Below, piece after piece: positions 1 through 64,000 of a DNA stretch of 64,000 bases; the first letter of the stretch is position 1, and the number at the start of each line of letters is the position of its first letter. The stretch is taken from IMG/VR virus record IMGVR_UViG_3300019776_000296, positions 3,762 to 67,761 of that record; one strand, 5' to 3'. This DNA is from a virus. The notes under the pieces are model-generated. The model had not been told where the DNA came from, did no database searches, and saw nothing but the letters and a program-made list of their open reading frames with translations. The translations under genes and the position numbers were made by a program.

Positions 1-2
1 CT

Positions 3-512
3 TTGGCGGGATACACAGAGGACGGTCACAAGCAGTTGGAGATCGTACAAGACGGCCCTGGACTGTCTTGGTGTGTCGATACCATCGAAAAGCTCTATTC
101 CGCAGTGGATTCGCCGCCACCTTTAGGTGTGTGTGTTCAGTCCGGTGCCCGTGCTGGGGCATTGATTCCTGAGCTTGAGGCTCTTGGTGCGAAGATAATT
201 CCTTTTGGCACAAGGGAAATCATGGGTTCTACTGGGTTTTTCTATGACTCATGCCATGATGAGTCTGTTGTGCATTTGGGGGATATGTCTCTGGCACAAG
301 GGCTTTCGGGTGCTAGGCAGTACATGATCGGCGGCAAGGTTGGTGACGGCGAGTACAACGGGTGGGGTTGGTCGAGGGTTGATCCTACGGTCAATATCAC
401 TGGCGTTTGTGCTGTGACATATGCGCTTTGGGGTCTGAACATGATGAGAACAGAAGCGTTGCAAGATCGTAAATCCTACGAAGGCAAGCCAAGAGGTGGC
501 CGCATATGGTGA
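3..512 (+). CDS. terL: Terminase large subunit, C-terminal nuclease part (5'-truncated by the window)
   Basis: Runs in from the window edge directly upstream of the portal; ends in a GWGWSR...ITGVCAVTYALWG segment typical of actinophage TerL C-termini. Confidence 0.75.
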   Translation: MAGYTEDGHKQLEIVQDGPGLSWCVDTIEKLYSAVDSPPPLGVCVQSGARAGALIPELEALGAKIIPFGTREIMGSTGFFYDSCHDESVVHLGDMSLAQGLSGARQYMIGGKVGDGEYNGWGWSRVDPTVNITGVCAVTYALWGLNMMRTEALQDRKSYEGKPRGGRIW

Positions 513-1999
513 ATTACTACTCCGACGATATCTACATCGATGCTCCAGGTGAGCCGGTGTCTTTCCCGCCTGATGGTGGGAATGCTCGTTCGTTGATCAA
601 GTATCTGAACAACGATCTGTTCCCGGCGTTTGACCATGAGCGGCAACGGATTCGGCGGTTGGAGTCATGGGGTAACGGTAGGCAGCCTGAGGTGCGCCCG
701 TTGAAGCGGAACACTGAGCGTGCGATCTTGCAGCGTCTTGCGCGTTCTCCGTGGATTCCGTTGATGGTCAGCACTTTTGCCCAGCAGATGGTTGTGGATG
801 GTTACCGGCGCGAGGGTGACCTGGAGAACCAAGAGGCTTGGAAGACTTGGGAATTCAACGATATGAAGTCCCAGCAGTTGTCCCTGAACAGGGCGACGAT
901 GGTGACTGGGTATTCGTATCTGCGAGTCACGGATGGTGTTGGGCCTGAGGGTGAGTCGATGGCTGTGATGCGCGGTGTGTCACCGGCTCGTTGTTTCGCG
1001 TTGTATACCGATCCGTATGGCGACGAGTACCCAGAGTATGTGCTGGAGAAGAGGTTTGACGGCACATACCGTTGGTGGTTCAACGGTGAGGGCTACCATG
1101 TGCTGTCTTTCGACGGGTCGAAGTTCAAGATGCTGGAGTCGAAGGATCACACTTACGGTGTGAATCCCTTTGTGCGGTATGTGAATCAGATCGATCTTGA
1201 GGGCCGCACCTATGGTGAGGTGGAGCCGATTATCGATCTCGCTGCCCGTATCGATAAGACGGCGTTTGACCGGCTTCTTGTGCAGCACTTCAATTCGTTC
1301 AAGGTTCGCTGGGCTACTGGCCTGGAGCAGCCGGATACGGAGGAGGAGGTGCAGCAGGACAAGATTCGAATTGCCAACGAGGACATCCTGATTGCCTCTG
1401 ATGTGCAGGCTAAGTTCGGCACTCTTGATGAGACGAGCATGAGCGGTTTCATTGAGGCTTACAAGAATGACCTGGAGACGTTCACTGCCGTTACGCAGTT
1501 GCCGCCCAACCTGATTAGTCAGGTTGTGAACGTGGCAGCGGATGCCTTGGACGGGGCACGCAGGCAGACGTACCAGAAGCTGTTTGAGAAGCAGACGATC
1601 TTTGGTGCGCGTCATGCCCAGGCTTTGCGGCTGGCCGCACACATCGAAGGCCGACAAGACGATGCAAATGACTTCTCAGCCCGAATCCATTGGCAGGACG
1701 TGGAAGTCAGGTCTTTGGGGCAGTTCGCGGATGCCTGGGGCAAGATCGTGTCGCAGCTTGGCGTTCCCAAGTGGGCTACTTGGAATAAGATTCCTGGTAT
1801 CGATCAGTCTGAGGTCAAGGAATGGAAAGAGCATTGGGACGACAGCGATCCTCTCAGCTTGTATTTGAGGGACTTGAATGTGAAACCCGCTGCTGCCCAA
1901 TCGGACTCTCCTGCTGGGTCTGCAATGGATGGCCGGGGTGGATCAACGTCAACGGCGAATCAGCCTCGCCTCAATAACAAGACTGGTATGTCGAATTGA
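506..1999 (+). CDS. Portal protein (SPP1 gp6-like)
   Basis: 497 aa after TerL; motifs WIPLMVSTFAQ, HTYGVNPFVRYVN, GEVEPIIDLAARID, LPPNLI. Confidence 0.9.
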   Translation: MVNYYSDDIYIDAPGEPVSFPPDGGNARSLIKYLNNDLFPAFDHERQRIRRLESWGNGRQPEVRPLKRNTERAILQRLARSPWIPLMVSTFAQQMVVDGYRREGDLENQEAWKTWEFNDMKSQQLSLNRATMVTGYSYLRVTDGVGPEGESMAVMRGVSPARCFALYTDPYGDEYPEYVLEKRFDGTYRWWFNGEGYHVLSFDGSKFKMLESKDHTYGVNPFVRYVNQIDLEGRTYGEVEPIIDLAARIDKTAFDRLLVQHFNSFKVRWATGLEQPDTEEEVQQDKIRIANEDILIASDVQAKFGTLDETSMSGFIEAYKNDLETFTAVTQLPPNLISQVVNVAADALDGARRQTYQKLFEKQTIFGARHAQALRLAAHIEGRQDDANDFSARIHWQDVEVRSLGQFADAWGKIVSQLGVPKWATWNKIPGIDQSEVKEWKEHWDDSDPLSLYLRDLNVKPAAAQSDSPAGSAMDGRGGSTSTANQPRLNNKTGMSN

Positions 2000-3075
2000 C
2001 ATCTCCCGTAACGGATTTGAAGCCACTCACGGCTGTGTCGTGGTGGCTCGCTCAGCGGCATGCTCAGGATCAGGAGTTGGTCGCTAACAACCTGATTCAG
2101 TCGCTGTATCCGCTGTGGGACATCATGCGGTATGACAATCTTGATGCTTCGACGTTAAAGTATGTGAAGGCTGCTCTTCCTGAGGTTGAGCGTTCTTTTC
2201 TTCAGTCGCAACGTCTTTCGGCTGTGTTCAATGCAAATGTTCGTTTTGCTGAGTTGCCGGTTGATGATCCTTTGGTGATCGACTTTCCTGAGGTACAGCG
2301 TCCCAGTGGAGTGAGGGCTGCTTCGTTCCGCATGCCGGTGGTCAATGCCCGTGGTGTTGAGCAGGCCAGGGTTGCTTTAGATCAGTTTGACAAAGCTGAT
2401 GTTGCGAAAACCATTACAATAGAAGCTAATTACATGACTAAGCGTGCCATGCCTGGGCCTGAGGACGAGGTGATGCGTAACGCTTCAGTTCGGGTTGCCG
2501 GTGCGTCGGTGCGCGAAGCCATGAATGGTGCGCGTGGCGTTACGAACAATGTTGTGAAGCGAGACAAGAAGATTAAAGGCTTTGCTCGCGTCACTGATGG
2601 TGACCCGTGCCCTCTGTGTGCGCTATTAGCTGCTCGCGGAGCGGTTTTCGGGAAAGGATCGTTCATTGGTAGCGACAAGAGGTGGGAGCCGCACCCTGAC
2701 GTGGCGCGGGATGTTCCAGAAGGCTGGTCGAACATTGCGAAGGTGCATGACAACTGTAGATGTATGTTGCGCCCGGTGTACGCATACGAGGGGAGCCGTG
2801 ATGCTGCTTCTCAGTACTGGCATAAGCTCTGGAGTGACAAGGTCTACAAAAAGGTAGACTCGCGGCTTAGTAGCCGCGCTAAGAAGCGAGCCGAAATCTC
2901 TTTGTGGCGTGAGGTTTTCAACGAATCAAAGGCTTTCGATCAGAATCAGTTTGACATGGCGATCTTGCGTCGTGAGTTGCGTGATCGTGAGCTTGGTTTG
3001 CTTGATTCAGGGTTAGCTCCTGTTGCGCCGCAAGTACGTTGGGCCGCTGACATGCAAAACCAGCTTGTTGCATAG
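1996..3075 (+). CDS. MuF-like / capsid maturation minor head protein
   Basis: Follows portal; FARVTDGDPCPLCALLAARG and HDNCRC motifs. Confidence 0.8.
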   Translation: MTSPVTDLKPLTAVSWWLAQRHAQDQELVANNLIQSLYPLWDIMRYDNLDASTLKYVKAALPEVERSFLQSQRLSAVFNANVRFAELPVDDPLVIDFPEVQRPSGVRAASFRMPVVNARGVEQARVALDQFDKADVAKTITIEANYMTKRAMPGPEDEVMRNASVRVAGASVREAMNGARGVTNNVVKRDKKIKGFARVTDGDPCPLCALLAARGAVFGKGSFIGSDKRWEPHPDVARDVPEGWSNIAKVHDNCRCMLRPVYAYEGSRDAASQYWHKLWSDKVYKKVDSRLSSRAKKRAEISLWREVFNESKAFDQNQFDMAILRRELRDRELGLLDSGLAPVAPQVRWAADMQNQLVA

Positions 3076-3140
3076 GTTTACGCGCACAGTGTGCGGAAGG
3101 CGAAACGTGCGGCCTTGAACAGTACGGAGAGTGAGTAACG

Positions 3141-3821
3141 ATGTCCGACGAGGTTACCGGGTCTGAAGGTGTTGTGCCTGAAGGGGATTCGGTTGGAGAT
3201 TCTGGCGACGATTTCGCCCCTCCTCCTTCCGGTTCTGACTGGTGGAAGTTCGATACAAGGGATCGTGCAGAAGAGTGGGCCAACAACATGGTCACCAAAA
3301 GGCTTGCGCGAGAACGGAAGAAGTACGATCCAATTGTTGAAGAGCATGGTAAACTTAAGTCAGAAGTCGAAGAACTTCGCCCACTTAGGGCAGCTACGCA
3401 GACCGACTCTGAGCGTTGGGAAGCCAAGATTCAAGAGGTAACTCAAGAGCTTGAGCAGCTTCGCAGTTTCCGGTCTGCTCGCGAGCGTGATGACCTTGTC
3501 CGTGAACTTGCGGAAGACAAGGGACTCCCCACACGGTTTGTTAACCGTATCAAGGGAACTGACGCAGAAGAGATCGCTGCGGATATCGATGATCTACTCA
3601 ACGTCCTGAGTCTTGAGGACGGGAAGGCCACCAGGAAGAAGCCTGGTTCTCGTAAGCCGAAAGAAGCTGACGAGGATGAAAGCTCTTCTGCCCGTGGGTA
3701 TGGCGGCGGGGGTGGCAGCGACGATGACGAGGAGATCACGGGTGATGCAGTCTTGAAGAGACTGCAAGAGCGTGGTTTCAATCGCAACGGACGTAACCCT
3801 TTCTCTCTGCGCGGCATGTGA
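3141..3821 (+). CDS. Capsid scaffolding protein
   Basis: Charged coiled-coil protein immediately upstream of the capsid gene; KRLARERKKY and GTDAEEIAAD motifs. Confidence 0.8.
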   Translation: MSDEVTGSEGVVPEGDSVGDSGDDFAPPPSGSDWWKFDTRDRAEEWANNMVTKRLARERKKYDPIVEEHGKLKSEVEELRPLRAATQTDSERWEAKIQEVTQELEQLRSFRSARERDDLVRELAEDKGLPTRFVNRIKGTDAEEIAADIDDLLNVLSLEDGKATRKKPGSRKPKEADEDESSSARGYGGGGGSDDDEEITGDAVLKRLQERGFNRNGRNPFSLRGM

Positions 3822-3857
3822 TTTCGCGCTCCAAGATAACTAAGGAACACATCCAAA

Positions 3858-4790
3858 ATGGCAAATGCTTTCATCAAGCCCAACGCCATCGTTGATACCG
3901 TTCTTGGCATGCTGCAAGGTGAGATGGTTCTCACTTCGCTCGTGTGGAAAGACGGCATGGGCGATTTCGCTGGGAAATACAACGATACGATCACGGTTCG
4001 CATTCCCGTGCCGACTGACGCGAACTCTCGCGTTCTGCGTGGCACTGGTTCGCAGCGGAACCTGACCGTCAGCGATCTGACCGAAACGTCGGTGGATGTC
4101 AAGCTGACTGACGACGTGTACAACCTCGTCGTGCTGACCGACGAAGAGAAGACCCTCGACATCTATGACTTTGCGGGGCAGGTGCTTTCGCGTCAGGTCG
4201 ATGCTGTCTCTCGCAAGCTGGAGCAGGGTCTGGCCGACACCATCACTGGTGCCGACTACACCACTACTCATACCGCTGCTACCGACACCATCTACGATGC
4301 GATCATCCACGCTCGCCGCCAACTCAACGATGCATTCGTTCCTCGTCAGGGACGAGTTCTGGTGGTGGGCAGCGGAATCGAAGAGGCTCTGCTTCTGGAT
4401 GACCGCTTCCTCCGGTTCGACTCGACGGGTGACGCTGGCAACTCTGCTCTGCGTGAGGCTCGTGTGGGCCGGATCGCGGGTCAGGACATCGTGGTGTCGG
4501 ACTACATCCCGGCTGGCGAGGCGTACCTCTTCCATCCGACCGCGTTCGTCATGGTGTCGCGTCCTCCGTCAGCACCCATGTCCGGTGCGGATCGCGTTGC
4601 GGCGGTTGGTTCTTCGAACGGTGTCGCCCTGCGTTGGCTGGGTGATTACGATCCGTCCGTGACCAGCGACCGCAGCCTGGTGGATACCTTCGTTGGCTAC
4701 AAGGCCATCAAAGACCCGTCGCCGGAAGCTCCGAACGATCCTGAGGCCAATGTCCTCGTTCGCGCCGCGAAGATCGCTCTAGACGACTAA
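3858..4790 (+). CDS. Major capsid protein (HK97 fold)
   Basis: 310 aa; DTITVRIP and ARRQLNDAFVP.QGRVLVVG motifs; strong SD (taagga). Confidence 0.9.
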   Translation: MANAFIKPNAIVDTVLGMLQGEMVLTSLVWKDGMGDFAGKYNDTITVRIPVPTDANSRVLRGTGSQRNLTVSDLTETSVDVKLTDDVYNLVVLTDEEKTLDIYDFAGQVLSRQVDAVSRKLEQGLADTITGADYTTTHTAATDTIYDAIIHARRQLNDAFVPRQGRVLVVGSGIEEALLLDDRFLRFDSTGDAGNSALREARVGRIAGQDIVVSDYIPAGEAYLFHPTAFVMVSRPPSAPMSGADRVAAVGSSNGVALRWLGDYDPSVTSDRSLVDTFVGYKAIKDPSPEAPNDPEANVLVRAAKIALDD

Positions 4791-4801
4791 GGGGTTTCGA
4801 G

Positions 4802-5281
4802 TTGGCAGAGCCTGTAGCTCTTGCCACGGTGGAACAGCTTCAGAGGTGGACTCAGTGGGAGTTCGAACAGGACTCCCCTGAGTCTGCCCAAGCTGAAGAT
4901 GTGCTGCTGATGGCTTCAGAGTGGGCGCGTTCCATTGCTGGAAAGCTATGGGCTACAGCCGAATCCGCTCCTAGGACGGTTGTGGGGATTGTTCTCGCGG
5001 CTGCTCGTCGGGAGATCGAAAATCCGCGTCGTGCGACCTACGAGGTCAAAGGGCCGGAAGCTGTTTCGTACAGCCAACAGAACTGTCCGACAGGGTTTTT
5101 CACTGAGGCAGAGAAGAAGTTTCTGTCGAAGTTCCGCAAATCTGGTGCGCTGTGGTCACTTTCGTCCTACCGGGATTTGAAGGATGAGCAGATCGGCTAC
5201 TTGTGGGCCGGTGATGGCAGCGAGCCTTTGCCCATGTATTGGCCGGGTGATCCCGGTTGGGAGGAGTCGGCTCACCTGTGA
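4802..5281 (+). CDS. Head-to-tail adaptor
   Basis: Position after capsid; LATVEQL and AARREIENPRR motifs. Confidence 0.75.
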   Translation: MAEPVALATVEQLQRWTQWEFEQDSPESAQAEDVLLMASEWARSIAGKLWATAESAPRTVVGIVLAAARREIENPRRATYEVKGPEAVSYSQQNCPTGFFTEAEKKFLSKFRKSGALWSLSSYRDLKDEQIGYLWAGDGSEPLPMYWPGDPGWEESAHL

Positions 5282-5646
5282 GAGGTCAAGTGGCTCAGGT
5301 GTTTCGGGCACCTAACCGTGACCGTCATGGTGACCCGATTGACTCTGAGGGCAATCCGGTTGACATGCTTGACGAGGATGGAAACGCTTTCGTTGGTGAG
5401 ATAAAGGGCATCATCATGGGTGGCCTTTCGGCTAGTCCTAAGATGAGTGGTGAGGAAGCGACTGATACTCGCGGCCAAATCGGTTGTCCAACTAAGTCTT
5501 CCATTAGAATAAAGGTTGGCGACAGGATAGAGTTGAACGGTGTTCGTTACCGTGTGATCTCTAACCCTGAGTGGGATTACCCCCACTACATGACGGGCAC
5601 TAAGCCGTCACACTACTGGTTGGATGTGGAGGGCTACATTGGCTGA
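5278..5646 (+). CDS. Head-to-tail stopper
   Basis: Synteny; DRHGDP and GDRIELNGVRYRV motifs; GTG start overlapping the upstream TGA (ORF track starts at 5257). Confidence 0.7.
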   Translation: MRGQVAQVFRAPNRDRHGDPIDSEGNPVDMLDEDGNAFVGEIKGIIMGGLSASPKMSGEEATDTRGQIGCPTKSSIRIKVGDRIELNGVRYRVISNPEWDYPHYMTGTKPSHYWLDVEGYIG

Positions 5647-6028
5647 GGATCACGTCCACATCAGGGATGGTAAGTGGGACGTAAAGCTTTATGGCCCACC
5701 GAATAAGGTGCTTGGCGCGATCCTGATGGGCGACAAGGTTGCTGGCATTGTTGGTGATTACACCAAGAAGGTGGCGGCTTCTTACTCAGCTATGTTGGGT
5801 TCGCGTTCTACCGGAAAGTCCGGTGGCGGTTTGGTTTCCACGATCCAGGCCGGTGTCCATCCGAATGACGGTTACAAGGGTGACCGTTGGATTGGCGAGG
5901 TGAGTGTAGGTTCAGAGTCGAATCCGTATGGCGCGGCTGATGAGTATGGGCGTAATCGTTATGCTCCGTATCAGGGACGCAGCCAGCTTGAGGACGCTCT
6001 TCGAATGCACTTGCCGCACAAGCCATGA
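5639..6028 (+). CDS. Neck / tail completion protein (HK97 gp10-like)
   Basis: Synteny; YGAADEYG motif; start uncertain. Confidence 0.6.
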   Translation: MAEDHVHIRDGKWDVKLYGPPNKVLGAILMGDKVAGIVGDYTKKVAASYSAMLGSRSTGKSGGGLVSTIQAGVHPNDGYKGDRWIGEVSVGSESNPYGAADEYGRNRYAPYQGRSQLEDALRMHLPHKP

Positions 6029-6525
6029 CAGACTTTTTGCCAGACTGGTTTGATCCAGGTTTCCAAGACGTGGAAGACCTAGTCTGCGACTACTTTGACT
6101 GGATTACAGCCGGTTCTGTGAAGACATTCACTTGGCTTCCTCCAGGGTACTATGACCCAGCTACGGGGAAAGGTACGCAGCCTACTCTGCGGGTCTGGCG
6201 GCAGCCAGGACGGGCCGACAGTTCGCTCAGGACTGACGACAGCCTCGTACAGATCGCGTGCATCACTCAAAGACGTTCTACCACTTGGGAACTCGTGGAG
6301 TTTGTTCGGAGGATGATGGACGACACGGTTATCGGAATGTTCCCGATTCCGCGAAAAGACGGGTCGAAGTCAAGGATTCTCTCTTCTGAGGAATGGCTTG
6401 GCCCACAACAGGTTCCTGAGCAGTTCATTGACGAGAAGTTTGTGCCGGTGACGTTCAAGCTCCGCACTCGCGAGGCGCGGAACCTTCCTGACTATCGTCA
6501 GATTCTGATGTCCCTTCCCACATAA
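6025..6525 (+). CDS. Tail terminator
   Basis: Lies between the neck genes and the major tail gene. Confidence 0.7.
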   Translation: MTDFLPDWFDPGFQDVEDLVCDYFDWITAGSVKTFTWLPPGYYDPATGKGTQPTLRVWRQPGRADSSLRTDDSLVQIACITQRRSTTWELVEFVRRMMDDTVIGMFPIPRKDGSKSRILSSEEWLGPQQVPEQFIDEKFVPVTFKLRTREARNLPDYRQILMSLPT

Positions 6526-6541
6526 AGAGGAAACGAGAAAG

Positions 6542-7459
6542 ATGCCCGATTTCGAAACCATTCGGGACGCGAAGAATGACCTGGTTCTCAGTAACCAGCA
6601 CTTCGCTGTCCTGTTCGACAGCCAGTTGAATGCTGGTGTCACCACGCTCGAAAACCCTGCTGATGGAACGCTTCTGCTGCCGACTGGGGCGCAGTCTGCT
6701 GGCATCATCGAAAAGGGTGCTGGTGTTTCGCTGACTCACGATATGAGCAGCAGCGACATCGAAGGATACGGCGAGGCTGATCCGGTTCGCACCATCATCT
6801 CCAAGCGCAGCATCAGCTTTGAGGCTGACTTCTTGGAGACGAACAAGGTTGTGCTGGAGAAGTATTGGGGCACTGTGTTCGGTGCTGACAACTACGCTGT
6901 CACCGCGCAGGGTGGTCTGACCATCGAAGCTCCGACGCTTCCCAAGAACGTCTTCTACCGGGCGTACCTGGTGGGTCTGGACGATGTCAACGGCAACGAT
7001 CTGTACACCTACTACATCATGCCTCGCGTGAAGCTGGTGAACGTCTCCAACCAGGATCAGAAGGATGACGGTGCGGTCAGCTACAAGATGACCTTCCGCG
7101 CTTTCCGTGATGCGGGACTTGGCTTTTCGGTCACGCAGGGCTGGTGTGGGCCGGGTTGGCGTTCGCTGGTTCACAAGACCGGCTTCGTCGCGGCTCCGAC
7201 TTCGATCACTGGTGTTGCACTGACCGGCGTTACCGTCGCCGCTGGTGCAAGCCACACCAAGCAGATCGTGATCAGTGGCAGCAACGGCATCAACTACACG
7301 CCGGATTGCTCGTTCACCAGTGCCGATCCGACCAAGGCCACCGTCTCTTCGACCGGCCTGGTGACTGGTGTTGCTGTCGGCACCACCACCATCAACGTCA
7401 CCTACAACGGTGTCATGCCTTCCAAGACCACCACGGTTTCTGTCACCGTTGTTGCCTAA
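6542..7459 (+). CDS. Major tail tube protein with C-terminal Ig-like (Big_2) domain
   Basis: IEGYGEADPVRT motif; C-terminal FTSADPTKATVSSTGLVTGVAVGTTTINVT. Confidence 0.9.
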   Translation: MPDFETIRDAKNDLVLSNQHFAVLFDSQLNAGVTTLENPADGTLLLPTGAQSAGIIEKGAGVSLTHDMSSSDIEGYGEADPVRTIISKRSISFEADFLETNKVVLEKYWGTVFGADNYAVTAQGGLTIEAPTLPKNVFYRAYLVGLDDVNGNDLYTYYIMPRVKLVNVSNQDQKDDGAVSYKMTFRAFRDAGLGFSVTQGWCGPGWRSLVHKTGFVAAPTSITGVALTGVTVAAGASHTKQIVISGSNGINYTPDCSFTSADPTKATVSSTGLVTGVAVGTTTINVTYNGVMPSKTTTVSVTVVA

Positions 7460-7554
7460 GGGCACCTAGCTGATTTCCCCGGCCCGGTAGGCCGAATTGT
7501 CTACCGGGCACGGGGATTTCGGTGCGTTCAAAACAAATCAAGAAGGAGCAGAGT

Positions 7555-7869
7555 ATGGCTACGGCAAAGAAAGCTGTTGACGCTGAGGGTCTGGATGAGG
7601 ATGACATCTGGTCTGAGCTTGTCAGCGAAAACGCAGTTCCCCCAATGAAAGTCAAGGGGGTTGTTCTTCCTCAGCCTACGAAGGAGCAGGTTGACAAGTG
7701 GCGGCAGTCGCAGACCGCTGAGGATGGCGAGCGTGCCCTGTTCGGTGATCAGTACGATGCCATCCACTCAATCTTCAAAGATCAGCCCGAATATGTTTGG
7801 GAGAACTTCAATTTGAGGTATCTCAAGCACATGTTCGGCACTGGTGACGACACCCAACTGGGAAAATAA
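7555..7869 (+). CDS. Tail assembly chaperone, short form
   Basis: Between major tail and tape measure; ends CTG GGA AAA TAA. Confidence 0.85.
   Translation: MATAKKAVDAEGLDEDDIWSELVSENAVPPMKVKGVVLPQPTKEQVDKWRQSQTAEDGERALFGDQYDAIHSIFKDQPEYVWENFNLRYLKHMFGTGDDTQLGK
7860..7866 (+). other. Programmed -1 frameshift slippery site G GGA AAA
   Basis: The -1 frame stays open (KIIKVVNRYWEPLCWD...) into ORF 7899..8312. Confidence 0.85.
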
Positions 7870-8312
7870 TCAAGGTAGTTAACCGCTACTGGGAACCCTT
7901 GTGTTGGGATTGTCAACACCTACTTAACTTTTCGGCCTACGAGTACTTCCAGTGGGAACGTGTTGGCGCAAAGTGGAAGCGCAAACGTCCTTGGGATGAA
8001 CTGTTGGGCTTCTTTGACCGCTTGATGAACATTGAGGGGTCTGCCGTTAACGAGGCGGTTCTGCTTGATCCTGAGACGGTCAAGTGGATGGCGAGTCAGG
8101 ATTCTGATCGCGGCGTGTATCGGCCACCAATCTTTGGGCATACCAAGGAAGTTAATCTGATGATGACTCAGATTGAGGTGGCTACTGGTAAGCCGTTGAA
8201 GCGTCCTTACATTCCCGGCCTTGAGCTACGGACGAGGCGCAAAGTCAACAAGACCAAGGACGCTATCGCTTCCGCTTTAGAGCGGAGCATACGTTTAGCT
8301 GAGGGGAACTAG
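7860..8312 (+). CDS. Tail assembly chaperone, frameshifted extension (fusion 7555..8312)
   Basis: Open -1 frame from the slippery site to the TAG overlapping the tape measure start. Confidence 0.8.
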   Translation, partial: GKIIKVVNRYWEPLCWDCQHLLNFSAYEYFQWERVGAKWKRKRPWDELLGFFDRLMNIEGSAVNEAVLLDPETVKWMASQDSDRGVYRPPIFGHTKEVNLMMTQIEVATGKPLKRPYIPGLELRTRRKVNKTKDAIASALERSIRLAEGN

Positions 8313-11300
8313 TGGCATCTATAGCTGGTGAGGCCGCAGTACGGATTGTCCCTTCGCTCAGGGGCTTTCACAGTGATGTCAAGCGGAAGCTTGAGGCCAA
8401 GCGCATTGATTTCGATGTCAATGCGAATGCGAAAATTGCTGGTGCGGAAGCGAAGATCGATGCTTTCCGTAAGCAGCAGGAAGCTCGTCCGGTCACTGTC
8501 CATGTCAAGACTGACTGGGATGGGCTTAAGCGTGATCTCGCTCAAGTTGAGCATATTTTCAAACGTAATTCGTTCTCCAGGGCACTGCGTCTTAACGTGG
8601 TTGTGTTGGGGTTGGATGCTCTTCCTGCTCTGGCTTACGGTGCTGCCGGTGCGGCTTCTTCTCTTGATGCTCTTGGTAAGGCCGCGTTTGCGCTGCCTGG
8701 TTTGCTTGGTGGAGCGTTAGCGTCTGTTGGGACGTTAGGTGTTGGCCTGCATGGTGTTTCGGATGCGTTTAAGGCTTTTGGGCAGTCGCAGAAGCAGGCG
8801 GCTCAGCAGGCTCGTCTGATTCAGGATGACAACCGGCAGCTTGCTAATTCGTATCGCGAGTACGGCTATGCGGTGCGGGACACGATCCGCGATATTCAGG
8901 ATTTGAATGCGGAGAATCGCCGTTCTTCTCTCAATGTTGCTGATGCAATTCTTGGTGTGCAGGAAGCTGCCGACCGGCTGCGTACTGGTGGGCAGAAGAC
9001 GATCCTTGATTTGCGCCGGGATCAACTGAGTTACCTTCAGGCAGTTGACCGTTTGGCTGAAGTTAATACCAAGGCTAAGCGTGTTTCGCAGGATGTTGCT
9101 GAGGCTAATAAGAAGGGTGTGCAGGGCAACGAGAAGGTTGTCGATGCGCTTGACCAGATCAACAAGAACCTTGAGAAGCTCAACACGGACAAGCTTGAAA
9201 AGGTTGATGAAGCGTTGGGCAAGGTTTCGCCCAACATGCGTGCTTTCATTGAGGCGACTCGTGGCCTGAAGGGTGAGTGGCGGCAGCTTCAGGATTCGGT
9301 GCAGGACAAGCTGTTTGACGGCTTGGATAAGACAATTGTCGATCTTGCACATAACACCATGCCCATGCTTGAGAATGGGATGGGCCGGGTTGCAACGAGT
9401 TACAACGGCTTGATCAAGAGTTTTGCTACTGAGATCGGCAGCAAGAACTCAACGTCCTTGATGGACAAGATTTTTGGGAACACGTCTGTCGGCGTGAACA
9501 AGCTCAGTGTCGGCATGAAACCGTTTGTCGATGGCATTTTGCGGCTGGTCAAAGAGTCTTCTGATTTCCTTCCTCGTCTTGGTGATGCTGGCGCGAAAGT
9601 TGGCAAACGCTTTGATGATTGGGTTACGAAGATTTCCCAGGATGGCCGCTTGGATAAGTGGATCGATAGGGGTCTAGACGCTTTCACTTCGCTGGGGAAC
9701 ATCGTTGTCAACGTCGGGTCGATGTTGTCTTCGATGTCTGGCGCGTTTGATTCCGCTACGGGTAACCAGGGCGGGTTCCTCAAGGGTATTGAGAACTTCA
9801 CTAAGAAGTGGGCTGACCTTCTCAAGACACCGGAAAAGCAGACGGCACTTAGGGATTACTTCAAGAAGACTCAAGAGTTCATCCATGATCTGAAGGAGGC
9901 TTACCGCGACGTTAAGCCTTTGATCAAGGATGTGCTTGAGACTGCGCGTGAGTGGTCTTTGGTGTTGCTCAAGGGCATTGGCGGCATTGCTTCGCTGTCC
10001 AATGCCATTGAGAAGAACACTGGCCTTGTAAAGCCTTTGCTGATGCTGTATTTCGGCTATCGCACTACGAAGCCGGTTTGGGAGGTTCTCTCCAATTCGT
10101 TCAAGGCTTACACAACGCTGATCGAAAAGGCTTCTCAGAACCAGACTTTGGGCAACCTTCCTGGTGTTCAGAGGACTGCCGATAATCTGAAGAAGTGGCG
10201 CGGAGAGGCCATCCAGGCTGCGAATGATGTTGCGGCAGCTACGAGCAAAGCGAATGCTTCAACAGCTAAGGGTGCCGCTAAGCCGGAATCTTCTGCATCT
10301 GTTTTTGCTCAGATGGACAATGAGAAGAAGCGTCGTGATGCTGCTGGTATCGGCAGCAGCGGCAACATGTCGATTCTGGATCGGCAGTACATAGCGACTA
10401 CCGCTTATCAGCAGCGTCAGCGTCAGCGTGCTAAGGATGCGTTGGCGCAGTGGAATCTTGATGAGCGTTCAAAAGCTGCTGCTATCAAAGCTTTTGAGGC
10501 TGCTAATCCTGCGTTCAGTGGTTCTCTTCCGAATCCCAATGCTGATGTTTCGAATGCGCGTTCTTCTAAGGCGAAGTTACGCAAAGATGCCCAGCGGGAA
10601 CTGCGTCGGCGTGCCGCAATGGAGAAGTTCATTGGTGGGACACCGACTTCCAGCTTGAATGCTCCTATGCAGGGGCCAGCACTTCCTCCGCAGGTTCTTG
10701 ATGAACTGAAGAACAAGGCCGACGATACGTCGAAGGCAATCAAGTCTGTTGGAGATGAGTCTTCTAAGGCTGCTGCTGATGTGAAAGACCTTGGTAGCAA
10801 AGCTGATACGGCTGCTACTAGTGTCAACAAGACTGGCGAGAATTCAAAGAAGGCCAAGACTGAGGTCGCTGATGGTGGCAAGAAGGCTAAGCAGGCCGCG
10901 AAAGACAATGACGCTCTTAACAGTTCGGCTTCTAAGGCTGCGACTGCCGCCGACAATGTTGGCAACGCTTCTAAGACTGCCGCACCTAAGGTCAAGGAGA
11001 TTGGCGATAAGGCCAAGGCTGCCGCTAACGAAGTTGGGGATCAGCGTATTGGCTTGGGTGGCAGGCTTGTTGGCTTAGCTGGAATACTTGGGCCGCAGCT
11101 AGGGTTGATGGCACTTATCGCTGGTGTCTCGTGGGGCATTCAGAAGATGGGTGAGGCGCACCGCGAGGCGGCTAATGCGGCGAAGGCCCAGGATGATGCG
11201 CTGAAGAATCTCGCTGGCACGCTTGATCAGGTGACTGGTGCGTTCACGGCGCAGAGCTACGATCAGATCGCAAAAGACCTCCAAAAGGTAACTCCTGGTG

Positions 11301-14300
11301 GTGGTTTCGGTTCGCAAGAGTTTAATGTGTTGTCGCTGTTGCCAAAGCTTGGTATGGATACTCAGCAGACGATCATTAATGCTGGCGATCCGACGAAAGC
11401 TGGTGCGTTCCAACAGGATTTGGGCAAGCTGACTGAATTGACCCGTCAAGAGGTTGAGAAGTCGGATGTGTACCAGCAGAACAAGACCAAGTTTGATAGG
11501 TACGGTCTTGATTCGAACACGCTGGCTAAGGCTTTGTTGAGTGATCCTGCTTCGTTGGCGAAGGTTGAGAACGCCAAGGGTGCTATGGAAACTGTTGGTA
11601 ATCGCAGTGTTCCGGTTGTGATTCCCGATCTTGGCAAGTTGGCTACGTCGCTGCCTAACAAAGACCCGTTCCTTACTGGGTTTGCTTTGAACAACATTCA
11701 GATGAGTCAAGCGCAAACTGGCGCAGGCATTTTCGAGAGGAACCGTCAGGTTGGCGGTGCCATGCCTACGTCTGCTGGTGCTGGCTTGTTCGCCCCGTTT
11801 AATCCGAATCCTCAAGGCTTCTTTATTGATCCGGCTACTCTTGAGGGCCGCGCTCAGATCAATGTGAAGCCTGACCAGGCAACGCTTGATGCGTGGTCTG
11901 AGAAGGGTATTCGGTTCCAGAACAACATCACTGCCCCGTATCAGGTCATCATTGATCCGCAGTACACGGATCAGTATTTGCAGAGGCTTCCCGGTTATGC
12001 TTCCGGCGGTTTGGTGCGTGGGCCTGGTGGGCCTACTGATGACAAAGTGCTGGCACGGGTTTCGCCTGGTGAGCATGTGGCTAACGCTTCTGCGGTGAAC
12101 TACTACGGTTCTGATGTTTTCAATGCTTTGAACGAGAAGAAGCTGCCTCGTTTCGCTCCTGGCGGTTGGCCGTTCCCGCTTAATCCTGCGAATCCTGCTG
12201 GGCCGCAGCCTGTTACGCCTCAGCCTTCTGCGGCTCCTGTTCTTCCGTTTGTTACGCAGCTTGTTCCGAATCAGTGGTCACATCCTCGCAATGTTCAGGG
12301 CGCAACTGTGCCTAACCCTGACGGCGGGATGATGACTGACTACAACAACAACACGACATTGGCTGCTCCGGTGAAGCCGTCGCTCATTGCTCTGCATACG
12401 TCTGAGAGCAGTTTGGGTGCAGGCGATCTGGCTAGGTCGATGCGTGATGAGGGCAAGTCTTATCACTACATTGTTGATAAAGACGGCAAGACTGTTATCT
12501 CTTCTGTGCCAACGTCTTTGGCTTCCAGGTCTGTGTTTGATCCTGGTAACAACAAGACGATCAACATTGGTATGGCTGGGACGTTCACTGATGCTGCCGG
12601 GAACCAGCGTGCTTTCACTCGTGAGGACTGGTTGTCGCGTAGTGACCAGTTACGTTCGACTGCTGCTCTTGTTGCGCGAGAAGCGAAAGCAAACGGCATT
12701 CCGGCCAAGGTGTGGACTGGTGGTGCTGAGGGTGCTGCTGGAATCGTTGGGCACAACTGGATTTCGGACAATATTGGTGTAACTGATCACCGCGATCCTG
12801 GCCCGAATTTCCCGTGGGCTGAGTTCCAGGCAATGGTTGACCAGGAAGCGGCGAAGCAGAACGCGGCCAATCTTGTTCCTGGTCTTCAGCAGAGTCCTGT
12901 GGCGCAGAATCCTATGCAGCCGCAAGCTATTACAACTGGGCCGAATGGTGTTGTAGCGGCTCCAGGTACACCGGCCACGCAGTTGCAGCAGGGTTACACG
13001 ACACCTCATGCCGCGTATTCGCTTGCTGCACTGATGAATGGCCGCACCAAGTACAAGATGGGCGGGTTCAGTCCTGCCGAAATTGATTGCAGCGGAATGG
13101 TTTCCGCAGTTGTCAACTCATATCTTGGTCAGAATCCGTTTGGTGAGCGGATGAACACGGTCATCGAAGGTGACTGGCTTGCCAAGCGCGGCTTCGTAAG
13201 TGGCAGAGGGCCGGAGGGTTCGCTGCGTGTTGGTTGGTATGACCAGGGTGGTGGCGAGAACGGCCACACTGCTGTCACGCTTCCTGACGGCACTAACGTC
13301 GAGTCTTCTAGCGGTGTTGGTGTTCGGATGGGTGGCGGTGCGATTGGCGCAAATGCTGATCTGTTTGATCACCAGATGTGGCTTCCCGCAAGTGCTTTCA
13401 ACGGTGTTGTTGATCCGTCGATGATGGGCATGGCCGGTGCTTTCATGCCCGGTATGCAGATGCCGCCTGGGTTTGGGCCGCTCCTCACGCCGGGTATGGA
13501 TGGCCTGCTTCCTGGCGGGCTGTCTCCTGATTATCTGACTGGTGATCAGATCACTTCGCAGCGTCCTGAGACTGAGCTTGACAAGATGCTGAAGGGTTGG
13601 CAGAACGATCCGAATCTGCCGCAATTCCTTAAGCCCAAAGAGCTTATGAGTTTCTTCTCCAGTCAGACTGGTCAAGTTGCGTCGAGCTTGCTTGGTATCG
13701 GAACGAACTTCTTGAGCGGTATCACCGGCATTGATTTCAACTCAATTGTTGGGCTGGCTCAGAACATTGGCAATGCTGGCATGCAGGCCGCTCAGGGTTG
13801 GCTTCCTTCTTACATGACTAACCCGCAGTCGGGTGATGGAACTCAAAGTGCTGCTGGCACAACGCAAGGTCTGCTCGACAATCTTATTCCTGGCGGTATC
13901 GGGAACCTGCTTGGACTGGGCGGCTCCGGTGGCTCTGGTGTTGATGTGAGCGGTGCTTCTCCCGGCACTGACGTGGCCGGTGGAATGATCGACGGCTATG
14001 TCAATGGTCAGCTTCCGCTTGACGATCCTGCTGTGCAAAAAGCTATGGCAGACAACGGATTTAATCCTGGTCTTGTTGGCGGTGCTGACTCCGGTTCTGC
14101 CAGCATGTCTGAGGACGCGATTCGCGGTGCCATCGATTCGATGGGTTCTGCTCTAGGTATCAGCAAGAACCCTGAGGCTTGGGTTCAGGCCATGATGGGT
14201 GCTGCCTCTAGCGGCAGTGACTTGTTCACTCCTGAGGGCAACCCGAATTTGGGTACGCCAGTTCAGAAGGCTGGTGCTGCGCTTTCGAAAGCTGTTCGCA

Positions 14301-15316
14301 AGTGGGGCATTAACGCTGCGGGTGGCCCTGACAAGGTCAGCTTCGCCGCTGGAGGCGGCATGCTTGGCAATCTTGCTCTTCTGTCTAACGGTGAGTTCAG
14401 GACTAACGCTGACGCTACTTCGCATTATGGGTCTGCTCTCTTTGATGCGTTGAACTCCAAGGCAATTCCTCGTAATGCGATTCGCGGTTTCGCTGCCGGT
14501 GGTTGGCCGATCCCGATTCCCGATCCGATTTTGAATCCTCCTGCGGCACAAGGTGGTCAGGCTGCTGGGCCGTTGCCCATGACTCCTCCACCCCCGCCTG
14601 AGGCACCGACTGGGCCTGTTGGGCCTGATGGCGGTGCGCCACAACCGGAAATGAATTCTGCTGCGGCAGGGGCTGTTCCGGTTCCCTCGACCGGAGGTGC
14701 GCCGGGGCCGGGGGCGACTGCTCCCGCACCCGACCCCGGTGCCCTCCCCGGTGTGCAGGATGCGCTTTCAAGTATTGGTGGCATGGGTGCTTCGATTGGC
14801 GGCGGCGGCGTTGGTCTTGCCCAGCCGGGTGCTACTGGCACTGAAGGCGGTGATGTTCGCGGAACCCTTGGTGCTGCACCGACTAATCAGGATCACAACA
14901 ATCCTGCGTTGTCCGGTGCAGTGTCTGGTGCGGCTGCGACTATCGGCGGTTTGATTTCGATGGCTGCTTCTGCGGCTTCTGCCGCTGGAGGGATGACTGC
15001 TCCCGGTGCGGGTGCTGGAGGTCAGGTTGCTTCCCAGTTCATTCAGGCCGGTTCCCAAATGGCTGGTACTGCAATCAATTCCGGCTTGAACATCCTGTCT
15101 TCGTTGCTGGTTGGTACTGCGACGAATGGCTCTACTGCGTCTGCGTCTGGCGTTCCTCTTCTGCCGCAACGTCAGCCAATGCAGAGTGGTGTTCCGGCCA
15201 TCTCGCAGGGACGTGTTCATAACGGAGATGTTTACCTCACTAACATGGATGAGTACCGGCGCACTCAGGAGCGTATGGATGCCCAGGCCGCTATGCCGTT
15301 CATTGGAAAGTACTGA
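8312..15316 (+). CDS. Tape measure protein with embedded amidase-like and NlpC/P60-like domains
   Basis: 2334 aa; AGEAAVRIVP N-terminus, Ala/Gly-rich helical body, YASGG/FAAGG motifs, enzyme motifs near 12380-13390. Confidence 0.92.
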   Translation: MASIAGEAAVRIVPSLRGFHSDVKRKLEAKRIDFDVNANAKIAGAEAKIDAFRKQQEARPVTVHVKTDWDGLKRDLAQVEHIFKRNSFSRALRLNVVVLGLDALPALAYGAAGAASSLDALGKAAFALPGLLGGALASVGTLGVGLHGVSDAFKAFGQSQKQAAQQARLIQDDNRQLANSYREYGYAVRDTIRDIQDLNAENRRSSLNVADAILGVQEAADRLRTGGQKTILDLRRDQLSYLQAVDRLAEVNTKAKRVSQDVAEANKKGVQGNEKVVDALDQINKNLEKLNTDKLEKVDEALGKVSPNMRAFIEATRGLKGEWRQLQDSVQDKLFDGLDKTIVDLAHNTMPMLENGMGRVATSYNGLIKSFATEIGSKNSTSLMDKIFGNTSVGVNKLSVGMKPFVDGILRLVKESSDFLPRLGDAGAKVGKRFDDWVTKISQDGRLDKWIDRGLDAFTSLGNIVVNVGSMLSSMSGAFDSATGNQGGFLKGIENFTKKWADLLKTPEKQTALRDYFKKTQEFIHDLKEAYRDVKPLIKDVLETAREWSLVLLKGIGGIASLSNAIEKNTGLVKPLLMLYFGYRTTKPVWEVLSNSFKAYTTLIEKASQNQTLGNLPGVQRTADNLKKWRGEAIQAANDVAAATSKANASTAKGAAKPESSASVFAQMDNEKKRRDAAGIGSSGNMSILDRQYIATTAYQQRQRQRAKDALAQWNLDERSKAAAIKAFEAANPAFSGSLPNPNADVSNARSSKAKLRKDAQRELRRRAAMEKFIGGTPTSSLNAPMQGPALPPQVLDELKNKADDTSKAIKSVGDESSKAAADVKDLGSKADTAATSVNKTGENSKKAKTEVADGGKKAKQAAKDNDALNSSASKAATAADNVGNASKTAAPKVKEIGDKAKAAANEVGDQRIGLGGRLVGLAGILGPQLGLMALIAGVSWGIQKMGEAHREAANAAKAQDDALKNLAGTLDQVTGAFTAQSYDQIAKDLQKVTPGGGFGSQEFNVLSLLPKLGMDTQQTIINAGDPTKAGAFQQDLGKLTELTRQEVEKSDVYQQNKTKFDRYGLDSNTLAKALLSDPASLAKVENAKGAMETVGNRSVPVVIPDLGKLATSLPNKDPFLTGFALNNIQMSQAQTGAGIFERNRQVGGAMPTSAGAGLFAPFNPNPQGFFIDPATLEGRAQINVKPDQATLDAWSEKGIRFQNNITAPYQVIIDPQYTDQYLQRLPGYASGGLVRGPGGPTDDKVLARVSPGEHVANASAVNYYGSDVFNALNEKKLPRFAPGGWPFPLNPANPAGPQPVTPQPSAAPVLPFVTQLVPNQWSHPRNVQGATVPNPDGGMMTDYNNNTTLAAPVKPSLIALHTSESSLGAGDLARSMRDEGKSYHYIVDKDGKTVISSVPTSLASRSVFDPGNNKTINIGMAGTFTDAAGNQRAFTREDWLSRSDQLRSTAALVAREAKANGIPAKVWTGGAEGAAGIVGHNWISDNIGVTDHRDPGPNFPWAEFQAMVDQEAAKQNAANLVPGLQQSPVAQNPMQPQAITTGPNGVVAAPGTPATQLQQGYTTPHAAYSLAALMNGRTKYKMGGFSPAEIDCSGMVSAVVNSYLGQNPFGERMNTVIEGDWLAKRGFVSGRGPEGSLRVGWYDQGGGENGHTAVTLPDGTNVESSSGVGVRMGGGAIGANADLFDHQMWLPASAFNGVVDPSMMGMAGAFMPGMQMPPGFGPLLTPGMDGLLPGGLSPDYLTGDQITSQRPETELDKMLKGWQNDPNLPQFLKPKELMSFFSSQTGQVASSLLGIGTNFLSGITGIDFNSIVGLAQNIGNAGMQAAQGWLPSYMTNPQSGDGTQSAAGTTQGLLDNLIPGGIGNLLGLGGSGGSGVDVSGASPGTDVAGGMIDGYVNGQLPLDDPAVQKAMADNGFNPGLVGGADSGSASMSEDAIRGAIDSMGSALGISKNPEAWVQAMMGAASSGSDLFTPEGNPNLGTPVQKAGAALSKAVRKWGINAAGGPDKVSFAAGGGMLGNLALLSNGEFRTNADATSHYGSALFDALNSKAIPRNAIRGFAAGGWPIPIPDPILNPPAAQGGQAAGPLPMTPPPPPEAPTGPVGPDGGAPQPEMNSAAAGAVPVPSTGGAPGPGATAPAPDPGALPGVQDALSSIGGMGASIGGGGVGLAQPGATGTEGGDVRGTLGAAPTNQDHNNPALSGAVSGAAATIGGLISMAASAASAAGGMTAPGAGAGGQVASQFIQAGSQMAGTAINSGLNILSSLLVGTATNGSTASASGVPLLPQRQPMQSGVPAISQGRVHNGDVYLTNMDEYRRTQERMDAQAAMPFIGKY

Positions 15317-16227
15317 TGGATACTATTGATTCGACCGCGAAGATCGAAGTGTTCGGTGTGCATGGCGAGTACTTCTGCATCTCCGGTGGAGGTTCCGGCA
15401 TCGAAGGTGTGACTCTTCAGCCAAAGCTAAAAGGTGCGATTGATGCGCCGGTCAAGTCTTTGTGGCTGCCTGGTGCATATGGTCAGACGTTTGTTGACTT
15501 CCGTTGGGAGCGAAGGGAAGTCATCTTTACGGTGACAGTGGCCGCTGACGATGGTGATGCTGAGACTTGGCATTCGCTTGATTCCAAGTGGAGGTTCGCT
15601 TGGGACTATGTCAAGGAAACAACGGTCAGGTTCACTACGTCTGATGGTTACCGTGATCTGAAATTGCGGATGATTGAGGAGCCTAAGTCTTACGAGGCTA
15701 TGGACTGGGAGGGGAAAGACCCTCACTTGCATGCCGTTTCGACGGTGGTGATGACGTGCGCTTCTGAGCTTCCATTCTTCGTTGGGCCGTCAGACTTCTA
15801 TGAGTGGGAGAGCATTACTGCTAAGGGCAGAACGCTTTTCAAGTTGAATGTTGACTGTGATGTGCCGGTGTGGCCTAAGTGGACGTTGTCCGATCAGGCT
15901 AGGTGGCGGCTTCCCGACTTCTCTTGGGGGAATGAGGAGTACGGCAGGGGCATCATGGATATCGGTCGAACTGTTGAGTTGCCTTTCTTGCCGAAAGGTG
16001 CTGGGTGCATTGCTGATTCCGATCCTCGCGTTCAGACGTTGTTAGCCGCAAACCGGATCAATCTTCAGGGTTTGTGGAAGGGCCAGGATTTGTTGTACCC
16101 CATTGCGGGAGGAACGTATTCGGAGATTCCTGTCGCGGTCAAGGAAGCTGTCGATGGGTTCGCGTGCCGACTTGAGGTTCCCAAGTGGTACACCCGTCCG
16201 TGGAGCCGTCCCGTTGGTGTTGTGTGA
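15316..16227 (+). CDS. Minor tail protein (distal tail / Dit-like)
   Basis: First gene after the tape measure; DVPVWPKW and PKWYTRPW motifs. Confidence 0.8.
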   Translation: MDTIDSTAKIEVFGVHGEYFCISGGGSGIEGVTLQPKLKGAIDAPVKSLWLPGAYGQTFVDFRWERREVIFTVTVAADDGDAETWHSLDSKWRFAWDYVKETTVRFTTSDGYRDLKLRMIEEPKSYEAMDWEGKDPHLHAVSTVVMTCASELPFFVGPSDFYEWESITAKGRTLFKLNVDCDVPVWPKWTLSDQARWRLPDFSWGNEEYGRGIMDIGRTVELPFLPKGAGCIADSDPRVQTLLAANRINLQGLWKGQDLLYPIAGGTYSEIPVAVKEAVDGFACRLEVPKWYTRPWSRPVGVV

Positions 16228-16243
16228 AAGGTGTTGATTACTA

Positions 16244-16993
16244 ATGGCTTATAGCCCGTCTCCGTATGATGTGACGGCTTCAATTTCGATTGCGGCTAAC
16301 TCAACTTCGTCTGGATCGTGCGTCACCCAGACTGGCGGTTCTGCTACCTATACGTTCCAGTTGACCGGAACATGGACTGGTACTGTTCAGGTTCAGTTGA
16401 CTCGTGATGGCACGAACTGGGTCAACGTGACCGGCTCAACGATGGTGGTGAACGCCGCTACTGGCGCGTACCTCACGAGCGGCAGCATCACGGCTAATGG
16501 CTTGTATATGGTCAACGCTACGGGTTTCGCTGGGGCGCGGATCATTACAACGGCGTACACACTTGGGCCTATCACTGGGTCTGCTGTGCTGGCTATCAGC
16601 GAGGGAGTTGTTGCCGTCCAGGGCAGCATCAACGTGGTTTCCACTTCCACCACACCAGTTTCGCCAAGCACACATACTTCTGTTAGCACGGCATCGACTA
16701 ACGCAGTGTCGATTAAGGCGACTGCCGGAAGCGTGTATTCCATTGTGCTGTCTAATGTTTCGGCTTCGCAAATCTTCTACAAGATTTACAACAAAGCCAG
16801 TGCGCCTACGGTTGGAACTGATGTTCCGATTGCTACCTTCCCCGTTCCTGCCGGTGCAACGATCTCTTATGAGTTTGGCGCAACTGGGTTCCGTTGCAGC
16901 ACAGGGATTGCCGCTGCCGCGACGGCGGCTGCGGCAGCTACGGATACCAATATTTCCGCTGCTGGCATGCAGATTGTTTTGGCCTACCTGTAA
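16244..16993 (+). CDS. Putative virion protein (Ser/Thr-rich, beta-rich)
   Basis: In the tail module; composition typical of a structural protein. Confidence 0.5.
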   Translation: MAYSPSPYDVTASISIAANSTSSGSCVTQTGGSATYTFQLTGTWTGTVQVQLTRDGTNWVNVTGSTMVVNAATGAYLTSGSITANGLYMVNATGFAGARIITTAYTLGPITGSAVLAISEGVVAVQGSINVVSTSTTPVSPSTHTSVSTASTNAVSIKATAGSVYSIVLSNVSASQIFYKIYNKASAPTVGTDVPIATFPVPAGATISYEFGATGFRCSTGIAAAATAAAAATDTNISAAGMQIVLAYL

Positions 16994-17005
16994 AGGAATG
17001 CTGTT

Positions 17006-17359
17006 ATGGCTGTGAAGAATACCTGGATGAACGGTGAAACCGTTCGGGCTGTTGATATGAATGCGCTTGCCACTGAAGCTAATTCGGGTATCAAGCGTAT
17101 CGTCACCACATTCACCAACTCTGGTACTGTCGGGTCGAAGGCTAACACTGACTATGTCGCACTGATTTCTTCAGGGAATGTGACTTTGCCTACGGCTGTT
17201 GGCAATACGAGCAGAATCACTTTGAAGAACATCAGCAGTGTCAACCGCTTTGCGCTTGGCACGGGCGGTCAGACTATCGATGGCTCCGTGACGGTGGCGT
17301 TAACTCCCAACACTTCTATCGATGTTGTTTCGGATGGCAGTAACTGGGTTGTGATCTGA
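17006..17359 (+). CDS. Putative minor tail protein
   Basis: VTLPTAVGN...QTIDG...VVSDGSNWVVI fibre-like motif. Confidence 0.55.
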   Translation: MAVKNTWMNGETVRAVDMNALATEANSGIKRIVTTFTNSGTVGSKANTDYVALISSGNVTLPTAVGNTSRITLKNISSVNRFALGTGGQTIDGSVTVALTPNTSIDVVSDGSNWVVI

Positions 17360-17360
17360 A

Positions 17361-19115
17361 TTGTCCACTCTTCCTGTTGTACTTCCCTTTTCGCTTGAGA
17401 GTCTTCGTAACACTCAGCTTGACGATGTCGCAACCAATGTTGGTGCTTGGCAGGATCAGCTAAATTTCATGCGGCGTGCGAAGCCAATGATTTCGTTCTA
17501 CCGCAACAGAACTGGCGGCGAGGCTGGGCTGGAGTACTACGGCAGAGTTTCTTACCAGGACACTATCCGTGCCAGCTTCCCGTTCAAGAAGAACGTGTCT
17601 GCTCAAGGGATTCTTGAGCTACGGTTCGATCACTACATCAGTGAGTGGATGCGGTCGATCCCTAACGATGACACTGCACGCAAGAACATCGTTGTGCGCG
17701 TTGACTTTTTCGGCGGCAAGCTGCGGTGGACTGGTCTGCTGCACCACCATGCAGTGAAGACCCGTGACGGAATGCGTTACATGGAACTGACTTTCAATGA
17801 TGATCTTCAGTTCTTGCAGTTCCTACTAGGACCGCCCAATCCTGCGTTGCCCCTGGAGATTTTCCAGTGGCCTCGCGTGCTGCCAATTGTGGGGCCAGCT
17901 AAGTGGGCATGCTCAATTATGGTGCTAATCAACCTAATTCGCGTCGAGGGCAATCTCTACGAGCTACCGGACGATCCGTTTGATCTTGACTCGTGGGCCA
18001 ACACTCTCAACTGGAATAACTGGCAGGTTCACATCAAGTGCAAGCCGCTGATGCTGGATGACAGTTCGCTGTGGACAGTCCTTGGAACGAGGATGAACCC
18101 AATCGATAGTGTTATTGGTGATGCTGTCGAGGACGCGCAGTTAACCATAAGGTGGAGAAGGGTTTTCAGCGACGAAGGCGAAACTGAAACTGGCCTTCTG
18201 TTCGGTGTCACACCGGCTAACGGTGCCCTCGTCTATGAGTTTGTTGATGACTCTGGCTACTACAGTCCGTTGACCGGCACGTTCCTTGGCGGCACGATCA
18301 TCGAAGGAATGGTTCGTAGCGTTGTGCAGTATGCGGGTGGCTTGATTGAAGACACCGGCATGATGATCACTGACGATGAGACGTTGTATCCCGACGAGTA
18401 TTACGGCCCAGGGTTTTTGGGCACGCTAGCTGAAGCACCGTGGCTAGTAATACGAGACACATCATGGTCACCAATAGAGACAAGTGAGTTGACATGGTCG
18501 CCAGCTACAGCAGTAAGAGTGGTGGTTGGTGGAGACAATCCGGCGGCAGACGCGATAGCCAGGTTGATCATCGAAACAACCGGAAACATGTTGGGGTACT
18601 TCCTACTTGGAGGTTTCTCCAGCGCAGGCACTATCGCGGCAGATGTCGTGATGCCCTTCCTAGTCGGGACTATCGCCGCGTGGCTTGAGTGGAAGCATTA
18701 CGGGCGTGCTGAGAACCTTGGGTGGGTTCACCTGTGGGAACTGTATCAGCAAGGCGCAGAGAATAACTCGTGGTCTTTGAGTGCTATCGCTGCTTTGCGT
18801 GGTGGTTTCCTTGCGTCGAAATCGCAGACATCACATACCGTTTCGTTGCGTGGGAATACTTGGATCATCCCTGGAGTTCATTTCAACATTGGGAGCCGTA
18901 TCGGTTCGACGTGTCGCGGCTATGACGACATTGTCTTTGTGGCTCAATGCGAGGAGATCATTCCTGCATGGGATCACTCCGGTGATGGTGCTTTGAATTT
19001 CCAGATCAAGATCGGTGAGAACAAGGCCGCTATGTCAACTGGTGAACGTCTTGCCAGGTTGGTAAAGAAGACACGGGACATCTTGCAGAATATTGGTGTT
19101 CGCCTTGTCAGTTAA
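17361..19115 (+). CDS. Minor tail protein (baseplate hub, Gp37-like)
   Basis: 584 aa; PPNPALPLEIFQWPRV...GPAKW, VVVGGDNP, HFNIGSRIG motifs. Confidence 0.8.
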   Translation: MSTLPVVLPFSLESLRNTQLDDVATNVGAWQDQLNFMRRAKPMISFYRNRTGGEAGLEYYGRVSYQDTIRASFPFKKNVSAQGILELRFDHYISEWMRSIPNDDTARKNIVVRVDFFGGKLRWTGLLHHHAVKTRDGMRYMELTFNDDLQFLQFLLGPPNPALPLEIFQWPRVLPIVGPAKWACSIMVLINLIRVEGNLYELPDDPFDLDSWANTLNWNNWQVHIKCKPLMLDDSSLWTVLGTRMNPIDSVIGDAVEDAQLTIRWRRVFSDEGETETGLLFGVTPANGALVYEFVDDSGYYSPLTGTFLGGTIIEGMVRSVVQYAGGLIEDTGMMITDDETLYPDEYYGPGFLGTLAEAPWLVIRDTSWSPIETSELTWSPATAVRVVVGGDNPAADAIARLIIETTGNMLGYFLLGGFSSAGTIAADVVMPFLVGTIAAWLEWKHYGRAENLGWVHLWELYQQGAENNSWSLSAIAALRGGFLASKSQTSHTVSLRGNTWIIPGVHFNIGSRIGSTCRGYDDIVFVAQCEEIIPAWDHSGDGALNFQIKIGENKAAMSTGERLARLVKKTRDILQNIGVRLVS

Positions 19116-19120
19116 AATGG

Positions 19121-19594
19121 TTGTGCGGCAATACATTAGGAGCAGATGTGCGCGGAGTTATCCATCCACCAGACCCTAGTAATCCCAAGGGCATGGCATT
19201 CATCATGGGTGCCGGGTTCGTTGACCCTCGCGCCGGGAAGACGTGGGCTGATCGTGAGCCTATGGCACTTGTTCAATCGTGGGAGCCTACGTCTGAGTTG
19301 TGGTGGGAGCTTGGATTACGTTGGCACCCAGAGCTTGCCACTAAGTGGCTTAAGGGTGGCGGTCAGTTTCAGGTTGCTGAAATAGTTTCGGAGAAGCCTG
19401 AAGAGCGAACGCTTGAGCAGGACGCTGAGGAAGTCATGGATTTCCTTGCTAGCGAAAATCCTGAGTTTGCAAAGACTTTGAAGCGTGTGCGTGATTGCGG
19501 CTCCGACGAGGAGCGTGCTGCTCTGCTCCGCGAGTTTGAGCAGAACATCAAATCGATGACGAAGATGAGTGAATACATTAGGGGCGAAGAGTGA
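19121..19594 (+). CDS. Minor tail protein (DUF2744-like)
   Basis: SELWWELGLRWHPELATKW motif; synteny. Confidence 0.6.
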   Translation: MCGNTLGADVRGVIHPPDPSNPKGMAFIMGAGFVDPRAGKTWADREPMALVQSWEPTSELWWELGLRWHPELATKWLKGGGQFQVAEIVSEKPEERTLEQDAEEVMDFLASENPEFAKTLKRVRDCGSDEERAALLREFEQNIKSMTKMSEYIRGEE

Positions 19595-22500
19595 CGATCC
19601 CGTTTGATCCAACGCCGACTGAGCCGACTCCTGCTATCAATCAGCTTGATGGCACGGTGATGGGTGCTGCGCTGTCTGGGCTGTCTGGCCGCACTGAGGC
19701 AAATGTCAAGTCAACACTGAAATCCCAACTGCAAAACAACAATACGTCTTCATGGTCAACACTGTGGGATCAGTTCAAGGAACAGATCAAGAGTCCGTTC
19801 ACGTTCGACAATGTTTCGACCGGCGGTAACATCCTTGCGAATCCTGGTTTTGAGAACAGTGCTTTTGCTTTGGTTGGAGCGAATTCTCCTGCGTACAACA
19901 CTGTTTCGGCTTATGTGCTTAACGGCACCCGATCTTGCCGGTTGGCCGGTGGCGGCTCGTCTCTAGTTGCCAAGGCTTACTTGTACTCCAATGCGACTAC
20001 GAGCATTGCGATTCCGTGTTCGCAGTATGAGTGGTTTTACCTGGAGTGCTATGTCAAGGGTGATGCCACTAACGTGCAGACCAGTGGTGGCACTGGTGGT
20101 GTGCGTATTGGTGTCGAGTGGTTCAATTCTTCAGGCACTGCAACGTATTTGAATGCTGGTTCGCTAGATGCGACTACGGCATTGAAGGCTGGTTGGACGA
20201 AGCTGTCGGGCTATGTGCAGATGCCGGTTGGTGCGGTGTCTTACAAGCCTATGGTGTCTTTGACAACTGGTGTTCCGGTCACTGAGAAGTACTACTTTGA
20301 CCAGTGCGTGCTGAAGGAACACACTTGGGCGCAGGGGATTATTGATCGGGTCGCCCAAGGGATCAAGGGCACTAATGCGCCGACTGGCAATACGCTGCAA
20401 ACGATTTCGGAAAATTTGCAGGATGCCTGGTCGAATTTCTGGGACGGTTTGATGGGTAGTACTGGTACTACCGGCAAGCTTCCTACTGATGTGAAGACTG
20501 CCGCTGGTGGTGTTCGTTCGACAGCGAATACTGCTTCTACCAATGCAAATACGGCCAACACTGGTGTGCAGGGGACGGTCGATGGAATCTTCCAGGGAGT
20601 CTTTGGTGGATCATCAACTGGTAACTCGCTCACGCAGATTGGAGCTAACCTTCAATCTGGCTGGGCGAAGCTGTGGGATGGTTTGACTGGTGGAAGTGGT
20701 TCTAGCGCAAAGCTTCCTGGTGATGTTCAGACTGCTGCCGGGTCTGTCCGTTCGACGGCCAACACCGCGTCAACGAATGCGAACACGGCTAACACTAGTG
20801 TTCAGTCAACAGTTGATGGTATCCACCAAGCTGTACAAGGCGGTTCTGCTACTGGCAATGGTTTGACAACCATCAAAACCAATCTTGCTTCTGTGTGGAA
20901 CAACTTGTGGGATGGTCTGAGCGGCAATGCAAGTCAGACTTCCAGCGGTAAAATTTTTAGTGACCTGTTCACTGCTGGTGGGGCAGCCCGTAGTAGGGCT
21001 GAGCTTGGCGTGTCTAACGCGGCTACGGCGCAAAGCTCAGCTACTACCGCTGATGGTAAAGCCGTTACCGCACAGACAAACTTGCAAACAACCGTTGACG
21101 GTATCCATCAGGCTGTCCAGGGTGGTGCTGGAACTAACAACAGTTTCACGTCGGTCAAAACCAACCTTGCCTCAGTATGGAATAACTTGTGGGATGGGTT
21201 GAGCGGCAACTCAACTCAAGCATCGACTGGCAAGATTTTCAGTGACTTGTTCACTGCTGGTGGTGCTGCCCGTAGCCGCGCAGAGTTGGGTGTGTCGAAT
21301 GCTGCGACGGCCCAGAGTTCGGCTACTACGGCAGATGGGAAAGCTGTTACGGCACAAACGAATCTACAAACCACTGTCGATGGAATTCATCAGGCTGTTC
21401 AGGGTGGATCATCAACGAACAACGGTTTCACGTCGGTCAAGACGAACCTGGCTTCAGTGTGGAATAACCTTTGGGATGGCTTGAGCGGCAATGCAAGTCA
21501 GACTTCTAGCGGCAAGATTTTTAGTGATCTGTTTACTGCCGGTGGGGCTGCTCGCAGTAGGGCTGAGCTTGGTGTGTCTAACGCGGCCACAGCACAGACC
21601 GCTGCAACTACCGCTGATGGGAAAGCTGTTGCGGCTGACGGCAAAGCCGTTGTTGCTCAAGGTCTTACATCAACATTGATGCTGACTGGCTCAAATATGT
21701 TGCCTAACGGCAGCTTTGAAAATAGCAGCTTCTTCCTACAGAACGTGGGCGGCAGCTACTCGACTGAGCAAAAGAACTCTGGCACTCAGTCAGCGAAGGT
21801 CATATCCAATGCCAGTAGTGCTTACGTTTACGTCACCGCCGATACCACTGCGACGAAGCCAATCAGTGGAATTGTGGCGGGTGATGTTCTGTATCTTGAG
21901 TTTTGGGTATATGGCAAGTCTACAAACGTGCAGACAACTGGCGGCACTAATGCTATCCAGATGGTCATTGGCTGGCAGAATAGTTCCCTCACTAGTACCG
22001 GCTTCGCATTCCTTCAGCGCACCGCTTCGACTGCTCTCAATAATGGGTGGACGAAGGTTAGCGGTTACACCACGGCGGCACCGGCAGGCACAACTAACTT
22101 TCGTGCCTATCTTGAACTGACCGGCAATGTTGCAACTGGTGAGACGTATTACTTCGATGATGTTGTTGTACAACGGGTTACGGAAGGTTACGTCGCTGAT
22201 GGTAAAGCGGCCACCGCTCAGACTAATTTGCAGACCACAGTGGACGGTATTCACCAAGCGGTCCAGGGTGGTGCGGCAACCAATAACGGGTTCACGTCAG
22301 TCAAGACAAACCTTGCTGCTGTATGGAATAACTTGTGGGATGGTTTGAGCGGCACTGGTTCTCAAACGTCAACAGGAAAAGTTGTAGGCGACCTATTCGC
22401 TGCTGGTTCTACTGCTAGGAGCCGTGCGGAGACAGGTATAACGAACGCTGCGACAGCAGACGCGAAAGCTGTCACCGCTGACGGCAAAGCTGTTACAGCA

Positions 22501-25500
22501 GACGGGAAAGCTGTCACGGCAGATGGGAAAGCTGTCACGGCGCAGACGAATATCCAGACTACTGTCGATGGTATCCATCAGGCAGTGCAGGGAGGTGCAA
22601 CAACAAACAACAGTTTTACGTCGGTCAAAACTAACCTTGCTTCAGTCTGGAATAATCTTTGGGATGGGTTGAGCGGCACAGGTTCTCAGACATCAACTGG
22701 CAAGGTTGTTGGTGATCTTTTCACTGCTGGCTCGACGGCCCGTAGTAGGGCTGAGACTGGCATTACGAACGCGGCTACCGCACAGTCTTCTGCCACTACT
22801 GCTGATGGTAAAGCTGTTACTGCACAAACTAATTTGCAGACAACTGTCGATGGTATTCACCAAGCTGTTCAAGGTGGTGCTACCACAAACAACACGTTTG
22901 GTTCTGTCAAGACGAACCTTGCTTCTGTCTGGAATAACCTATGGGATGGGTTGAGCGGCACCGGCTCTCAAACTTCAACAGGTAAAGTTGTTGGTGATCT
23001 GTTTGCCGCCGGTTCTACCGCTAGGAGCCGCGCTGAGACTGGTATCACTAACGCTGCGACAGCAGACGCGAAAGCTGTTACGGCAGATGGCAAAGCTGTC
23101 ACAGCAGATGGGAAGGCGGTCACTGCCCAGAATGTGATCAATGCTGTTGCGTCTAGCGCAAACCTGGTGATTAGTCCCAACTTTGAAGATTCTACGATTA
23201 CGCGGATTGCCTATGGTTCTCCGACGATTTCGTATGACACGTCTCAAAAGTTTCAGGGCACAAGGAGTTTGAAGTTCACGACGACGGCTGCTTCCTGGCA
23301 GGGCATATATCTTGCGCCGACGACAACGGTGTATCGGTACAACGTGAAGGTTGGCGACACGTTCAGTGTGAGTCTCCGCATTAAGCCGGATGCCAACAAC
23401 AACGTGACCGTTGGTTATGTGCGGTTGTTCATGCGTTGGTGGAACACTACGTCTAGCACTTTGACGGATAACGGTGTGTCGATTAACAATTCGGCCATGT
23501 CTACTAACTGGCAAGAGATGAGCGTGTCGGCATCTTGCCCTTCCGGCTATGACGCTTTGGATATCTTTGTGATAGCCGATCCGACTACCACTGTCGGCAA
23601 TGACTACTACATCGATGCCGTGTCTGTGCGTGAAGAAACTGTTGCCAGGGCGGCTCTTGCTGATGCTGCGACTGCTGATGGGAAAGCTGTTACGGCGCAG
23701 GGCGCGGCGACTACCGCTGACGGCAAAGCTGTTACGGCGCAGACGAATCTACAAACTACAGTGGACGGTATCCATCAGGCTGTCCAGGGTGGTGCGGCAA
23801 CCAATAATGGGTTCACTTCTGTTAAGACGAACCTTGCTGCTGTGTGGAACAACATATGGGATGGGTTGAACGGCACTGGTTCTCCGACATCAAGCGGCAA
23901 GGTTGTTGGCGATCTGTATACCGCTAGCTCAACGGCTCGTAGTCGCGCAGAGACAGGTATAACGAACGCTGCGACAGCACAGTCGGCTGCAACTACCGCT
24001 GACGGTAAAGCGGTCACAGCACAAACTGCTGCGGCCACCGCTGACGGCAAAGCAGTCACAGCGGATGGCAAAGCTGTTACAGCACAAACAACTGCGAACA
24101 AGTCGATTGACTATGTGCAGTCTGGTACGAACCTTGTTCCCGATCCAGGATTTGAGAATTCTTCTAGGGACGCTGAGCGTTTGGCGTTGGCTACTGCTGG
24201 TGGAACGTACAGCCATGACAGCACCGCTGCGACGAAGAGGAGCGGTACACGCTCGCTGAAGTGTGTGTGGACTTCCGGCCAGCCGGGTATGTACTTTGGG
24301 CCGACGCTTTCTTTGAATGAAACTATTCCTACGAAAGGTGGTGCGGTATTTAGGCTTTCGCAGTATGCGTATGCGTCAACGATAAACGGCGGCACCAACA
24401 AAGTCGGAATGTACTTGTACTGCACTGACTCGACCGGCGTGAATGCTGGTGTATTCGTTGGCAACGATAAGACGCTTCCTAGTGAGGGTGTTTGGCATTT
24501 GCATGACGTATACCTAACTGTCCCAACGGGATACGACAGGGTGCGCCTGTACTTTGCTTCGATTCGTACTGGTGCTGTTCTCAACGATACGATCTGGTTT
24601 GATGAGCTTTCTGCTTATGAGGTTAGCGAGGCCATTCAGGCTGTCGATGGGATTGTTCAGGCTGTCGATGGTTCTACTGGTACTGGTAACTCTCCTGCTA
24701 CGGCTAAGACGAAGTTGCAGTCTGTGTGGAATAGCTTGTGGGACGGGCTAAATGGCACTGGAACGCAGACGGCAAGTGGCAAGGTTGTTGGCGATCTTTA
24801 CACGGTTGGTTCGACGGCTCGTAGCCGTGCCGAAACTGGTATAGCCAATGCGGCCACGGCGCAAAGCGCAGCTACCACTGCTGATGGCAAAGCTGTTACA
24901 GCACAAACGAATGTACAGACAACGGTGGATAGTATTCATCAGGCTGTGCAGGGAGGAACCAGTACTAACAACACGTTTGGTTCCGTTAAGACGAACCTGG
25001 CTTCTGTGTGGAATAACCTGTGGGACGGGCTGAATGGCTCACTTACACAGACATCGACTGGCAAAGTTGTAGGTGATCTTTACACTATTGGGTCTACTGC
25101 TCGCGGTAGGGCAGAGACGGGTATCAGTAACGCTGCGACAGCCCAGAGTTCAGCTAATACTGTTGACACGCGGGTCGATAGCTATGTTTCCGGCGGTAGT
25201 GGAAACCTTTGCAGTAACCCAGGTTTCGAAGATTCAACCCAGTATCTTGGCGACGGAACATATGCCACTACACCGGCCAGGATCGGTTCACGTTCCTTGA
25301 AGATGATTGGTGATGGAACCCAGAACTATGCATATCTGTCAACCAATAAGACTGCTGGCGTTGACGTTATCGGTGGCGGCAGTAGAACTTACTACATTGA
25401 ATACTATGTATACGGGGATGCAGCGAACACTCTGACTGGCACGACAAGCATTCTTGGAGTTGGTGTTTGGGGTTACACAACTGCCAATGTTTATGTGTCA

Positions 25501-28407
25501 GCAGCAGTTCTCTACACGACGGCCAACGCTGTCGGAAAGAGCAACTGGATTCAGGTCAGCGGCACCGTAACGATGGCAACTGATTCAACAATTGCGCGTC
25601 TTCGTCCACTCGTTTACATGACTACTGGTGTGCCAGCAGGCAACTCATTTTATTTCGATAGCATTTTGATCAGAGATATCACTGAGGCTGCTACGGCTGA
25701 TGCTAAAGCTGTTACTGCTGACGGCAAGGCTGTTACTGCTGACGGCAAAGCTGTTACAGCAGATGGCAAAGCCGTTGCGGCACAGACCGCTGCCGCTACA
25801 GCAGACGGGAAAGCCGTCACGGCAGACGGCAAAGCGGTAGCGGCTCAGACCGCTGCTGCCACTGCTGACGGTAAGGCTGTTACTGCTGACGGTAAGGCAG
25901 TTGCGGCCCAGTCTTCTGCGACTACTGCTGACGGCAAAGCTGTTACGGCGCAGACGAGTGCGAACAGGGCAACGAGCCTTGCTAAAGATGCGAGCTTGAG
26001 CGGCAGCAACATCTGTACTAACGCCGGGTTCGAAGACAACAACTACTGGGCTTCTGCAACGTACTTTGTTACTGATCAAAAGCGTACTGGCGCACAGTCT
26101 TTGAAGATGACTGGTAATGGTGCAAACCAGGATTACTTCATCATCAATGATGGCACGGCGCAGATAGGAAGAATCCCGGCTTCTCCTGGTGATGTGTTCC
26201 AGGTTGAGTTCTGGGTGTATGGCGGCGCATCGAATGTTGGTGGCGGCCAAATCATTTTGTACATGACTGCGTACAACAATGCTCTTGGAACTCTTGGTTC
26301 ACCGGCCATCACCTACTCGCCTACAACTGCGAATAACAGTGTGTGGACGAAGGTTACCGGCACAATCACGTTCCCTTCCAATGCAACGTACAACGGTGGA
26401 ACAACCGCTACAACGATGGCTTCTGTCGGCGCACGCATCCGGCTTGCTTCTACTGTTCCGCTTACTGATTCGTACTACTTCGATGACGTGATTATTCGTG
26501 AAATAACATCTGCTACTGCGGCAAGTGCTGCTGCTGCTACGGCAGATGGGAAAGCTGTCACGGCAGATGGCAAAGCTGTCACAGCAGACGGGAAAGCCGT
26601 TACTGCACAGACGAACTTGCAGACAACTGTCGATGGCATTCATCAGGCGGTAAACGGCGGTACTGCTGCTGGCACGTTTGCATCAGTGAAGACGAACCTC
26701 GCCTCCGTGTGGAATAACTTGTGGGATGGGTTGAACGGCAACCTAACTCAGACAGCTACCGGCAAGGTTGTTGGTGACTTGTTCACCGTTAGTGGTGCGG
26801 CCCGTGGACGTGCAGAGCTTGGTGTTAGTAACGCAAGCAATGCTGATACGAAGGCGCAGAACACATTGAATAATGTGGCTGCGGCATTCAGCGGTGCGGA
26901 TGTCATACCGGCTGACACGCTTCCCGCAGAAGCACTTTCGGCTATGCAGAAAGCGTATGAAACGCTTGGTGACCACACTCAGGCCATCAATGAGCTTCAG
27001 GCAAACAAGACAAACGGTTCTGTCAAGGGCGCGGTCTACAACGTCAATTTCAAGAACTACGCTGACGGTGCTATGCCGTCTGACTGGACTGTAACCTACA
27101 GCGGCGCAGGCACTTCCACTATTGGCATCACTGGTGGGTTGGCGTGTTGGCGAACCATTAACAACGCTAACCGTGACGCGAAGATCATCTATAACTTTGC
27201 CACTAACACTGACTATCAGTTGTTAAAGGGCACGATGTCTTCGCCGCCTGAGCAAGCGAAAGCTGGGGGCACTGCACCAAAGTTCAGTGCTATCGGACGT
27301 ATCAGTGCTGACGGCAACAGCTATGTGTGGGCCAGGGCTTATGCCAGTGGGTTCCTACAGTTCACTGGAGAGATGGGCTACACACTCAACGGTGTTGAGA
27401 CTGTGTGGGCTTCTGGCATTCCGTTGACGTGGAGCTTGGACATGACGTTCAAGGTTGGCAACGGTACGAATTCACGTCAGTACCAAGTGTATTCGGGTTC
27501 CACTCTGGTCAAGGAGTGGGACGAGACTTACGTCAATGGTGTTAGCGGAACGATCAACGAGTCGCGGAGTTTGATGAATGGCGACTGGTTGGTCAGCCGT
27601 GGTGCTGCAACTGCTGGCACATTCACGCTTACTTATGACGGTGTGACTACTGCTGCCATTGCTTACAACGCAAGTGCCGCAACGGTTAAGGCCGCACTGA
27701 ACACGGCACGATCTACTGGCGGTAAGGCGGCAGTATCGTTCTTTGTCAACGCGACGACGAACGGTTGGTACATCGACACGCCGGATTCGACGCTTGCTAT
27801 GACCGGAACTGGAACTCTTACCGGCGGTACGCTGACGTTGACTCAGCAGACCGCCCGTAAATGGGGTTCTATTGCCCAGATTCGCGGCGGCACAAGCACA
27901 TACGCCATATCGGGCAAGGTTGGTGCATGTTCGATTGCCGACAACCCGACACCGGATGTTAATGGTTCAGTTGCCAGGATGGTTCGCGTATCAACAAGCA
28001 CCACAACGTATACCGGCGGCAGCGCAGAAACATTCATTGGCAACGGGTTCTTCGACACCGTTGTGCATGAGAGCCTTGATGTCGATGCTAACACCGCTGA
28101 CAGCACGTTCACTGTGGTCGAGGGTAAGCCGTACATCATCACAGCAAGGGTGCTGACTGGAAACGTATCTGCTTGGGGCAGTTTGATTTTGCAGGTTTAC
28201 AGGAGCGGCTCGTGGCAGAGCATGCAGTACGGAAACCCAATACAAACCAACGATGCTGAAGCAGCTATATCCGGCAACTGGATTCAGTATCTGAATGCCG
28301 GTGAGAAGGTTCGGCTCGCTTACACCAGGGCTGGTATCACTACAACCTCTCTGACTGGGGAGAGTTCTGGAAAGAAAACATTTTTTGCCATTACCGGGGC
28401 CGGTTAA
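19591..28407 (+). CDS. Giant tail fibre / receptor-binding protein with six CBM4/9-like domains
   Basis: 2938 aa; six N(L/I/M)xxxxxFE...(Y/W)(F/I)D domains, twelve ~80-aa WDGL repeats, ADGKAVT heptads. Confidence 0.85.
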   Translation: MTIPFDPTPTEPTPAINQLDGTVMGAALSGLSGRTEANVKSTLKSQLQNNNTSSWSTLWDQFKEQIKSPFTFDNVSTGGNILANPGFENSAFALVGANSPAYNTVSAYVLNGTRSCRLAGGGSSLVAKAYLYSNATTSIAIPCSQYEWFYLECYVKGDATNVQTSGGTGGVRIGVEWFNSSGTATYLNAGSLDATTALKAGWTKLSGYVQMPVGAVSYKPMVSLTTGVPVTEKYYFDQCVLKEHTWAQGIIDRVAQGIKGTNAPTGNTLQTISENLQDAWSNFWDGLMGSTGTTGKLPTDVKTAAGGVRSTANTASTNANTANTGVQGTVDGIFQGVFGGSSTGNSLTQIGANLQSGWAKLWDGLTGGSGSSAKLPGDVQTAAGSVRSTANTASTNANTANTSVQSTVDGIHQAVQGGSATGNGLTTIKTNLASVWNNLWDGLSGNASQTSSGKIFSDLFTAGGAARSRAELGVSNAATAQSSATTADGKAVTAQTNLQTTVDGIHQAVQGGAGTNNSFTSVKTNLASVWNNLWDGLSGNSTQASTGKIFSDLFTAGGAARSRAELGVSNAATAQSSATTADGKAVTAQTNLQTTVDGIHQAVQGGSSTNNGFTSVKTNLASVWNNLWDGLSGNASQTSSGKIFSDLFTAGGAARSRAELGVSNAATAQTAATTADGKAVAADGKAVVAQGLTSTLMLTGSNMLPNGSFENSSFFLQNVGGSYSTEQKNSGTQSAKVISNASSAYVYVTADTTATKPISGIVAGDVLYLEFWVYGKSTNVQTTGGTNAIQMVIGWQNSSLTSTGFAFLQRTASTALNNGWTKVSGYTTAAPAGTTNFRAYLELTGNVATGETYYFDDVVVQRVTEGYVADGKAATAQTNLQTTVDGIHQAVQGGAATNNGFTSVKTNLAAVWNNLWDGLSGTGSQTSTGKVVGDLFAAGSTARSRAETGITNAATADAKAVTADGKAVTADGKAVTADGKAVTAQTNIQTTVDGIHQAVQGGATTNNSFTSVKTNLASVWNNLWDGLSGTGSQTSTGKVVGDLFTAGSTARSRAETGITNAATAQSSATTADGKAVTAQTNLQTTVDGIHQAVQGGATTNNTFGSVKTNLASVWNNLWDGLSGTGSQTSTGKVVGDLFAAGSTARSRAETGITNAATADAKAVTADGKAVTADGKAVTAQNVINAVASSANLVISPNFEDSTITRIAYGSPTISYDTSQKFQGTRSLKFTTTAASWQGIYLAPTTTVYRYNVKVGDTFSVSLRIKPDANNNVTVGYVRLFMRWWNTTSSTLTDNGVSINNSAMSTNWQEMSVSASCPSGYDALDIFVIADPTTTVGNDYYIDAVSVREETVARAALADAATADGKAVTAQGAATTADGKAVTAQTNLQTTVDGIHQAVQGGAATNNGFTSVKTNLAAVWNNIWDGLNGTGSPTSSGKVVGDLYTASSTARSRAETGITNAATAQSAATTADGKAVTAQTAAATADGKAVTADGKAVTAQTTANKSIDYVQSGTNLVPDPGFENSSRDAERLALATAGGTYSHDSTAATKRSGTRSLKCVWTSGQPGMYFGPTLSLNETIPTKGGAVFRLSQYAYASTINGGTNKVGMYLYCTDSTGVNAGVFVGNDKTLPSEGVWHLHDVYLTVPTGYDRVRLYFASIRTGAVLNDTIWFDELSAYEVSEAIQAVDGIVQAVDGSTGTGNSPATAKTKLQSVWNSLWDGLNGTGTQTASGKVVGDLYTVGSTARSRAETGIANAATAQSAATTADGKAVTAQTNVQTTVDSIHQAVQGGTSTNNTFGSVKTNLASVWNNLWDGLNGSLTQTSTGKVVGDLYTIGSTARGRAETGISNAATAQSSANTVDTRVDSYVSGGSGNLCSNPGFEDSTQYLGDGTYATTPARIGSRSLKMIGDGTQNYAYLSTNKTAGVDVIGGGSRTYYIEYYVYGDAANTLTGTTSILGVGVWGYTTANVYVSAAVLYTTANAVGKSNWIQVSGTVTMATDSTIARLRPLVYMTTGVPAGNSFYFDSILIRDITEAATADAKAVTADGKAVTADGKAVTADGKAVAAQTAAATADGKAVTADGKAVAAQTAAATADGKAVTADGKAVAAQSSATTADGKAVTAQTSANRATSLAKDASLSGSNICTNAGFEDNNYWASATYFVTDQKRTGAQSLKMTGNGANQDYFIINDGTAQIGRIPASPGDVFQVEFWVYGGASNVGGGQIILYMTAYNNALGTLGSPAITYSPTTANNSVWTKVTGTITFPSNATYNGGTTATTMASVGARIRLASTVPLTDSYYFDDVIIREITSATAASAAAATADGKAVTADGKAVTADGKAVTAQTNLQTTVDGIHQAVNGGTAAGTFASVKTNLASVWNNLWDGLNGNLTQTATGKVVGDLFTVSGAARGRAELGVSNASNADTKAQNTLNNVAAAFSGADVIPADTLPAEALSAMQKAYETLGDHTQAINELQANKTNGSVKGAVYNVNFKNYADGAMPSDWTVTYSGAGTSTIGITGGLACWRTINNANRDAKIIYNFATNTDYQLLKGTMSSPPEQAKAGGTAPKFSAIGRISADGNSYVWARAYASGFLQFTGEMGYTLNGVETVWASGIPLTWSLDMTFKVGNGTNSRQYQVYSGSTLVKEWDETYVNGVSGTINESRSLMNGDWLVSRGAATAGTFTLTYDGVTTAAIAYNASAATVKAALNTARSTGGKAAVSFFVNATTNGWYIDTPDSTLAMTGTGTLTGGTLTLTQQTARKWGSIAQIRGGTSTYAISGKVGACSIADNPTPDVNGSVARMVRVSTSTTTYTGGSAETFIGNGFFDTVVHESLDVDANTADSTFTVVEGKPYIITARVLTGNVSAWGSLILQVYRSGSWQSMQYGNPIQTNDAEAAISGNWIQYLNAGEKVRLAYTRAGITTTSLTGESSGKKTFFAITGAG

Positions 28408-28466
28408 ACAAAAGGTCGCGGTATACTAAATGTGCTGCGGCACAACTATTTTGAAAGGAACAAACT

Positions 28467-28709
28467 ATGCCTCCTTCAGCACCTAAGGTGTATGAGACGG
28501 GACACATTCGGCGCAACACCGAAACTGGTGAGGTCGCTCTTCGTACCATCTTCCCTGAGGATCAAGGGCCACAGATGGCGAACATGGCGTGGCTGATCGC
28601 CACCAAGAACGTCGGCGCACGGAACTGCCCCACCACTGAGGTCGAGCAGACCGGGTGGGTCGATCTGTTTGCTCCTACTCCGGTCGAATCACCCACTCCC
28701 GCTGAGTGA
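28467..28709 (+). CDS. Hypothetical protein
   Basis: Strong SD (gaaagga); 80 aa. Confidence 0.65.
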   Translation: MPPSAPKVYETGHIRRNTETGEVALRTIFPEDQGPQMANMAWLIATKNVGARNCPTTEVEQTGWVDLFAPTPVESPTPAE

Positions 28710-28791
28710 TTCACTGGTAAAATTGAAGTAGGAGAACTCTCTCCTCTTCTTTTCATTCTTCGTCGGGGCAGTCGGCGTTCCCTATCTGGAG

Positions 28792-29181
28792 ATGCCTTGC
28801 CCCATGAACATCACCGAATGGCCCAATCCAGAGAACTGGATGGACATACTTGATCATGTCCTTGTTGCCTTATTTATGTTGGCGATTGCTGTTGTGCCGT
28901 CATGGATTTCGATACGAGGAAACAAGGGGATCAAGGCCATCAAGGATCAAGTGGTAAACGGTCATACGAGTGCGCTGCGTGATGATCTAGACAAGGCTTT
29001 GCAGGCCATTGCCATTCTTGGTGATGACTTGGCGAACTTTCGTCATGCGATCACTAAGGACGTAAGTCATTTGCGCCGTGAGCTTTCCGACGAGGAAGAG
29101 CGCAGGCGTAGCAATATTTCTGATATACGTTCGGAGTATGACCGGCGTTTCTCTAACATCGATGATCGTTTGGATGGGTGA
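28792..29181 (+). CDS. Membrane-anchored coiled-coil protein (DUF2746-like)
   Basis: One TM segment followed by QVVNGHTSALRDDLD. Confidence 0.65.
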   Translation: MPCPMNITEWPNPENWMDILDHVLVALFMLAIAVVPSWISIRGNKGIKAIKDQVVNGHTSALRDDLDKALQAIAILGDDLANFRHAITKDVSHLRRELSDEEERRRSNISDIRSEYDRRFSNIDDRLDG

Positions 29182-30194
29182 TGACAACTTCTTGGCTGCC
29201 TAACACTAAGGTTGAAAACAATCGTGTCATCGATCTGAATCGCGGTAACCAGGCGACGTGGGTGTATTCGCTTGGTGGCAATAAGTCTTTCCCTGCTGGC
29301 ACTACTGCGACTCTGGTGTTTACCAATAGCTACGGCCAGACGTTGGCGACGTGGGTTGGGACTGTTGCGGTGTCTGCCGGGACGATCACCTTCGATCAGC
29401 CGTCGAGTGATGCGGATGCGATTGCCCGTGGTTCTAACTGGCAGTTGTTTGCGACGATCAGTGGTGTGAATCGTCTTCTGTCACAAGGGCTTGTGATTCG
29501 CAACGAGGCTCCGTACCCAGATGCGCCGCCGCTGTCTTCTGAGTATGACGGTGCGCGTTATCAGTACTCGTTCGGAACTCCAGGCTATCTGTCTGACCCA
29601 GCATGGCGTGTATTAAATGGCCTGCCAACGGTTTACGATAACTCTGCTCGTAGCCTTCCGAATGCTTGTGGTGCTGGTTCGATTGTTGGCGGCACGCTTT
29701 CGATCTACGGTAAGGCTTCGATGCTGTGGTATGCACCGCTGCGTACTGACGCAGTTCGGTTGACGTACACCACAATTCGTAGCGGCATCTATTCGAACGG
29801 TGATCTGTTTTCTGTTATCTGTTCGAACTATGACATGACGAACTGGGTTGGGTTCAGGCATCGTCAGGTGTGGGGTGCCGGTGCTAGCGGATTCCTTGGT
29901 GGCTGGGCGCAGGACGAGTTGTCGGTTGTTGTTGGCAGCGGCCCGATTACCTACACGGTGAAGGTAAGTAATCCTGGCGACACTGAGAACAACAGTTACT
30001 ACACAGCGGAGTACAACCCATTCTCCAATACCTACACGCTGTGGCAGGGAACAACTGTCAAGGTTCAGTGGACTGATTCAACAAATCTTGTGGATCATGG
30101 TCTGGGAGAACGGTATGTAGGCTTCTCGTTCAAGGGTGACGTGCTTGAGGCCGGTGTTCAGGTGTCCGATTGGCTGATTGGTGATGCGCCTTAA
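29178..30194 (+). CDS. Putative minor tail protein (beta-sandwich domains)
   Basis: FPAGTTATLVF N-terminal domain and lectin-like C-terminal domain ending GERYVGF. Confidence 0.55.
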   Translation: MMTTSWLPNTKVENNRVIDLNRGNQATWVYSLGGNKSFPAGTTATLVFTNSYGQTLATWVGTVAVSAGTITFDQPSSDADAIARGSNWQLFATISGVNRLLSQGLVIRNEAPYPDAPPLSSEYDGARYQYSFGTPGYLSDPAWRVLNGLPTVYDNSARSLPNACGAGSIVGGTLSIYGKASMLWYAPLRTDAVRLTYTTIRSGIYSNGDLFSVICSNYDMTNWVGFRHRQVWGAGASGFLGGWAQDELSVVVGSGPITYTVKVSNPGDTENNSYYTAEYNPFSNTYTLWQGTTVKVQWTDSTNLVDHGLGERYVGFSFKGDVLEAGVQVSDWLIGDAP

Positions 30195-31496
30195 ATGACT
30201 GAGAAGATTCTCCCGTATGACAAATCCATTGTGCCGCAAGAGCGTTACTGGGATTGCGGCCCAGCTTCTACTCAGGTTCTGTTATCTGGCTTGGGAATTC
30301 AAGTTTCGGAGAATGATCTCATTCGCGAGATCGGAACAGATGAAGATGGAACAGATTTCGTCGGCCTGATCGAAAATTATTTAGACCGCAGGCTTCCGAA
30401 TGCCAGGTACACCAGCGTCTACCTTGAGAGCGATCCTCCAACTCAGGCGCAGAAAGATGCGTTGTGGCGCAACGTAACTCAGTCAATTGATGCAGGGTAC
30501 GGCGTTATTATGAACTGGGTTTCGCCGCCTGGTAACAGGCCGCGTGCAATCAAGGGTTCAGAGCAGCCGTGGTACGGCAACAATACTGTGTTCCACTATG
30601 TGGCCTGTATGGGTTACTCCGACAATGACGGTCGCGCTTACTGGATACCAGACCCAGGTTTTAAACCGTTCGGGTACTGGGTTCCCCATGATGGTCAGGG
30701 TTCTGCGTCTTCTTTGATCCCGCCAAAGGGTTACTGCTACGCGAATGTTGTTGCCGCGCAACCGAAAAAAGAAACTCTTTCTCGCGATCAGTATGCGGCT
30801 GCGATCATCAGCGAGGGGCAGCGTGCCCGTTCCGGTGAGGGTAAGCTTGATCATCCTGTGATGACTGAGCGTGGTATCACGATAGCTTTGGCTACAGCGT
30901 TGGTGGAGTCGAACCTCCGCATGTATGCGAACAACGGTGATCCAGAAAGCTTGAACTTTCCTTATGACGCAATATCTTCCGACTTCAACTCCACCGGCCT
31001 GTTCCAGCAGAGGGCGCAGTGGTGGGGAACTATTGCAGACAGAATGGACGCATCACGTTCTGCCGCAATGTTTTACAACGCTTTGTCAAAACTGCCGTAC
31101 AACGATACGTCGAAGTCGCCTGGATCGTGGGCGCAGGCTGTTCAGCGGTCTGCGTTCCCGTCTCGCTATGACGAGAAGTATGCGGAAGCTGAAAAGCTTT
31201 ATGGCAGTTTGGTAAAGAAGCCAGAGCCGACTCCTCCTCCTGCTCCAGTGCCTCAGCCGAATCCGGTGCCGCCGGTTGTTCCGACTGTTGATACGAGCAT
31301 CAAGGTTCGTCCAAATGTTGTGGTACTCAAGACTCTTGCTGAGTTGGGTGACAGGGATTGCTTGTCGCTTCTGTCAGCTATTGCTGGCCTTGATGTTTCG
31401 GATCGATCAGATGACGTGTACCTGGCGAGAAAGATTCTGTCCCATGTCGAGTCAACCAGACCTTCTGTGTTGACCGACTTCCTGAAAGGTGTTTGA
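30195..31496 (+). CDS. lysA: Endolysin (lysin A): C39-like peptidase plus lysozyme-like domain
   Basis: QERYWDCGPAS...HYVACMGY...PPKGY and TALVESNL...STGLFQQR motifs; Pro-rich linker; upstream of holin. Confidence 0.88.
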   Translation: MTEKILPYDKSIVPQERYWDCGPASTQVLLSGLGIQVSENDLIREIGTDEDGTDFVGLIENYLDRRLPNARYTSVYLESDPPTQAQKDALWRNVTQSIDAGYGVIMNWVSPPGNRPRAIKGSEQPWYGNNTVFHYVACMGYSDNDGRAYWIPDPGFKPFGYWVPHDGQGSASSLIPPKGYCYANVVAAQPKKETLSRDQYAAAIISEGQRARSGEGKLDHPVMTERGITIALATALVESNLRMYANNGDPESLNFPYDAISSDFNSTGLFQQRAQWWGTIADRMDASRSAAMFYNALSKLPYNDTSKSPGSWAQAVQRSAFPSRYDEKYAEAEKLYGSLVKKPEPTPPPAPVPQPNPVPPVVPTVDTSIKVRPNVVVLKTLAELGDRDCLSLLSAIAGLDVSDRSDDVYLARKILSHVESTRPSVLTDFLKGV

Positions 31497-31502
31497 TCGC
31501 AG

Positions 31503-31898
31503 ATGAATTCAAAGTTTCGCCAGACCGCTTACCTTGTCGGCACTATCGCTACCGGCCTGATCACACTGTTCTCTGTGTGGAACGGAATCTCCGGTGAGGC
31601 GGCAACAGCGTTGTCTAACACCGTGACTGCCCTGCTGGGCCTGCTTGGTGTTGGTGCTACGGCTACGGCTACCGCTGTGGTTTCGAAGCAGCGTAAGGAT
31701 GGCGTGTTCTCCGACAAGCCTTCTCTCACACCGGCAGAGCAGGCGATCACTGGTATCCAGGCGACGGTAGCTCAGGCAGAGAACGCTGCCGACGAGATGC
31801 GGAAGCTTCAGGATGCTGTCAGCGGTGCGCTGGGTAGCGTGCCGATTGTTGGCCCGTTGACTCAGCAGGTAATCGACTCTCTAAAATTTGGGAAGTAG
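31503..31898 (+). CDS. Holin
   Basis: Two N-terminal TM segments then KQRKDG; directly after the lysin. Confidence 0.8.
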   Translation: MNSKFRQTAYLVGTIATGLITLFSVWNGISGEAATALSNTVTALLGLLGVGATATATAVVSKQRKDGVFSDKPSLTPAEQAITGIQATVAQAENAADEMRKLQDAVSGALGSVPIVGPLTQQVIDSLKFGK

Positions 31899-31911
31899 CT
31901 TCCCGCTCAAG

Positions 31912-31950
31912 CTGGTGATGTTTTGATGTTTTCAAAACATCATCAGTTTG
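31912..31950 (+). terminator. Inverted repeat / probable terminator after holin
   Basis: ctggtgatgttttga-tgttt-tcaaaacatcatcag followed by tttg. Confidence 0.5.
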
Positions 31951-31986
31951 CTTTGTGCTGCAACGATTTTCGATAGGATAGGAGCT

Positions 31987-32247
31987 ATGTCAGTTACCGT
32001 TTTCACCACCGGCCCCGGTTGTCATCTGTGTCTCACCACAAAGATTCACATGAAGCGACGAGGCATTGCGTTCGATGAAGTTCGTCTTGACCAGAATCCT
32101 GTTCTGGCAGAGAAGGTTCGGGAGCTTGGTTTCGTTACCGCTCCCGTGGTTCTGATCGATGACTGGGATGATGTGTGGGAGGGCTACTCGTCCGACTCCA
32201 TCGATGAACTGGCCGCTGAAGTGTCTGAGACTGCCGCAGTAGCTTAG
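31987..32247 (+). CDS. nrdH: NrdH-like glutaredoxin
   Basis: VTVFTTGPGCHLC (CxxC) and LGFVTAPVV motifs; SD aggag. Confidence 0.85.
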   Translation: MSVTVFTTGPGCHLCLTTKIHMKRRGIAFDEVRLDQNPVLAEKVRELGFVTAPVVLIDDWDDVWEGYSSDSIDELAAEVSETAAVA

Positions 32248-32254
32248 CCAGCGC

Positions 32255-32299
32255 AAAAGGAAACCCCCCCTGCATGTTTCGCTGGGGGGGTTTCTCTTT
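32255..32299. terminator. Bidirectional intrinsic terminator
   Basis: aaaaggaaacccccc...ggggggtttctcttt between convergent genes. Confidence 0.75.
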
Positions 32300-32389
32300 G
32301 GGCCGATTTAGCGATTGGCTTCAGGACGGGGGAGTTCAGTCCAATGCTTAATCGGCTCTGGCTTGTATTCGCTTGCCGCTCTGGGTATG

Positions 32390-32683
32390 TCAGGTTTCTC
32401 CAGTGGCTTCTTCGAACTGCTCCGCGAATTCTCCATCTGTGATCACTTCGACTTTCCCGCTGGGATACCGGATTATCCAGTCTCCTTCATGCGCTCTGTT
32501 TCTCCCTTCCGGCGCGTCGATGAGCCGGATGTAGTGGAGTCTGCCGGATGGCCGGTCTGTTTGGTGAGAGCGAGGAAAGGCACGCGACACGTTGCGAAAT
32601 GGCCGTTTGACTTGCATTGCTTCTACTTGAATTGCGTTGCGCTGGTAGGTCTTCAAGATTTTCCTTCCAGGTTCCGGCATCAT
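32390..32683 (-). CDS. Hypothetical phage protein
   Basis: VEAMQ...AHEGDWII...EFAEQFE pattern common in phage small proteins; SD ggga. Confidence 0.6.
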   Translation of the reverse strand: MMPEPGRKILKTYQRNAIQVEAMQVKRPFRNVSRAFPRSHQTDRPSGRLHYIRLIDAPEGRNRAHEGDWIIRYPSGKVEVITDGEFAEQFEEATGET

Positions 32684-33204
32684 TCTCCCACGGATCGTTG
32701 CAACTCGTAGTTGCAACAGTTGGTGGTAGAACTGTGTTCAAGTTCCTCCAGCTTGGGGGTCAGCCGGGTTTAGCCACCCAGGCCAGTGTCGCCCTTCAGA
32801 TGGGCTGTGGTTCCGCGTTAGTAGGCAGAGCATGTGGAGGCTGCTGAACATGCGCGAGTGTGGTCGCTGTGGTGGCGGCTGCCTTTGGTGAAACCTCTGG
32901 CCGCAGTGTGGATTTCATGTTTCACCTACCTTTCAGATCATCACGCGAGGACTATCCATATCGGTGCCTGAGTAGTCGCAAGAGTTCGCGGTTGAGTGCG
33001 TGCCCCGACCCCTAGGGGCGCAAGACTTCTTTGGACGTAACCGACACGGGCAGGCGACTTTTAAAGCATGTACAGGTAAAAGTACCTGTGTATCAATTGG
33101 TTTCGTTGCAACGATTGAGGGTATCCTTGATGCGGGACGCTACGCAGGGTACGGACTTCCCTTCCCGACCTGAGTTAGCTGCCGCACCGTTGCAGCGTGT
33201 GCGC

Positions 33205-33241
33205 CACCCCCCGGTGTCGTGGCCGGGGGGTGTCCCTTTTA
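33205..33241 (+). terminator. Intrinsic terminator-like hairpin
   Basis: caccccccgg-tgtcgtgg-ccggggggtg then tcccttttat. Confidence 0.55.
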
Positions 33242-33513
33242 TCTGGGCAATACTCCCGTCGCAGCTTGAGTGCCACTTACGCAAGAATGTATTGCTTATG
33301 GGGTATTACGCAGACATGTTAGAGGCAAGGGTCGCAGTGGCTTTGACGTTGCGGCAGTTCGATGACGATGCTAGACGGCTGGGTATTACAAAGATGGTTG
33401 GTTCCCCAGCGAAGGAGCGCAGATACATCTGCGAATCTCTCTCAGCTTTCGGTGGATCACCCTGGCCGTACTCCTCTACAGCCGACAACAGTTGGGTTCG
33501 CAAATGATGAAAT

Positions 33514-33972
33514 GTGTTGCGTGCCAACGCATTTGGTGTGTCAACTACGGATGCTCCAACACGGTCGAACCCTGGCACGGAAGGGCGCATGAGATGGAAC
33601 AGATTGAGGCACAATATGTTTGTGACCAAACGAATCCAGAGACTCAAGCGCAAGCTGGGAGTCAAAGCAACGAGTGATCCTGACGGCGTGCTGGCTTCGC
33701 TCCAGATCGCACGCCGCCTCGTCAACGAAGGCGATACCGCCGTCTACAGCGTCATGGACGACGCAACCAGGCTGGCCGCACCGAAAGACCACGCAATCGC
33801 GTGGTGGGCTGCACACCACGCTCTCACCTCCGCTCTCCCGGCTGATGCTAAATCGTTGGGCGACTTCACCATCCGCGCCTCGCATGAGGAACTGGTCGCT
33901 CTCTTCGACACTGCCATCAAGAACCAGGGAAAGATGAACGCAGCAATGCTGAAAGGGAAGTGGGCCAAGTGA
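33514..33972 (+). CDS. Hypothetical protein (start uncertain)
   Basis: Phage-like codon usage in the 3' part; overlaps the next start. Confidence 0.55.
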   Translation: MLRANAFGVSTTDAPTRSNPGTEGRMRWNRLRHNMFVTKRIQRLKRKLGVKATSDPDGVLASLQIARRLVNEGDTAVYSVMDDATRLAAPKDHAIAWWAAHHALTSALPADAKSLGDFTIRASHEELVALFDTAIKNQGKMNAAMLKGKWAK

Positions 33973-34592
33973 ATACGGAAAGCAGCAGGGAGCATTCGGA
34001 GTCGCTCGACAAGCTTCTCCCGGCACTGATCGTCGCGAAGGCGCAGTTCCCGTCCGTGAAGAAGGACGGCTACAACCCGCACTTCAAGAGCAAGTTCGCC
34101 ACCCTCAAGGCTGTGCAGGAAGCCACCGCAGATGTGTTGACCCAGAACGGGTTAACGATCATCCAGTTCCCGGCCAGCGTTGACGGCAGGCCCGGTCTGA
34201 CTACCTGGCTGGCTCACCTGTCCGGTCAATACATCGTGGAGACAACGGTTCTCGCTCTGGCGAAGAACGATCCGCAAGCGCAGGGTTCGGGCATCACCTA
34301 CCTGCGCCGCTACGGCTGGTCTTCCGTGCTGGGTCTGGTGACCGACGAGGACGACGACGACGGCAACATTGCCACCATCGTTGCGCCGCAAGCCAAGTCG
34401 CTTCCGCAGAACAACGCGGAGATGGCACGTCTGGTTGCCGCCGCGAAGCGCACCGGCAAGGCAAAGGACGATGTCGATTCCCTGTGCAAGAAGAAGTACG
34501 GTGTCGATCTCGCCAAGGCATCCAACGAGCAGATCACTGAGATGGCCGACTTCCTCACTGAGGCTGCCGTCGCCAAGGAGATGAAGCCTTGA
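33969..34592 (+). CDS. erf: ERF-family single-strand annealing protein
   Basis: NPHFKSKFATL and QAQGSGITYLRRYGWSSVLGL...DDDG motifs. Confidence 0.9.
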   Translation: MNTESSREHSESLDKLLPALIVAKAQFPSVKKDGYNPHFKSKFATLKAVQEATADVLTQNGLTIIQFPASVDGRPGLTTWLAHLSGQYIVETTVLALAKNDPQAQGSGITYLRRYGWSSVLGLVTDEDDDDGNIATIVAPQAKSLPQNNAEMARLVAAAKRTGKAKDDVDSLCKKKYGVDLAKASNEQITEMADFLTEAAVAKEMKP

Positions 34593-34927
34593 GCGGCAAG
34601 GAGATCGGGCAGGCACTGCTCCTCGTAGGGTTCCTGTTGTCCGTGGCCGGGATCGTTGAGCCGTCGTGGGGAACGTCTTCTGCCGTAGCGGTTTTCGTCC
34701 TCGTCGGCTTCATGGTCTGGGTTACCCGCAGCCACGACGAGTGGCGCAAGGGCTACGAGCAGGGACGTGTCGATGCAGGCAAGAAGCTGCTCGACTACAA
34801 CCGCATGATCGAAAGCGAGCGCGAGGCCCGTGTCGCTTCCCTGACATCATCTCCGCTGTGGAAGTGCGGAATGGAAGGCTGCTACTGCGCCAACGATTCT
34901 CGCTACAAGGAGTACGAAGATGACTGA
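34589..34927 (+). CDS. Membrane protein
   Basis: Two TM segments; coupled to its neighbours. Confidence 0.6.
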   Translation: MSGKEIGQALLLVGFLLSVAGIVEPSWGTSSAVAVFVLVGFMVWVTRSHDEWRKGYEQGRVDAGKKLLDYNRMIESEREARVASLTSSPLWKCGMEGCYCANDSRYKEYEDD

Positions 34928-35873
34928 CTACCAGGTGAAGCGGAACTACCGTGGTCAGGTTCTGATCTCCCCGCCGGGTGCGGAACCCATGACGGGAGAA
35001 TGGGTTACGGCCAAGAACCAGAAGCGTTACTTCAAGCCGGATCAGTCCGACGTGAAGGGTTACGGACGTACCAGCAAGGCCGGTGAGAACCTGAAGGGCG
35101 GCGGCGAAGGACTAGCCAACTTCAAGGGTGCTATGGCTGCTATCGGCACTGTGATGTCGAAGACGGTGCAGGCCGAAATTGCCACTCTCATCAACGAATA
35201 CAACGGCGATCCGTACTACGCCGGGGATGACGGCGGCTGGCGTTCCGGCAAGAAGCGTCTGTTGGAAGCGGTGGACAAGGCCGCTGAGTTGGCCGGTTCA
35301 AACTCTGCTTCCTCCAGGGGAACTGAGTTCCACAAGCTTGGTGAACTGGTCAACAAGGGGCAGACACCGACCATCGTCCGTGACGAACTTGTTGAGCCGC
35401 TTAAGCATTACGCAGAGCGTGTCGCCAACGTGAAGTTCCTGCACCAGGAAATCCTCATCGTGAACGATGAACTGGAGCGTGCCGGTTCCATCGACTACCT
35501 CATGGAGATTCCGGTGGGAACCATTGGGCCATACGGCTTCCCGCTGTTTGAGCCGTGGGTTGTTGCCGGTGACCTGAAGACCGGCAAGTGGGACTACCAC
35601 TACCCGGCTGGGATGTTCGCACAGTTGGCCGGTTACGGTAAGGGCCAGCGGTACGAGCAGGAGACGAACACCCGTACTCCGTTGCACCCCAACATGAATA
35701 CCGATTGGGGAGTGCTGGTTCACTACCCTCTCGCGGCGAAAGACCCTGAGGTCAAGTTCTATTGGGTTGACCTCAACGTCGGTATGCGTGCCGCCAAGCT
35801 CAACAACGATCTGTCCAACATGATCGCCTTCTTCCAGTCAGTGAAGGGCAAGCCCGTGGAGTTCCAACTGTGA
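34920..35873 (+). CDS. PD-(D/E)XK (RecB/Cas4-like) exonuclease
   Basis: RGTEFH, AGSIDYL, GDLKTG and QLAGY motifs; near ERF. Confidence 0.85.
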   Translation: MTDYQVKRNYRGQVLISPPGAEPMTGEWVTAKNQKRYFKPDQSDVKGYGRTSKAGENLKGGGEGLANFKGAMAAIGTVMSKTVQAEIATLINEYNGDPYYAGDDGGWRSGKKRLLEAVDKAAELAGSNSASSRGTEFHKLGELVNKGQTPTIVRDELVEPLKHYAERVANVKFLHQEILIVNDELERAGSIDYLMEIPVGTIGPYGFPLFEPWVVAGDLKTGKWDYHYPAGMFAQLAGYGKGQRYEQETNTRTPLHPNMNTDWGVLVHYPLAAKDPEVKFYWVDLNVGMRAAKLNNDLSNMIAFFQSVKGKPVEFQL

Positions 35874-36436
35874 TCGAACTGTTCGAAGATCAAGAAGAAG
35901 AGGATATTCAGTATCTGAATATCCAGCGGTTCAACATCTTTGGCTACATCGATGCTGAGTTCGCAGCCGCCTTCATTGCTGCGCTGTGGGACAAGGACAA
36001 CGAGGACACCACTGATGTGTGGGAGATCGTCATCAACAGCGAGGGTGGTGATATGGAAGCTGGCACAGCGATTTACAGCGAGATCGCCGCCTACAGCGAG
36101 CGTTGTGGCGGCAGCCACTATGTGATGACGAAGGTGCGCGGTCAGGCAGCCTCGTGCGCCTCGCTGATCTTGCAGGCCGGTGATCACCGTTCCGCTGGAG
36201 TGATGGACTACATCATGTCCCATCAGCCGCTGCTGTCCTTTGAGGACGCGACGATGCAGCGTGTGAAAGATGAACTGGCGCAAGCTGAATCGTGGACGGA
36301 GAACTTCCTCAACATCCTCACTGAGCGAGGTGGGAAGGAGCGCGACTACTACAAGGGCCAACTGGCCTTTGGGCGTGACTGGTGGCTGTCCTCGCAGGAA
36401 GCGTTGGAGTGCGGCATGATTGATGAGATCGCATGA
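35870..36436 (+). CDS. clpP: ClpP-like protease
   Basis: INSEGGD, GQAASCASLI (Ser), IMSHQP (His), WLSSQEALECGMIDEI motifs. Confidence 0.9.
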   Translation: MIELFEDQEEEDIQYLNIQRFNIFGYIDAEFAAAFIAALWDKDNEDTTDVWEIVINSEGGDMEAGTAIYSEIAAYSERCGGSHYVMTKVRGQAASCASLILQAGDHRSAGVMDYIMSHQPLLSFEDATMQRVKDELAQAESWTENFLNILTERGGKERDYYKGQLAFGRDWWLSSQEALECGMIDEIA

Positions 36437-36598
36437 TGATCGACATCGTCTTCCAGGCGATCTATGACAGCACCAACCTCCCTGAGTACAGGTGCATGGA
36501 GGTGGCGGCTGCTGTGATGGAGAAGCTGGAGGTTGGAGTACCTTGCGCCGCAACAGGTTGCAGAGTTAGGGCAATCATCAAGAACAAGCTGTCCGACG

Positions 36599-38148
36599 AT
36601 GAGTGACCTCCGCACCCGTATCGCCCAGGTCATCCACCGCATGGACGGCGTGAAGTGCTGCGACGAATGCCAGCACCACGACATGCCCTCGCTGTGGGCG
36701 CTCGACGCAGCCGACGCGGTGATGAAAGAACTGCATCTTCATGTGGAACATGGAACGCTGAAAGTTATTCGCTACGTTAGCGATTGGGAGATCAATGACA
36801 ACTCCTAACGAGATCAATAACCTGCTTATCGAAACGGACGACAAGATCAAGCAGTACAGCGAGATGTGCGTATGGTTCAAAGCGCAGCGAGACTACTGGC
36901 GGCACCGGCTGGAGATCGACCAGAAGATGGAAGAGATGCGCTTCTCCGGTCCCGCCACCAAGGCCAAAGCTCACGGCGTACTCAATGGTGGATGGGATAT
37001 CATGGTTGACATGCATTGGGTGCCAACGAAACTCGAACTCCCAGACGCAGTGATGGTGTTTGACGCTGCCTACGATCTTGTGCAGTCACGCAACCAGTAC
37101 CTGCATGACCATCTGACAACGCTGATGGTTCGCAACAAGAATGTGATGCTGGAGTACAACAGCATGAACGGAAGGTATGGCGCATGAGTGACGACGACAT
37201 CCCACCTCCGCTCAGCCCAAAGCCCAAGGGCGGCAAGCCCGACGATCTGATGCTTCCGTGGCGGCTGGCCGACGCTCCACGCTTGCAGCTTGAATTCCTT
37301 GCTCGCAGTGAAGCTTTGAACGAGAAAGACCGCGAATCGGTAAGGGCTTGGCTGAACAGCTACAACGTATACATTGCCCAGTGGCTGTACGCGGAATACG
37401 GTGCCGACGCGGTGCGGGAAGCTAACGGAATCTCTCGTGCAACAGCGCAAAGGATGAACGAAAACCAGTCCACCGCAAGGGAACAGGCTGAGCGTGATCT
37501 GTTCCGCAAGCTGGAAGAGGACTTCAGAAGTGAGTGAGCCGACGATCCCACTGAAGTACTCTGAGCTACTGCACGTCGCCATGTGTACGGTGATCCACGT
37601 CATCGAAACAACAACTGACTACCCGACGACGAACATGCAGCAAGTTGTTGCGGCGTATACGGTTTCGCGGGACAAGCACCTCACCGGCCAGGGATTCACC
37701 AAAGATCAGATCAAGCTCTTCACTGAAGCAGCAACCGATTCACTCGTTGCCTGGTTGGAGGAGCGTCACGTTAAGTCAAGGGAACTGGACGCTGACTTCA
37801 ACCGTTGGGCCAGCGAGATGAGGGACGATGGGACTGTTTAATTGGATAAAACACGACAAGAAGCCGAAACCGTTGCGTGACTTCATCGTTACACCTGGGC
37901 CTTGGTTCAAGAAGTACATGAATGACTGGATGGAAGCGTTCGACATTGACGACAGGCAGCAATGCACGTCGGGCATTGTGACTGGAGAAGACTCCGGCCA
38001 GTACATCTGGGTCACCGCGACACCTGAGTGGGATGTGTTGTGGTTTAAGGAACATGGCTTCCGCTTCCCGCGAAAATGGGTGCCGTACAAGTGCATGGAT
38101 TTAGTGGTGGGCGAAGATGGTGGCCCTGCCATGATGCCCGGTCTGTAG
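36599..38148 (+). CDS. Run of five small coupled hypothetical genes (36599-36808, 36795-37187, 37184-37537, 37530-37841, 37828-38148)
   Basis: Overlapping stop/start codons and consistent codon usage; no recognisable motifs. Confidence 0.6.
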
Positions 38149-38287
38149 GAAGGTGATTCAGTGATCGACTGCACATGCAGTCACCCAGATTTTCAGCACG
38201 ACGAATTCGGTTGCACATCACTCGTCTGCTGTGACCAGTACCCGCAGCTTGTCCACTCAGCTATCCAGTGCCAATGCCTTGGTGTTC

Positions 38288-38776
38288 ATGTCTAATCCGC
38301 GAATCACGTTGGCAGACTACGAATTAGAGAACGCAGCCTTCGTCGGTATGCGTCGGCAGGCCAGCGCACGCATCAACCAGAGGGTTGCTCGCGGCGGCAT
38401 GTCCGAACAAGACGGTTGGGGTAATCACGTCGAGGGTGCGTGCGGAGAATACGCTGCCGCAAGGTTTCTCAACGTCTGCTGGACGGGATCGGTTGGCACG
38501 TTTGGAGAAGACCTCAAGCCCAACATCGAAGTGAAGACTAGGTCTAACCATTCCTACGATCTGCTTATCCGTAACAACGAAGACTTAGACAAAATCTTCA
38601 TCCTGGTGACCGGCACCGCACCACACTTCTGGGTACGCGGCTGGGCTGTAGGTAAACACGTTGTCTCAGACAAGTGGATTAAGTACTACGGCAACAGGCC
38701 GGGAGCATGGTTCATCCCAGTCAGTGAACTGAGTACCGATTGGCTTGAACTGAAAAAGACATACATCTGGAAGTGA
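38288..38776 (+). CDS. Putative PD-(D/E)XK-fold protein
   Basis: GACGEYAAA...D...IEVKT motif. Confidence 0.55.
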   Translation: MSNPRITLADYELENAAFVGMRRQASARINQRVARGGMSEQDGWGNHVEGACGEYAAARFLNVCWTGSVGTFGEDLKPNIEVKTRSNHSYDLLIRNNEDLDKIFILVTGTAPHFWVRGWAVGKHVVSDKWIKYYGNRPGAWFIPVSELSTDWLELKKTYIWK

Positions 38777-39180
38777 GACTCAGTGAAAAGCGTTGCCGCA
38801 AAATGGTTTACGAACGCAGCGGTGGTCTGTGTGAACGGTGCGGCATGGGCGGTCACTCGTATCACCACCGAAAGAACAGGAGTGCCGGTGGTGAATGGTC
38901 TTGTGCGAACATCGTTTACCTGTGCGGCGACGGTGTACGAGGCTGTCATGGTTGGGTCACTACACACCCTCGCGAGGCTGAACGAGAAGGTTTCCACGTC
39001 CCGCAATGGCTCGACCCAGCCGACGTTCCAATCCTCCTCCACAGGCGGCTGACCTGCGGTTTGAGTTGCAACGAACCGTCATACACTAGTACTGCACAAC
39101 CAACACACGACAAGCACAGAGAGACACAAGAAATTGACTGGACTTCCGCAGACCACAATCGTTGGGACGCTGACTGGTGA
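38773..39180 (+). CDS. HNH endonuclease
   Basis: RSGGLCERCG...HHRKNRSAGG...NIVYLCG...GCHGW. Confidence 0.85.
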   Translation: MRLSEKRCRKMVYERSGGLCERCGMGGHSYHHRKNRSAGGEWSCANIVYLCGDGVRGCHGWVTTHPREAEREGFHVPQWLDPADVPILLHRRLTCGLSCNEPSYTSTAQPTHDKHRETQEIDWTSADHNRWDADW

Positions 39181-39529
39181 TCCCGAAATCAAAGCTCTCC
39201 CTTCAGGTTTGTTCGTCGCCACGGTGAACATTGCGTGCAACGAGCGCAAGTACAACAAGGACACGCAGTCCTACGAGAACGGCGATCCGACCTACCTCCG
39301 TGGCACCGTCTGGCGTGAGTACGCAGAGAACGTGGCGAACTCACTTCGCAAGGGCGACAAGGTGATTGCCACCGGCAAGCTCCGCATGCGCTCGTGGGAG
39401 AAGGACGGCCAGAAGCGCACCAGCTTCGAACTCGACATCGAAGAGATCGGGCCGACGCTGCGCTTCGTCGCCGTCGCTCCTCTCGCAGCCGCATCGACCG
39501 GCGGTGCCGACGACGAGCCGGGTTGGTGA
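39134..39529 (+). CDS. ssb: Single-stranded DNA-binding protein
   Basis: TIVGTLTGDPE and AENVANSLRKGDKVIATGKL motifs; acidic C-terminal tail. Confidence 0.95.
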   Translation: MTGLPQTTIVGTLTGDPEIKALPSGLFVATVNIACNERKYNKDTQSYENGDPTYLRGTVWREYAENVANSLRKGDKVIATGKLRMRSWEKDGQKRTSFELDIEEIGPTLRFVAVAPLAAASTGGADDEPGW

Positions 39530-40035
39530 CACTCACCTCCGGTGAGGCGCGAAAGAAGAACCGGGCAGCCTTCGATCTGTTCTGGAAGGCATACCCCAAA
39601 AAGATCGCGCCGACAGAAGCGGAGCGGGTCTTCAGTGAAGTGGTCGAAAAAGGTGCTGACCCAGACCATTTGATCAAGAAGGCACGAGCTTATGCGCTCA
39701 CTGTTGACCCGAATGATCTGAAGTACGTTCCCTCGCCGCACTCTTGGCTGAAGCAGGGTCGCTATGACGACGCAGACCTGTTCACCAATCAGCTTGAGGC
39801 AGAGAAGGAATGGCTCAGGGAGTGCTGGCGCACAGCGAACGTCAAGGCGGTTGAAAACCGTTACCACGTCACGTTCGACAAGCAATATCCACCGGACGAA
39901 ATGACTGATCCCAAGGCAATCAAGCTGTGGTATCAGGAAACGGCACGGGCTTGGATATCCAAAATCGTTGAGGAGCAAGTAATTTGCCGGGAAGAAGAGA
40001 GCCAGCCCACGATGCTCTCGCAGAGCAATCAGTAA
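39526..40035 (+). CDS. Replication initiator / helicase loader-like protein
   Basis: FDLFWKAYPKK...YVPSPHSWLKQGRY motif directly upstream of DnaB. Confidence 0.7.
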   Translation: MTLTSGEARKKNRAAFDLFWKAYPKKIAPTEAERVFSEVVEKGADPDHLIKKARAYALTVDPNDLKYVPSPHSWLKQGRYDDADLFTNQLEAEKEWLRECWRTANVKAVENRYHVTFDKQYPPDEMTDPKAIKLWYQETARAWISKIVEEQVICREEESQPTMLSQSNQ

Positions 40036-41300
40036 TTGGAGCCTTGCTTCACAACGCAACAGCGTTCGCAGACCTGGGCGGGTTGAAGCCGGAACACTTC
40101 TACCGGCCCGTTCACGAGAAGCTATTCAACACAATCCAGCAGATGTACAACGATGGCGAGGCCATCGACGCGGCAACGGTTTTCGCCAAGCTGGAGAAGA
40201 TAAAGGAACTCCAGAAGATCGGCGGCGCAAGCTATTTGGGCACGCTGCTGGAAGCTCCGCTGGCACTGAACAACGTCGGCACCTATTCCAAGATCATCCA
40301 AGACAAGTGGAAGATCAGGAAGGTCAATGAGTTTGGCATCAAGTGCCAGGGCATTGATGCCGATCCTGATGACGTTGACATGGCATTGGAGTCGGTGCGC
40401 CAGTTCCTCGACAACGTCGATGAGGAGCGTTCCCACGAGGCCATCGATTTCCCCGGCCTGTACGAGGCGTGGACGGCAGCGCAGAACGATGACCGGCCTT
40501 CCATCGAAACACCTTGGCTTGCAGTCAATGACAAGCTGACAGGTGGGTTGCAGCGTCAGCGTCTGTATGTGGTTGGCGCACGGCCAGGTTGCGGCAAGAC
40601 AGTGTTGGCTGCACAGCTAGGTCTGTATGCCGCACTGTCACACCAGCGGGTGTTGTTCTTCTCACTGGAACTATCGAAGGAAGACTTGATGGGCCGCATA
40701 TTGGCTTGCGGCGCAAGGGTTCCCTACACGGAGATCACGGCGAAGAGGCTGACTGCTGAATCGTCAGGCAAGATCAGCACCTGGGTTGCGGCCAGCGCAG
40801 AGCTACGGATCGAAGTGGACGACACACCCGATCTCAACATCGAAGAGATCACTCAGAGGGCGCGAATCCACAAGCAGCGCAAGGGACTTGATCTTGTGTT
40901 GATTGACTACCTCCAACTGATGGAGGAGTCTCCTAGTTCCGGCGAGTCCCGCGTCCAGCGTGTTGACCACATGGCTAAGAGGGCGAGAGCCATTGCAAGG
41001 AACCTGGATTGCGCCGTAGTTGTCTGCGCCCAACTGAATCGCAACATCGAAGATCACGGTGGAAGGCCAAGGCTCCCAACGAAAGCCGACTTCCGCGAGT
41101 CTGGCGGCATCGAACAGACAGCAGACGCTGCCTTCATCCTTTCCCGTCCACCGGACGATAACGGTGAGGAGTCGAAGATTCCCATGATGAACCTGACGGT
41201 GGTGAAGAACCGGCAGGGCACGGAGGGAACGCTGAAACTCATTGAGCGGTTTGACTTTCAGCGGTTCGACAACGTCCACGCTTATAGCGGAATGGAGTAG
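39984..41300 (+). CDS. dnaB: DnaB-like replicative helicase
   Basis: AEQSVIGALL, GARPGCGKT, IDYLQLM, QLNR, RESGGIEQTAD, KNRQG motifs. Confidence 0.97.
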   Translation: MPGRREPAHDALAEQSVIGALLHNATAFADLGGLKPEHFYRPVHEKLFNTIQQMYNDGEAIDAATVFAKLEKIKELQKIGGASYLGTLLEAPLALNNVGTYSKIIQDKWKIRKVNEFGIKCQGIDADPDDVDMALESVRQFLDNVDEERSHEAIDFPGLYEAWTAAQNDDRPSIETPWLAVNDKLTGGLQRQRLYVVGARPGCGKTVLAAQLGLYAALSHQRVLFFSLELSKEDLMGRILACGARVPYTEITAKRLTAESSGKISTWVAASAELRIEVDDTPDLNIEEITQRARIHKQRKGLDLVLIDYLQLMEESPSSGESRVQRVDHMAKRARAIARNLDCAVVVCAQLNRNIEDHGGRPRLPTKADFRESGGIEQTADAAFILSRPPDDNGEESKIPMMNLTVVKNRQGTEGTLKLIERFDFQRFDNVHAYSGME

Positions 41301-41681
41301 AGATGCTGTACTGGCTGAAGCTGCGGATGTGGCACACGTTTCGCTGCGGTGGATCGTGGGTTTCCTTCTGCGGCAGCGAGTCCTGCTCGTCATGCGGAGT
41401 GTGGAGGAACTGGAGGTGAGTAAGATCGCGATTCCGGTGCAGTGGTTGAAGTTTTCGAATACCCATGAGTTGCAAGCCATTTGCCTACAGGGCTGCGTGA
41501 TCCATCACCGCACGGCGCATCACATGCAGTGGTGGCCTCTGCATTGGCGCAGTGACCGTTCGATATTCGAACGCATCTGTGAGCATGGGATTGGGCATCC
41601 CGATCCAGATCAGTACCCGTACTGGCGGGAGATAAACGATATGGCGCAAGCCGTACATGGTTGCGACGGCTGCTGCATTCC

Positions 41682-41996
41682 ATGAAGTTTTGGTCACGCA
41701 AGGATGAATGGTTTGAATACGCAGCATGTTTCGGCTCTGTCGATCACACGCTGCCTCCCGTGCGTGACGATGCTGGGCCAGTCGCTGACTCTCTGCATGT
41801 GTGGGCAGTGTGCCTGGAGTGCCGGGTTCGACCTGAGTGTGCCCGTTGGGCTTTCGAGGGCAGCGAGAGCGGCGTATGGGTTTGTGGTGTATGGATACCG
41901 GGCCATGACGAAGACAAGCGGCAGGCCAGGGAACTACGCATGAAGTTGTACGAGTCGGTAGAAGAAGAGAGTCAGCAGCGGGGCGAGGATGTGTAG
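41682..41996 (+). CDS. WhiB-like protein
   Basis: AAC...VCLECRVRPEC...GVW four-Cys pattern. Confidence 0.7.
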   Translation: MKFWSRKDEWFEYAACFGSVDHTLPPVRDDAGPVADSLHVWAVCLECRVRPECARWAFEGSESGVWVCGVWIPGHDEDKRQARELRMKLYESVEEESQQRGEDV

Positions 41997-42116
41997 CCGC
42001 GCTAGCAGGAGCAAGCGGAGTCTTAGCGAATTGAATTGGCAAACAAGGCGATTCGCCACGCTAGCTGCGGTTATTACGTCAGCGTCATAAAATGACACGC
42101 GAGCAGGGAGCTAGCA

Positions 42117-42506
42117 GTGGCCCGTAATAGACAGTCAGCCAAGAAAGCTGGCACGGCTTTCGAATCACTGATCGCCAAGGGTCTGCGAGAAGCGTTGGGC
42201 GACAACACGATTGAGCGTGCCCCGCGCTGGGGAAGTGTTGATAAGGGAGACATTATCAATGTGACCATCGACACACACCCAATCGTTATACAAGCTAAAG
42301 ACGTTGCTAGATTGGCACTTCCATCTTGGACTGAACAAGCTAGAGTTCAAGCGGCTAATGCTCGTGCGCTCGTCGGCCTGGTTGTACACAAGCGAGTAGG
42401 TACAACCGATCCCATGAAGCAATGGGTTAGCTGCACAGTAGAAGACCTGGTTGCTCTTATCACGAAGACACCAGTTACGAAGGGAAGCAACACAATTGAC
42501 GATTAA
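42117..42506 (+). CDS. Holliday junction resolvase
   Basis: AKKAGTAFE...DKGDI...IQAKD...LVVHKR motif. Confidence 0.8.
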   Translation: MARNRQSAKKAGTAFESLIAKGLREALGDNTIERAPRWGSVDKGDIINVTIDTHPIVIQAKDVARLALPSWTEQARVQAANARALVGLVVHKRVGTTDPMKQWVSCTVEDLVALITKTPVTKGSNTIDD

Positions 42507-43083
42507 CCATGCCTTCAGCGACTTCGACGTAGCAGTTGCTGGAGAAGAACCGGACTGGCGTATCGGCGCACCATGCAGCACCGTGAACCCTGACCTCTTC
42601 TTCGATGACAGCGAAGATGATCCGCTCGTAGAAGAACAGGCAAAACTCATTTGCATGGGATGTCCCGTTGCTGCCGAATGCCTCGACACAGCCATGCTGG
42701 CCCGTGAGGAATACGGCATATGGGGAGGAATGACACCGGCAGAACGCAAGCGATACCAGGCCACCTGGATGCGACTCAAGGGTGGCCGTAACACCGTCAA
42801 GAGCATGCGTGAGAGCAACGGAATCATCTCTGCCGCACCACATATCGACCGCAAGTACCACGCACGCCGTGAAGCGGCCACACAGTGCCGCGAAAAGCTA
42901 TCCCAGGAAACCTCTTACAGCGAACGCCGCGACGAGTACCTGATGGTGCTGGACATGATCATTGCCAACCCTGCTGAGGTCAGCACCAAGCTCGCCCAGC
43001 GAATCGGGCGCAGCGCAACGTGGTTCAACACGATGAAGCGAGAAGTGTACGGGCTGTTCGGAATTAGCGAGAAGGGTAAGTGA
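42496..43083 (+). CDS. whiB: WhiB family transcription factor with C-terminal extension
   Basis: APCSTVNPDLFF...AKLICMGCPVAAEC...YGIWGGMTPAER. Confidence 0.92.
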   Translation: MTINHAFSDFDVAVAGEEPDWRIGAPCSTVNPDLFFDDSEDDPLVEEQAKLICMGCPVAAECLDTAMLAREEYGIWGGMTPAERKRYQATWMRLKGGRNTVKSMRESNGIISAAPHIDRKYHARREAATQCREKLSQETSYSERRDEYLMVLDMIIANPAEVSTKLAQRIGRSATWFNTMKREVYGLFGISEKGK

Positions 43084-43846
43084 TGGACTACGAGTCGATC
43101 AGAGAAGAAGGCCAGTTCGATGACGTGGGAACCGTGCGGGTCTGCGATCAGTTCGGGACCATAGCCGTCTACATCAAGGTAGACGAAAACTCTTGGAAGA
43201 CTGTGTATGTCGATCCAATTCGCGGCACCGTACTCATCCCAGATAGGACGCTGTCAAACGCCGTGGCGTGCAGCCACCCAATAGTCTACGCACCGAAAAG
43301 CGTTGTGTAGCAATATGAATGATAGAATTAAACCGGAGGAAGCCAGCGCGGTTGAGGACTCTCCCGCGCTCACCCCCCGGTCTGATCTGCCGCAGTCTCC
43401 CGCGAGCCGACCGGGGGGTTCTCCATATCGCGACAACATCGATGACCTGGTCGATGCGTCACTGAAGAGAGGGCCATACGGGAGTACCGGATGGGTTCCG
43501 TGCCCAAACTGTAGTAAGGAATGGCACGGCTTCCAGAACGGTATCTACTGTCCCGGCTCTCATGTGCGAGAAGGCAAGGGTGCCAATGCGATACGGGAAC
43601 CAAGCATGGGTGGGACTGGGGATTTATCTTGCAGTAGTTGAACTACTGGCACCACCCGGCGAGACACTGTCTGAAGCAATGGACAGTTGGCTGGAACGTC
43701 ACCCAGGAAAAGCCTTGTGCTACATGGCAGTTGGCGTAACAGCACTACATCTGGTCAACGCGATACCTCAGCGTTATGACCCTATACACCAAGCCTTTTC
43801 GTCCCGCCACTACTTGCAACGGATCGCGATAAGCTTTCTTGCATGA
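43080..43846 (+). CDS. Three small hypothetical genes (43080-43310, 43315-43641, 43586-43846)
   Basis: Coupled ORFs; the last is hydrophobic with ETLSEAMD...YDPIH. Confidence 0.55.
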
Positions 43847-44601
43847 AAGCAAAGATCGCCGTCCTCGACATTGAGCGGCAAGCCGGTGTGGCAGACGGCA
43901 TTTGGGAACTGCGCCAGAACGGATGGCTGCACCCAGGACAGGTTGTTGAACGGCCACGCACAATCTGCTTTGCATACAAGTGGCTGGGCGGCGACGAGAC
44001 ACTCTTCCACGCCGAATGGGACAAAGGCCCAAAGGCAATGGTGAAGAAAGCCCATGACGTTCTCGAAAAGGCCGACTATGTAATCGGCTGGAACTCAAAG
44101 AGATTCGACATCCCGCACCTCCGCACGGAGATGATCGTCCACGAGCTACCGCCGCCTGCCCCGCACAAAGACATCGACCTCATGTTGCAGGCCAAGCGCA
44201 ACTTCGCATTCATGTCCAACCGCATGGCTGAAGTAGCAAAGCTGTTGGACCGCAAGGGCAAAATGGATACCGGCGGCGGCGACCTCTGGCGCAAGCTCCG
44301 CTACTCAAAAGGCGAAGAGCTATGGGAAGCAAGGCATCTCATGGCTGAGTACAACATGCGAGACGTGGAACTCACGGAAGAGTTGTACCACCTCATGCTC
44401 CCCTGGTGCAGCGGAATGAACGTCGGAGCGTACCAAGATGGAGTCGGCCCATTCTGCCCCAACTGCGCCTCAGACCACGTCCAATTCCGTGGAACCGCAG
44501 TAACTTCCACCAGAACGTACCGACGCTTCCAGTGCCAGGACTGCGGTAAGTGGGGCAGGGAAGCAAAGTCAATCGCATCGACAGATGGAGTATCGCTGTG
44601 A
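43843..44601 (+). CDS. DnaQ/RNase H-like 3'-5' exonuclease with C-terminal Zn ribbon
   Basis: LDIE, GWNSKRFDIPHL, YNMRDV, CPNC...CQDC motifs. Confidence 0.85.
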   Translation: MKAKIAVLDIERQAGVADGIWELRQNGWLHPGQVVERPRTICFAYKWLGGDETLFHAEWDKGPKAMVKKAHDVLEKADYVIGWNSKRFDIPHLRTEMIVHELPPPAPHKDIDLMLQAKRNFAFMSNRMAEVAKLLDRKGKMDTGGGDLWRKLRYSKGEELWEARHLMAEYNMRDVELTEELYHLMLPWCSGMNVGAYQDGVGPFCPNCASDHVQFRGTAVTSTRTYRRFQCQDCGKWGREAKSIASTDGVSL

Positions 44602-45051
44602 CGAATCCCAAAGTGCGCGTTGAGGATTACCCGCTCATCTCTGAGTTGGAGGAAGTCTTCTGGCACGAGATCGACCGTCAGTTCATGGACGATGAAATCG
44701 AACCCGGCACAATGGAATCCGTGTACGTCGATCCGGTTCTTGGTGAGATACAAGGGATTCCAGACATCACCAAGGCGATCATCAAAGTACTTGAGGCTTA
44801 CTGGATCGAAGAAGGCCGCTGATGATGGGCAACCGCTGGAGCATTCGCAAGGTTGATCGCAAGTGGCGTGTGTATGACCACAACTCATGGCAGGACGTGT
44901 TCGACACATTGCCTGAAGCACACACCTACGCAACACAATTGGCAGTTGCCGACGATCTGTTCTCGCCGGGTGGTCTGACATACCTGAGTAGCCTCAAGAA
45001 GTCTTTTGTTGCGCTGCAACGTGTTAGATACCAAGAGGGAGTTTTGTCACA

Positions 45052-45612
45052 GTGACGGAATGGCAGAAGATACCCGGCCTACCGCCTCGCTTCGAAGCAT
45101 CTTCTCATGGAGAAATCCGTTCTCTCCCATACGAAGTCAAAGTCTTAGCCAAGAACGGAACAGTCAAGGTTCGGCGCATTGCCGGTAAGACGCTGCTCCC
45201 CCGCGTCACTGATCGCGGCAAGTCACGCGGCCACCCAATCGTCTCCATCTCCAGCACCACATCTGCTGGCACATTCGCTGGGGAACAACGTGTTTCACTA
45301 CTAGTGGCACGCGCATTCCACGGATGCCCTTACGAAGTAGGCGATCTTGCCTCATCGAACAAGTGGAGAATCCTGCACCTCGACGGCGACATCACCAACA
45401 CCGCTGCCGACAACCTGGAATGGATCACATCCAACGGCGGCTCGCCATCGTCAGCCTCGTACAAGCTGTACGAAGAAAACCTCCGCAAGCTGAGGCAGCA
45501 GAGCAAAGAACCGTTCATCCTTTGGGCCAAAAGGATTTTCGGTGATGACTTCGAATTCGAATCGGAAGATCAAGAATGCCTACAACCTCAAAGAACGGGC
45601 CAAGATCACTAG
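45052..45612 (+). CDS. NUMOD4 / HNH-like protein
   Basis: EWQKIPG...FEASSHGEIRS, LVARAF, HLDGD...DNLEW motifs. Confidence 0.75.
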   Translation: MTEWQKIPGLPPRFEASSHGEIRSLPYEVKVLAKNGTVKVRRIAGKTLLPRVTDRGKSRGHPIVSISSTTSAGTFAGEQRVSLLVARAFHGCPYEVGDLASSNKWRILHLDGDITNTAADNLEWITSNGGSPSSASYKLYEENLRKLRQQSKEPFILWAKRIFGDDFEFESEDQECLQPQRTGQDH

Positions 45613-45893
45613 GGCGCAAAGGAATTCGCTTTCAGAAAGCGAAACAGCGTGTGCTTAGGGCCAACCAGATATGCGACGAGTGCGGGGAATTCATTGACCT
45701 GCAACTGAAGTGGCCTGATCCTCTGTCTCCCACAGTGGATCACATCATCCCGGTCAACCAGCTTGAGTGGAATGACCCACTCAACTATGACGTAAACAAC
45801 CTCGTCCCTTGCCATCTCGTGTGCAATCAAAGACGCGGAGCGAAAAAGAAAAAGCCGCAACAACACCCACAGTCACGCGACTGGTTCTCCTAA
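45576..45893 (+). CDS. HNH endonuclease (packaging-associated type)
   Basis: CDECG...SPTVDHIIP...NLVPCHLVCNQRRG. Confidence 0.88.
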   Translation: MPTTSKNGPRSLGRKGIRFQKAKQRVLRANQICDECGEFIDLQLKWPDPLSPTVDHIIPVNQLEWNDPLNYDVNNLVPCHLVCNQRRGAKKKKPQQHPQSRDWFS

Positions 45894-45957
45894 TCCACTG
45901 GTACAATCAAAGTAGGGAAATCCCCTGTGCCCCAAACGATCTGAGGATTCTGAAACA

Positions 45958-46853
45958 ATGACCGTGAAGAAGGAAGAGGCTGGCGAGGCTCTCGCCAAGG
46001 TGACTCAGCCCGTCGAGACTTCAGCCAAGCCCAAGCCGCAGACCGACGCTGAACTCAACCACCGCTTCAGCCACGTCGCCCCGTCTGGCGCGAAGAAACC
46101 GGACTTCCCCACCAAGCAGTGACATCCTGAGATCAGTACTACCGCAAGGGGATTCGTATGGTTGCCGGTAAAGAGGCATCACCAAAAGATGTCAAGAACA
46201 CTGAGCAGCTAAAGCGGTACTGGTCGAGGGGAATGGGCGCAGCCAAAATAAATTGGGGAACTGAGGGCGACTTCTCAAGGTGCGTAACGAATTTGAGTCG
46301 GCACCTGAAAGACCCTGAGGGCTACTGCGCCCAACTGCACCATGACGTTCTGGGTTACTGGCCTGCAACGCATGCCAAGATGGACAAGGCCAAGAAGGGC
46401 AAGAAGTAAGTGGGATTCAGGCGTGATACAACCGATTCGCTTGAGTTCCTACGGTTAGTAATATGGGACGTGCTGCGTGAAACACACAGCATCACAAGAC
46501 AATTAAGGATCGTTATGTCAAATCAAGAAGTGTTCGATGCATACGCGGAGAGAGTCTCTGAGCAGAACAGCCAGATTCGCGAGGCTGTCACCGTCATCCT
46601 TCAGGAGATCGGCAGGCTTCAGGGAGATTCCCTTGCGACAAACGAGAAGCCGCTGGACACCGCGAAGATGGAGCAGGCTCTTCAGCAGTTGACTGCTTCT
46701 GTCGATGAGGTGGAAGCCATCCATACCGTCGAGGCTCCCGTCGAGGAAGCTGCGCCGGTCGAAGCTGAGGTCGAAGCTGCCGACGACGAGCCGGTCGAAG
46801 TTGTTGAAGAGGCAACTACCGACGCTGCCGACGAGGACTCCGACGAGGAGTAA
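45958..46853 (+). CDS. Three small genes (45958-46122, 46158-46409, 46515-46853)
   Basis: Each has an SD; the second carries GAAKINWGTEGDFSRC, the third is an acidic coiled coil. Confidence 0.6.
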
Positions 46854-46903
46854 ACTCGCAGGTCAGAGCCTTAATTAGTTAGACTAACTAACTAATTTTA
46901 GAC

Positions 46904-46950
46904 AAGAAAAATCCCCCGATCCGGTTCTCACCGGGCGGGGGATTTCTCTG
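46904..46950. terminator. Bidirectional terminator between the convergent arms
   Basis: agaaaaatccccc...gggggatttctct. Confidence 0.8.
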
Positions 46951-46978
46951 TCTCTCTCTCCAATTCCCTTGGGGCACA

Positions 46979-47433
46979 CTACTTTTGAGTAAGCATTCCC
47001 CTCCGCGTCACGAGATGATAACCGCGACAAGAGCATTCGTAGATAGCAGGAGTTCTCCTGGTAACACGCTTACCCTTGCCCCGGCCTGTCCGACGCTTGT
47101 CAGCAATGCGCTCAGAGATTTCGAGTGCCGCTTTCCTTGCCTCCCACCGTGATTCAAAACGTAGCTTGAAAGGTGTTGGGCAGTAAAGCATTTCGTTCAC
47201 CTCCTTAACAGCGTATTGCGGTGAACCTGACGTACCTGATCAGGGTAGAACGAACGCATCAACTCGTGGCCTGACCGGCCACCAACGAAGTTCAGCACCA
47301 GCTTCCCCTCGTTGGTCAAGTTCGCATGCATGAAACGAAACCTGCCGCGCTTCTTGACAATTGACACCTCGACACCAGGAACGATCCGGCGACGATTGAC
47401 GTAGACCTCGTAGATCAGACCCTCGTCAGTCAT
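46979..47433 (-). CDS. Two small hypothetical genes (47197-47433, 46979-47200)
   Basis: Coupled; the last has a C...YECSCRGYHL Zn-binding pattern. Confidence 0.6.
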
Positions 47434-47522
47434 CGTAGTAATCGCAGCTTTCGCTATGAACGCACCGCGTTACGCCATCCAGTTCGTAGGTGTGATTCCA
47501 TGCCTCGCAAGTGCATTGCTTG

Positions 47523-47852
47523 CTACTCATCACCGCTCCCCCAGATGTAGTCGGCATCCCTTGCGTACATCTGTGCCTCGTACTTGATCTCGTTAAGGCA
47601 AGAGCCGCAATACATTTCGCCGCAGTACTCCAGGCACATAGCAGTCTTCTCGCACTCCTTGCACTCGTTGACCGTGGCAGCGAGAGCAGCACGCAGAGAG
47701 GCAACCTCCCTCTCTAGCTGTGCAATACGGTCATACTTCTCCTGCTCCCAGACAACCTGCATGACTTCCATCTCGTCTTGATCAGACGGGTCGAAGTCAA
47801 CACCTGGAACCCAGCCACCACCTGGTTCGTAGTGGTCTTCAAACATGGGCAT
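47523..47852 (-). CDS. Hypothetical acidic Cys-rich protein
   Basis: SD GGGAAGGG; CKEC...C...C...CGSC. Confidence 0.6.
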   Translation of the reverse strand: MPMFEDHYEPGGGWVPGVDFDPSDQDEMEVMQVVWEQEKYDRIAQLEREVASLRAALAATVNECKECEKTAMCLEYCGEMYCGSCLNEIKYEAQMYARDADYIWGSGDE

Positions 47853-47878
47853 AATTTTTCCCTTCCCAATTGTGTTGT

Positions 47879-47960
47879 GCGAGATACAGTCTCGCGGCTG
47901 GCCTTGGCAGGCAAAAGGGAGAACAGCAATGCTGCTCTCCCCCCAACCGGCCAAGCACGG
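47879..47960 (-). ncRNA. Long-hairpin processing element LH1
   Basis: UUGGCCGG-UU-GGGGGGAGAGCAGC/GCUGUUCUCCCUUU-UG-CCUGCCAA, then a GCGAGA/UCUCGC hairpin. Confidence 0.55.
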
Positions 47961-48146
47961 TTACTCGTTCAGCAGGTTCTCCGCACGCTCAAGCTCTTCA
48001 AGCTCAGTCATGGCCGCAGCCAATTGCACTGCGCGAGAATTGATTTCGCGCTTCAGCGTTTCGATCCTCTGCTTCTTTGCACGCATCTGCTGATCCAGCA
48101 TCACGCGCAACTGGGCTACCGAATAGCCACCAATGTTCTTAACCAT
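47961..48146 (-). CDS. Small coiled-coil protein
   Basis: SD GAGAGG before ATG at 48146. Confidence 0.6.
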   Translation of the reverse strand: MVKNIGGYSVAQLRVMLDQQMRAKKQRIETLKREINSRAVQLAAAMTELEELERAENLLNE

Positions 48147-48435
48147 TCGGGAACCTCTCGTTGATGACTGCACCGATCTTGCTGGCAAGCCTGGTGGCTG
48201 CCTCGACTTCCTGTAAAGCTCTGTGCAACCAACCATTGGCCGCACTCAGTTCATCGATTAACTCCTCAAACGTCATGTGTTCCAACGTCATTCACCTTCC
48301 GTGTAATGCATCATGGGGCAGTTCAGCGAACCAGGCGTGTGGTAGTAGCCGCACAGATCGTGGTAGTTGGCAGCATCATCGTCTGCCACATCCCACCGGC
48401 CACCAGTTTCTAGTGCCCAGTTGTACTGGTGATCG

Positions 48436-48846
48436 TCATTCCACATAGCTTGTGCCCCAACCACTTGCCTCGACATTCCAGTCATCAGCAGTCATCACGG
48501 CCAAGCCAATCAGCGGCCCTTCATCACCGAACTCCTCAGAGAAACGGCGAAACCTGTTGGCACGCTTGATGTTCACCGGGCACAACAGTTCGTTAGCTGG
48601 CATCTGATACAGCTTCACCTCACCCTCCAGCACATCATCCAAGATGATGTAGTGGAAGTCAGACGTGGTAGCCACAATGGCACGCTTCATGCCATTGAGA
48701 GGCGAAAACTCCAGCGGCTCAAGCTCTTTGTAGCAATCGCCAACTCTGAAGTTCAGGTCGATCCACGTCATCTCGCCGCGTTCACGGCTGGTGACCCACT
48801 GCACTTTTCTACCATCTTCGAATTCGATGGTGATAGTTGCACTCAT
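48436..48846 (-). CDS. Hypothetical protein
   Basis: ACACAAGGGAAGAGG leader before ATG at 48846. Confidence 0.65.
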   Translation of the reverse strand: MSATITIEFEDGRKVQWVTSRERGEMTWIDLNFRVGDCYKELEPLEFSPLNGMKRAIVATTSDFHYIILDDVLEGEVKLYQMPANELLCPVNIKRANRFRRFSEEFGDEGPLIGLAVMTADDWNVEASGWGTSYVE

Positions 48847-48896
48847 ACGTCCTCTTCCCTTGTGTTGTGTTGTGCCCCAACAGAATTGCTGGGACA

Positions 48897-48963
48897 GCGT
48901 GTGCATGGCGGGAGTCGAACCCGCAGCACCAGGACGAATCCTGTTGCAGCCCAATGCATGCAC
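48897..48963 (-). ncRNA. tRNA-like element TLE1
   Basis: GUGCAUG/CAUGCAC acceptor; GCGGG-UUCGACU-CCCGC T-arm; D region reduced to CAUUGGGC; tail ACGC. Confidence 0.8.
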
Positions 48964-48971
48964 CCCCGGCG

Positions 48972-50051
48972 TTAGCCGATAGCGATCAGTTCAGGACGAT
49001 CCAGAACCTTCGCCACCGCAGTCAGCATGGTGCTGTCAGCGGCTGCGAATTCACCACGGATGGCGCGGTCATAGACCCGCTCCAACCGCGACACCGAACG
49101 AACGGGTGCGTAGTGATGCTGGTAGGTATTGAAAGCCTGCACAGCACCAAACACGGTGCCCTTCCACTGCTCCGACATTGGATCGGACATGTAGACGGCA
49201 TCGATTGCCTCCCTACGGTTTTCGGTCTTGGTGACCTTCGCCTTGGTTGAACCTTCCGGCGCGGGAGGTTCGATGATGTCCAGCACCTCAATCCATTTGG
49301 GGCGCGACAGCTTGATGCCCAACAACTCGTGGACGTAGTCGGTCATGTCATTGGCCGACTTGTCCAGAATTGAAAGTGCCTGCCGCACACCGGAAATGGT
49401 GTCAACGGACATCGACTGAGACGTGTGCTTGACCTTGAACTGCCGGTTAGCAGCCCGTGCCTCTGCCTTCAGTGCGGTGAACATGTTGTCGCACTTCAGG
49501 ATTCGATTGAAGGCACTGTAGCTAGTAGCTATGGAGCCATCCATCGATGTTGTGCAGAGGAGGAACGGCCAGAAATCCAGGCCGCTCCTGCCGTCGTGCA
49601 TCGTTTCCTCAAGACCGATCTCGACGGCAGCCTGTGCGCCGTTCTTCAGGGTCAGTGCCGACAGGACTCTTAGCGTGTCCTGCAACACATTTGAGATGTA
49701 ACGAATGAGCCACGTCTTGTAGTCATGGATACGGTAGGACGATTTGTGCCTACCCAGTTCCGTGCCATCGTCGGAACGCACAATGCCTTGGGCACCATGT
49801 GTCACAACAACTTTCACCGGAGTCATCACGCCGTCCTTGCCAATCGGGATGTAGATGTCTGCATCCTTCTTGCTGCACGGGATGAAGTTCCCGGTGGGAA
49901 CTGAGATCGCTTCGAAGTTGAACAGCAGTCGCTCGACTTCGCCTACCGGGATCGGGCCAGGGAACGTCGGGAGTGACCCGTCTGTCTGTCCGATCCAACC
50001 GTTGCGCTTCTCAGTGTTGCCAATGATTGCGCGTGCGATTTGTGTACCCAC
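48972..50051 (-). CDS. DUF932-family protein
   Basis: GIVRSDDGTELG...Y, PFLLCTTSMDGS, RILKCDNMF, GTVFGAVQAFNTYQHH motifs; likely GTG start at 50051. Confidence 0.8.
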   Translation of the reverse strand: MGTQIARAIIGNTEKRNGWIGQTDGSLPTFPGPIPVGEVERLLFNFEAISVPTGNFIPCSKKDADIYIPIGKDGVMTPVKVVVTHGAQGIVRSDDGTELGRHKSSYRIHDYKTWLIRYISNVLQDTLRVLSALTLKNGAQAAVEIGLEETMHDGRSGLDFWPFLLCTTSMDGSIATSYSAFNRILKCDNMFTALKAEARAANRQFKVKHTSQSMSVDTISGVRQALSILDKSANDMTDYVHELLGIKLSRPKWIEVLDIIEPPAPEGSTKAKVTKTENRREAIDAVYMSDPMSEQWKGTVFGAVQAFNTYQHHYAPVRSVSRLERVYDRAIRGEFAAADSTMLTAVAKVLDRPELIAIG

Positions 50052-50082
50052 TTTAGTGGATTCCCTTCTCTTCCTTGTGTTT

Positions 50083-50190
50083 TGGTGCAAACCCTGCACC
50101 GGGGGTACTGCAACTGGCGACTGAGCCAGCAGGACACGGCACCGTGCTGTCACCACGGTGCCGTGCTACAACCCGCTCAGTCATACCCCC
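50083..50190 (-). ncRNA. Long-hairpin processing element LH2
   Basis: GACUGAGC...GCACGGCACCGUG/CACGGUGCCGUGU...GCUCAGUC, then a GGUGCA/UGCACC hairpin. Confidence 0.6.
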
Positions 50191-50255
50191 AATTTACAGA
50201 GGGGGTGAGTCTTGCTCAGACGAGCAACACTCAAGGGTTGTTGTGGGACAACGGA

Positions 50256-50888
50256 TTACGCCTCTTCGATGTTGTCGATGTTGTAATCCTCGTAGTACGA
50301 GATATCGATTTTGTCGTAGATGTAATCCGACAGGTTGTTGTCGATCTCTTCTCGCGCATTGTCTTCCGACGTTGCCTCGACTTCGACCTCAACAACGTAG
50401 GTGACGTTCACGACAGCAGTGAAAGATCGCTTAATCCCTTCCAGGCCAAGCTCTTCCATCACCTCGCTGAGTTCTTTGCGCTTGTCGTCATCATCCAAAT
50501 GGGTGACGGCCCACTCAGCGAGTGCATCCTGGGCATCTCGCTTGAAAGCGTTGAACTGATCTTCCAAGTTAGAGCACCTACGATTCGCGCTTTGGTAGCT
50601 GATCCGTTCTGCGCCAACAGCTTCCACGAGCAACTGGCTCACACCAGTCAGTGTCATGGGAGTGTTGGTGCTGTCCAAACGGATTCTCCAATCCGTTTCT
50701 TGATCAGCGCGAACTGGTTGCACCATCTTCGCGCTGCTGTTGAAGACGTAGGTCATAACGAGAGAGTTATGGGTGTCGGTCTTACCCGTCCAGATACCAA
50801 ACTCCTCTTCGCCCCTCCATGAGGTGCGAGCCAACTCGACTCCAGCGACAGCATTTTCGACCAGATTGGCGAAAGTGATTGTCTCCAC
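50256..50888 (-). CDS. Hypothetical protein with acidic C-terminus
   Basis: 210 aa; SD GAAGGGA; GTG start. Confidence 0.7.
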   Translation of the reverse strand: METITFANLVENAVAGVELARTSWRGEEEFGIWTGKTDTHNSLVMTYVFNSSAKMVQPVRADQETDWRIRLDSTNTPMTLTGVSQLLVEAVGAERISYQSANRRCSNLEDQFNAFKRDAQDALAEWAVTHLDDDDKRKELSEVMEELGLEGIKRSFTAVVNVTYVVEVEVEATSEDNAREEIDNNLSDYIYDKIDISYYEDYNIDNIEEA

Positions 50889-50940
50889 GGTGATTTCCCT
50901 TCATTGTGTGCCGCAATTGAACCCGCTTGCGGTGAGCGGT

Positions 50941-51014
50941 ACTGCTGTTGACTATCTGAGCCAACAAGAAAGCGACAGTGCGAAACATGCACTGCCGCAA
51001 TCCAATCGGTTCAG
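50941..51014 (-). ncRNA. Long-hairpin processing element LH3
   Basis: CUGAACCGAU...GCGGCAGUGC/GCACUGUCGC...UGUUGGCUCAG; the 3' arm can refold as UGUUGGCU/AGUCAACA. Confidence 0.55.
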
Positions 51015-51215
51015 CTAGCGGAGTCGATCACGGAACAGTGCGTGCCACCTGATCCACTCCTCTAAGCCTCTTGCATCCCACAACGGCATGCCATCGATGA
51101 CGCTATGCGTCGGCGGCGGCGTGCCATCGTAACGTCTGCGCCAGTTCGCAACTGCCGCAGGAGTAACACCCAGGACATCCGCGATATGGGCACCGCCCCA
51201 AAGCATTTCGCTCAT
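51015..51215 (-). CDS. Small HTH DNA-binding protein (excisionase/MerR-like)
   Basis: AHIADVLGVTPAAVANWRRR...P.P...PLW. Confidence 0.8.
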   Translation of the reverse strand: MSEMLWGGAHIADVLGVTPAAVANWRRRYDGTPPPTHSVIDGMPLWDARGLEEWIRWHALFRDRLR

Positions 51216-51439
51216 GGCTGCGCCCAACCAACACATCTGGTTGTTACCGGATTGCACTGCACCGGGCCGTTAGTCCACCCTCCGTAGTAGCCGGGGATAT
51301 TCCAGGTGTCCTGCAACTGCCCGTTCCACGGAGCAGGCTGACAGCCACTCTGGTTCATCACCCCCTGGCACGGAGAAGCAGAACTGACCGGCGCACAAAC
51401 AAACGCCAAAAGCATTGCAACACAAACGATTACACGCAT
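51212..51439 (-). CDS. Small secreted Cys-containing protein
   Basis: Signal peptide MRVIVCVAMLLAFVCAPVSSA; four Cys in the mature part. Confidence 0.65.
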   Translation of the reverse strand: MRVIVCVAMLLAFVCAPVSSASPCQGVMNQSGCQPAPWNGQLQDTWNIPGYYGGWTNGPVQCNPVTTRCVGWAQP

Positions 51440-51594
51440 CAGTAACCCACCTCATCAAGCAACGCTTCCGCTTTGCGGATCAGGTACTGGATCGCCTCAC
51501 GCTCGTCTGCGCTGTTCCCGTTGCGCGACATCTCCCTGACATCGTCAAGGGCTGTACGCAAAGAGATCAATGCATCTTCGCTGACTTCCTCCAT
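51439..51594 (-). CDS. Small hypothetical protein (51 aa, below ORF-track cutoff)
   Basis: MEEVSEDALISLR...; SD GGAAGGG; stop overlaps the next ATG. Confidence 0.6.
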   Translation of the reverse strand: MEEVSEDALISLRTALDDVREMSRNGNSADEREAIQYLIRKAEALLDEVGY

Positions 51595-51644
51595 GATCTT
51601 CCCTTCCAATTATGTTGCGCCACACCATGATTGGTATGACATCA

Positions 51645-51712
51645 ACGTGTGCCAACTGGGAGTCGAACCCAGAGCAATCAACCCGAAAGTTGTTGCAGCC
51701 CAATGCAAGCAC
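51645..51712 (-). ncRNA. tRNA-like element TLE2
   Basis: Imperfect GUGCUUG/UUGGCAC acceptor; CUGGG-UUCGACU-CCCAG; CAUUGGGC; tail ACGU. Confidence 0.72.
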
Positions 51713-51719
51713 CCAATGA

Positions 51720-52247
51720 CTAGACCCGACGCGGCTCAGCCGAATCGATCCAGTCCAACCGCCACGGGAACAAATCCCGGTAGCAGTCAGCGCACACATC
51801 AAACTTCACACGATGCGAGGCATGCGTGACGTAGATGATGTGGTCAACCTGTAACTCGTAACGATCACACGGATCGCACTTGTCACCACAGTTCATGCAG
51901 ACCAGGTAGTCGGCATCGAACTGAATTTCGTTGGGAGTCTTACTCATTCATTCACCTCCCTTCGACTTGATCATGTTGGCAACAGCCAGAGCCAGCTTCA
52001 CTGGCCCTTCCTTGACTGTCATCAGATGAAGACCTGACTCGTGGTCAATCCACCAATGCCCGTTGTCGGACAAGCGAATTCGGTGATCTGGATTCTCCAG
52101 GTCAGCCTCGCCACGATGAGCAGCACTCCACACCAGCAGCACCGGATCGCCAGTGCCACCGTTGTCACGCACCGGCCTGCAATACAGGCCATGCTGCTGA
52201 CGCAACAGATGGGTGGTGTTCATCAGGATGTTCAAATCGTTTCTCAT
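51720..52247 (-). CDS. Two hypothetical genes (51948-52247 and Cys-rich 51720-51947)
   Basis: SDs present; adjacent stop and start. Confidence 0.6.
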
Positions 52248-52293
52248 TGGTTCCCTTCCAATTGTGTTGCACCCCAACGGTGTTGGGGTATCA

Positions 52294-52362
52294 ACGTGTG
52301 CATGGTGGGAGTCGAACCCACAGCAAAAACTTTTGAAAGTCATTGCAGCCCAATGCATGCAC
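52294..52362 (-). ncRNA. tRNA-like element TLE3
   Basis: GUGCAUG/CAUGCAC; GUGGG-UUCGACU-CCCAC; CAUUGGGC; tail ACGU. Confidence 0.8.
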
Positions 52363-52368
52363 TACCAC

Positions 52369-52859
52369 CTAGTCGGGATCGCGACGAGGCGGCTCACCAG
52401 CCCACTCAGCAGGAGTCATGCTCCACCTCCACGCCAAAGGGTTAGGAGGCAGGTCACAGCCCTGCACAGGGCCAAGCCGTACCGCCTCATCCTGACAGGC
52501 AAGGCAGCACGGATTCCCTTGTGGGCCATACAGTCTCGCAAACAATGAATTCATCTTGCGAGCCATCAGTTGCTCCGCGAGGTGACTGCGTGATGGATCA
52601 GTTCAGCCAATCGCGTTGCGTCACACCAGTATCTGTGAACATCCTCCGCAGCACGCTGCTCGTAGCCGACGTGCATGATGCGAAAGCCATCGTCCAGGTC
52701 ATTGACGGCATCCCAGATGACTGCCGTCTCGTACTTGACCTTGGTGTCCACATACCAGGGAGGCAGAGCGATTGTCGAAACAGTCACTGTGCCAATGGAT
52801 TCCAGTTCAAACTCGTTGTGCCGAATCTTGACCGGCATAACGGATTCGTAATCAAACAT
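52369..52859 (-). CDS. Two coupled hypothetical genes (52566-52859, 52369-52566)
   Basis: SD GAAGGGAAG; TGATG coupling. Confidence 0.6.
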
Positions 52860-52899
52860 GGTGTGTGCTTCCCTTCACTGTGTTGTGTATTGCATTGCT

Positions 52900-53324
52900 G
52901 CACAACGGAATTCAATTCGGACAATCGAAAAGCCTTGGAAACTGTGAAGTTCCAAGGTTGTTATAACCCACTGCCGTCGCGAGACAGGGGGGGTCGGACT
53001 CACGAATCCGGCTTCCGGTATGGCAACCGTCAACCACAGGTCGAGGTGGGTAGGAAGCTGGGCTAACTACCCGCCCCGAATTGGTGACGGCAGACATAGT
53101 CCACCCCCTGGTTAGGTGGCCTAACTACCACCTGGAAGTAGACAGACTGATCCCCTAAATCGAATGGCGAAATTTTCGAATCCCGTTGCGCCGGTTGTCG
53201 ATTCAACCGTGACCGGGCACGCGCACCGCATGCCCAGACATGGACGAACCGAATCACGTTGTGCCACAAGAGAATTGAAATGTGGTGGGGCGCAACCACT
53301 TTCGCGGCACGCCCCACCACCACG
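52900..53324 (-). ncRNA. Candidate multi-stem structured RNA region
   Basis: ~425-nt gap with several strong stems and possible pseudoknots (see findings). Confidence 0.4.
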
Positions 53325-53525
53325 TCAGCACCTAGCGGTATCACCAGAGATGTTGTGCGACAACGCATTCCGTGTTACCGCCTGTGAAAGGTGGTGGCAC
53401 AGTTCATACGTTGCCTCATACAACGCTTCAGAAGTCGCGTCACCATCTGAGGTGACGTGAGCGTCAGCGTATCCCTGGTGGCATTCGATGGCACGATTGA
53501 GCGCATCGATGAGTGCCTGAGACAT
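53325..53525 (-). CDS. Hypothetical protein
   Basis: ACACAAGGGAGAGAAC leader. Confidence 0.65.
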   Translation of the reverse strand: MSQALIDALNRAIECHQGYADAHVTSDGDATSEALYEATYELCHHLSQAVTRNALSHNISGDTARC

Positions 53526-53565
53526 GTTCTCTCCCTTGTGTTTTCAACTGCCCCAACATGGGACA

Positions 53566-53634
53566 TGGTGTGCCGCAGTGGAATTGAACCACCGTCACCC
53601 TGAAGGGTGATACGCACCAATTGCGTTGCGGCAC
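53566..53634 (-). ncRNA. tRNA-like element TLE4 (cloverleaf, ACCA end)
   Basis: GUGCCGCA/UGCGGCAC; ACGCA-AUUGG-UGCGU; UCACCC-UUCA-GGGUGA; GUGG-UUCAAUU-CCAC; ACCA. Confidence 0.8.
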
Positions 53635-53641
53635 TACACGA

Positions 53642-54040
53642 TTACTTGGACTTCGACGGGTGGTAGTCGCCACCGTCCCAGTGACCGCGCTTCATCATGG
53701 CATCTGCCATGACCCGAATGACCTTGTGCGCCTTGACATTTCGCTTAACCAGGTGGCCTTCACCCTGGTTGTCCAGCGTGTAAACGTCATACCGTCCCGG
53801 TGCCACGTCAGTGACCACCAGGTCGAACACGCCGTCATAGTATTCACGCTGCGAAATGCCTTGCGTCACAACAACTTTGCCGCTCTTGCCGGGGATGCAT
53901 GCCCTGGAAAGTGTTGCGACAGTTGCGGTTTCGCCACGGAAGTCCGTCACCGTATCGCCGGGGAAGACCTGCTTGCCGGTCTTCTCGTTGAAGGCGAACA
54001 GAGCGGGACGCTTGACGAAAGTGATTGCGTTGCTTGCCAT
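53642..54040 (-). CDS. Hypothetical protein
   Basis: SD AGGGA; PGDTVTDFRGE motif. Confidence 0.65.
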   Translation of the reverse strand: MASNAITFVKRPALFAFNEKTGKQVFPGDTVTDFRGETATVATLSRACIPGKSGKVVVTQGISQREYYDGVFDLVVTDVAPGRYDVYTLDNQGEGHLVKRNVKAHKVIRVMADAMMKRGHWDGGDYHPSKSK

Positions 54041-54116
54041 TTCAGATTCCCTATCATGTGTTGTGTTGTGCCACACCAGGATTGGTGCAGCCTGCTCCAG
54101 CCGGATGGCCGGGGCA

Positions 54117-54180
54117 TTGTGGACTGTGGGACGTTTGAAGCCCTACCCCACAACAGCCGAAAGCTGTTGCGGCACAGTCC
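54117..54180 (-). ncRNA. tRNA-like element TLE5
   Basis: GGACUGUG/CACAGUCC; single long arm; GGGC-UUCAAAC-GUCC; ACAA. Confidence 0.75.
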
Positions 54181-54195
54181 ATTCGAGATGTAGTG

Positions 54196-54513
54196 CTAGA
54201 TGCGGTACTGGCTACCGGCTTCGAAATCGCCTGCCAGCCAACGGATTACGGTCTCCCGCTTACGGGCCGTCTTGCCGTCGAGCATCGTCCACTCGCCACC
54301 AGACCAGCGGTCTGCGCCGGATGGCCTGACGTGCAACCATGCGGCAGTGATGCCGCACCGGCTGCTGTAGACAACCGTCACCCGGTATCGCGCCAGCTTT
54401 GTGGTCTGGTCGAAGGTGACCTCCATGCCGCCACGGAATTCGGTTGTGTCCCAACCGTTTTCGTTGGCGGTGCTGTTGATCATGGCCGGGGTGAAGTTAG
54501 CCAATGCACTCAT
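54196..54513 (-). CDS. Hypothetical protein
   Basis: SD GGGAG before ATG at 54513. Confidence 0.65.
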   Translation of the reverse strand: MSALANFTPAMINSTANENGWDTTEFRGGMEVTFDQTTKLARYRVTVVYSSRCGITAAWLHVRPSGADRWSGGEWTMLDGKTARKRETVIRWLAGDFEAGSQYRI

Positions 54514-54571
54514 TTCTCTTGTCTCCCATGCGTTTTGAATCATCAACTGCCACACCGGAATTGGTGCGGCA

Positions 54572-54646
54572 TGGTGTGGCTGGAGGAATCGAACCTCACC
54601 AGCATGACGCTGGCACCTCACCCCAAACACGTTGGGGCGCAACCAC
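54572..54646 (-). ncRNA. tRNA-like element TLE6 (ACCA end)
   Basis: GUGGUUG/CAGCCAC; two internal arms; GAGG-UUCGAUU-CCUC; ACCA. Confidence 0.8.
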
Positions 54647-54656
54647 ATTCGAAGAG

Positions 54657-55379
54657 CTACTTGCTCTTCTTCTCCTTCTTCACGGAGAACAGCACAGACT
54701 TCCGACCGTAGATGCACAAACCGCAACGGGCACAAGCACTTCCGCGCTGATCGATCAGCGGCAGTGCCCCGTTATTCTCCGGACACCTTGTGGCACCAGG
54801 GAATTCGGCCTGAGCATCAGCGAAAGTCTCGCCAACGTAGGCGACGTTAATGCCTTGCGCCGCAAGGTGTTTCGCCGCTGTGATGTTGTCGCGGTCACCG
54901 CTGAAGTACAGCCCAAGGTTGGGCAGGTTCAGCTTGTGCAGGTACACGGCAGAACCGGGCACCCTGGTGTACACCCAGAACTGTGTGTCCTGGTGTGCCG
55001 CAACAACTTTCGACCAGGCAATCATGTAGTCGGTGCTGAAGAAGTCACCGTCCCAATGGATTCGGAAAAGCTTTGGCGCAGAACGCTTCTCGCATTCGGC
55101 CTCGAAATCCGTGATCATCTGGTCGAGCATGTCGAACATCTCGCTGCGTGAAATGCCTTGCAGTGCATCCCAATTGCGCTTCAGCAGTGCGGAGACTGCG
55201 GGGCGCAACCGTTCAAGCTTGCCTGCGTAGCAGATCAGCGCACAGAACGCGGTCTGTGCAATGCACGAGAACGCTTCACCGGAGGGGATGCCAAAGCTGT
55301 TGGCTACCAACGGCTTTGTGCCAGCCTTGTTCACGGCAGAAGCGACCTTAGTGTCATTACTGCGCTGGAGATTGGACAT
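54657..55379 (-). CDS. GP88-like (radical-SAM-like Cys cluster) protein
   Basis: SFGIPSG...C...C...CYA, FRIHWDGDFFS, FWVYTR, CARCGLC motifs. Confidence 0.75.
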   Translation of the reverse strand: MSNLQRSNDTKVASAVNKAGTKPLVANSFGIPSGEAFSCIAQTAFCALICYAGKLERLRPAVSALLKRNWDALQGISRSEMFDMLDQMITDFEAECEKRSAPKLFRIHWDGDFFSTDYMIAWSKVVAAHQDTQFWVYTRVPGSAVYLHKLNLPNLGLYFSGDRDNITAAKHLAAQGINVAYVGETFADAQAEFPGATRCPENNGALPLIDQRGSACARCGLCIYGRKSVLFSVKKEKKSK

Positions 55380-55439
55380 GTTGTCTTACCTCTTCCCTTG
55401 TGTGTATCTTCAACTGCCGCAACGGGATTCGTTACAGCA

Positions 55440-55497
55440 TGGTGTGCCGCAGAGGTTTCGAACCTCAGCGTCACGCTAGCCAAAAGGCTTGCGGCAC
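55440..55497 (-). ncRNA. tRNA-like element TLE7 (58-nt miniature cloverleaf, ACCA end)
   Basis: GUGCCGCA AGCC-UUUU-GGCU AGCG-UGA-CGCU GAGG-UUCGAAA-CCUC UGCGGCAC ACCA. Confidence 0.85.
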
Positions 55498-55509
55498 TAG
55501 TGGTTTGGC

Positions 55510-55836
55510 TTAGAGGTAGGTGAATTCGTAACGGATGCCACGAGATTCGGTGTCGTCCAAGCCGGTGTTGATGTAGAACTCGATCAGCCTGTCGTCATCG
55601 ATGGCAGCCGAAAAGTATTCGGCCACAGTGCTTTTCGTACCGGACAGGTAGTTCATGCACGTCCACAGCAGCGACTCGTAGTCGCTGGTGTAGCTGTGTT
55701 CGTAATACCTTGCGCCGCAATCGATGTCGATGCCACAGGCGAACTCTTGCATGGTCACGATGCCACGCCGCACGGTGTCGTGCAGCGCAACAACGTAGCC
55801 AAGGGCATCGTTGCCGTGAAGAATCTTTGTGATCAT
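55510..55836 (-). CDS. Hypothetical protein
   Basis: AAACACAAGGGAGAGAAC leader. Confidence 0.65.
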   Translation of the reverse strand: MITKILHGNDALGYVVALHDTVRRGIVTMQEFACGIDIDCGARYYEHSYTSDYESLLWTCMNYLSGTKSTVAEYFSAAIDDDRLIEFYINTGLDDTESRGIRYEFTYL

Positions 55837-55879
55837 CGTTCTCTCCCTTGTGTTTACAACCTGCACCCGGTCGGATGCA

Positions 55880-55960
55880 TTGTGCGACTGGAGGATTCGA
55901 ACCTCACCGCCACCAGGACGGCACCTCACTGCATCACGAGATGTGTTGCAGCGCAGTCGC
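55880..55960 (-). ncRNA. tRNA-like element TLE8
   Basis: GCGACUG/CAGUCGC; two arms with an AGGU linker as in TLE6; GAGG-UUCGAAU-CCUC; ACAA. Confidence 0.8.
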
Positions 55961-55967
55961 TTTCGAG

Positions 55968-56210
55968 CTAGACCACCTTGCCGTTACGGATGTTGGCGTA
56001 CCACTTGCGGTTCGTCCACGGGTTCGGCCCGACGATCACGTCAGACGACGTGAGTTGCGGGTCATCGATGCCGTAGAACGTGCCGCGATTGTTGATCGCC
56101 GACGTGTCTTCCAGACGCACGGAATCCGGTGCGTAGCTTACGAATTCGCGGAATGCCTTCTTGCTTGCGAACTCGCCGCCGGATGCGTCGGTAGCGTAAA
56201 GGTTTGACAT
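55968..56210 (-). CDS. Hypothetical protein
   Basis: SD GGGAG; SKKAFRE...VGPNPW..RKWYA motif. Confidence 0.7.
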   Translation of the reverse strand: MSNLYATDASGGEFASKKAFREFVSYAPDSVRLEDTSAINNRGTFYGIDDPQLTSSDVIVGPNPWTNRKWYANIRNGKVV

Positions 56211-56231
56211 GGTATCTCCCAATTGTGTTGC

Positions 56232-56314
56232 GCCACATACCGTGTGGCCCGGCCTGCCCAGTAAGGCAAGGACACAGCCAGACGAATCTGGCTGTGCCCC
56301 AACGTCACTGGACG
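56232..56314 (-). ncRNA. Long-hairpin processing element LH4
   Basis: CCAGUGA-CGUUG-GGGCACAGCCAGA-UUCG-UCUGGCUGUGUCC-UUGCC-UUACUGG. Confidence 0.7.
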
Positions 56315-56554
56315 TTACTTGCGTCGGAGAACAGGGTTGACGTTAGGCACATGTGCCACAACGATTTTCAGCTCCACGCAATACCCTTCAGGGCAAAGGG
56401 ATTGCATGTGGTCAACAGCGTTGCGAATGTGTAATGCGGTGTCGCGCTGCCGTTTTGCCACGCCGGTCATACCCTCACGCTCAGCCCGGTCTGCCTCGCA
56501 TTCAAATGCGACGACAGTGTCCATCGAATTGATGTGGATTGAGTACTCAGACAT
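56315..56554 (-). CDS. Hypothetical protein
   Basis: SD GGGAG before ATG at 56554. Confidence 0.65.
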   Translation of the reverse strand: MSEYSIHINSMDTVVAFECEADRAEREGMTGVAKRQRDTALHIRNAVDHMQSLCPEGYCVELKIVVAHVPNVNPVLRRK

Positions 56555-56601
56555 GTTGTCTCCCAATGTGATTCACTACTGCGCTACCAGGTAGCAGCGC
56601 A

Positions 56602-56667
56602 TGGTGGGTTGCCGGGGATCGAACCCGTCACAGTGTGAGCCGCCCGTAATACGTTGCGACACAACCC
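56602..56667 (-). ncRNA. tRNA-like element TLE9 (ACCA end)
   Basis: GGGUUGU/GCAACCC; CGGG-UUCGAUC-CCCG; ACCA. Confidence 0.78.
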
Positions 56668-56673
56668 ATTTTG

Positions 56674-56832
56674 TTACCGGCGTGCCCAGTCGAGCCACCA
56701 CAAGGTGGCCCACGAGTACGGCCCGATAAGCAGGACGAACAGTGCGCCGTTCCAGATCACAGCGAGGTTGGCAAGGCCAACGAACGCCGTAATGGCAAGC
56801 AGCACAACAAGTATCAACTTGAGTGTGTTCAT
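56674..56832 (-). CDS. Small membrane protein (52 aa, below ORF-track cutoff)
   Basis: MNTLKLILVVLLAITAFVGLANLAVIW...; SD GGAG. Confidence 0.6.
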   Translation of the reverse strand: MNTLKLILVVLLAITAFVGLANLAVIWNGALFVLLIGPYSWATLWWLDWARR

Positions 56833-56875
56833 CTTTCGTTTCTCCATCCTTACTGCTGCACCGTGATTCGATGCA

Positions 56876-56932
56876 TGGTGCTACTGCGGGAGTCGAACCC
56901 TTGCCGCCCGTAATACGTTGCGGCACAGTAGC
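56876..56932 (-). ncRNA. tRNA-like element TLE10 (ACCA end)
   Basis: GCUACUG/CAGUAGC; one arm UGCCGC/GCGGCA; GGG-UUCGACU-CCC; ACCA. Confidence 0.78.
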
Positions 56933-56940
56933 TTTCGAGA

Positions 56941-57240
56941 TTAGACGAGATCGTGGTGCAGGTACTCTTCGTCGTGCCCTTCACCGTCGAGGAACTGAAC
57001 CCGAATGCGGGTATCGATGGTCACCTTGCGGCTGTCGAGCAGGCTGAAAAGCGTTGCGGCACAGTCACTGTCGAGGTGGCTCTGGAAGATGACCCACTCA
57101 CGGTTGAAGTAGGCGATCTCGTGGTATTGCGTTGCCCCGTAACGTGATTCGGGGCTGCCTACCTGAATGAAGCTGTGCGACAACGCACGCTCCACACCAT
57201 CGACCACGACAGTTCCTGTGCTGATCTGTGTTGCCTTCAT
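56941..57240 (-). CDS. Hypothetical protein
   Basis: SD GGGAG before ATG at 57240. Confidence 0.65.
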   Translation of the reverse strand: MKATQISTGTVVVDGVERALSHSFIQVGSPESRYGATQYHEIAYFNREWVIFQSHLDSDCAATLFSLLDSRKVTIDTRIRVQFLDGEGHDEEYLHHDLV

Positions 57241-57261
57241 CTCTTGTCTCCCAACTACTTT

Positions 57262-57352
57262 CGCTGCATGCCGTGCAGCACGGTCTGCCAATGAGGCAAG
57301 GACACAGGCAGGTACATTGCTGTAACTGCCTGTGCCCCAACGCCATTGGACG
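57262..57352 (-). ncRNA. Long-hairpin processing element LH5
   Basis: CCAAUGG-CGUUG-GGGCACAGGCAG...CUGCCUGUGUCC-UUGCC-UCAUUGG; covaries with LH4. Confidence 0.7.
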
Positions 57353-57592
57353 TTAGAGATAGCTTGCGGAGTAGACGAACCCGTCGCTGAACGCATCACC
57401 GGCGACCTTGCCATGCTTGCGTTCGTAGTTCTGTTCGTCGCGCTCCAGGTCATACCCGTCACGCCACGCCGCATTCACACCAGCTTTGAAGTGCCGCAAC
57501 AGGTTTCGGTCTTCCAGGTACTGGGCGTAGCCGCCGTCGTCACCGGGGAATTCCTCCAGCATGCGCTGCACATCTGCGATTGTGTATGCCAT
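57353..57592 (-). CDS. Hypothetical protein
   Basis: ACACAAAGGGAG leader. Confidence 0.65.
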   Translation of the reverse strand: MAYTIADVQRMLEEFPGDDGGYAQYLEDRNLLRHFKAGVNAAWRDGYDLERDEQNYERKHGKVAGDAFSDGFVYSASYL

Positions 57593-57614
57593 TTCCGTTA
57601 TCTCCCTTTGTGTT

Positions 57615-57683
57615 TGGCTTGTCTCTTCAGTGGGTAGGTAGCCAACCTGTCCCAGACCCGTTGCAACGCAACGGGTTTCGACA
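57615..57683 (-). ncRNA. Type II hammerhead ribozyme HH1 (canonical core, GUC site)
   Basis: UGUC GAAA CCCGUUGC-GUU-GCAACGGG UC|UGGG..AGGU-UGGCU-ACCU..CCCA CUGAAGA GACA AGCCA; loop I UGGCU pairs with the 3' AGCCA. Confidence 0.92.
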
Positions 57684-57687
57684 TTAT

Positions 57688-57975
57688 CTAGTGGCCGCAA
57701 TCCTCAGCGGGTTGCAGCCAGACGCTCACCATGTCGCGGTGGATGCCCTCCGTGCTGCCGTTGTCAACCGTCAACATGCCGTTGACGAAAAGGCTTGCAC
57801 TGGAAGGGATTCCGAACATCTCCAGCACCGTGGTGACAACGTCATTGGCAGACATGGCCTGTCCCGCAACGCCGCCAATGATGAAGGACGGCGTGTCGAG
57901 AATGGTTTTCTGCCAACCGTTTTCGATCACGGTGCGAAGGATGCCCACGACATGGTTTCCGTAGTAAGTGGTCAT
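57688..57975 (-). CDS. Hypothetical protein
   Basis: CACAAAGGGAGAGAAC leader. Confidence 0.65.
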   Translation of the reverse strand: MTTYYGNHVVGILRTVIENGWQKTILDTPSFIIGGVAGQAMSANDVVTTVLEMFGIPSSASLFVNGMLTVDNGSTEGIHRDMVSVWLQPAEDCGH

Positions 57976-57997
57976 TTCTGTTCTCTCCCTTTGTGAT

Positions 57998-58066
57998 TGG
58001 CTTGTCTCGTCAGTACGGCGGGAGCCACCCAACCGCAGTCCCGGTGCGTTGCACCGGGATTCGACA
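57998..58066 (-). ncRNA. Type II hammerhead ribozyme HH2 (variant U15.1-A16.1, GAC site)
   Basis: UGUC GAAU CCCGGUGC-AAC-GCACCGGG AC|UGCGG-U-UGGG-UGGCU-CCCG-CCGUA CUGACGA GACA AGCCA. Confidence 0.85.
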
Positions 58067-58070
58067 GCTA

Positions 58071-58400
58071 CTAGCTGTAGTAGCGTCCGACCACAACCCG
58101 CTCGTAATCCGGTGTGGTGCAACCGAATTCGATGGGCCACCGCACCAGGACACCGCTGAAGAACGAGTCGGTCTGGATGCCGTCCCAACGCTGCAACGAA
58201 TCCGGCACGCCAGCCGCGAAATGCGTTGGCACATAGCTGAATTCGTTCACGTCGTAGAAGCTGCCCAGGTACTGGAAGATACGCGGCGAGAAACGATCCT
58301 CGCCCTCGACGTAGTCGAACCAGTGCTGCTCAGCGACCGGCACCTGATCAACCGAAATCAGTTCGCGGGGAACATTATTGGTGATGATGGTGATGGACAT
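58071..58400 (-). CDS. Hypothetical protein
   Basis: ACACAAAGGGAGAGAAC leader; WDGIQTDSFFSGVLV motif. Confidence 0.7.
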   Translation of the reverse strand: MSITIITNNVPRELISVDQVPVAEQHWFDYVEGEDRFSPRIFQYLGSFYDVNEFSYVPTHFAAGVPDSLQRWDGIQTDSFFSGVLVRWPIEFGCTTPDYERVVVGRYYS

Positions 58401-58447
58401 TGTTCTCTCCCTTTGTGTTTGGGTCTGCCTCACCGGACGGTGAAGCA

Positions 58448-58505
58448 TTGTGCGACTGCGGGATTCGAACCCACGCTGCCCGGTAATGCGTTGCAGCACA
58501 GTCGC
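58448..58505 (-). ncRNA. tRNA-like element TLE11
   Basis: GCGACUG/CAGUCGC; arm UGCUGC/GCAGCG; UGGG-UUCGAAU-CCCG; ACAA. Confidence 0.78.
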
Positions 58506-58512
58506 TTTCGAT

Positions 58513-58836
58513 CTAGGCCGAACGTGTCACCAGGTACAGCCTGCCCTGGTGGCGCGAGGTGGTGACGGAGTACTTAACCGGCGGGATTGTCCACTGCCCG
58601 TTGGCATGCCACGCAATTGGCGTGGCGTAGCTGTAGACAGCGAAGAAATCCGTTGCCGCAGAAGCGGTTTCGAAGTCGCCGTGGTACTCGTCAGGCAGCT
58701 TGCCGACGCTGGTCGGATGCGACCAACCACCACCAGTGAAGATGGGGCGAGTCGAACCGAAAACCGTTCCGTTGCAATTGAATTCGCGACGGTCACGGAT
58801 CAGCGTGGGGATGCTGCTGAGGGTTGCCTTGATCAT
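58513..58836 (-). CDS. Hypothetical protein
   Basis: SD GGGAGG; VYSYATPIAW...YSVTTSRHQ motif. Confidence 0.7.
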   Translation of the reverse strand: MIKATLSSIPTLIRDRREFNCNGTVFGSTRPIFTGGGWSHPTSVGKLPDEYHGDFETASAATDFFAVYSYATPIAWHANGQWTIPPVKYSVTTSRHQGRLYLVTRSA

Positions 58837-58858
58837 TTCTCTTACCTCCCAATAGGTT

Positions 58859-58927
58859 TGGCTTGTCTCGTCAGTACGCCGGGAGCCACCCGAACGTAGT
58901 CCCGTTGCTAGGCAACGGGATTCGACA
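58859..58927 (-). ncRNA. Type II hammerhead ribozyme HH3 (variant U15.1-A16.1, GAC site)
   Basis: UGUC GAAU CCCGUUGC-CUA-GCAACGGG AC|UACG-UU-CGGG-UGGCU-CCCG-G-CGUA CUGACGA GACA AGCCA. Confidence 0.85.
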
Positions 58928-58929
58928 AA

Positions 58930-59334
58930 CTAGTCGAGCTTCAGATCAGCGGGGAACGTGAACCCGCCGACATCACTCAAGCAGTCGGACATGAAGATCA
59001 GCGAGTCGAGGTCATCGAAGTCGGGATGGTCACTGAAGTCGAAATCGATTATCTCGCTTACGTTTTCGCCATCCGTGCTGTACCAGAAGTCATCGTCGCG
59101 GTCTGCTGTGGCGAGGTCGATATCCTGTTGGATACCTTGCATCTCATCCATTGCCGCGACGAAAGCCTCTGTGTGAGCAGTGATTTCGTTCTCGTCAACG
59201 TCGATCTCGTCTTCCTTGTAACCAACCAGCGTGACCAGTTCTTCGATGGCGAAGATTGCCGCCTGAAGGGCTGTCTCCCAACGCATTTCAGCAGTTGCTG
59301 GCATGCCGTTGATGTAGCCGCTGTTGTTGATCAT
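58930..59334 (-). CDS. Highly acidic protein (possible DNA mimic)
   Basis: 134 aa with 34 D/E versus 4 K/R by hand count; SD GGGAG. Confidence 0.7.
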   Translation of the reverse strand: MINNSGYINGMPATAEMRWETALQAAIFAIEELVTLVGYKEDEIDVDENEITAHTEAFVAAMDEMQGIQQDIDLATADRDDDFWYSTDGENVSEIIDFDFSDHPDFDDLDSLIFMSDCLSDVGGFTFPADLKLD

Positions 59335-59389
59335 GTTGTCTCCCAATGTGTTACACGGAACCGCCGTGCCGGTCTGCCTCAGTGAGGCA

Positions 59390-59449
59390 ACGTGGACTGT
59401 GGGACGTTCGAAGCCCTACTCCCCAACGAATTACGTTGGGGCACAGTCC
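59390..59449 (-). ncRNA. tRNA-like element TLE12
   Basis: GGACUGUG/CACAGUCC; CCCCAACG/CGUUGGGG arm; GGGC-UUCGAAC-GUCC; ACGU. Confidence 0.78.
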
Positions 59450-59461
59450 CTTTTGAACTAG

Positions 59462-59788
59462 TCAGCACCTAGCGTCGTGCCAGCCTTGAGCGAGTTTCTC
59501 TGCTGCCGCAAGGGTTTTCACCGTGCGCTGGTGCAGAATGATTGTCTTGCCGTGATGCTTGCCTGCCACCTTGTTCTGACGGCGGCGTGCCTGTCGTCCG
59601 TACCGTGCATTCGGATCACCGAAATGCGCTGTGAGAGAGCGACTTTGGAGGTACTCACGGGCAGCCTTGGGGTCGCTGATACGTTCCAGCACGGTGAATG
59701 TCTCACCGCAGTAGATGATGTAATCGACGTTGTGCCCCTTGGCATCTCGCACAATGCCCTGGACGCGCCAGTTCAATGTGTTTGACAT
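59462..59788 (-). CDS. Hypothetical basic protein (first clear gene of the leftward region)
   Basis: AAACACAAAGGGAGAGAAC leader before ATG at 59788. Confidence 0.65.
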   Translation of the reverse strand: MSNTLNWRVQGIVRDAKGHNVDYIIYCGETFTVLERISDPKAAREYLQSRSLTAHFGDPNARYGRQARRRQNKVAGKHHGKTIILHQRTVKTLAAAEKLAQGWHDARC

Positions 59789-59820
59789 GTGTTCTCTCCC
59801 TTTGTGTTTGGGGTGGTTAC

Positions 59821-59897
59821 CTGCCGGGTAGCAGGACAGGAAACAGGGTGCATTGCTGCACCCTGTATCCCGCTCAGACACCCGAAAGTGCCCGAAA
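59821..59897 (-). ncRNA. Long-hairpin element LH6
   Basis: GCGGGA-U-ACAGGGUGCA-GCAA-UGCACCCUGU-U-UCCUGU, then UGCU-ACCC-GGCAG. Confidence 0.5.
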
Positions 59898-62142
59898 CAC
59901 AATGGAATTGGGAAAGAGAGTACGCAGACAACATGAACCCGCCGCCAGTGGTATCACCGCACCTAAGCAAGCGTTTGGGAGAGCATGACGTACCGGCAGT
60001 TCAGCGGTTATCTGCGTTCGAATCACCTTGTCGCACACGGCTTTTGCTACTGCGCCTACTTAAACCAGCGGGTACAAACTTGCTGGCACCACGTTGCGTT
60101 GCAACGGGTTTCGGGTATCTGCCAAGCAGCTACTTACCTGGGTGATTCTCTCTGTTTTGGATTGCCTGCCAACGCTTTTGGGCGTTCTGGGCTGATTCGC
60201 TGGAAGAGGCGGGCTGCATGTACTCGTAGTATCTCCCGTTGGGAGACTTGCGAATTCAAGACCTAGCGTCTCAGTCACTTTGTCTCGCTTAACCTTTCCC
60301 ACTCCGTCCAGGTCAATCGACAATGTGCTGAAACATTCGGCACCGCACTGTAGATCTACTTCCGCACCGCCAGAATGCGACTGGCGCAACGCACGTCGAA
60401 ATCCCGTGCGTGCCTGCCGTGATTGTCCTGCCCCATGCCGCCTTCGACGTGATGCCGCGTGCGGGTGGATGGCCGGGTCTGCCGGTCTGGGTGCTGCTCC
60501 GCTGATTCAATCACGCCAGCACCCTGGTAGCAAGCACCCTATTTCCGCAGGTCAGAGGGTGTTTTTGAAACCTAATTTCGGGCACGTCAGATACGAAATC
60601 GTGAAAAGCGTTGGTAACAAACAACTTTCGAGTCCTAGCCGAACGCCCACCAGGACGAACGCCAACCCTGTTAGACACCCATATGAAACACGTTGCACCG
60701 CAAAGGATGTCGCTGGTTTGGCGCTAATCAGTGCAGGTCAAAGCGGTACTTGCATTGTGAAGCAACACATTTTGCCTGGTCACATCCCGTAGCAAACATA
60801 ATTCGGCACACCGCGGCTCTGGCGCCCCTTGAATCGGCGCAGGTCAACCAGGGTGAGCGACGAAACTCTGAGAATATCCGGCTAACTTGCGACCAGCACA
60901 CTTAATTTGTTTGCTGGTCGCACTTCCGAAATCGGACAATTGCCTGGTCACATACGGTGTGGGGTATTCGGCCAGCTAATTTTTACCCGTGCGTCAACCG
61001 TCGAGTGACATTGCGCCACAACAACTTTCGTCAGCGGTGCCCGATTGGGCTAATTTCTTAGGAAGTTTGCTGGGTAAATTTTCCACGAGTTTCCTAGCAA
61101 AATGCCAGCAAATTTTTGATAGAAACGGACATGTGTTGTGGCACAACAGATTTCGAGCGTCTACTCGCACAAATTGGTGCCGACACGCCGTGTCCAGCAA
61201 ACTTTAAGTTACCGAACGCTGATCGGCCAATCTGAAAGTGACTGTGCGCCAATGGATTTCGGAGATAGTTAGCACATCTCACTATGTGTGATTGTTGAAT
61301 CCGCAACATCTAGCTGGCCTAACAAAGGTAAGCCTTACCTAACCTGCTACCAACTGGTTGGTTGGATACGTCACTAAACCGACTAATGGTACAACCGTTG
61401 TGCCGCAACAACATTCGACCAAACATGCCACCTCAGCACGCCGAAAGTTGTTGTCTCCCTTTGTGACGGCACAACCCCCTATACCTAGCTGTACTAATCA
61501 CTTCTGTAACATCCGACCCCCGAAAAGTTTGCCCGAAACGCAAACACTTTCAAACACCCATTGGGGCACAACAACTTTCGCGACGTGACCAGGGAAAAGA
61601 AAGTTCTTGCGGATGCAACAATGTTTGCTAGACCACCCGAAACCCACCAAACCACCCCCGCGAAAAGCGTTGCGGCACAACAACACCATTTCAAAGTTGG
61701 CCGCTACCAACACATTTCAAAACACGCCTCGACGGCCACCAGGTCACCAGGACACGCCACCACGAGATGCGTTGCGCCACAACAACCCACAAAACACGCC
61801 CCGAACGAAACCCGTTGCGGCACAACAAAGCCGACAACCTCGAAACCGTGAAAACTGTTGCGTGCCAACAACTTAATAACCCACTCCCGGCCACCAGGTC
61901 GGCCCAAACATGGCCTGCCCCAACGCCATGCCATCCGCACCACCAGGACAGGCCACTACCGGCACCGTTCCCAATGGAATTCCCGGCCACCACCAACAAC
62001 ATTGCGCCGCAACGTAACTCGCCGCAGCCCGGTTGAATTGCGGCACGCCGCAACGGAATTCACCGCCACCTCAGACCCGCATCTCAGACCGCCGTCGCGG
62101 CCACCAGGTAGCACCGTCTCGCACAGTTTCGGAAGGCCATCC

Positions 62143-63533
62143 GAAACCTGTTGTGCCACAACAGATTTCAGCCACAATCGATGAATCACGTTCTGCCACA
62201 ACAACACTCACCAAACACACCACAACGGCGGCACGGCGGCACCAGGCGGCACCAGGCGAACACACCGCACCACACCCAACGAAACACGTTGCGCCACAAC
62301 ACATTTCACGCACCGCAGACGAAACCCGTTCTGCCCCAACACAATTCGCACAACGGCACCACACCGCACCACGGGGCAGCCGGTGAATGTGCAACGCACC
62401 TCAGACGAAACACGTTGCCCCGCAACACAATTCACACCACCAGAACCGAAACCCGTTCTGCCACAACACAATTCACGCACCACATCACGACACCACCAGG
62501 CCGCACCGTGGCACCGTCACACCACACCAGAACCGAAACACATTGCGGCACAACACAATTCACACACCAGGAAACGAAACCTGTTCTGCCACAACGGAAT
62601 TCACACCACACCACACACCAGACCGGCATGCCCAACCAGGCCGCACAATCCAAACCTGTTGTGCCCCAACACAATTCACACCACAGCACACCAAACACGT
62701 TGTGCCACAACACATTTCGTTGCACACCAGGCACCACACCGCATGCCACACCACACCACGCATGCCGAAATCCATTGCGCCGCAACACATCTCGCACACC
62801 ACTACCGAAACCTGTTGTGCCACAACGGAATTCATGCACCACGTCGCACCGTGACGACACCACCAGGATGGCCGGATATCGCCGTGATACCGAAACACGT
62901 TGCGCCGCAACGCATCCCATTCACACCATGCCCAAACACGTTGTGCCACAACGCAATTCGGCACCACGACAACGCACCACAACGCACCACAACAGACCGC
63001 AGAACACGAGATGCGTTGCGCTACAACAGGACTCGATTAATGCCGTCTCAAATCGCTTGTGCCACAACAGATTTCGGCATGCCACAACGGCACCGTGAGA
63101 CGTGCTGTAGGCCAATTACGTTGCGCTACAACGCATCTCACAATCACGCATCGAAACACGTTGCGAGACAACAGGATTCACTCACGACAACGCACCTCAG
63201 ACCATGCCGAAAACAGGCCAGAACGTGAGATGTCGCATGGCACAACGCATCTCGAATAACCCACAACCAAACACGTTGTGCCACAACAGATTTCGACCAT
63301 CCCAGAACTGGCACAACCGTCTCAAACATGAGTGAGACAACCGTACCGAAATAGCCGAAATCCGTTGTGCGACAACGCATCTCACAACGTGCGACGTGAG
63401 ATCGATTGTGCGACAACGAAATAGCTCAAAATGACCTGTTTTCGCAGTGTGTTTTCGCAGTACTCGAAATGCGTTGTGCCACAACAGATTTCGCCTCTCA
63501 GAACGTGAATCCTGTTGTGCGCCAACAGGTTTC
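62143..63533. repeat. Phased array of 24 palindromes (GAAANNN)GTTGYGNCRCAAC(NNNTTTC) in 12 pairs
   Basis: Cores read by hand from 62150 to 63514 with 40-41 bp spacing within each pair; looser copies extend back to about 61010. Confidence 0.9.
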
Positions 63534-63564
63534 GTTAAATGGTTGAATTTCGAAATTCGACCCT

Positions 63565-63609
63565 AATGTTGACACGAATTACATCCTCAATGTTGACGCA
63601 AATTACATC
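63565..63609 (+). repeat. Tandem direct repeat AATGTTGACRCRAATTACATC x2
   Basis: Copies at 63565 and 63589 (24-bp period). Confidence 0.75.
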
Positions 63610-64000
63610 GATCGTTGCAAGCGAAACTATCCTCTAGCAAACCAAGCAACTGCTTGGTTACCCCACTTAGGACACCCTAACTTAAATGCAATGCTTATGA
63701 AACCATCATCACAAACATGCAGGTCAAACATGGTTTACGTTTACCCAGGTAAACACACTGGCTCTGACCTGCGGAAACAGCCCTCATTTAGCGACATATT
63801 GAGAGTCCTTAGACCAAGTGCTAGCAGAGTTAGCACAATTTGCTGGGATTCAGCAAACCCAATCACAAACGGGTAACGAAACGCTCTGACCTGCGGAAAT
63901 ACAACGATGTTGTTTCGGATTCAACCAATATGTTTGCACTGGTAGTTAGCTAGGGGGTCACCCGCGACGGCACGACACGCGGGACACTTCAGCGGAATGC

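Follow-up and report, generated by a model that had tools for sequence, protein, structure and literature searches.

Two of the systems closest to the locus described here were reported by Perreault, Weinberg, Roth, Popescu, Chartrand, Ferbeyre and Breaker (Perreault et al. 2011, PLoS Comput Biol, PMC3088659). According to the accessible text of that paper, a natural hammerhead ribozyme with a U15.1-A16.1 pair self-cleaves 'albeit less efficiently', the lower activity being ascribed to loss of the A15.1-G5 contact, and in earlier in vitro studies the wild type was at least 10-fold more active than 15.1/16.1 mutants. The same text places natural core variants in phage or prophage-type contexts, describes a pseudoknot between loop I and the 3' tail of type II hammerheads, and reports tandem prophage hammerheads that flank genes and cut polycistronic RNAs of about 2 kb in vitro. 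The search pipeline used there in 2011 discarded matches without A15.1-U16.1. NAH triplets can also be cleaved by hammerheads, with U obtained opposite A16.1 by in vitro selection and with an activity below that on NUH triplets (accessible text of PMC3923133); the accessible text of Roberts et al. 2023 (PMC9901934) has nothing on the 15.1-16.1 pair. A sequence-only reading of the present locus had proposed a check for prior reports of its variant core; as far as the accessible text of PMC3088659 goes, natural U15.1-A16.1 is already in print.

The window, by which we mean the whole stretch of viral DNA that was analysed (64,000 nucleotides), contains three 72-nt type II hammerheads, HH1, HH2 and HH3, in intergenic spacers on the minus strand. 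Their positions, with the core nucleotides as read from the sequence, are as follows.

57613-57684, minus strand: HH1, canonical type II hammerhead with GAAA...UC, beyond the range named in the sequence-only reading
57676, 57656 and 57655, minus strand: A15.1, U16.1 and C17 of HH1
57996-58067, minus strand: HH2, type II hammerhead with GAAU...AC (U15.1-A16.1, C17)
58059, 58039 and 58038, minus strand: U15.1, A16.1 and C17 of HH2
58013-58007 and 58062-58060, minus strand: core strands CUGACGA and GAA of HH2
between 58038 and 58037, minus strand: predicted cleavage site of HH2
57999-58026, minus strand: candidate pseudoknot of HH2, loop I GGCU (58026-58023) complementary to the 3' tail AGCC (58002-57999)
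58857-58928, minus strand: HH3, type II hammerhead with GAAU...AC (U15.1-A16.1, C17)
58920, 58900 and 58899, minus strand: U15.1, A16.1 and C17 of HH3
between 58899 and 58898, minus strand: predicted cleavage site of HH3
58887-58884 and 58863-58860, minus strand: candidate pseudoknot segments of HH3, equivalent to those of HH2

On the minus strand HH1 reads ...GUC GAAA CCCGUUGC-GUU-GCAACGGG UC ... CUGAAGA GACAAGCC, HH2 reads ...GUC GAAU CCCGGUGC-AAC-GCACCGGG AC ... CUGACGA GACAAGCC and HH3 reads ...GUC GAAU CCCGUUGC-CUA-GCAACGGG AC ... CUGACGA GACAAGCC. The compensatory flip of pair 15.1-16.1 described before (GAAU...AC in HH2 and HH3 against GAAA...UC in HH1, giving a GAC triplet) can thus be read directly from the letters, and the rest of the core is unaltered. 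All three elements have the core strand C3 U4 G5 A6 N7 G8 A9 (CUGACGA in HH2 and HH3, CUGAAGA in HH1), G12 A13 A14 at the junction of stems II and III, and C17 (an H17, not G) followed by a U1.1-A2.1 pair. The parts occur in the order of the type II topology, i.e. GAA, stem III hairpin, H17, stem I hairpin and CUGANGA, with stems I and III capped by loops and an open stem II built from the flanks UGUC/GACA. In HH2 and HH3 the remaining core nucleotides, the three stems and the complementarity of loop I (GGCU) to the tail (AGCC), which HH1 shares, are intact. The closing pair of stem III is their sole departure from the consensus, and even this pair keeps Watson-Crick pairing. The strict consensus pair A15.1-U16.1, with its NUH triplet, is present in HH1 and replaced by U-A and GAC in HH2 and HH3; the latter two are therefore outside the strict hammerhead consensus, yet they fit the published, active natural U-A variant. 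An alternative register, in which the U is bulged, a C-G pair serves as 15.1-16.1 and A is position 17, was rejected because it would put a C-A mismatch at 1.1-2.1 and break that pair. When C is taken as position 17, both variants have a U-A pair at N1.1-N2.1 and the register is unambiguous.

The resemblance of HH2 and HH3 to hammerheads is more than chance. A covariance model (R2) trained on 98 type II hammerheads from outside the window gave exactly three matches at E <= 1 in the 64 kb, namely HH1 (77.3 bits), HH3 (71.0 bits) and HH2 (68.5 bits), with E-values of about 1e-16 to 2e-14, and aligned all three over their full length without flagging a non-standard pair. The minimum-free-energy folds of HH2 and HH3 are three-way junctions. 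A family alignment of 111 sequences, 104 of them distinct, has 93.0% of its cells paired, against 64.9% in shuffles; none of 500 shuffles reached the observed pairing and sliding the partners gave at most 49.2%. Pair 15.1-16.1 is AU in 100 sequences of this alignment, UA in 4 and unpaired in 0. We give hardly any credence to the view that the elements are chance matches or derivatives of the neighbouring tRNA-like elements (see below), even though their Rfam scores are sub-threshold and a 10-mer, UCGAAUCCCG, is common to HH2, HH3 and the adjacent tRNA-like T arm (58461-58471): the independent R2 model finds them at full length with E of about 1e-14 each, the three stems, the full CUGANGA and GAA cores, H17 and the tail motif are all there, and HH1, with GAAA, has a matching architecture.

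Rfam itself reported no hammerhead in the whole window at the gathering threshold. Against RF02276 (Hammerhead_II), HH2 scored 25.9 bits and HH3 26.7 bits, both below the gathering score of 37; in E-value mode HH2 was listed over the window, and HH2 and HH3 in a 1.5-kb region, again sub-threshold. The expectation that consensus-based searches would miss the variant is borne out by these scores and by the rejection of all cores without A15.1-U16.1 in the 2011 pipeline. It needs a qualification, since the canonical HH1 was also absent from the Rfam listing at E <= 10, so that the miss is not due to the flipped pair alone.

HH2 and HH3 agree at 61 of 72 positions. The 11 differences comprise two two-sided compensatory changes (pairs 14-24 and 35-50), which preserve the pairing of stems III and I, one one-sided change, three changes in loops, one in a bulge and two in the flanks. 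C3, U4, G5, A6, G8, A9, G12, A13, A14, C17, stem II, loop I and the tail are the same in both, and stem III of HH3 equals that of HH1 apart from the flipped closing pair. HH2 and HH3 are sister copies, and the flip within this genome is probably a single event to be counted once. This changes two statements of the sequence-only reading: the stems have diverged only modestly, and a variant said to be retained in two copies probably goes back to one event in close sisters. So few differences also have little power to reveal purifying selection. The near-identity bears on another explanation, that HH2 and HH3 are dead, or negligibly active at cellular Mg2+, and persist as relics of a duplicated hammerhead, either still undecayed or serving as structured spacers, with a role as end-protecting hairpins or as targets of RNases. 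We consider this unlikely, though it is the likeliest of the alternatives. With just 11 of 72 positions different, an intact core could reflect recent common origin, and no other pair of the family is as conserved as A15.1-U16.1, where mutants lose at least 10-fold of their activity (accessible text of PMC3088659). On the other hand, the flip is clean and two-sided, it leaves no mismatch and the other core, pseudoknot and stem II positions are untouched; the two compensatory changes maintain stems III and I; and, again in the accessible text of PMC3088659, a natural U15.1-A16.1 hammerhead was shown to cleave.

How often the flip occurs elsewhere also matters for this explanation. Among 90 parsed hammerheads with the same 3' tail in viral contigs, U15.1-A16.1 was found in none, a rarity that would suit relics and could signal a mildly deleterious change. 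A variant-specific pattern, TCGAATN{35,65}CTGANGAGACAAGCC, was run on viral, genome and metagenome contigs; it fixes the tail GACAAGCC and covers only variants with that tail. Its 1 match in viral contigs (L129) was false, a canonical hammerhead whose stem III loop contains the TCGAAT, and the 15 matches in genome contigs contained 0 hammerheads. Two of the 52 matches in metagenome contigs, L160 and L174, are true variants, with the GAAU...GAC core of HH2 and HH3, an intact core and unrelated stems. As for the other metagenome matches, L136, L155, L162, L169 and L171 were parsed as canonical hammerheads with an incidental TCGAAT, L154 is a canonical hammerhead by model R1, L163 and L168 gave spurious U-G parses and the rest are not hammerheads. 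L160 lies on a 40.3-kb contig (71.6% GC in the 3-kb locus) and adjoins a serine-recombinase-like ORF. The hammerheads of L160 and L174 are located directly 5' of a Shine-Dalgarno sequence and start codon, that of L160 also directly 3' of a stop codon, and neither locus has a gene in common with the window. Since the flip recurs with a fully intact core in these two unrelated loci, the sequences argue for a tolerated, functional variant rather than decay.

The closest array found elsewhere is on an IMG/VR contig, G001 (the contig of L086-L088), with six hammerheads. Like those of the window these are of type II, 68-72 nt long, with a stem III (CCCG-Y-UGC...GCA-R-CGGG), tail and loop I nearly as in HH1-HH3; unlike HH2 and HH3, 6 of the 6 copies have the canonical GAAA...UC. 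Beyond the hammerhead DNA and one weak match (21% identity), G001 and the window have no genes in common. Covariation of the candidate pseudoknot (GGCA/UGCC) occurs in two G001 copies only; because the search pattern fixes the tail, the sample is no fair gauge of such covariation.

HH2 and HH3 lie among small genes of one operon, as follows.

58930-59334, minus strand: gene D, 134 aa, no family match (PHROGs, Pfam), its stop codon 1 nt 5' of HH3 (ORF and ribosome-binding-site call)
58513-58836, minus strand: gene C, 107 aa, phrog_32689, unknown function, start about 20 nt 3' of the HH3 tail with a Shine-Dalgarno sequence between
58451-58505, minus strand: tRNA-like element, acceptor stem and T arm GGUUCGAAUCC but no anticodon arm (fold and T-loop motif; Rfam tRNA model 16.8 bits, sub-threshold)
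58071-58400, minus strand: gene B, 109 aa, unknown function, ending UAG UAG immediately 5' of HH2
57688-57975, minus strand: gene A, 95 aa, phrog_28867, unknown function, 3' of HH2 and 5' of HH1

Both variant hammerheads start 1-4 nt after a stop codon and end about 20 nt before the next start codon. A reading of the hairpins as intrinsic terminators was rejected, since there are 0 terminator-like sites in 56000-60500. The sole promoter-like site in that region (60172-60145, minus strand) is located 5' of the hammerhead genes, and together with the lack of terminators it fits co-transcription of these genes.

The tRNA-like element, at which ARAGORN called no tRNA, fills the spacer between genes C and B, while the hammerheads fill the neighbouring spacers. 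At least 10 such tRNA-like intergenic elements are present in the hammerhead operon. Hammerheads and anticodon-less tRNA-like elements thus occupy equivalent spacers of one operon, which is the more unusual feature of the locus; the literature matches listed for tRNA-like intergenic processing elements in phages included nothing relevant, and the joint arrangement merits separate study. That quite different structured elements occupy neighbouring spacers also means that a ribozyme is not obligatory at such a spacer, a point in favour of HH2 and HH3 being relics.

We nevertheless favour, with moderate confidence, the reading that HH2 and HH3 are active but slower type II hammerheads that process the mRNA of an actinophage-like virus between cistrons. 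Both the one natural variant assayed in 2011 and engineered ribozymes of the NHH rule suggest, by analogy, that HH2 and HH3 are probably active yet slower than HH1. Sequence, fold family, genomic context and the rarity and recurrence of the variant are observations, whereas cleavage, its speed and what becomes of the mRNA ends are inferred as follows. HH2 and HH3 would lie within a long polycistronic transcript that runs leftward through small early-type genes, the pseudoknot between loop I and the tail would help to hold their cores together, and self-cleavage would take place 3' of C17. The upstream mRNA would then end in the stem III hairpin with a 2',3'-cyclic phosphate, and the downstream mRNA would carry a 5'-OH and open with the stem I hairpin, ahead of its Shine-Dalgarno sequence. 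Activity at physiological Mg2+ is not assured, because the published variant is less efficient and 15.1/16.1 mutants are at least 10-fold weaker.

Relatives of the locus show how such spacers vary. Megablast of 57000-60000 and blastn of HH3 against the named phage genomes of INPHARED gave no match, and queries with genes A, B and D and the gp88-like protein found no relatives in IMG/VR. Gene C had two weak matches there, L130 (38% identity) and L131 (a 12-residue match), and model R1 found no hammerhead on either record. Three DNA sequencing runs (X1, X2 and X3) contain parts of the stretch, and their contigs show relatives with rearranged intergenic elements; no RNA run containing it was among the runs listed. 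In run X1, the contigs join an HH1-like 5' half, and not HH2 or HH3, to relatives of genes B and D, which hints weakly that the canonical form may be used at these spacers in relatives; runs X2 and X3 contain relatives with HH2-like or HH3-like copies.

These relatives are of importance for the proposal, in line with the sequence-only reading, that the flip was positively selected for slow cleavage, with junction-specific rates setting gene dosage or timing. It is supported by the presence of one canonical and two variant copies in a single operon, by the slower cleavage of the published natural variant (accessible text of PMC3088659) and by the like setting of the flip in L160 and L174, directly 5' of a Shine-Dalgarno sequence and start codon. 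Nonetheless, nothing else varies in step with the flip (the four variants have C, C, U and A at N7), G001 serves six junctions with six canonical cores, and relatives seem to exchange intergenic elements as a whole from one junction to another, which argues against tuning of individual junctions. Slower cutting as such agrees with the lower activity in the literature; selection for slowness is overstated, and we judge it improbable. Equally doubtful is a broader model, in which U15.1-A16.1 hammerheads would form a subclass, recurrent and under selection, of slow or conditional ribozymes. These, canonical hammerheads and RNase P-type tRNA-like elements would all act as interchangeable cassettes between stop codon and Shine-Dalgarno sequence, a graded 'punctuation' that sets the speed of cutting at each junction of an actinophage early operon and hence the amounts and lifetimes of single-gene mRNAs.

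Because the variant, its reduced activity, the tandem arrangement in phages and the pseudoknot are already in print, the understanding of the ribozyme itself is unchanged. What is gained is four natural sequences (HH2, HH3, L160 and L174), in addition to the single U15.1-A16.1 hammerhead reported in the accessible text of PMC3088659, and the observation that unrelated phage-like contexts share the flip, each time with an otherwise perfect core. The four could be of use for relaxed search descriptors and as natural scaffolds for cleaving NAH sites.

Compared with the variant of Perreault et al. (accessible text of PMC3088659), HH2 and HH3 are alike in that U15.1-A16.1 replaces A-U in a natural hammerhead; they are unlike it in that two of the three tandem copies in one operon have the flip, with two more metagenomic cases. 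In PaP3 (NC_004466), one of the variant-bearing phages of that paper, Rfam gave no hammerhead at E <= 5 and a three-topology descriptor gave one weak, unconvincing candidate. The tandem prophage hammerheads of Clostridium scindens, Azorhizobium caulinodans and Agrobacterium tumefaciens are likewise clustered and flank single small genes, and their role as proposed in the same text is the cutting of long phage transcripts into gene-length mRNAs. The present locus differs from these arrays in belonging to an actinophage-like virus with a gp88-like gene, with another host range and other genes, and in the alternation of hammerheads with tRNA-like elements, an arrangement that we did not find described in the accessible text of PMC3088659. 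Engineered hammerheads of the NHH rule (Kore et al. 1998, via the accessible texts of PMC3923133 and PMC8495972) resemble HH2 and HH3 in that NAH triplets of the GAC type are cut if 15.1 pairs with A16.1, but these are trans-acting constructs, with an activity on NAH below that on NUH. With the RF02276 consensus, HH2 and HH3 share the topology, the CUGANGA and GAA cores, the UGG-GC loop I and the AGCC-AA tail, and they differ from it at positions 15.1 and 16.1.

CUGANGA in full hammerhead context was found by a regular-expression scan at three intergenic sites on the minus strand (57630, 58013 and 58874) of the window, which comprises bases 3762-67761 of a 67,761-nt IMG/VR virus record. The three elements (HH1, HH2 and HH3) are each 72 nt long and consist, in minus-strand 5'-to-3' order, of UGUC (5' strand of stem II), GAA, N15.1, stem III (8 bp, 3-nt loop), N16.1, C17, the stem I hairpin (loop UGGCU), CUGANGA, GACA (3' strand of stem II) and AGCCAA. 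The minus-strand sequence bears out what the sequence-only reading had claimed, namely that HH2 and HH3 have GAAU...AC where HH1 has GAAA...UC, and the register of HH2 and HH3 is fixed because a U1.1-A2.1 pair comes after C17.

Hammerhead elements of the window
57613-57684, minus strand, HH1, canonical core GAAA...UC
57996-58067, minus strand, HH2, core GAAU...AC (U15.1 at 58059, A16.1 at 58039, C17 at 58038)
58857-58928, minus strand, HH3, core GAAU...AC (U15.1 at 58920, A16.1 at 58900, C17 at 58899)

The Rfam type II model scored HH2 and HH3 at 25.9 and 26.7 bits, below its gathering score of 37, in line with the earlier expectation that consensus searches miss the variant. A 1.5-kb search admitting hits up to E <= 10 reported both core variants but not HH1; the subfamily of HH1-HH3 as a whole is borderline for the curated model. 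We therefore built our own covariance models. The first, R1, was made from HH1-HH3 and three similar copies of another virus and served only to align 98 further hammerheads, which were drawn from a shared-tail scan of viral contigs and a number of metagenome loci, with the window, G001 (the virus record with the most similar array) and both variant loci described below excluded; the second, R2, was built from these 98. At E <= 1, R2 gave exactly three matches in the window (HH1 77.3, HH3 71.0 and HH2 68.5 bits), all full length and with zero non-standard pairs flagged. In the combined alignment (111 sequences, 104 distinct), which was fitted to the model so that pairing counts are biased towards the structure, standard pairs occupied 93.0% of cells, compared to 64.9% in column shuffles (observed value reached in 0 of 500) and at most 49.2% upon partner sliding, and two-sided changes occurred in 17 of the 18 pairs. 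The three-way junction was also obtained by single-sequence folding. Scores, pairing statistics and folds together thus place HH1-HH3 firmly within a type II hammerhead subfamily, save for one flipped pair in HH2 and HH3.

How rare this pair is was evaluated in collection scans that omit the record containing the window and those very close to it. The tail pattern CTGANGAGACAAGCC had at least 133 matches in at least 126 stretches of viral contigs; among the matches listed, 90 were parsed as type II hammerheads by the descriptor (83 distinct; 43 were unparsed), and all 90 carry A15.1-U16.1, with C (85), A (4) or U (1) at position 17. The variant pattern TCGAATN{35,65}CTGANGAGACAAGCC yielded 15 matches but no hammerheads in species-representative genomes, and 52 matches in metagenome contigs, two of which are genuine variants: L160 (core GAAU-CGGCGCGCC...GGCGCGCCG-AC; R2 score 69.0 bits) and L174 (GAAU-CCGUCGG...CCGACGG-AC; 57.1 bits). 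The single viral-contig match, L129, is false. The stems of both genuine variants are unlike those of HH2 and HH3, and both loci share no genes with the window. Each hammerhead has a Shine-Dalgarno sequence and start codon directly downstream, that of L160 lying also directly 3' of a stop codon in a locus of 71.6% GC with a serine-recombinase-like ORF. Across the 104 distinct sequences, pair 15.1-16.1 is AU in 100, UA in four and unpaired in none, a count that overstates the frequency of UA since two of the four came from a search aimed at flipped variants. Judged by these comparisons, the flip is a genuine core variant that recurs in nature and escapes consensus thresholds.

The sequence-only reading had taken the flip as retained in two copies with otherwise diverged stems. 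Both do carry it, but HH2 and HH3 agree at 61 of 72 positions (HH1 and HH3 at 55, HH1 and HH2 at 52) and have in common the flip, C7 and the greater part of stem I, and stem III of HH3 equals that of HH1 but for the flipped closing pair. The 11 differences comprise two flank, three loop III and one bulge position, a G-U pair changed on one side to A-U, and two pairs with compensatory changes on both sides (G14-C24 to U14-A24; G35-C50 to U35-G50), and leave core, stem II, loop I and tail untouched. The simplest history is a single flip in a common ancestor of HH2 and HH3, kept since, and as few as 11 differing positions give modest evidence of purifying selection in this genome. L160 and L174, in which the flip occurs independently, weigh more heavily.

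Between ~60 kb and ~47 kb the minus strand is densely packed with small genes that have strong ribosome-binding sites of GGGAGA type. None of the proteins flanking HH1-HH3 has a known function. A gp88-like protein 2.3 kb downstream matches Mycobacterium phage proteins (~59% identity) and also Streptomyces phages, which fits an actinophage. In the structural arm we also observed two very long plus-strand ORFs (8312-15316 and 19591-28407; 2,334 and 2,938 aa). The hammerhead-flanking genes are probably co-transcribed, since 56000-60500 contains no terminator-like site and a single sigma-70-like promoter match (60172-60145, minus strand, TTGGCA-16 nt-GAGAAT) upstream of them. Each hammerhead fills a spacer of 93-95 nt, beginning just after the stop codon and stopping ~20 nt short of the next start. 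If cut after C17, the transcript would yield an upstream message with the stem III hairpin at its 3' end and a downstream one whose 5'-OH end and stem I hairpin precede the ribosome-binding site; from what is known of bacterial RNA decay, such hairpin-bearing ends would be expected to protect the mRNAs.

Most intergenic spacers of the hammerhead operon (48900-59461, minus strand) contain tRNA-like elements, with a 7-bp acceptor-like stem, a T arm with a GGUUCGAAUCC-type loop and, after several, ACCA. Each of these is followed by a conserved AUGC-hairpin-GCAG module, which lies between the acceptor 3' strand and the ribosome-binding site.

Examples of tRNA-like elements and of the module
48900-48963, minus strand, tRNA-like element
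52297-52362, minus strand, tRNA-like element
53569-53635, minus strand, tRNA-like element
54574-54648, minus strand, tRNA-like element
55860-55951, minus strand, tRNA-like element
56590-56670, minus strand, tRNA-like element
56860-56935, minus strand, tRNA-like element
58451-58505, minus strand, tRNA-like element
59380-59455, minus strand, tRNA-like element
58415-58450, AUGC-hairpin-GCAG module, 3' of a tRNA-like element
55855-55890, AUGC-hairpin-GCAG module, 3' of a tRNA-like element

T-loop motifs number 10, with 1.1 expected by chance, and every one is on the minus strand. A normal anticodon loop is absent from every element, ARAGORN called no tRNA among them, and their Rfam tRNA scores are 16.8-29.2 bits. 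Their location between stop codon and Shine-Dalgarno sequence matches that of the hammerheads, so they may act as processing signals of RNase P/Z type, and their replacing hammerheads in equivalent spacers suggests that any RNA-cutting signal would serve at these operon junctions. The flip creates in HH2 (58055-58064) and HH3 (58916-58925) the minus-strand 10-mer UCGAAUCCCG, which recurs as T loop plus 3' T stem in the adjacent tRNA-like element (58458-58467, minus strand), perhaps by coincidence, perhaps as a remnant of exchange between the two kinds of element. Two minus-strand spacers (57241-57352 and 56211-56314) have in common a conserved element of a third type, which runs CGUCCA-R-UG-R-CGUUGGGGCACAG, long hairpin, CUGUGUCCUUGCCU...GGCAG and has no Rfam match.

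Five neighbouring proteins have no close relatives in IMG/VR; the only matches came from gene C, a small gene beside HH3 (38% identity; a 12-residue match). The most similar hammerheads are in G001, a complete 52,446-nt record with six tandem type II hammerheads in ~4 kb (G001:C1:10839-14632, minus strand; loci L202 and L204), all GAAA...UC, with stem III, loop I and tail nearly identical to those of HH1-HH3. The two genomes have no genes in common, matches being limited to the hammerhead DNA itself and one at 21% identity. Near-identical cassettes are thus present in otherwise unrelated phages, suggesting that cassettes move between phages. Two G001 copies (L204:2005-2072 and L202:1929-1996, minus strand) have loop I GGCA and tail UGCC for GGCU and AGCC, a two-sided change preserving the proposed pseudoknot.

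Parts of 57300-59400 are also present in three public DNA runs (X1-X3; lake-water and other metagenomes), in which genes are ~90-95% identical and the intergenic elements different. A 15-kb contig of X2 covers HH2 (57979-58458, 28 differences) and has other sequence at the place of HH3, a 186-nt contig of X3 has an HH3-like copy (58856-58926, 3 differences) after gene C-like sequence, and in X1 contigs the ends of sequences like genes B and D (flanking HH2 and HH3, respectively) are joined to an HH1-like 5' half. By these arrangements, intergenic elements appear to be shuffled among relatives.

Passages of Fukuda et al. 2014 (PMC3923133) give an NHH rule with NUH preferred, and describe selection of U opposite A at the first H position; the NHH rule also appears in a section of a 2021 review (PMC8495972). 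Our literature search for U15.1 hammerheads found only Perreault et al. 2011 (PMC3088659), which presents the first natural type II hammerheads and the pseudoknot, reports a natural U15.1-A16.1 hammerhead that still cleaves itself with lower efficiency, and states that its pipeline discarded hits lacking A15.1-U16.1 unless context pointed to function. The flip and its lower activity were thus in print before and are not new; the earlier interpretation is partly right, in that a recurrent natural variant missed by thresholds stands, but HH2 and HH3 are probably one event. Slow cleavage might serve to tune processing, as that interpretation suggested. The punctuated operon around the hammerheads is a more unusual feature than the flipped pair. 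In the prophages described in the 2011 paper (PMC3088659), single genes are flanked by multiple hammerheads, and ~2-kb polycistronic RNAs were cleaved in vitro.
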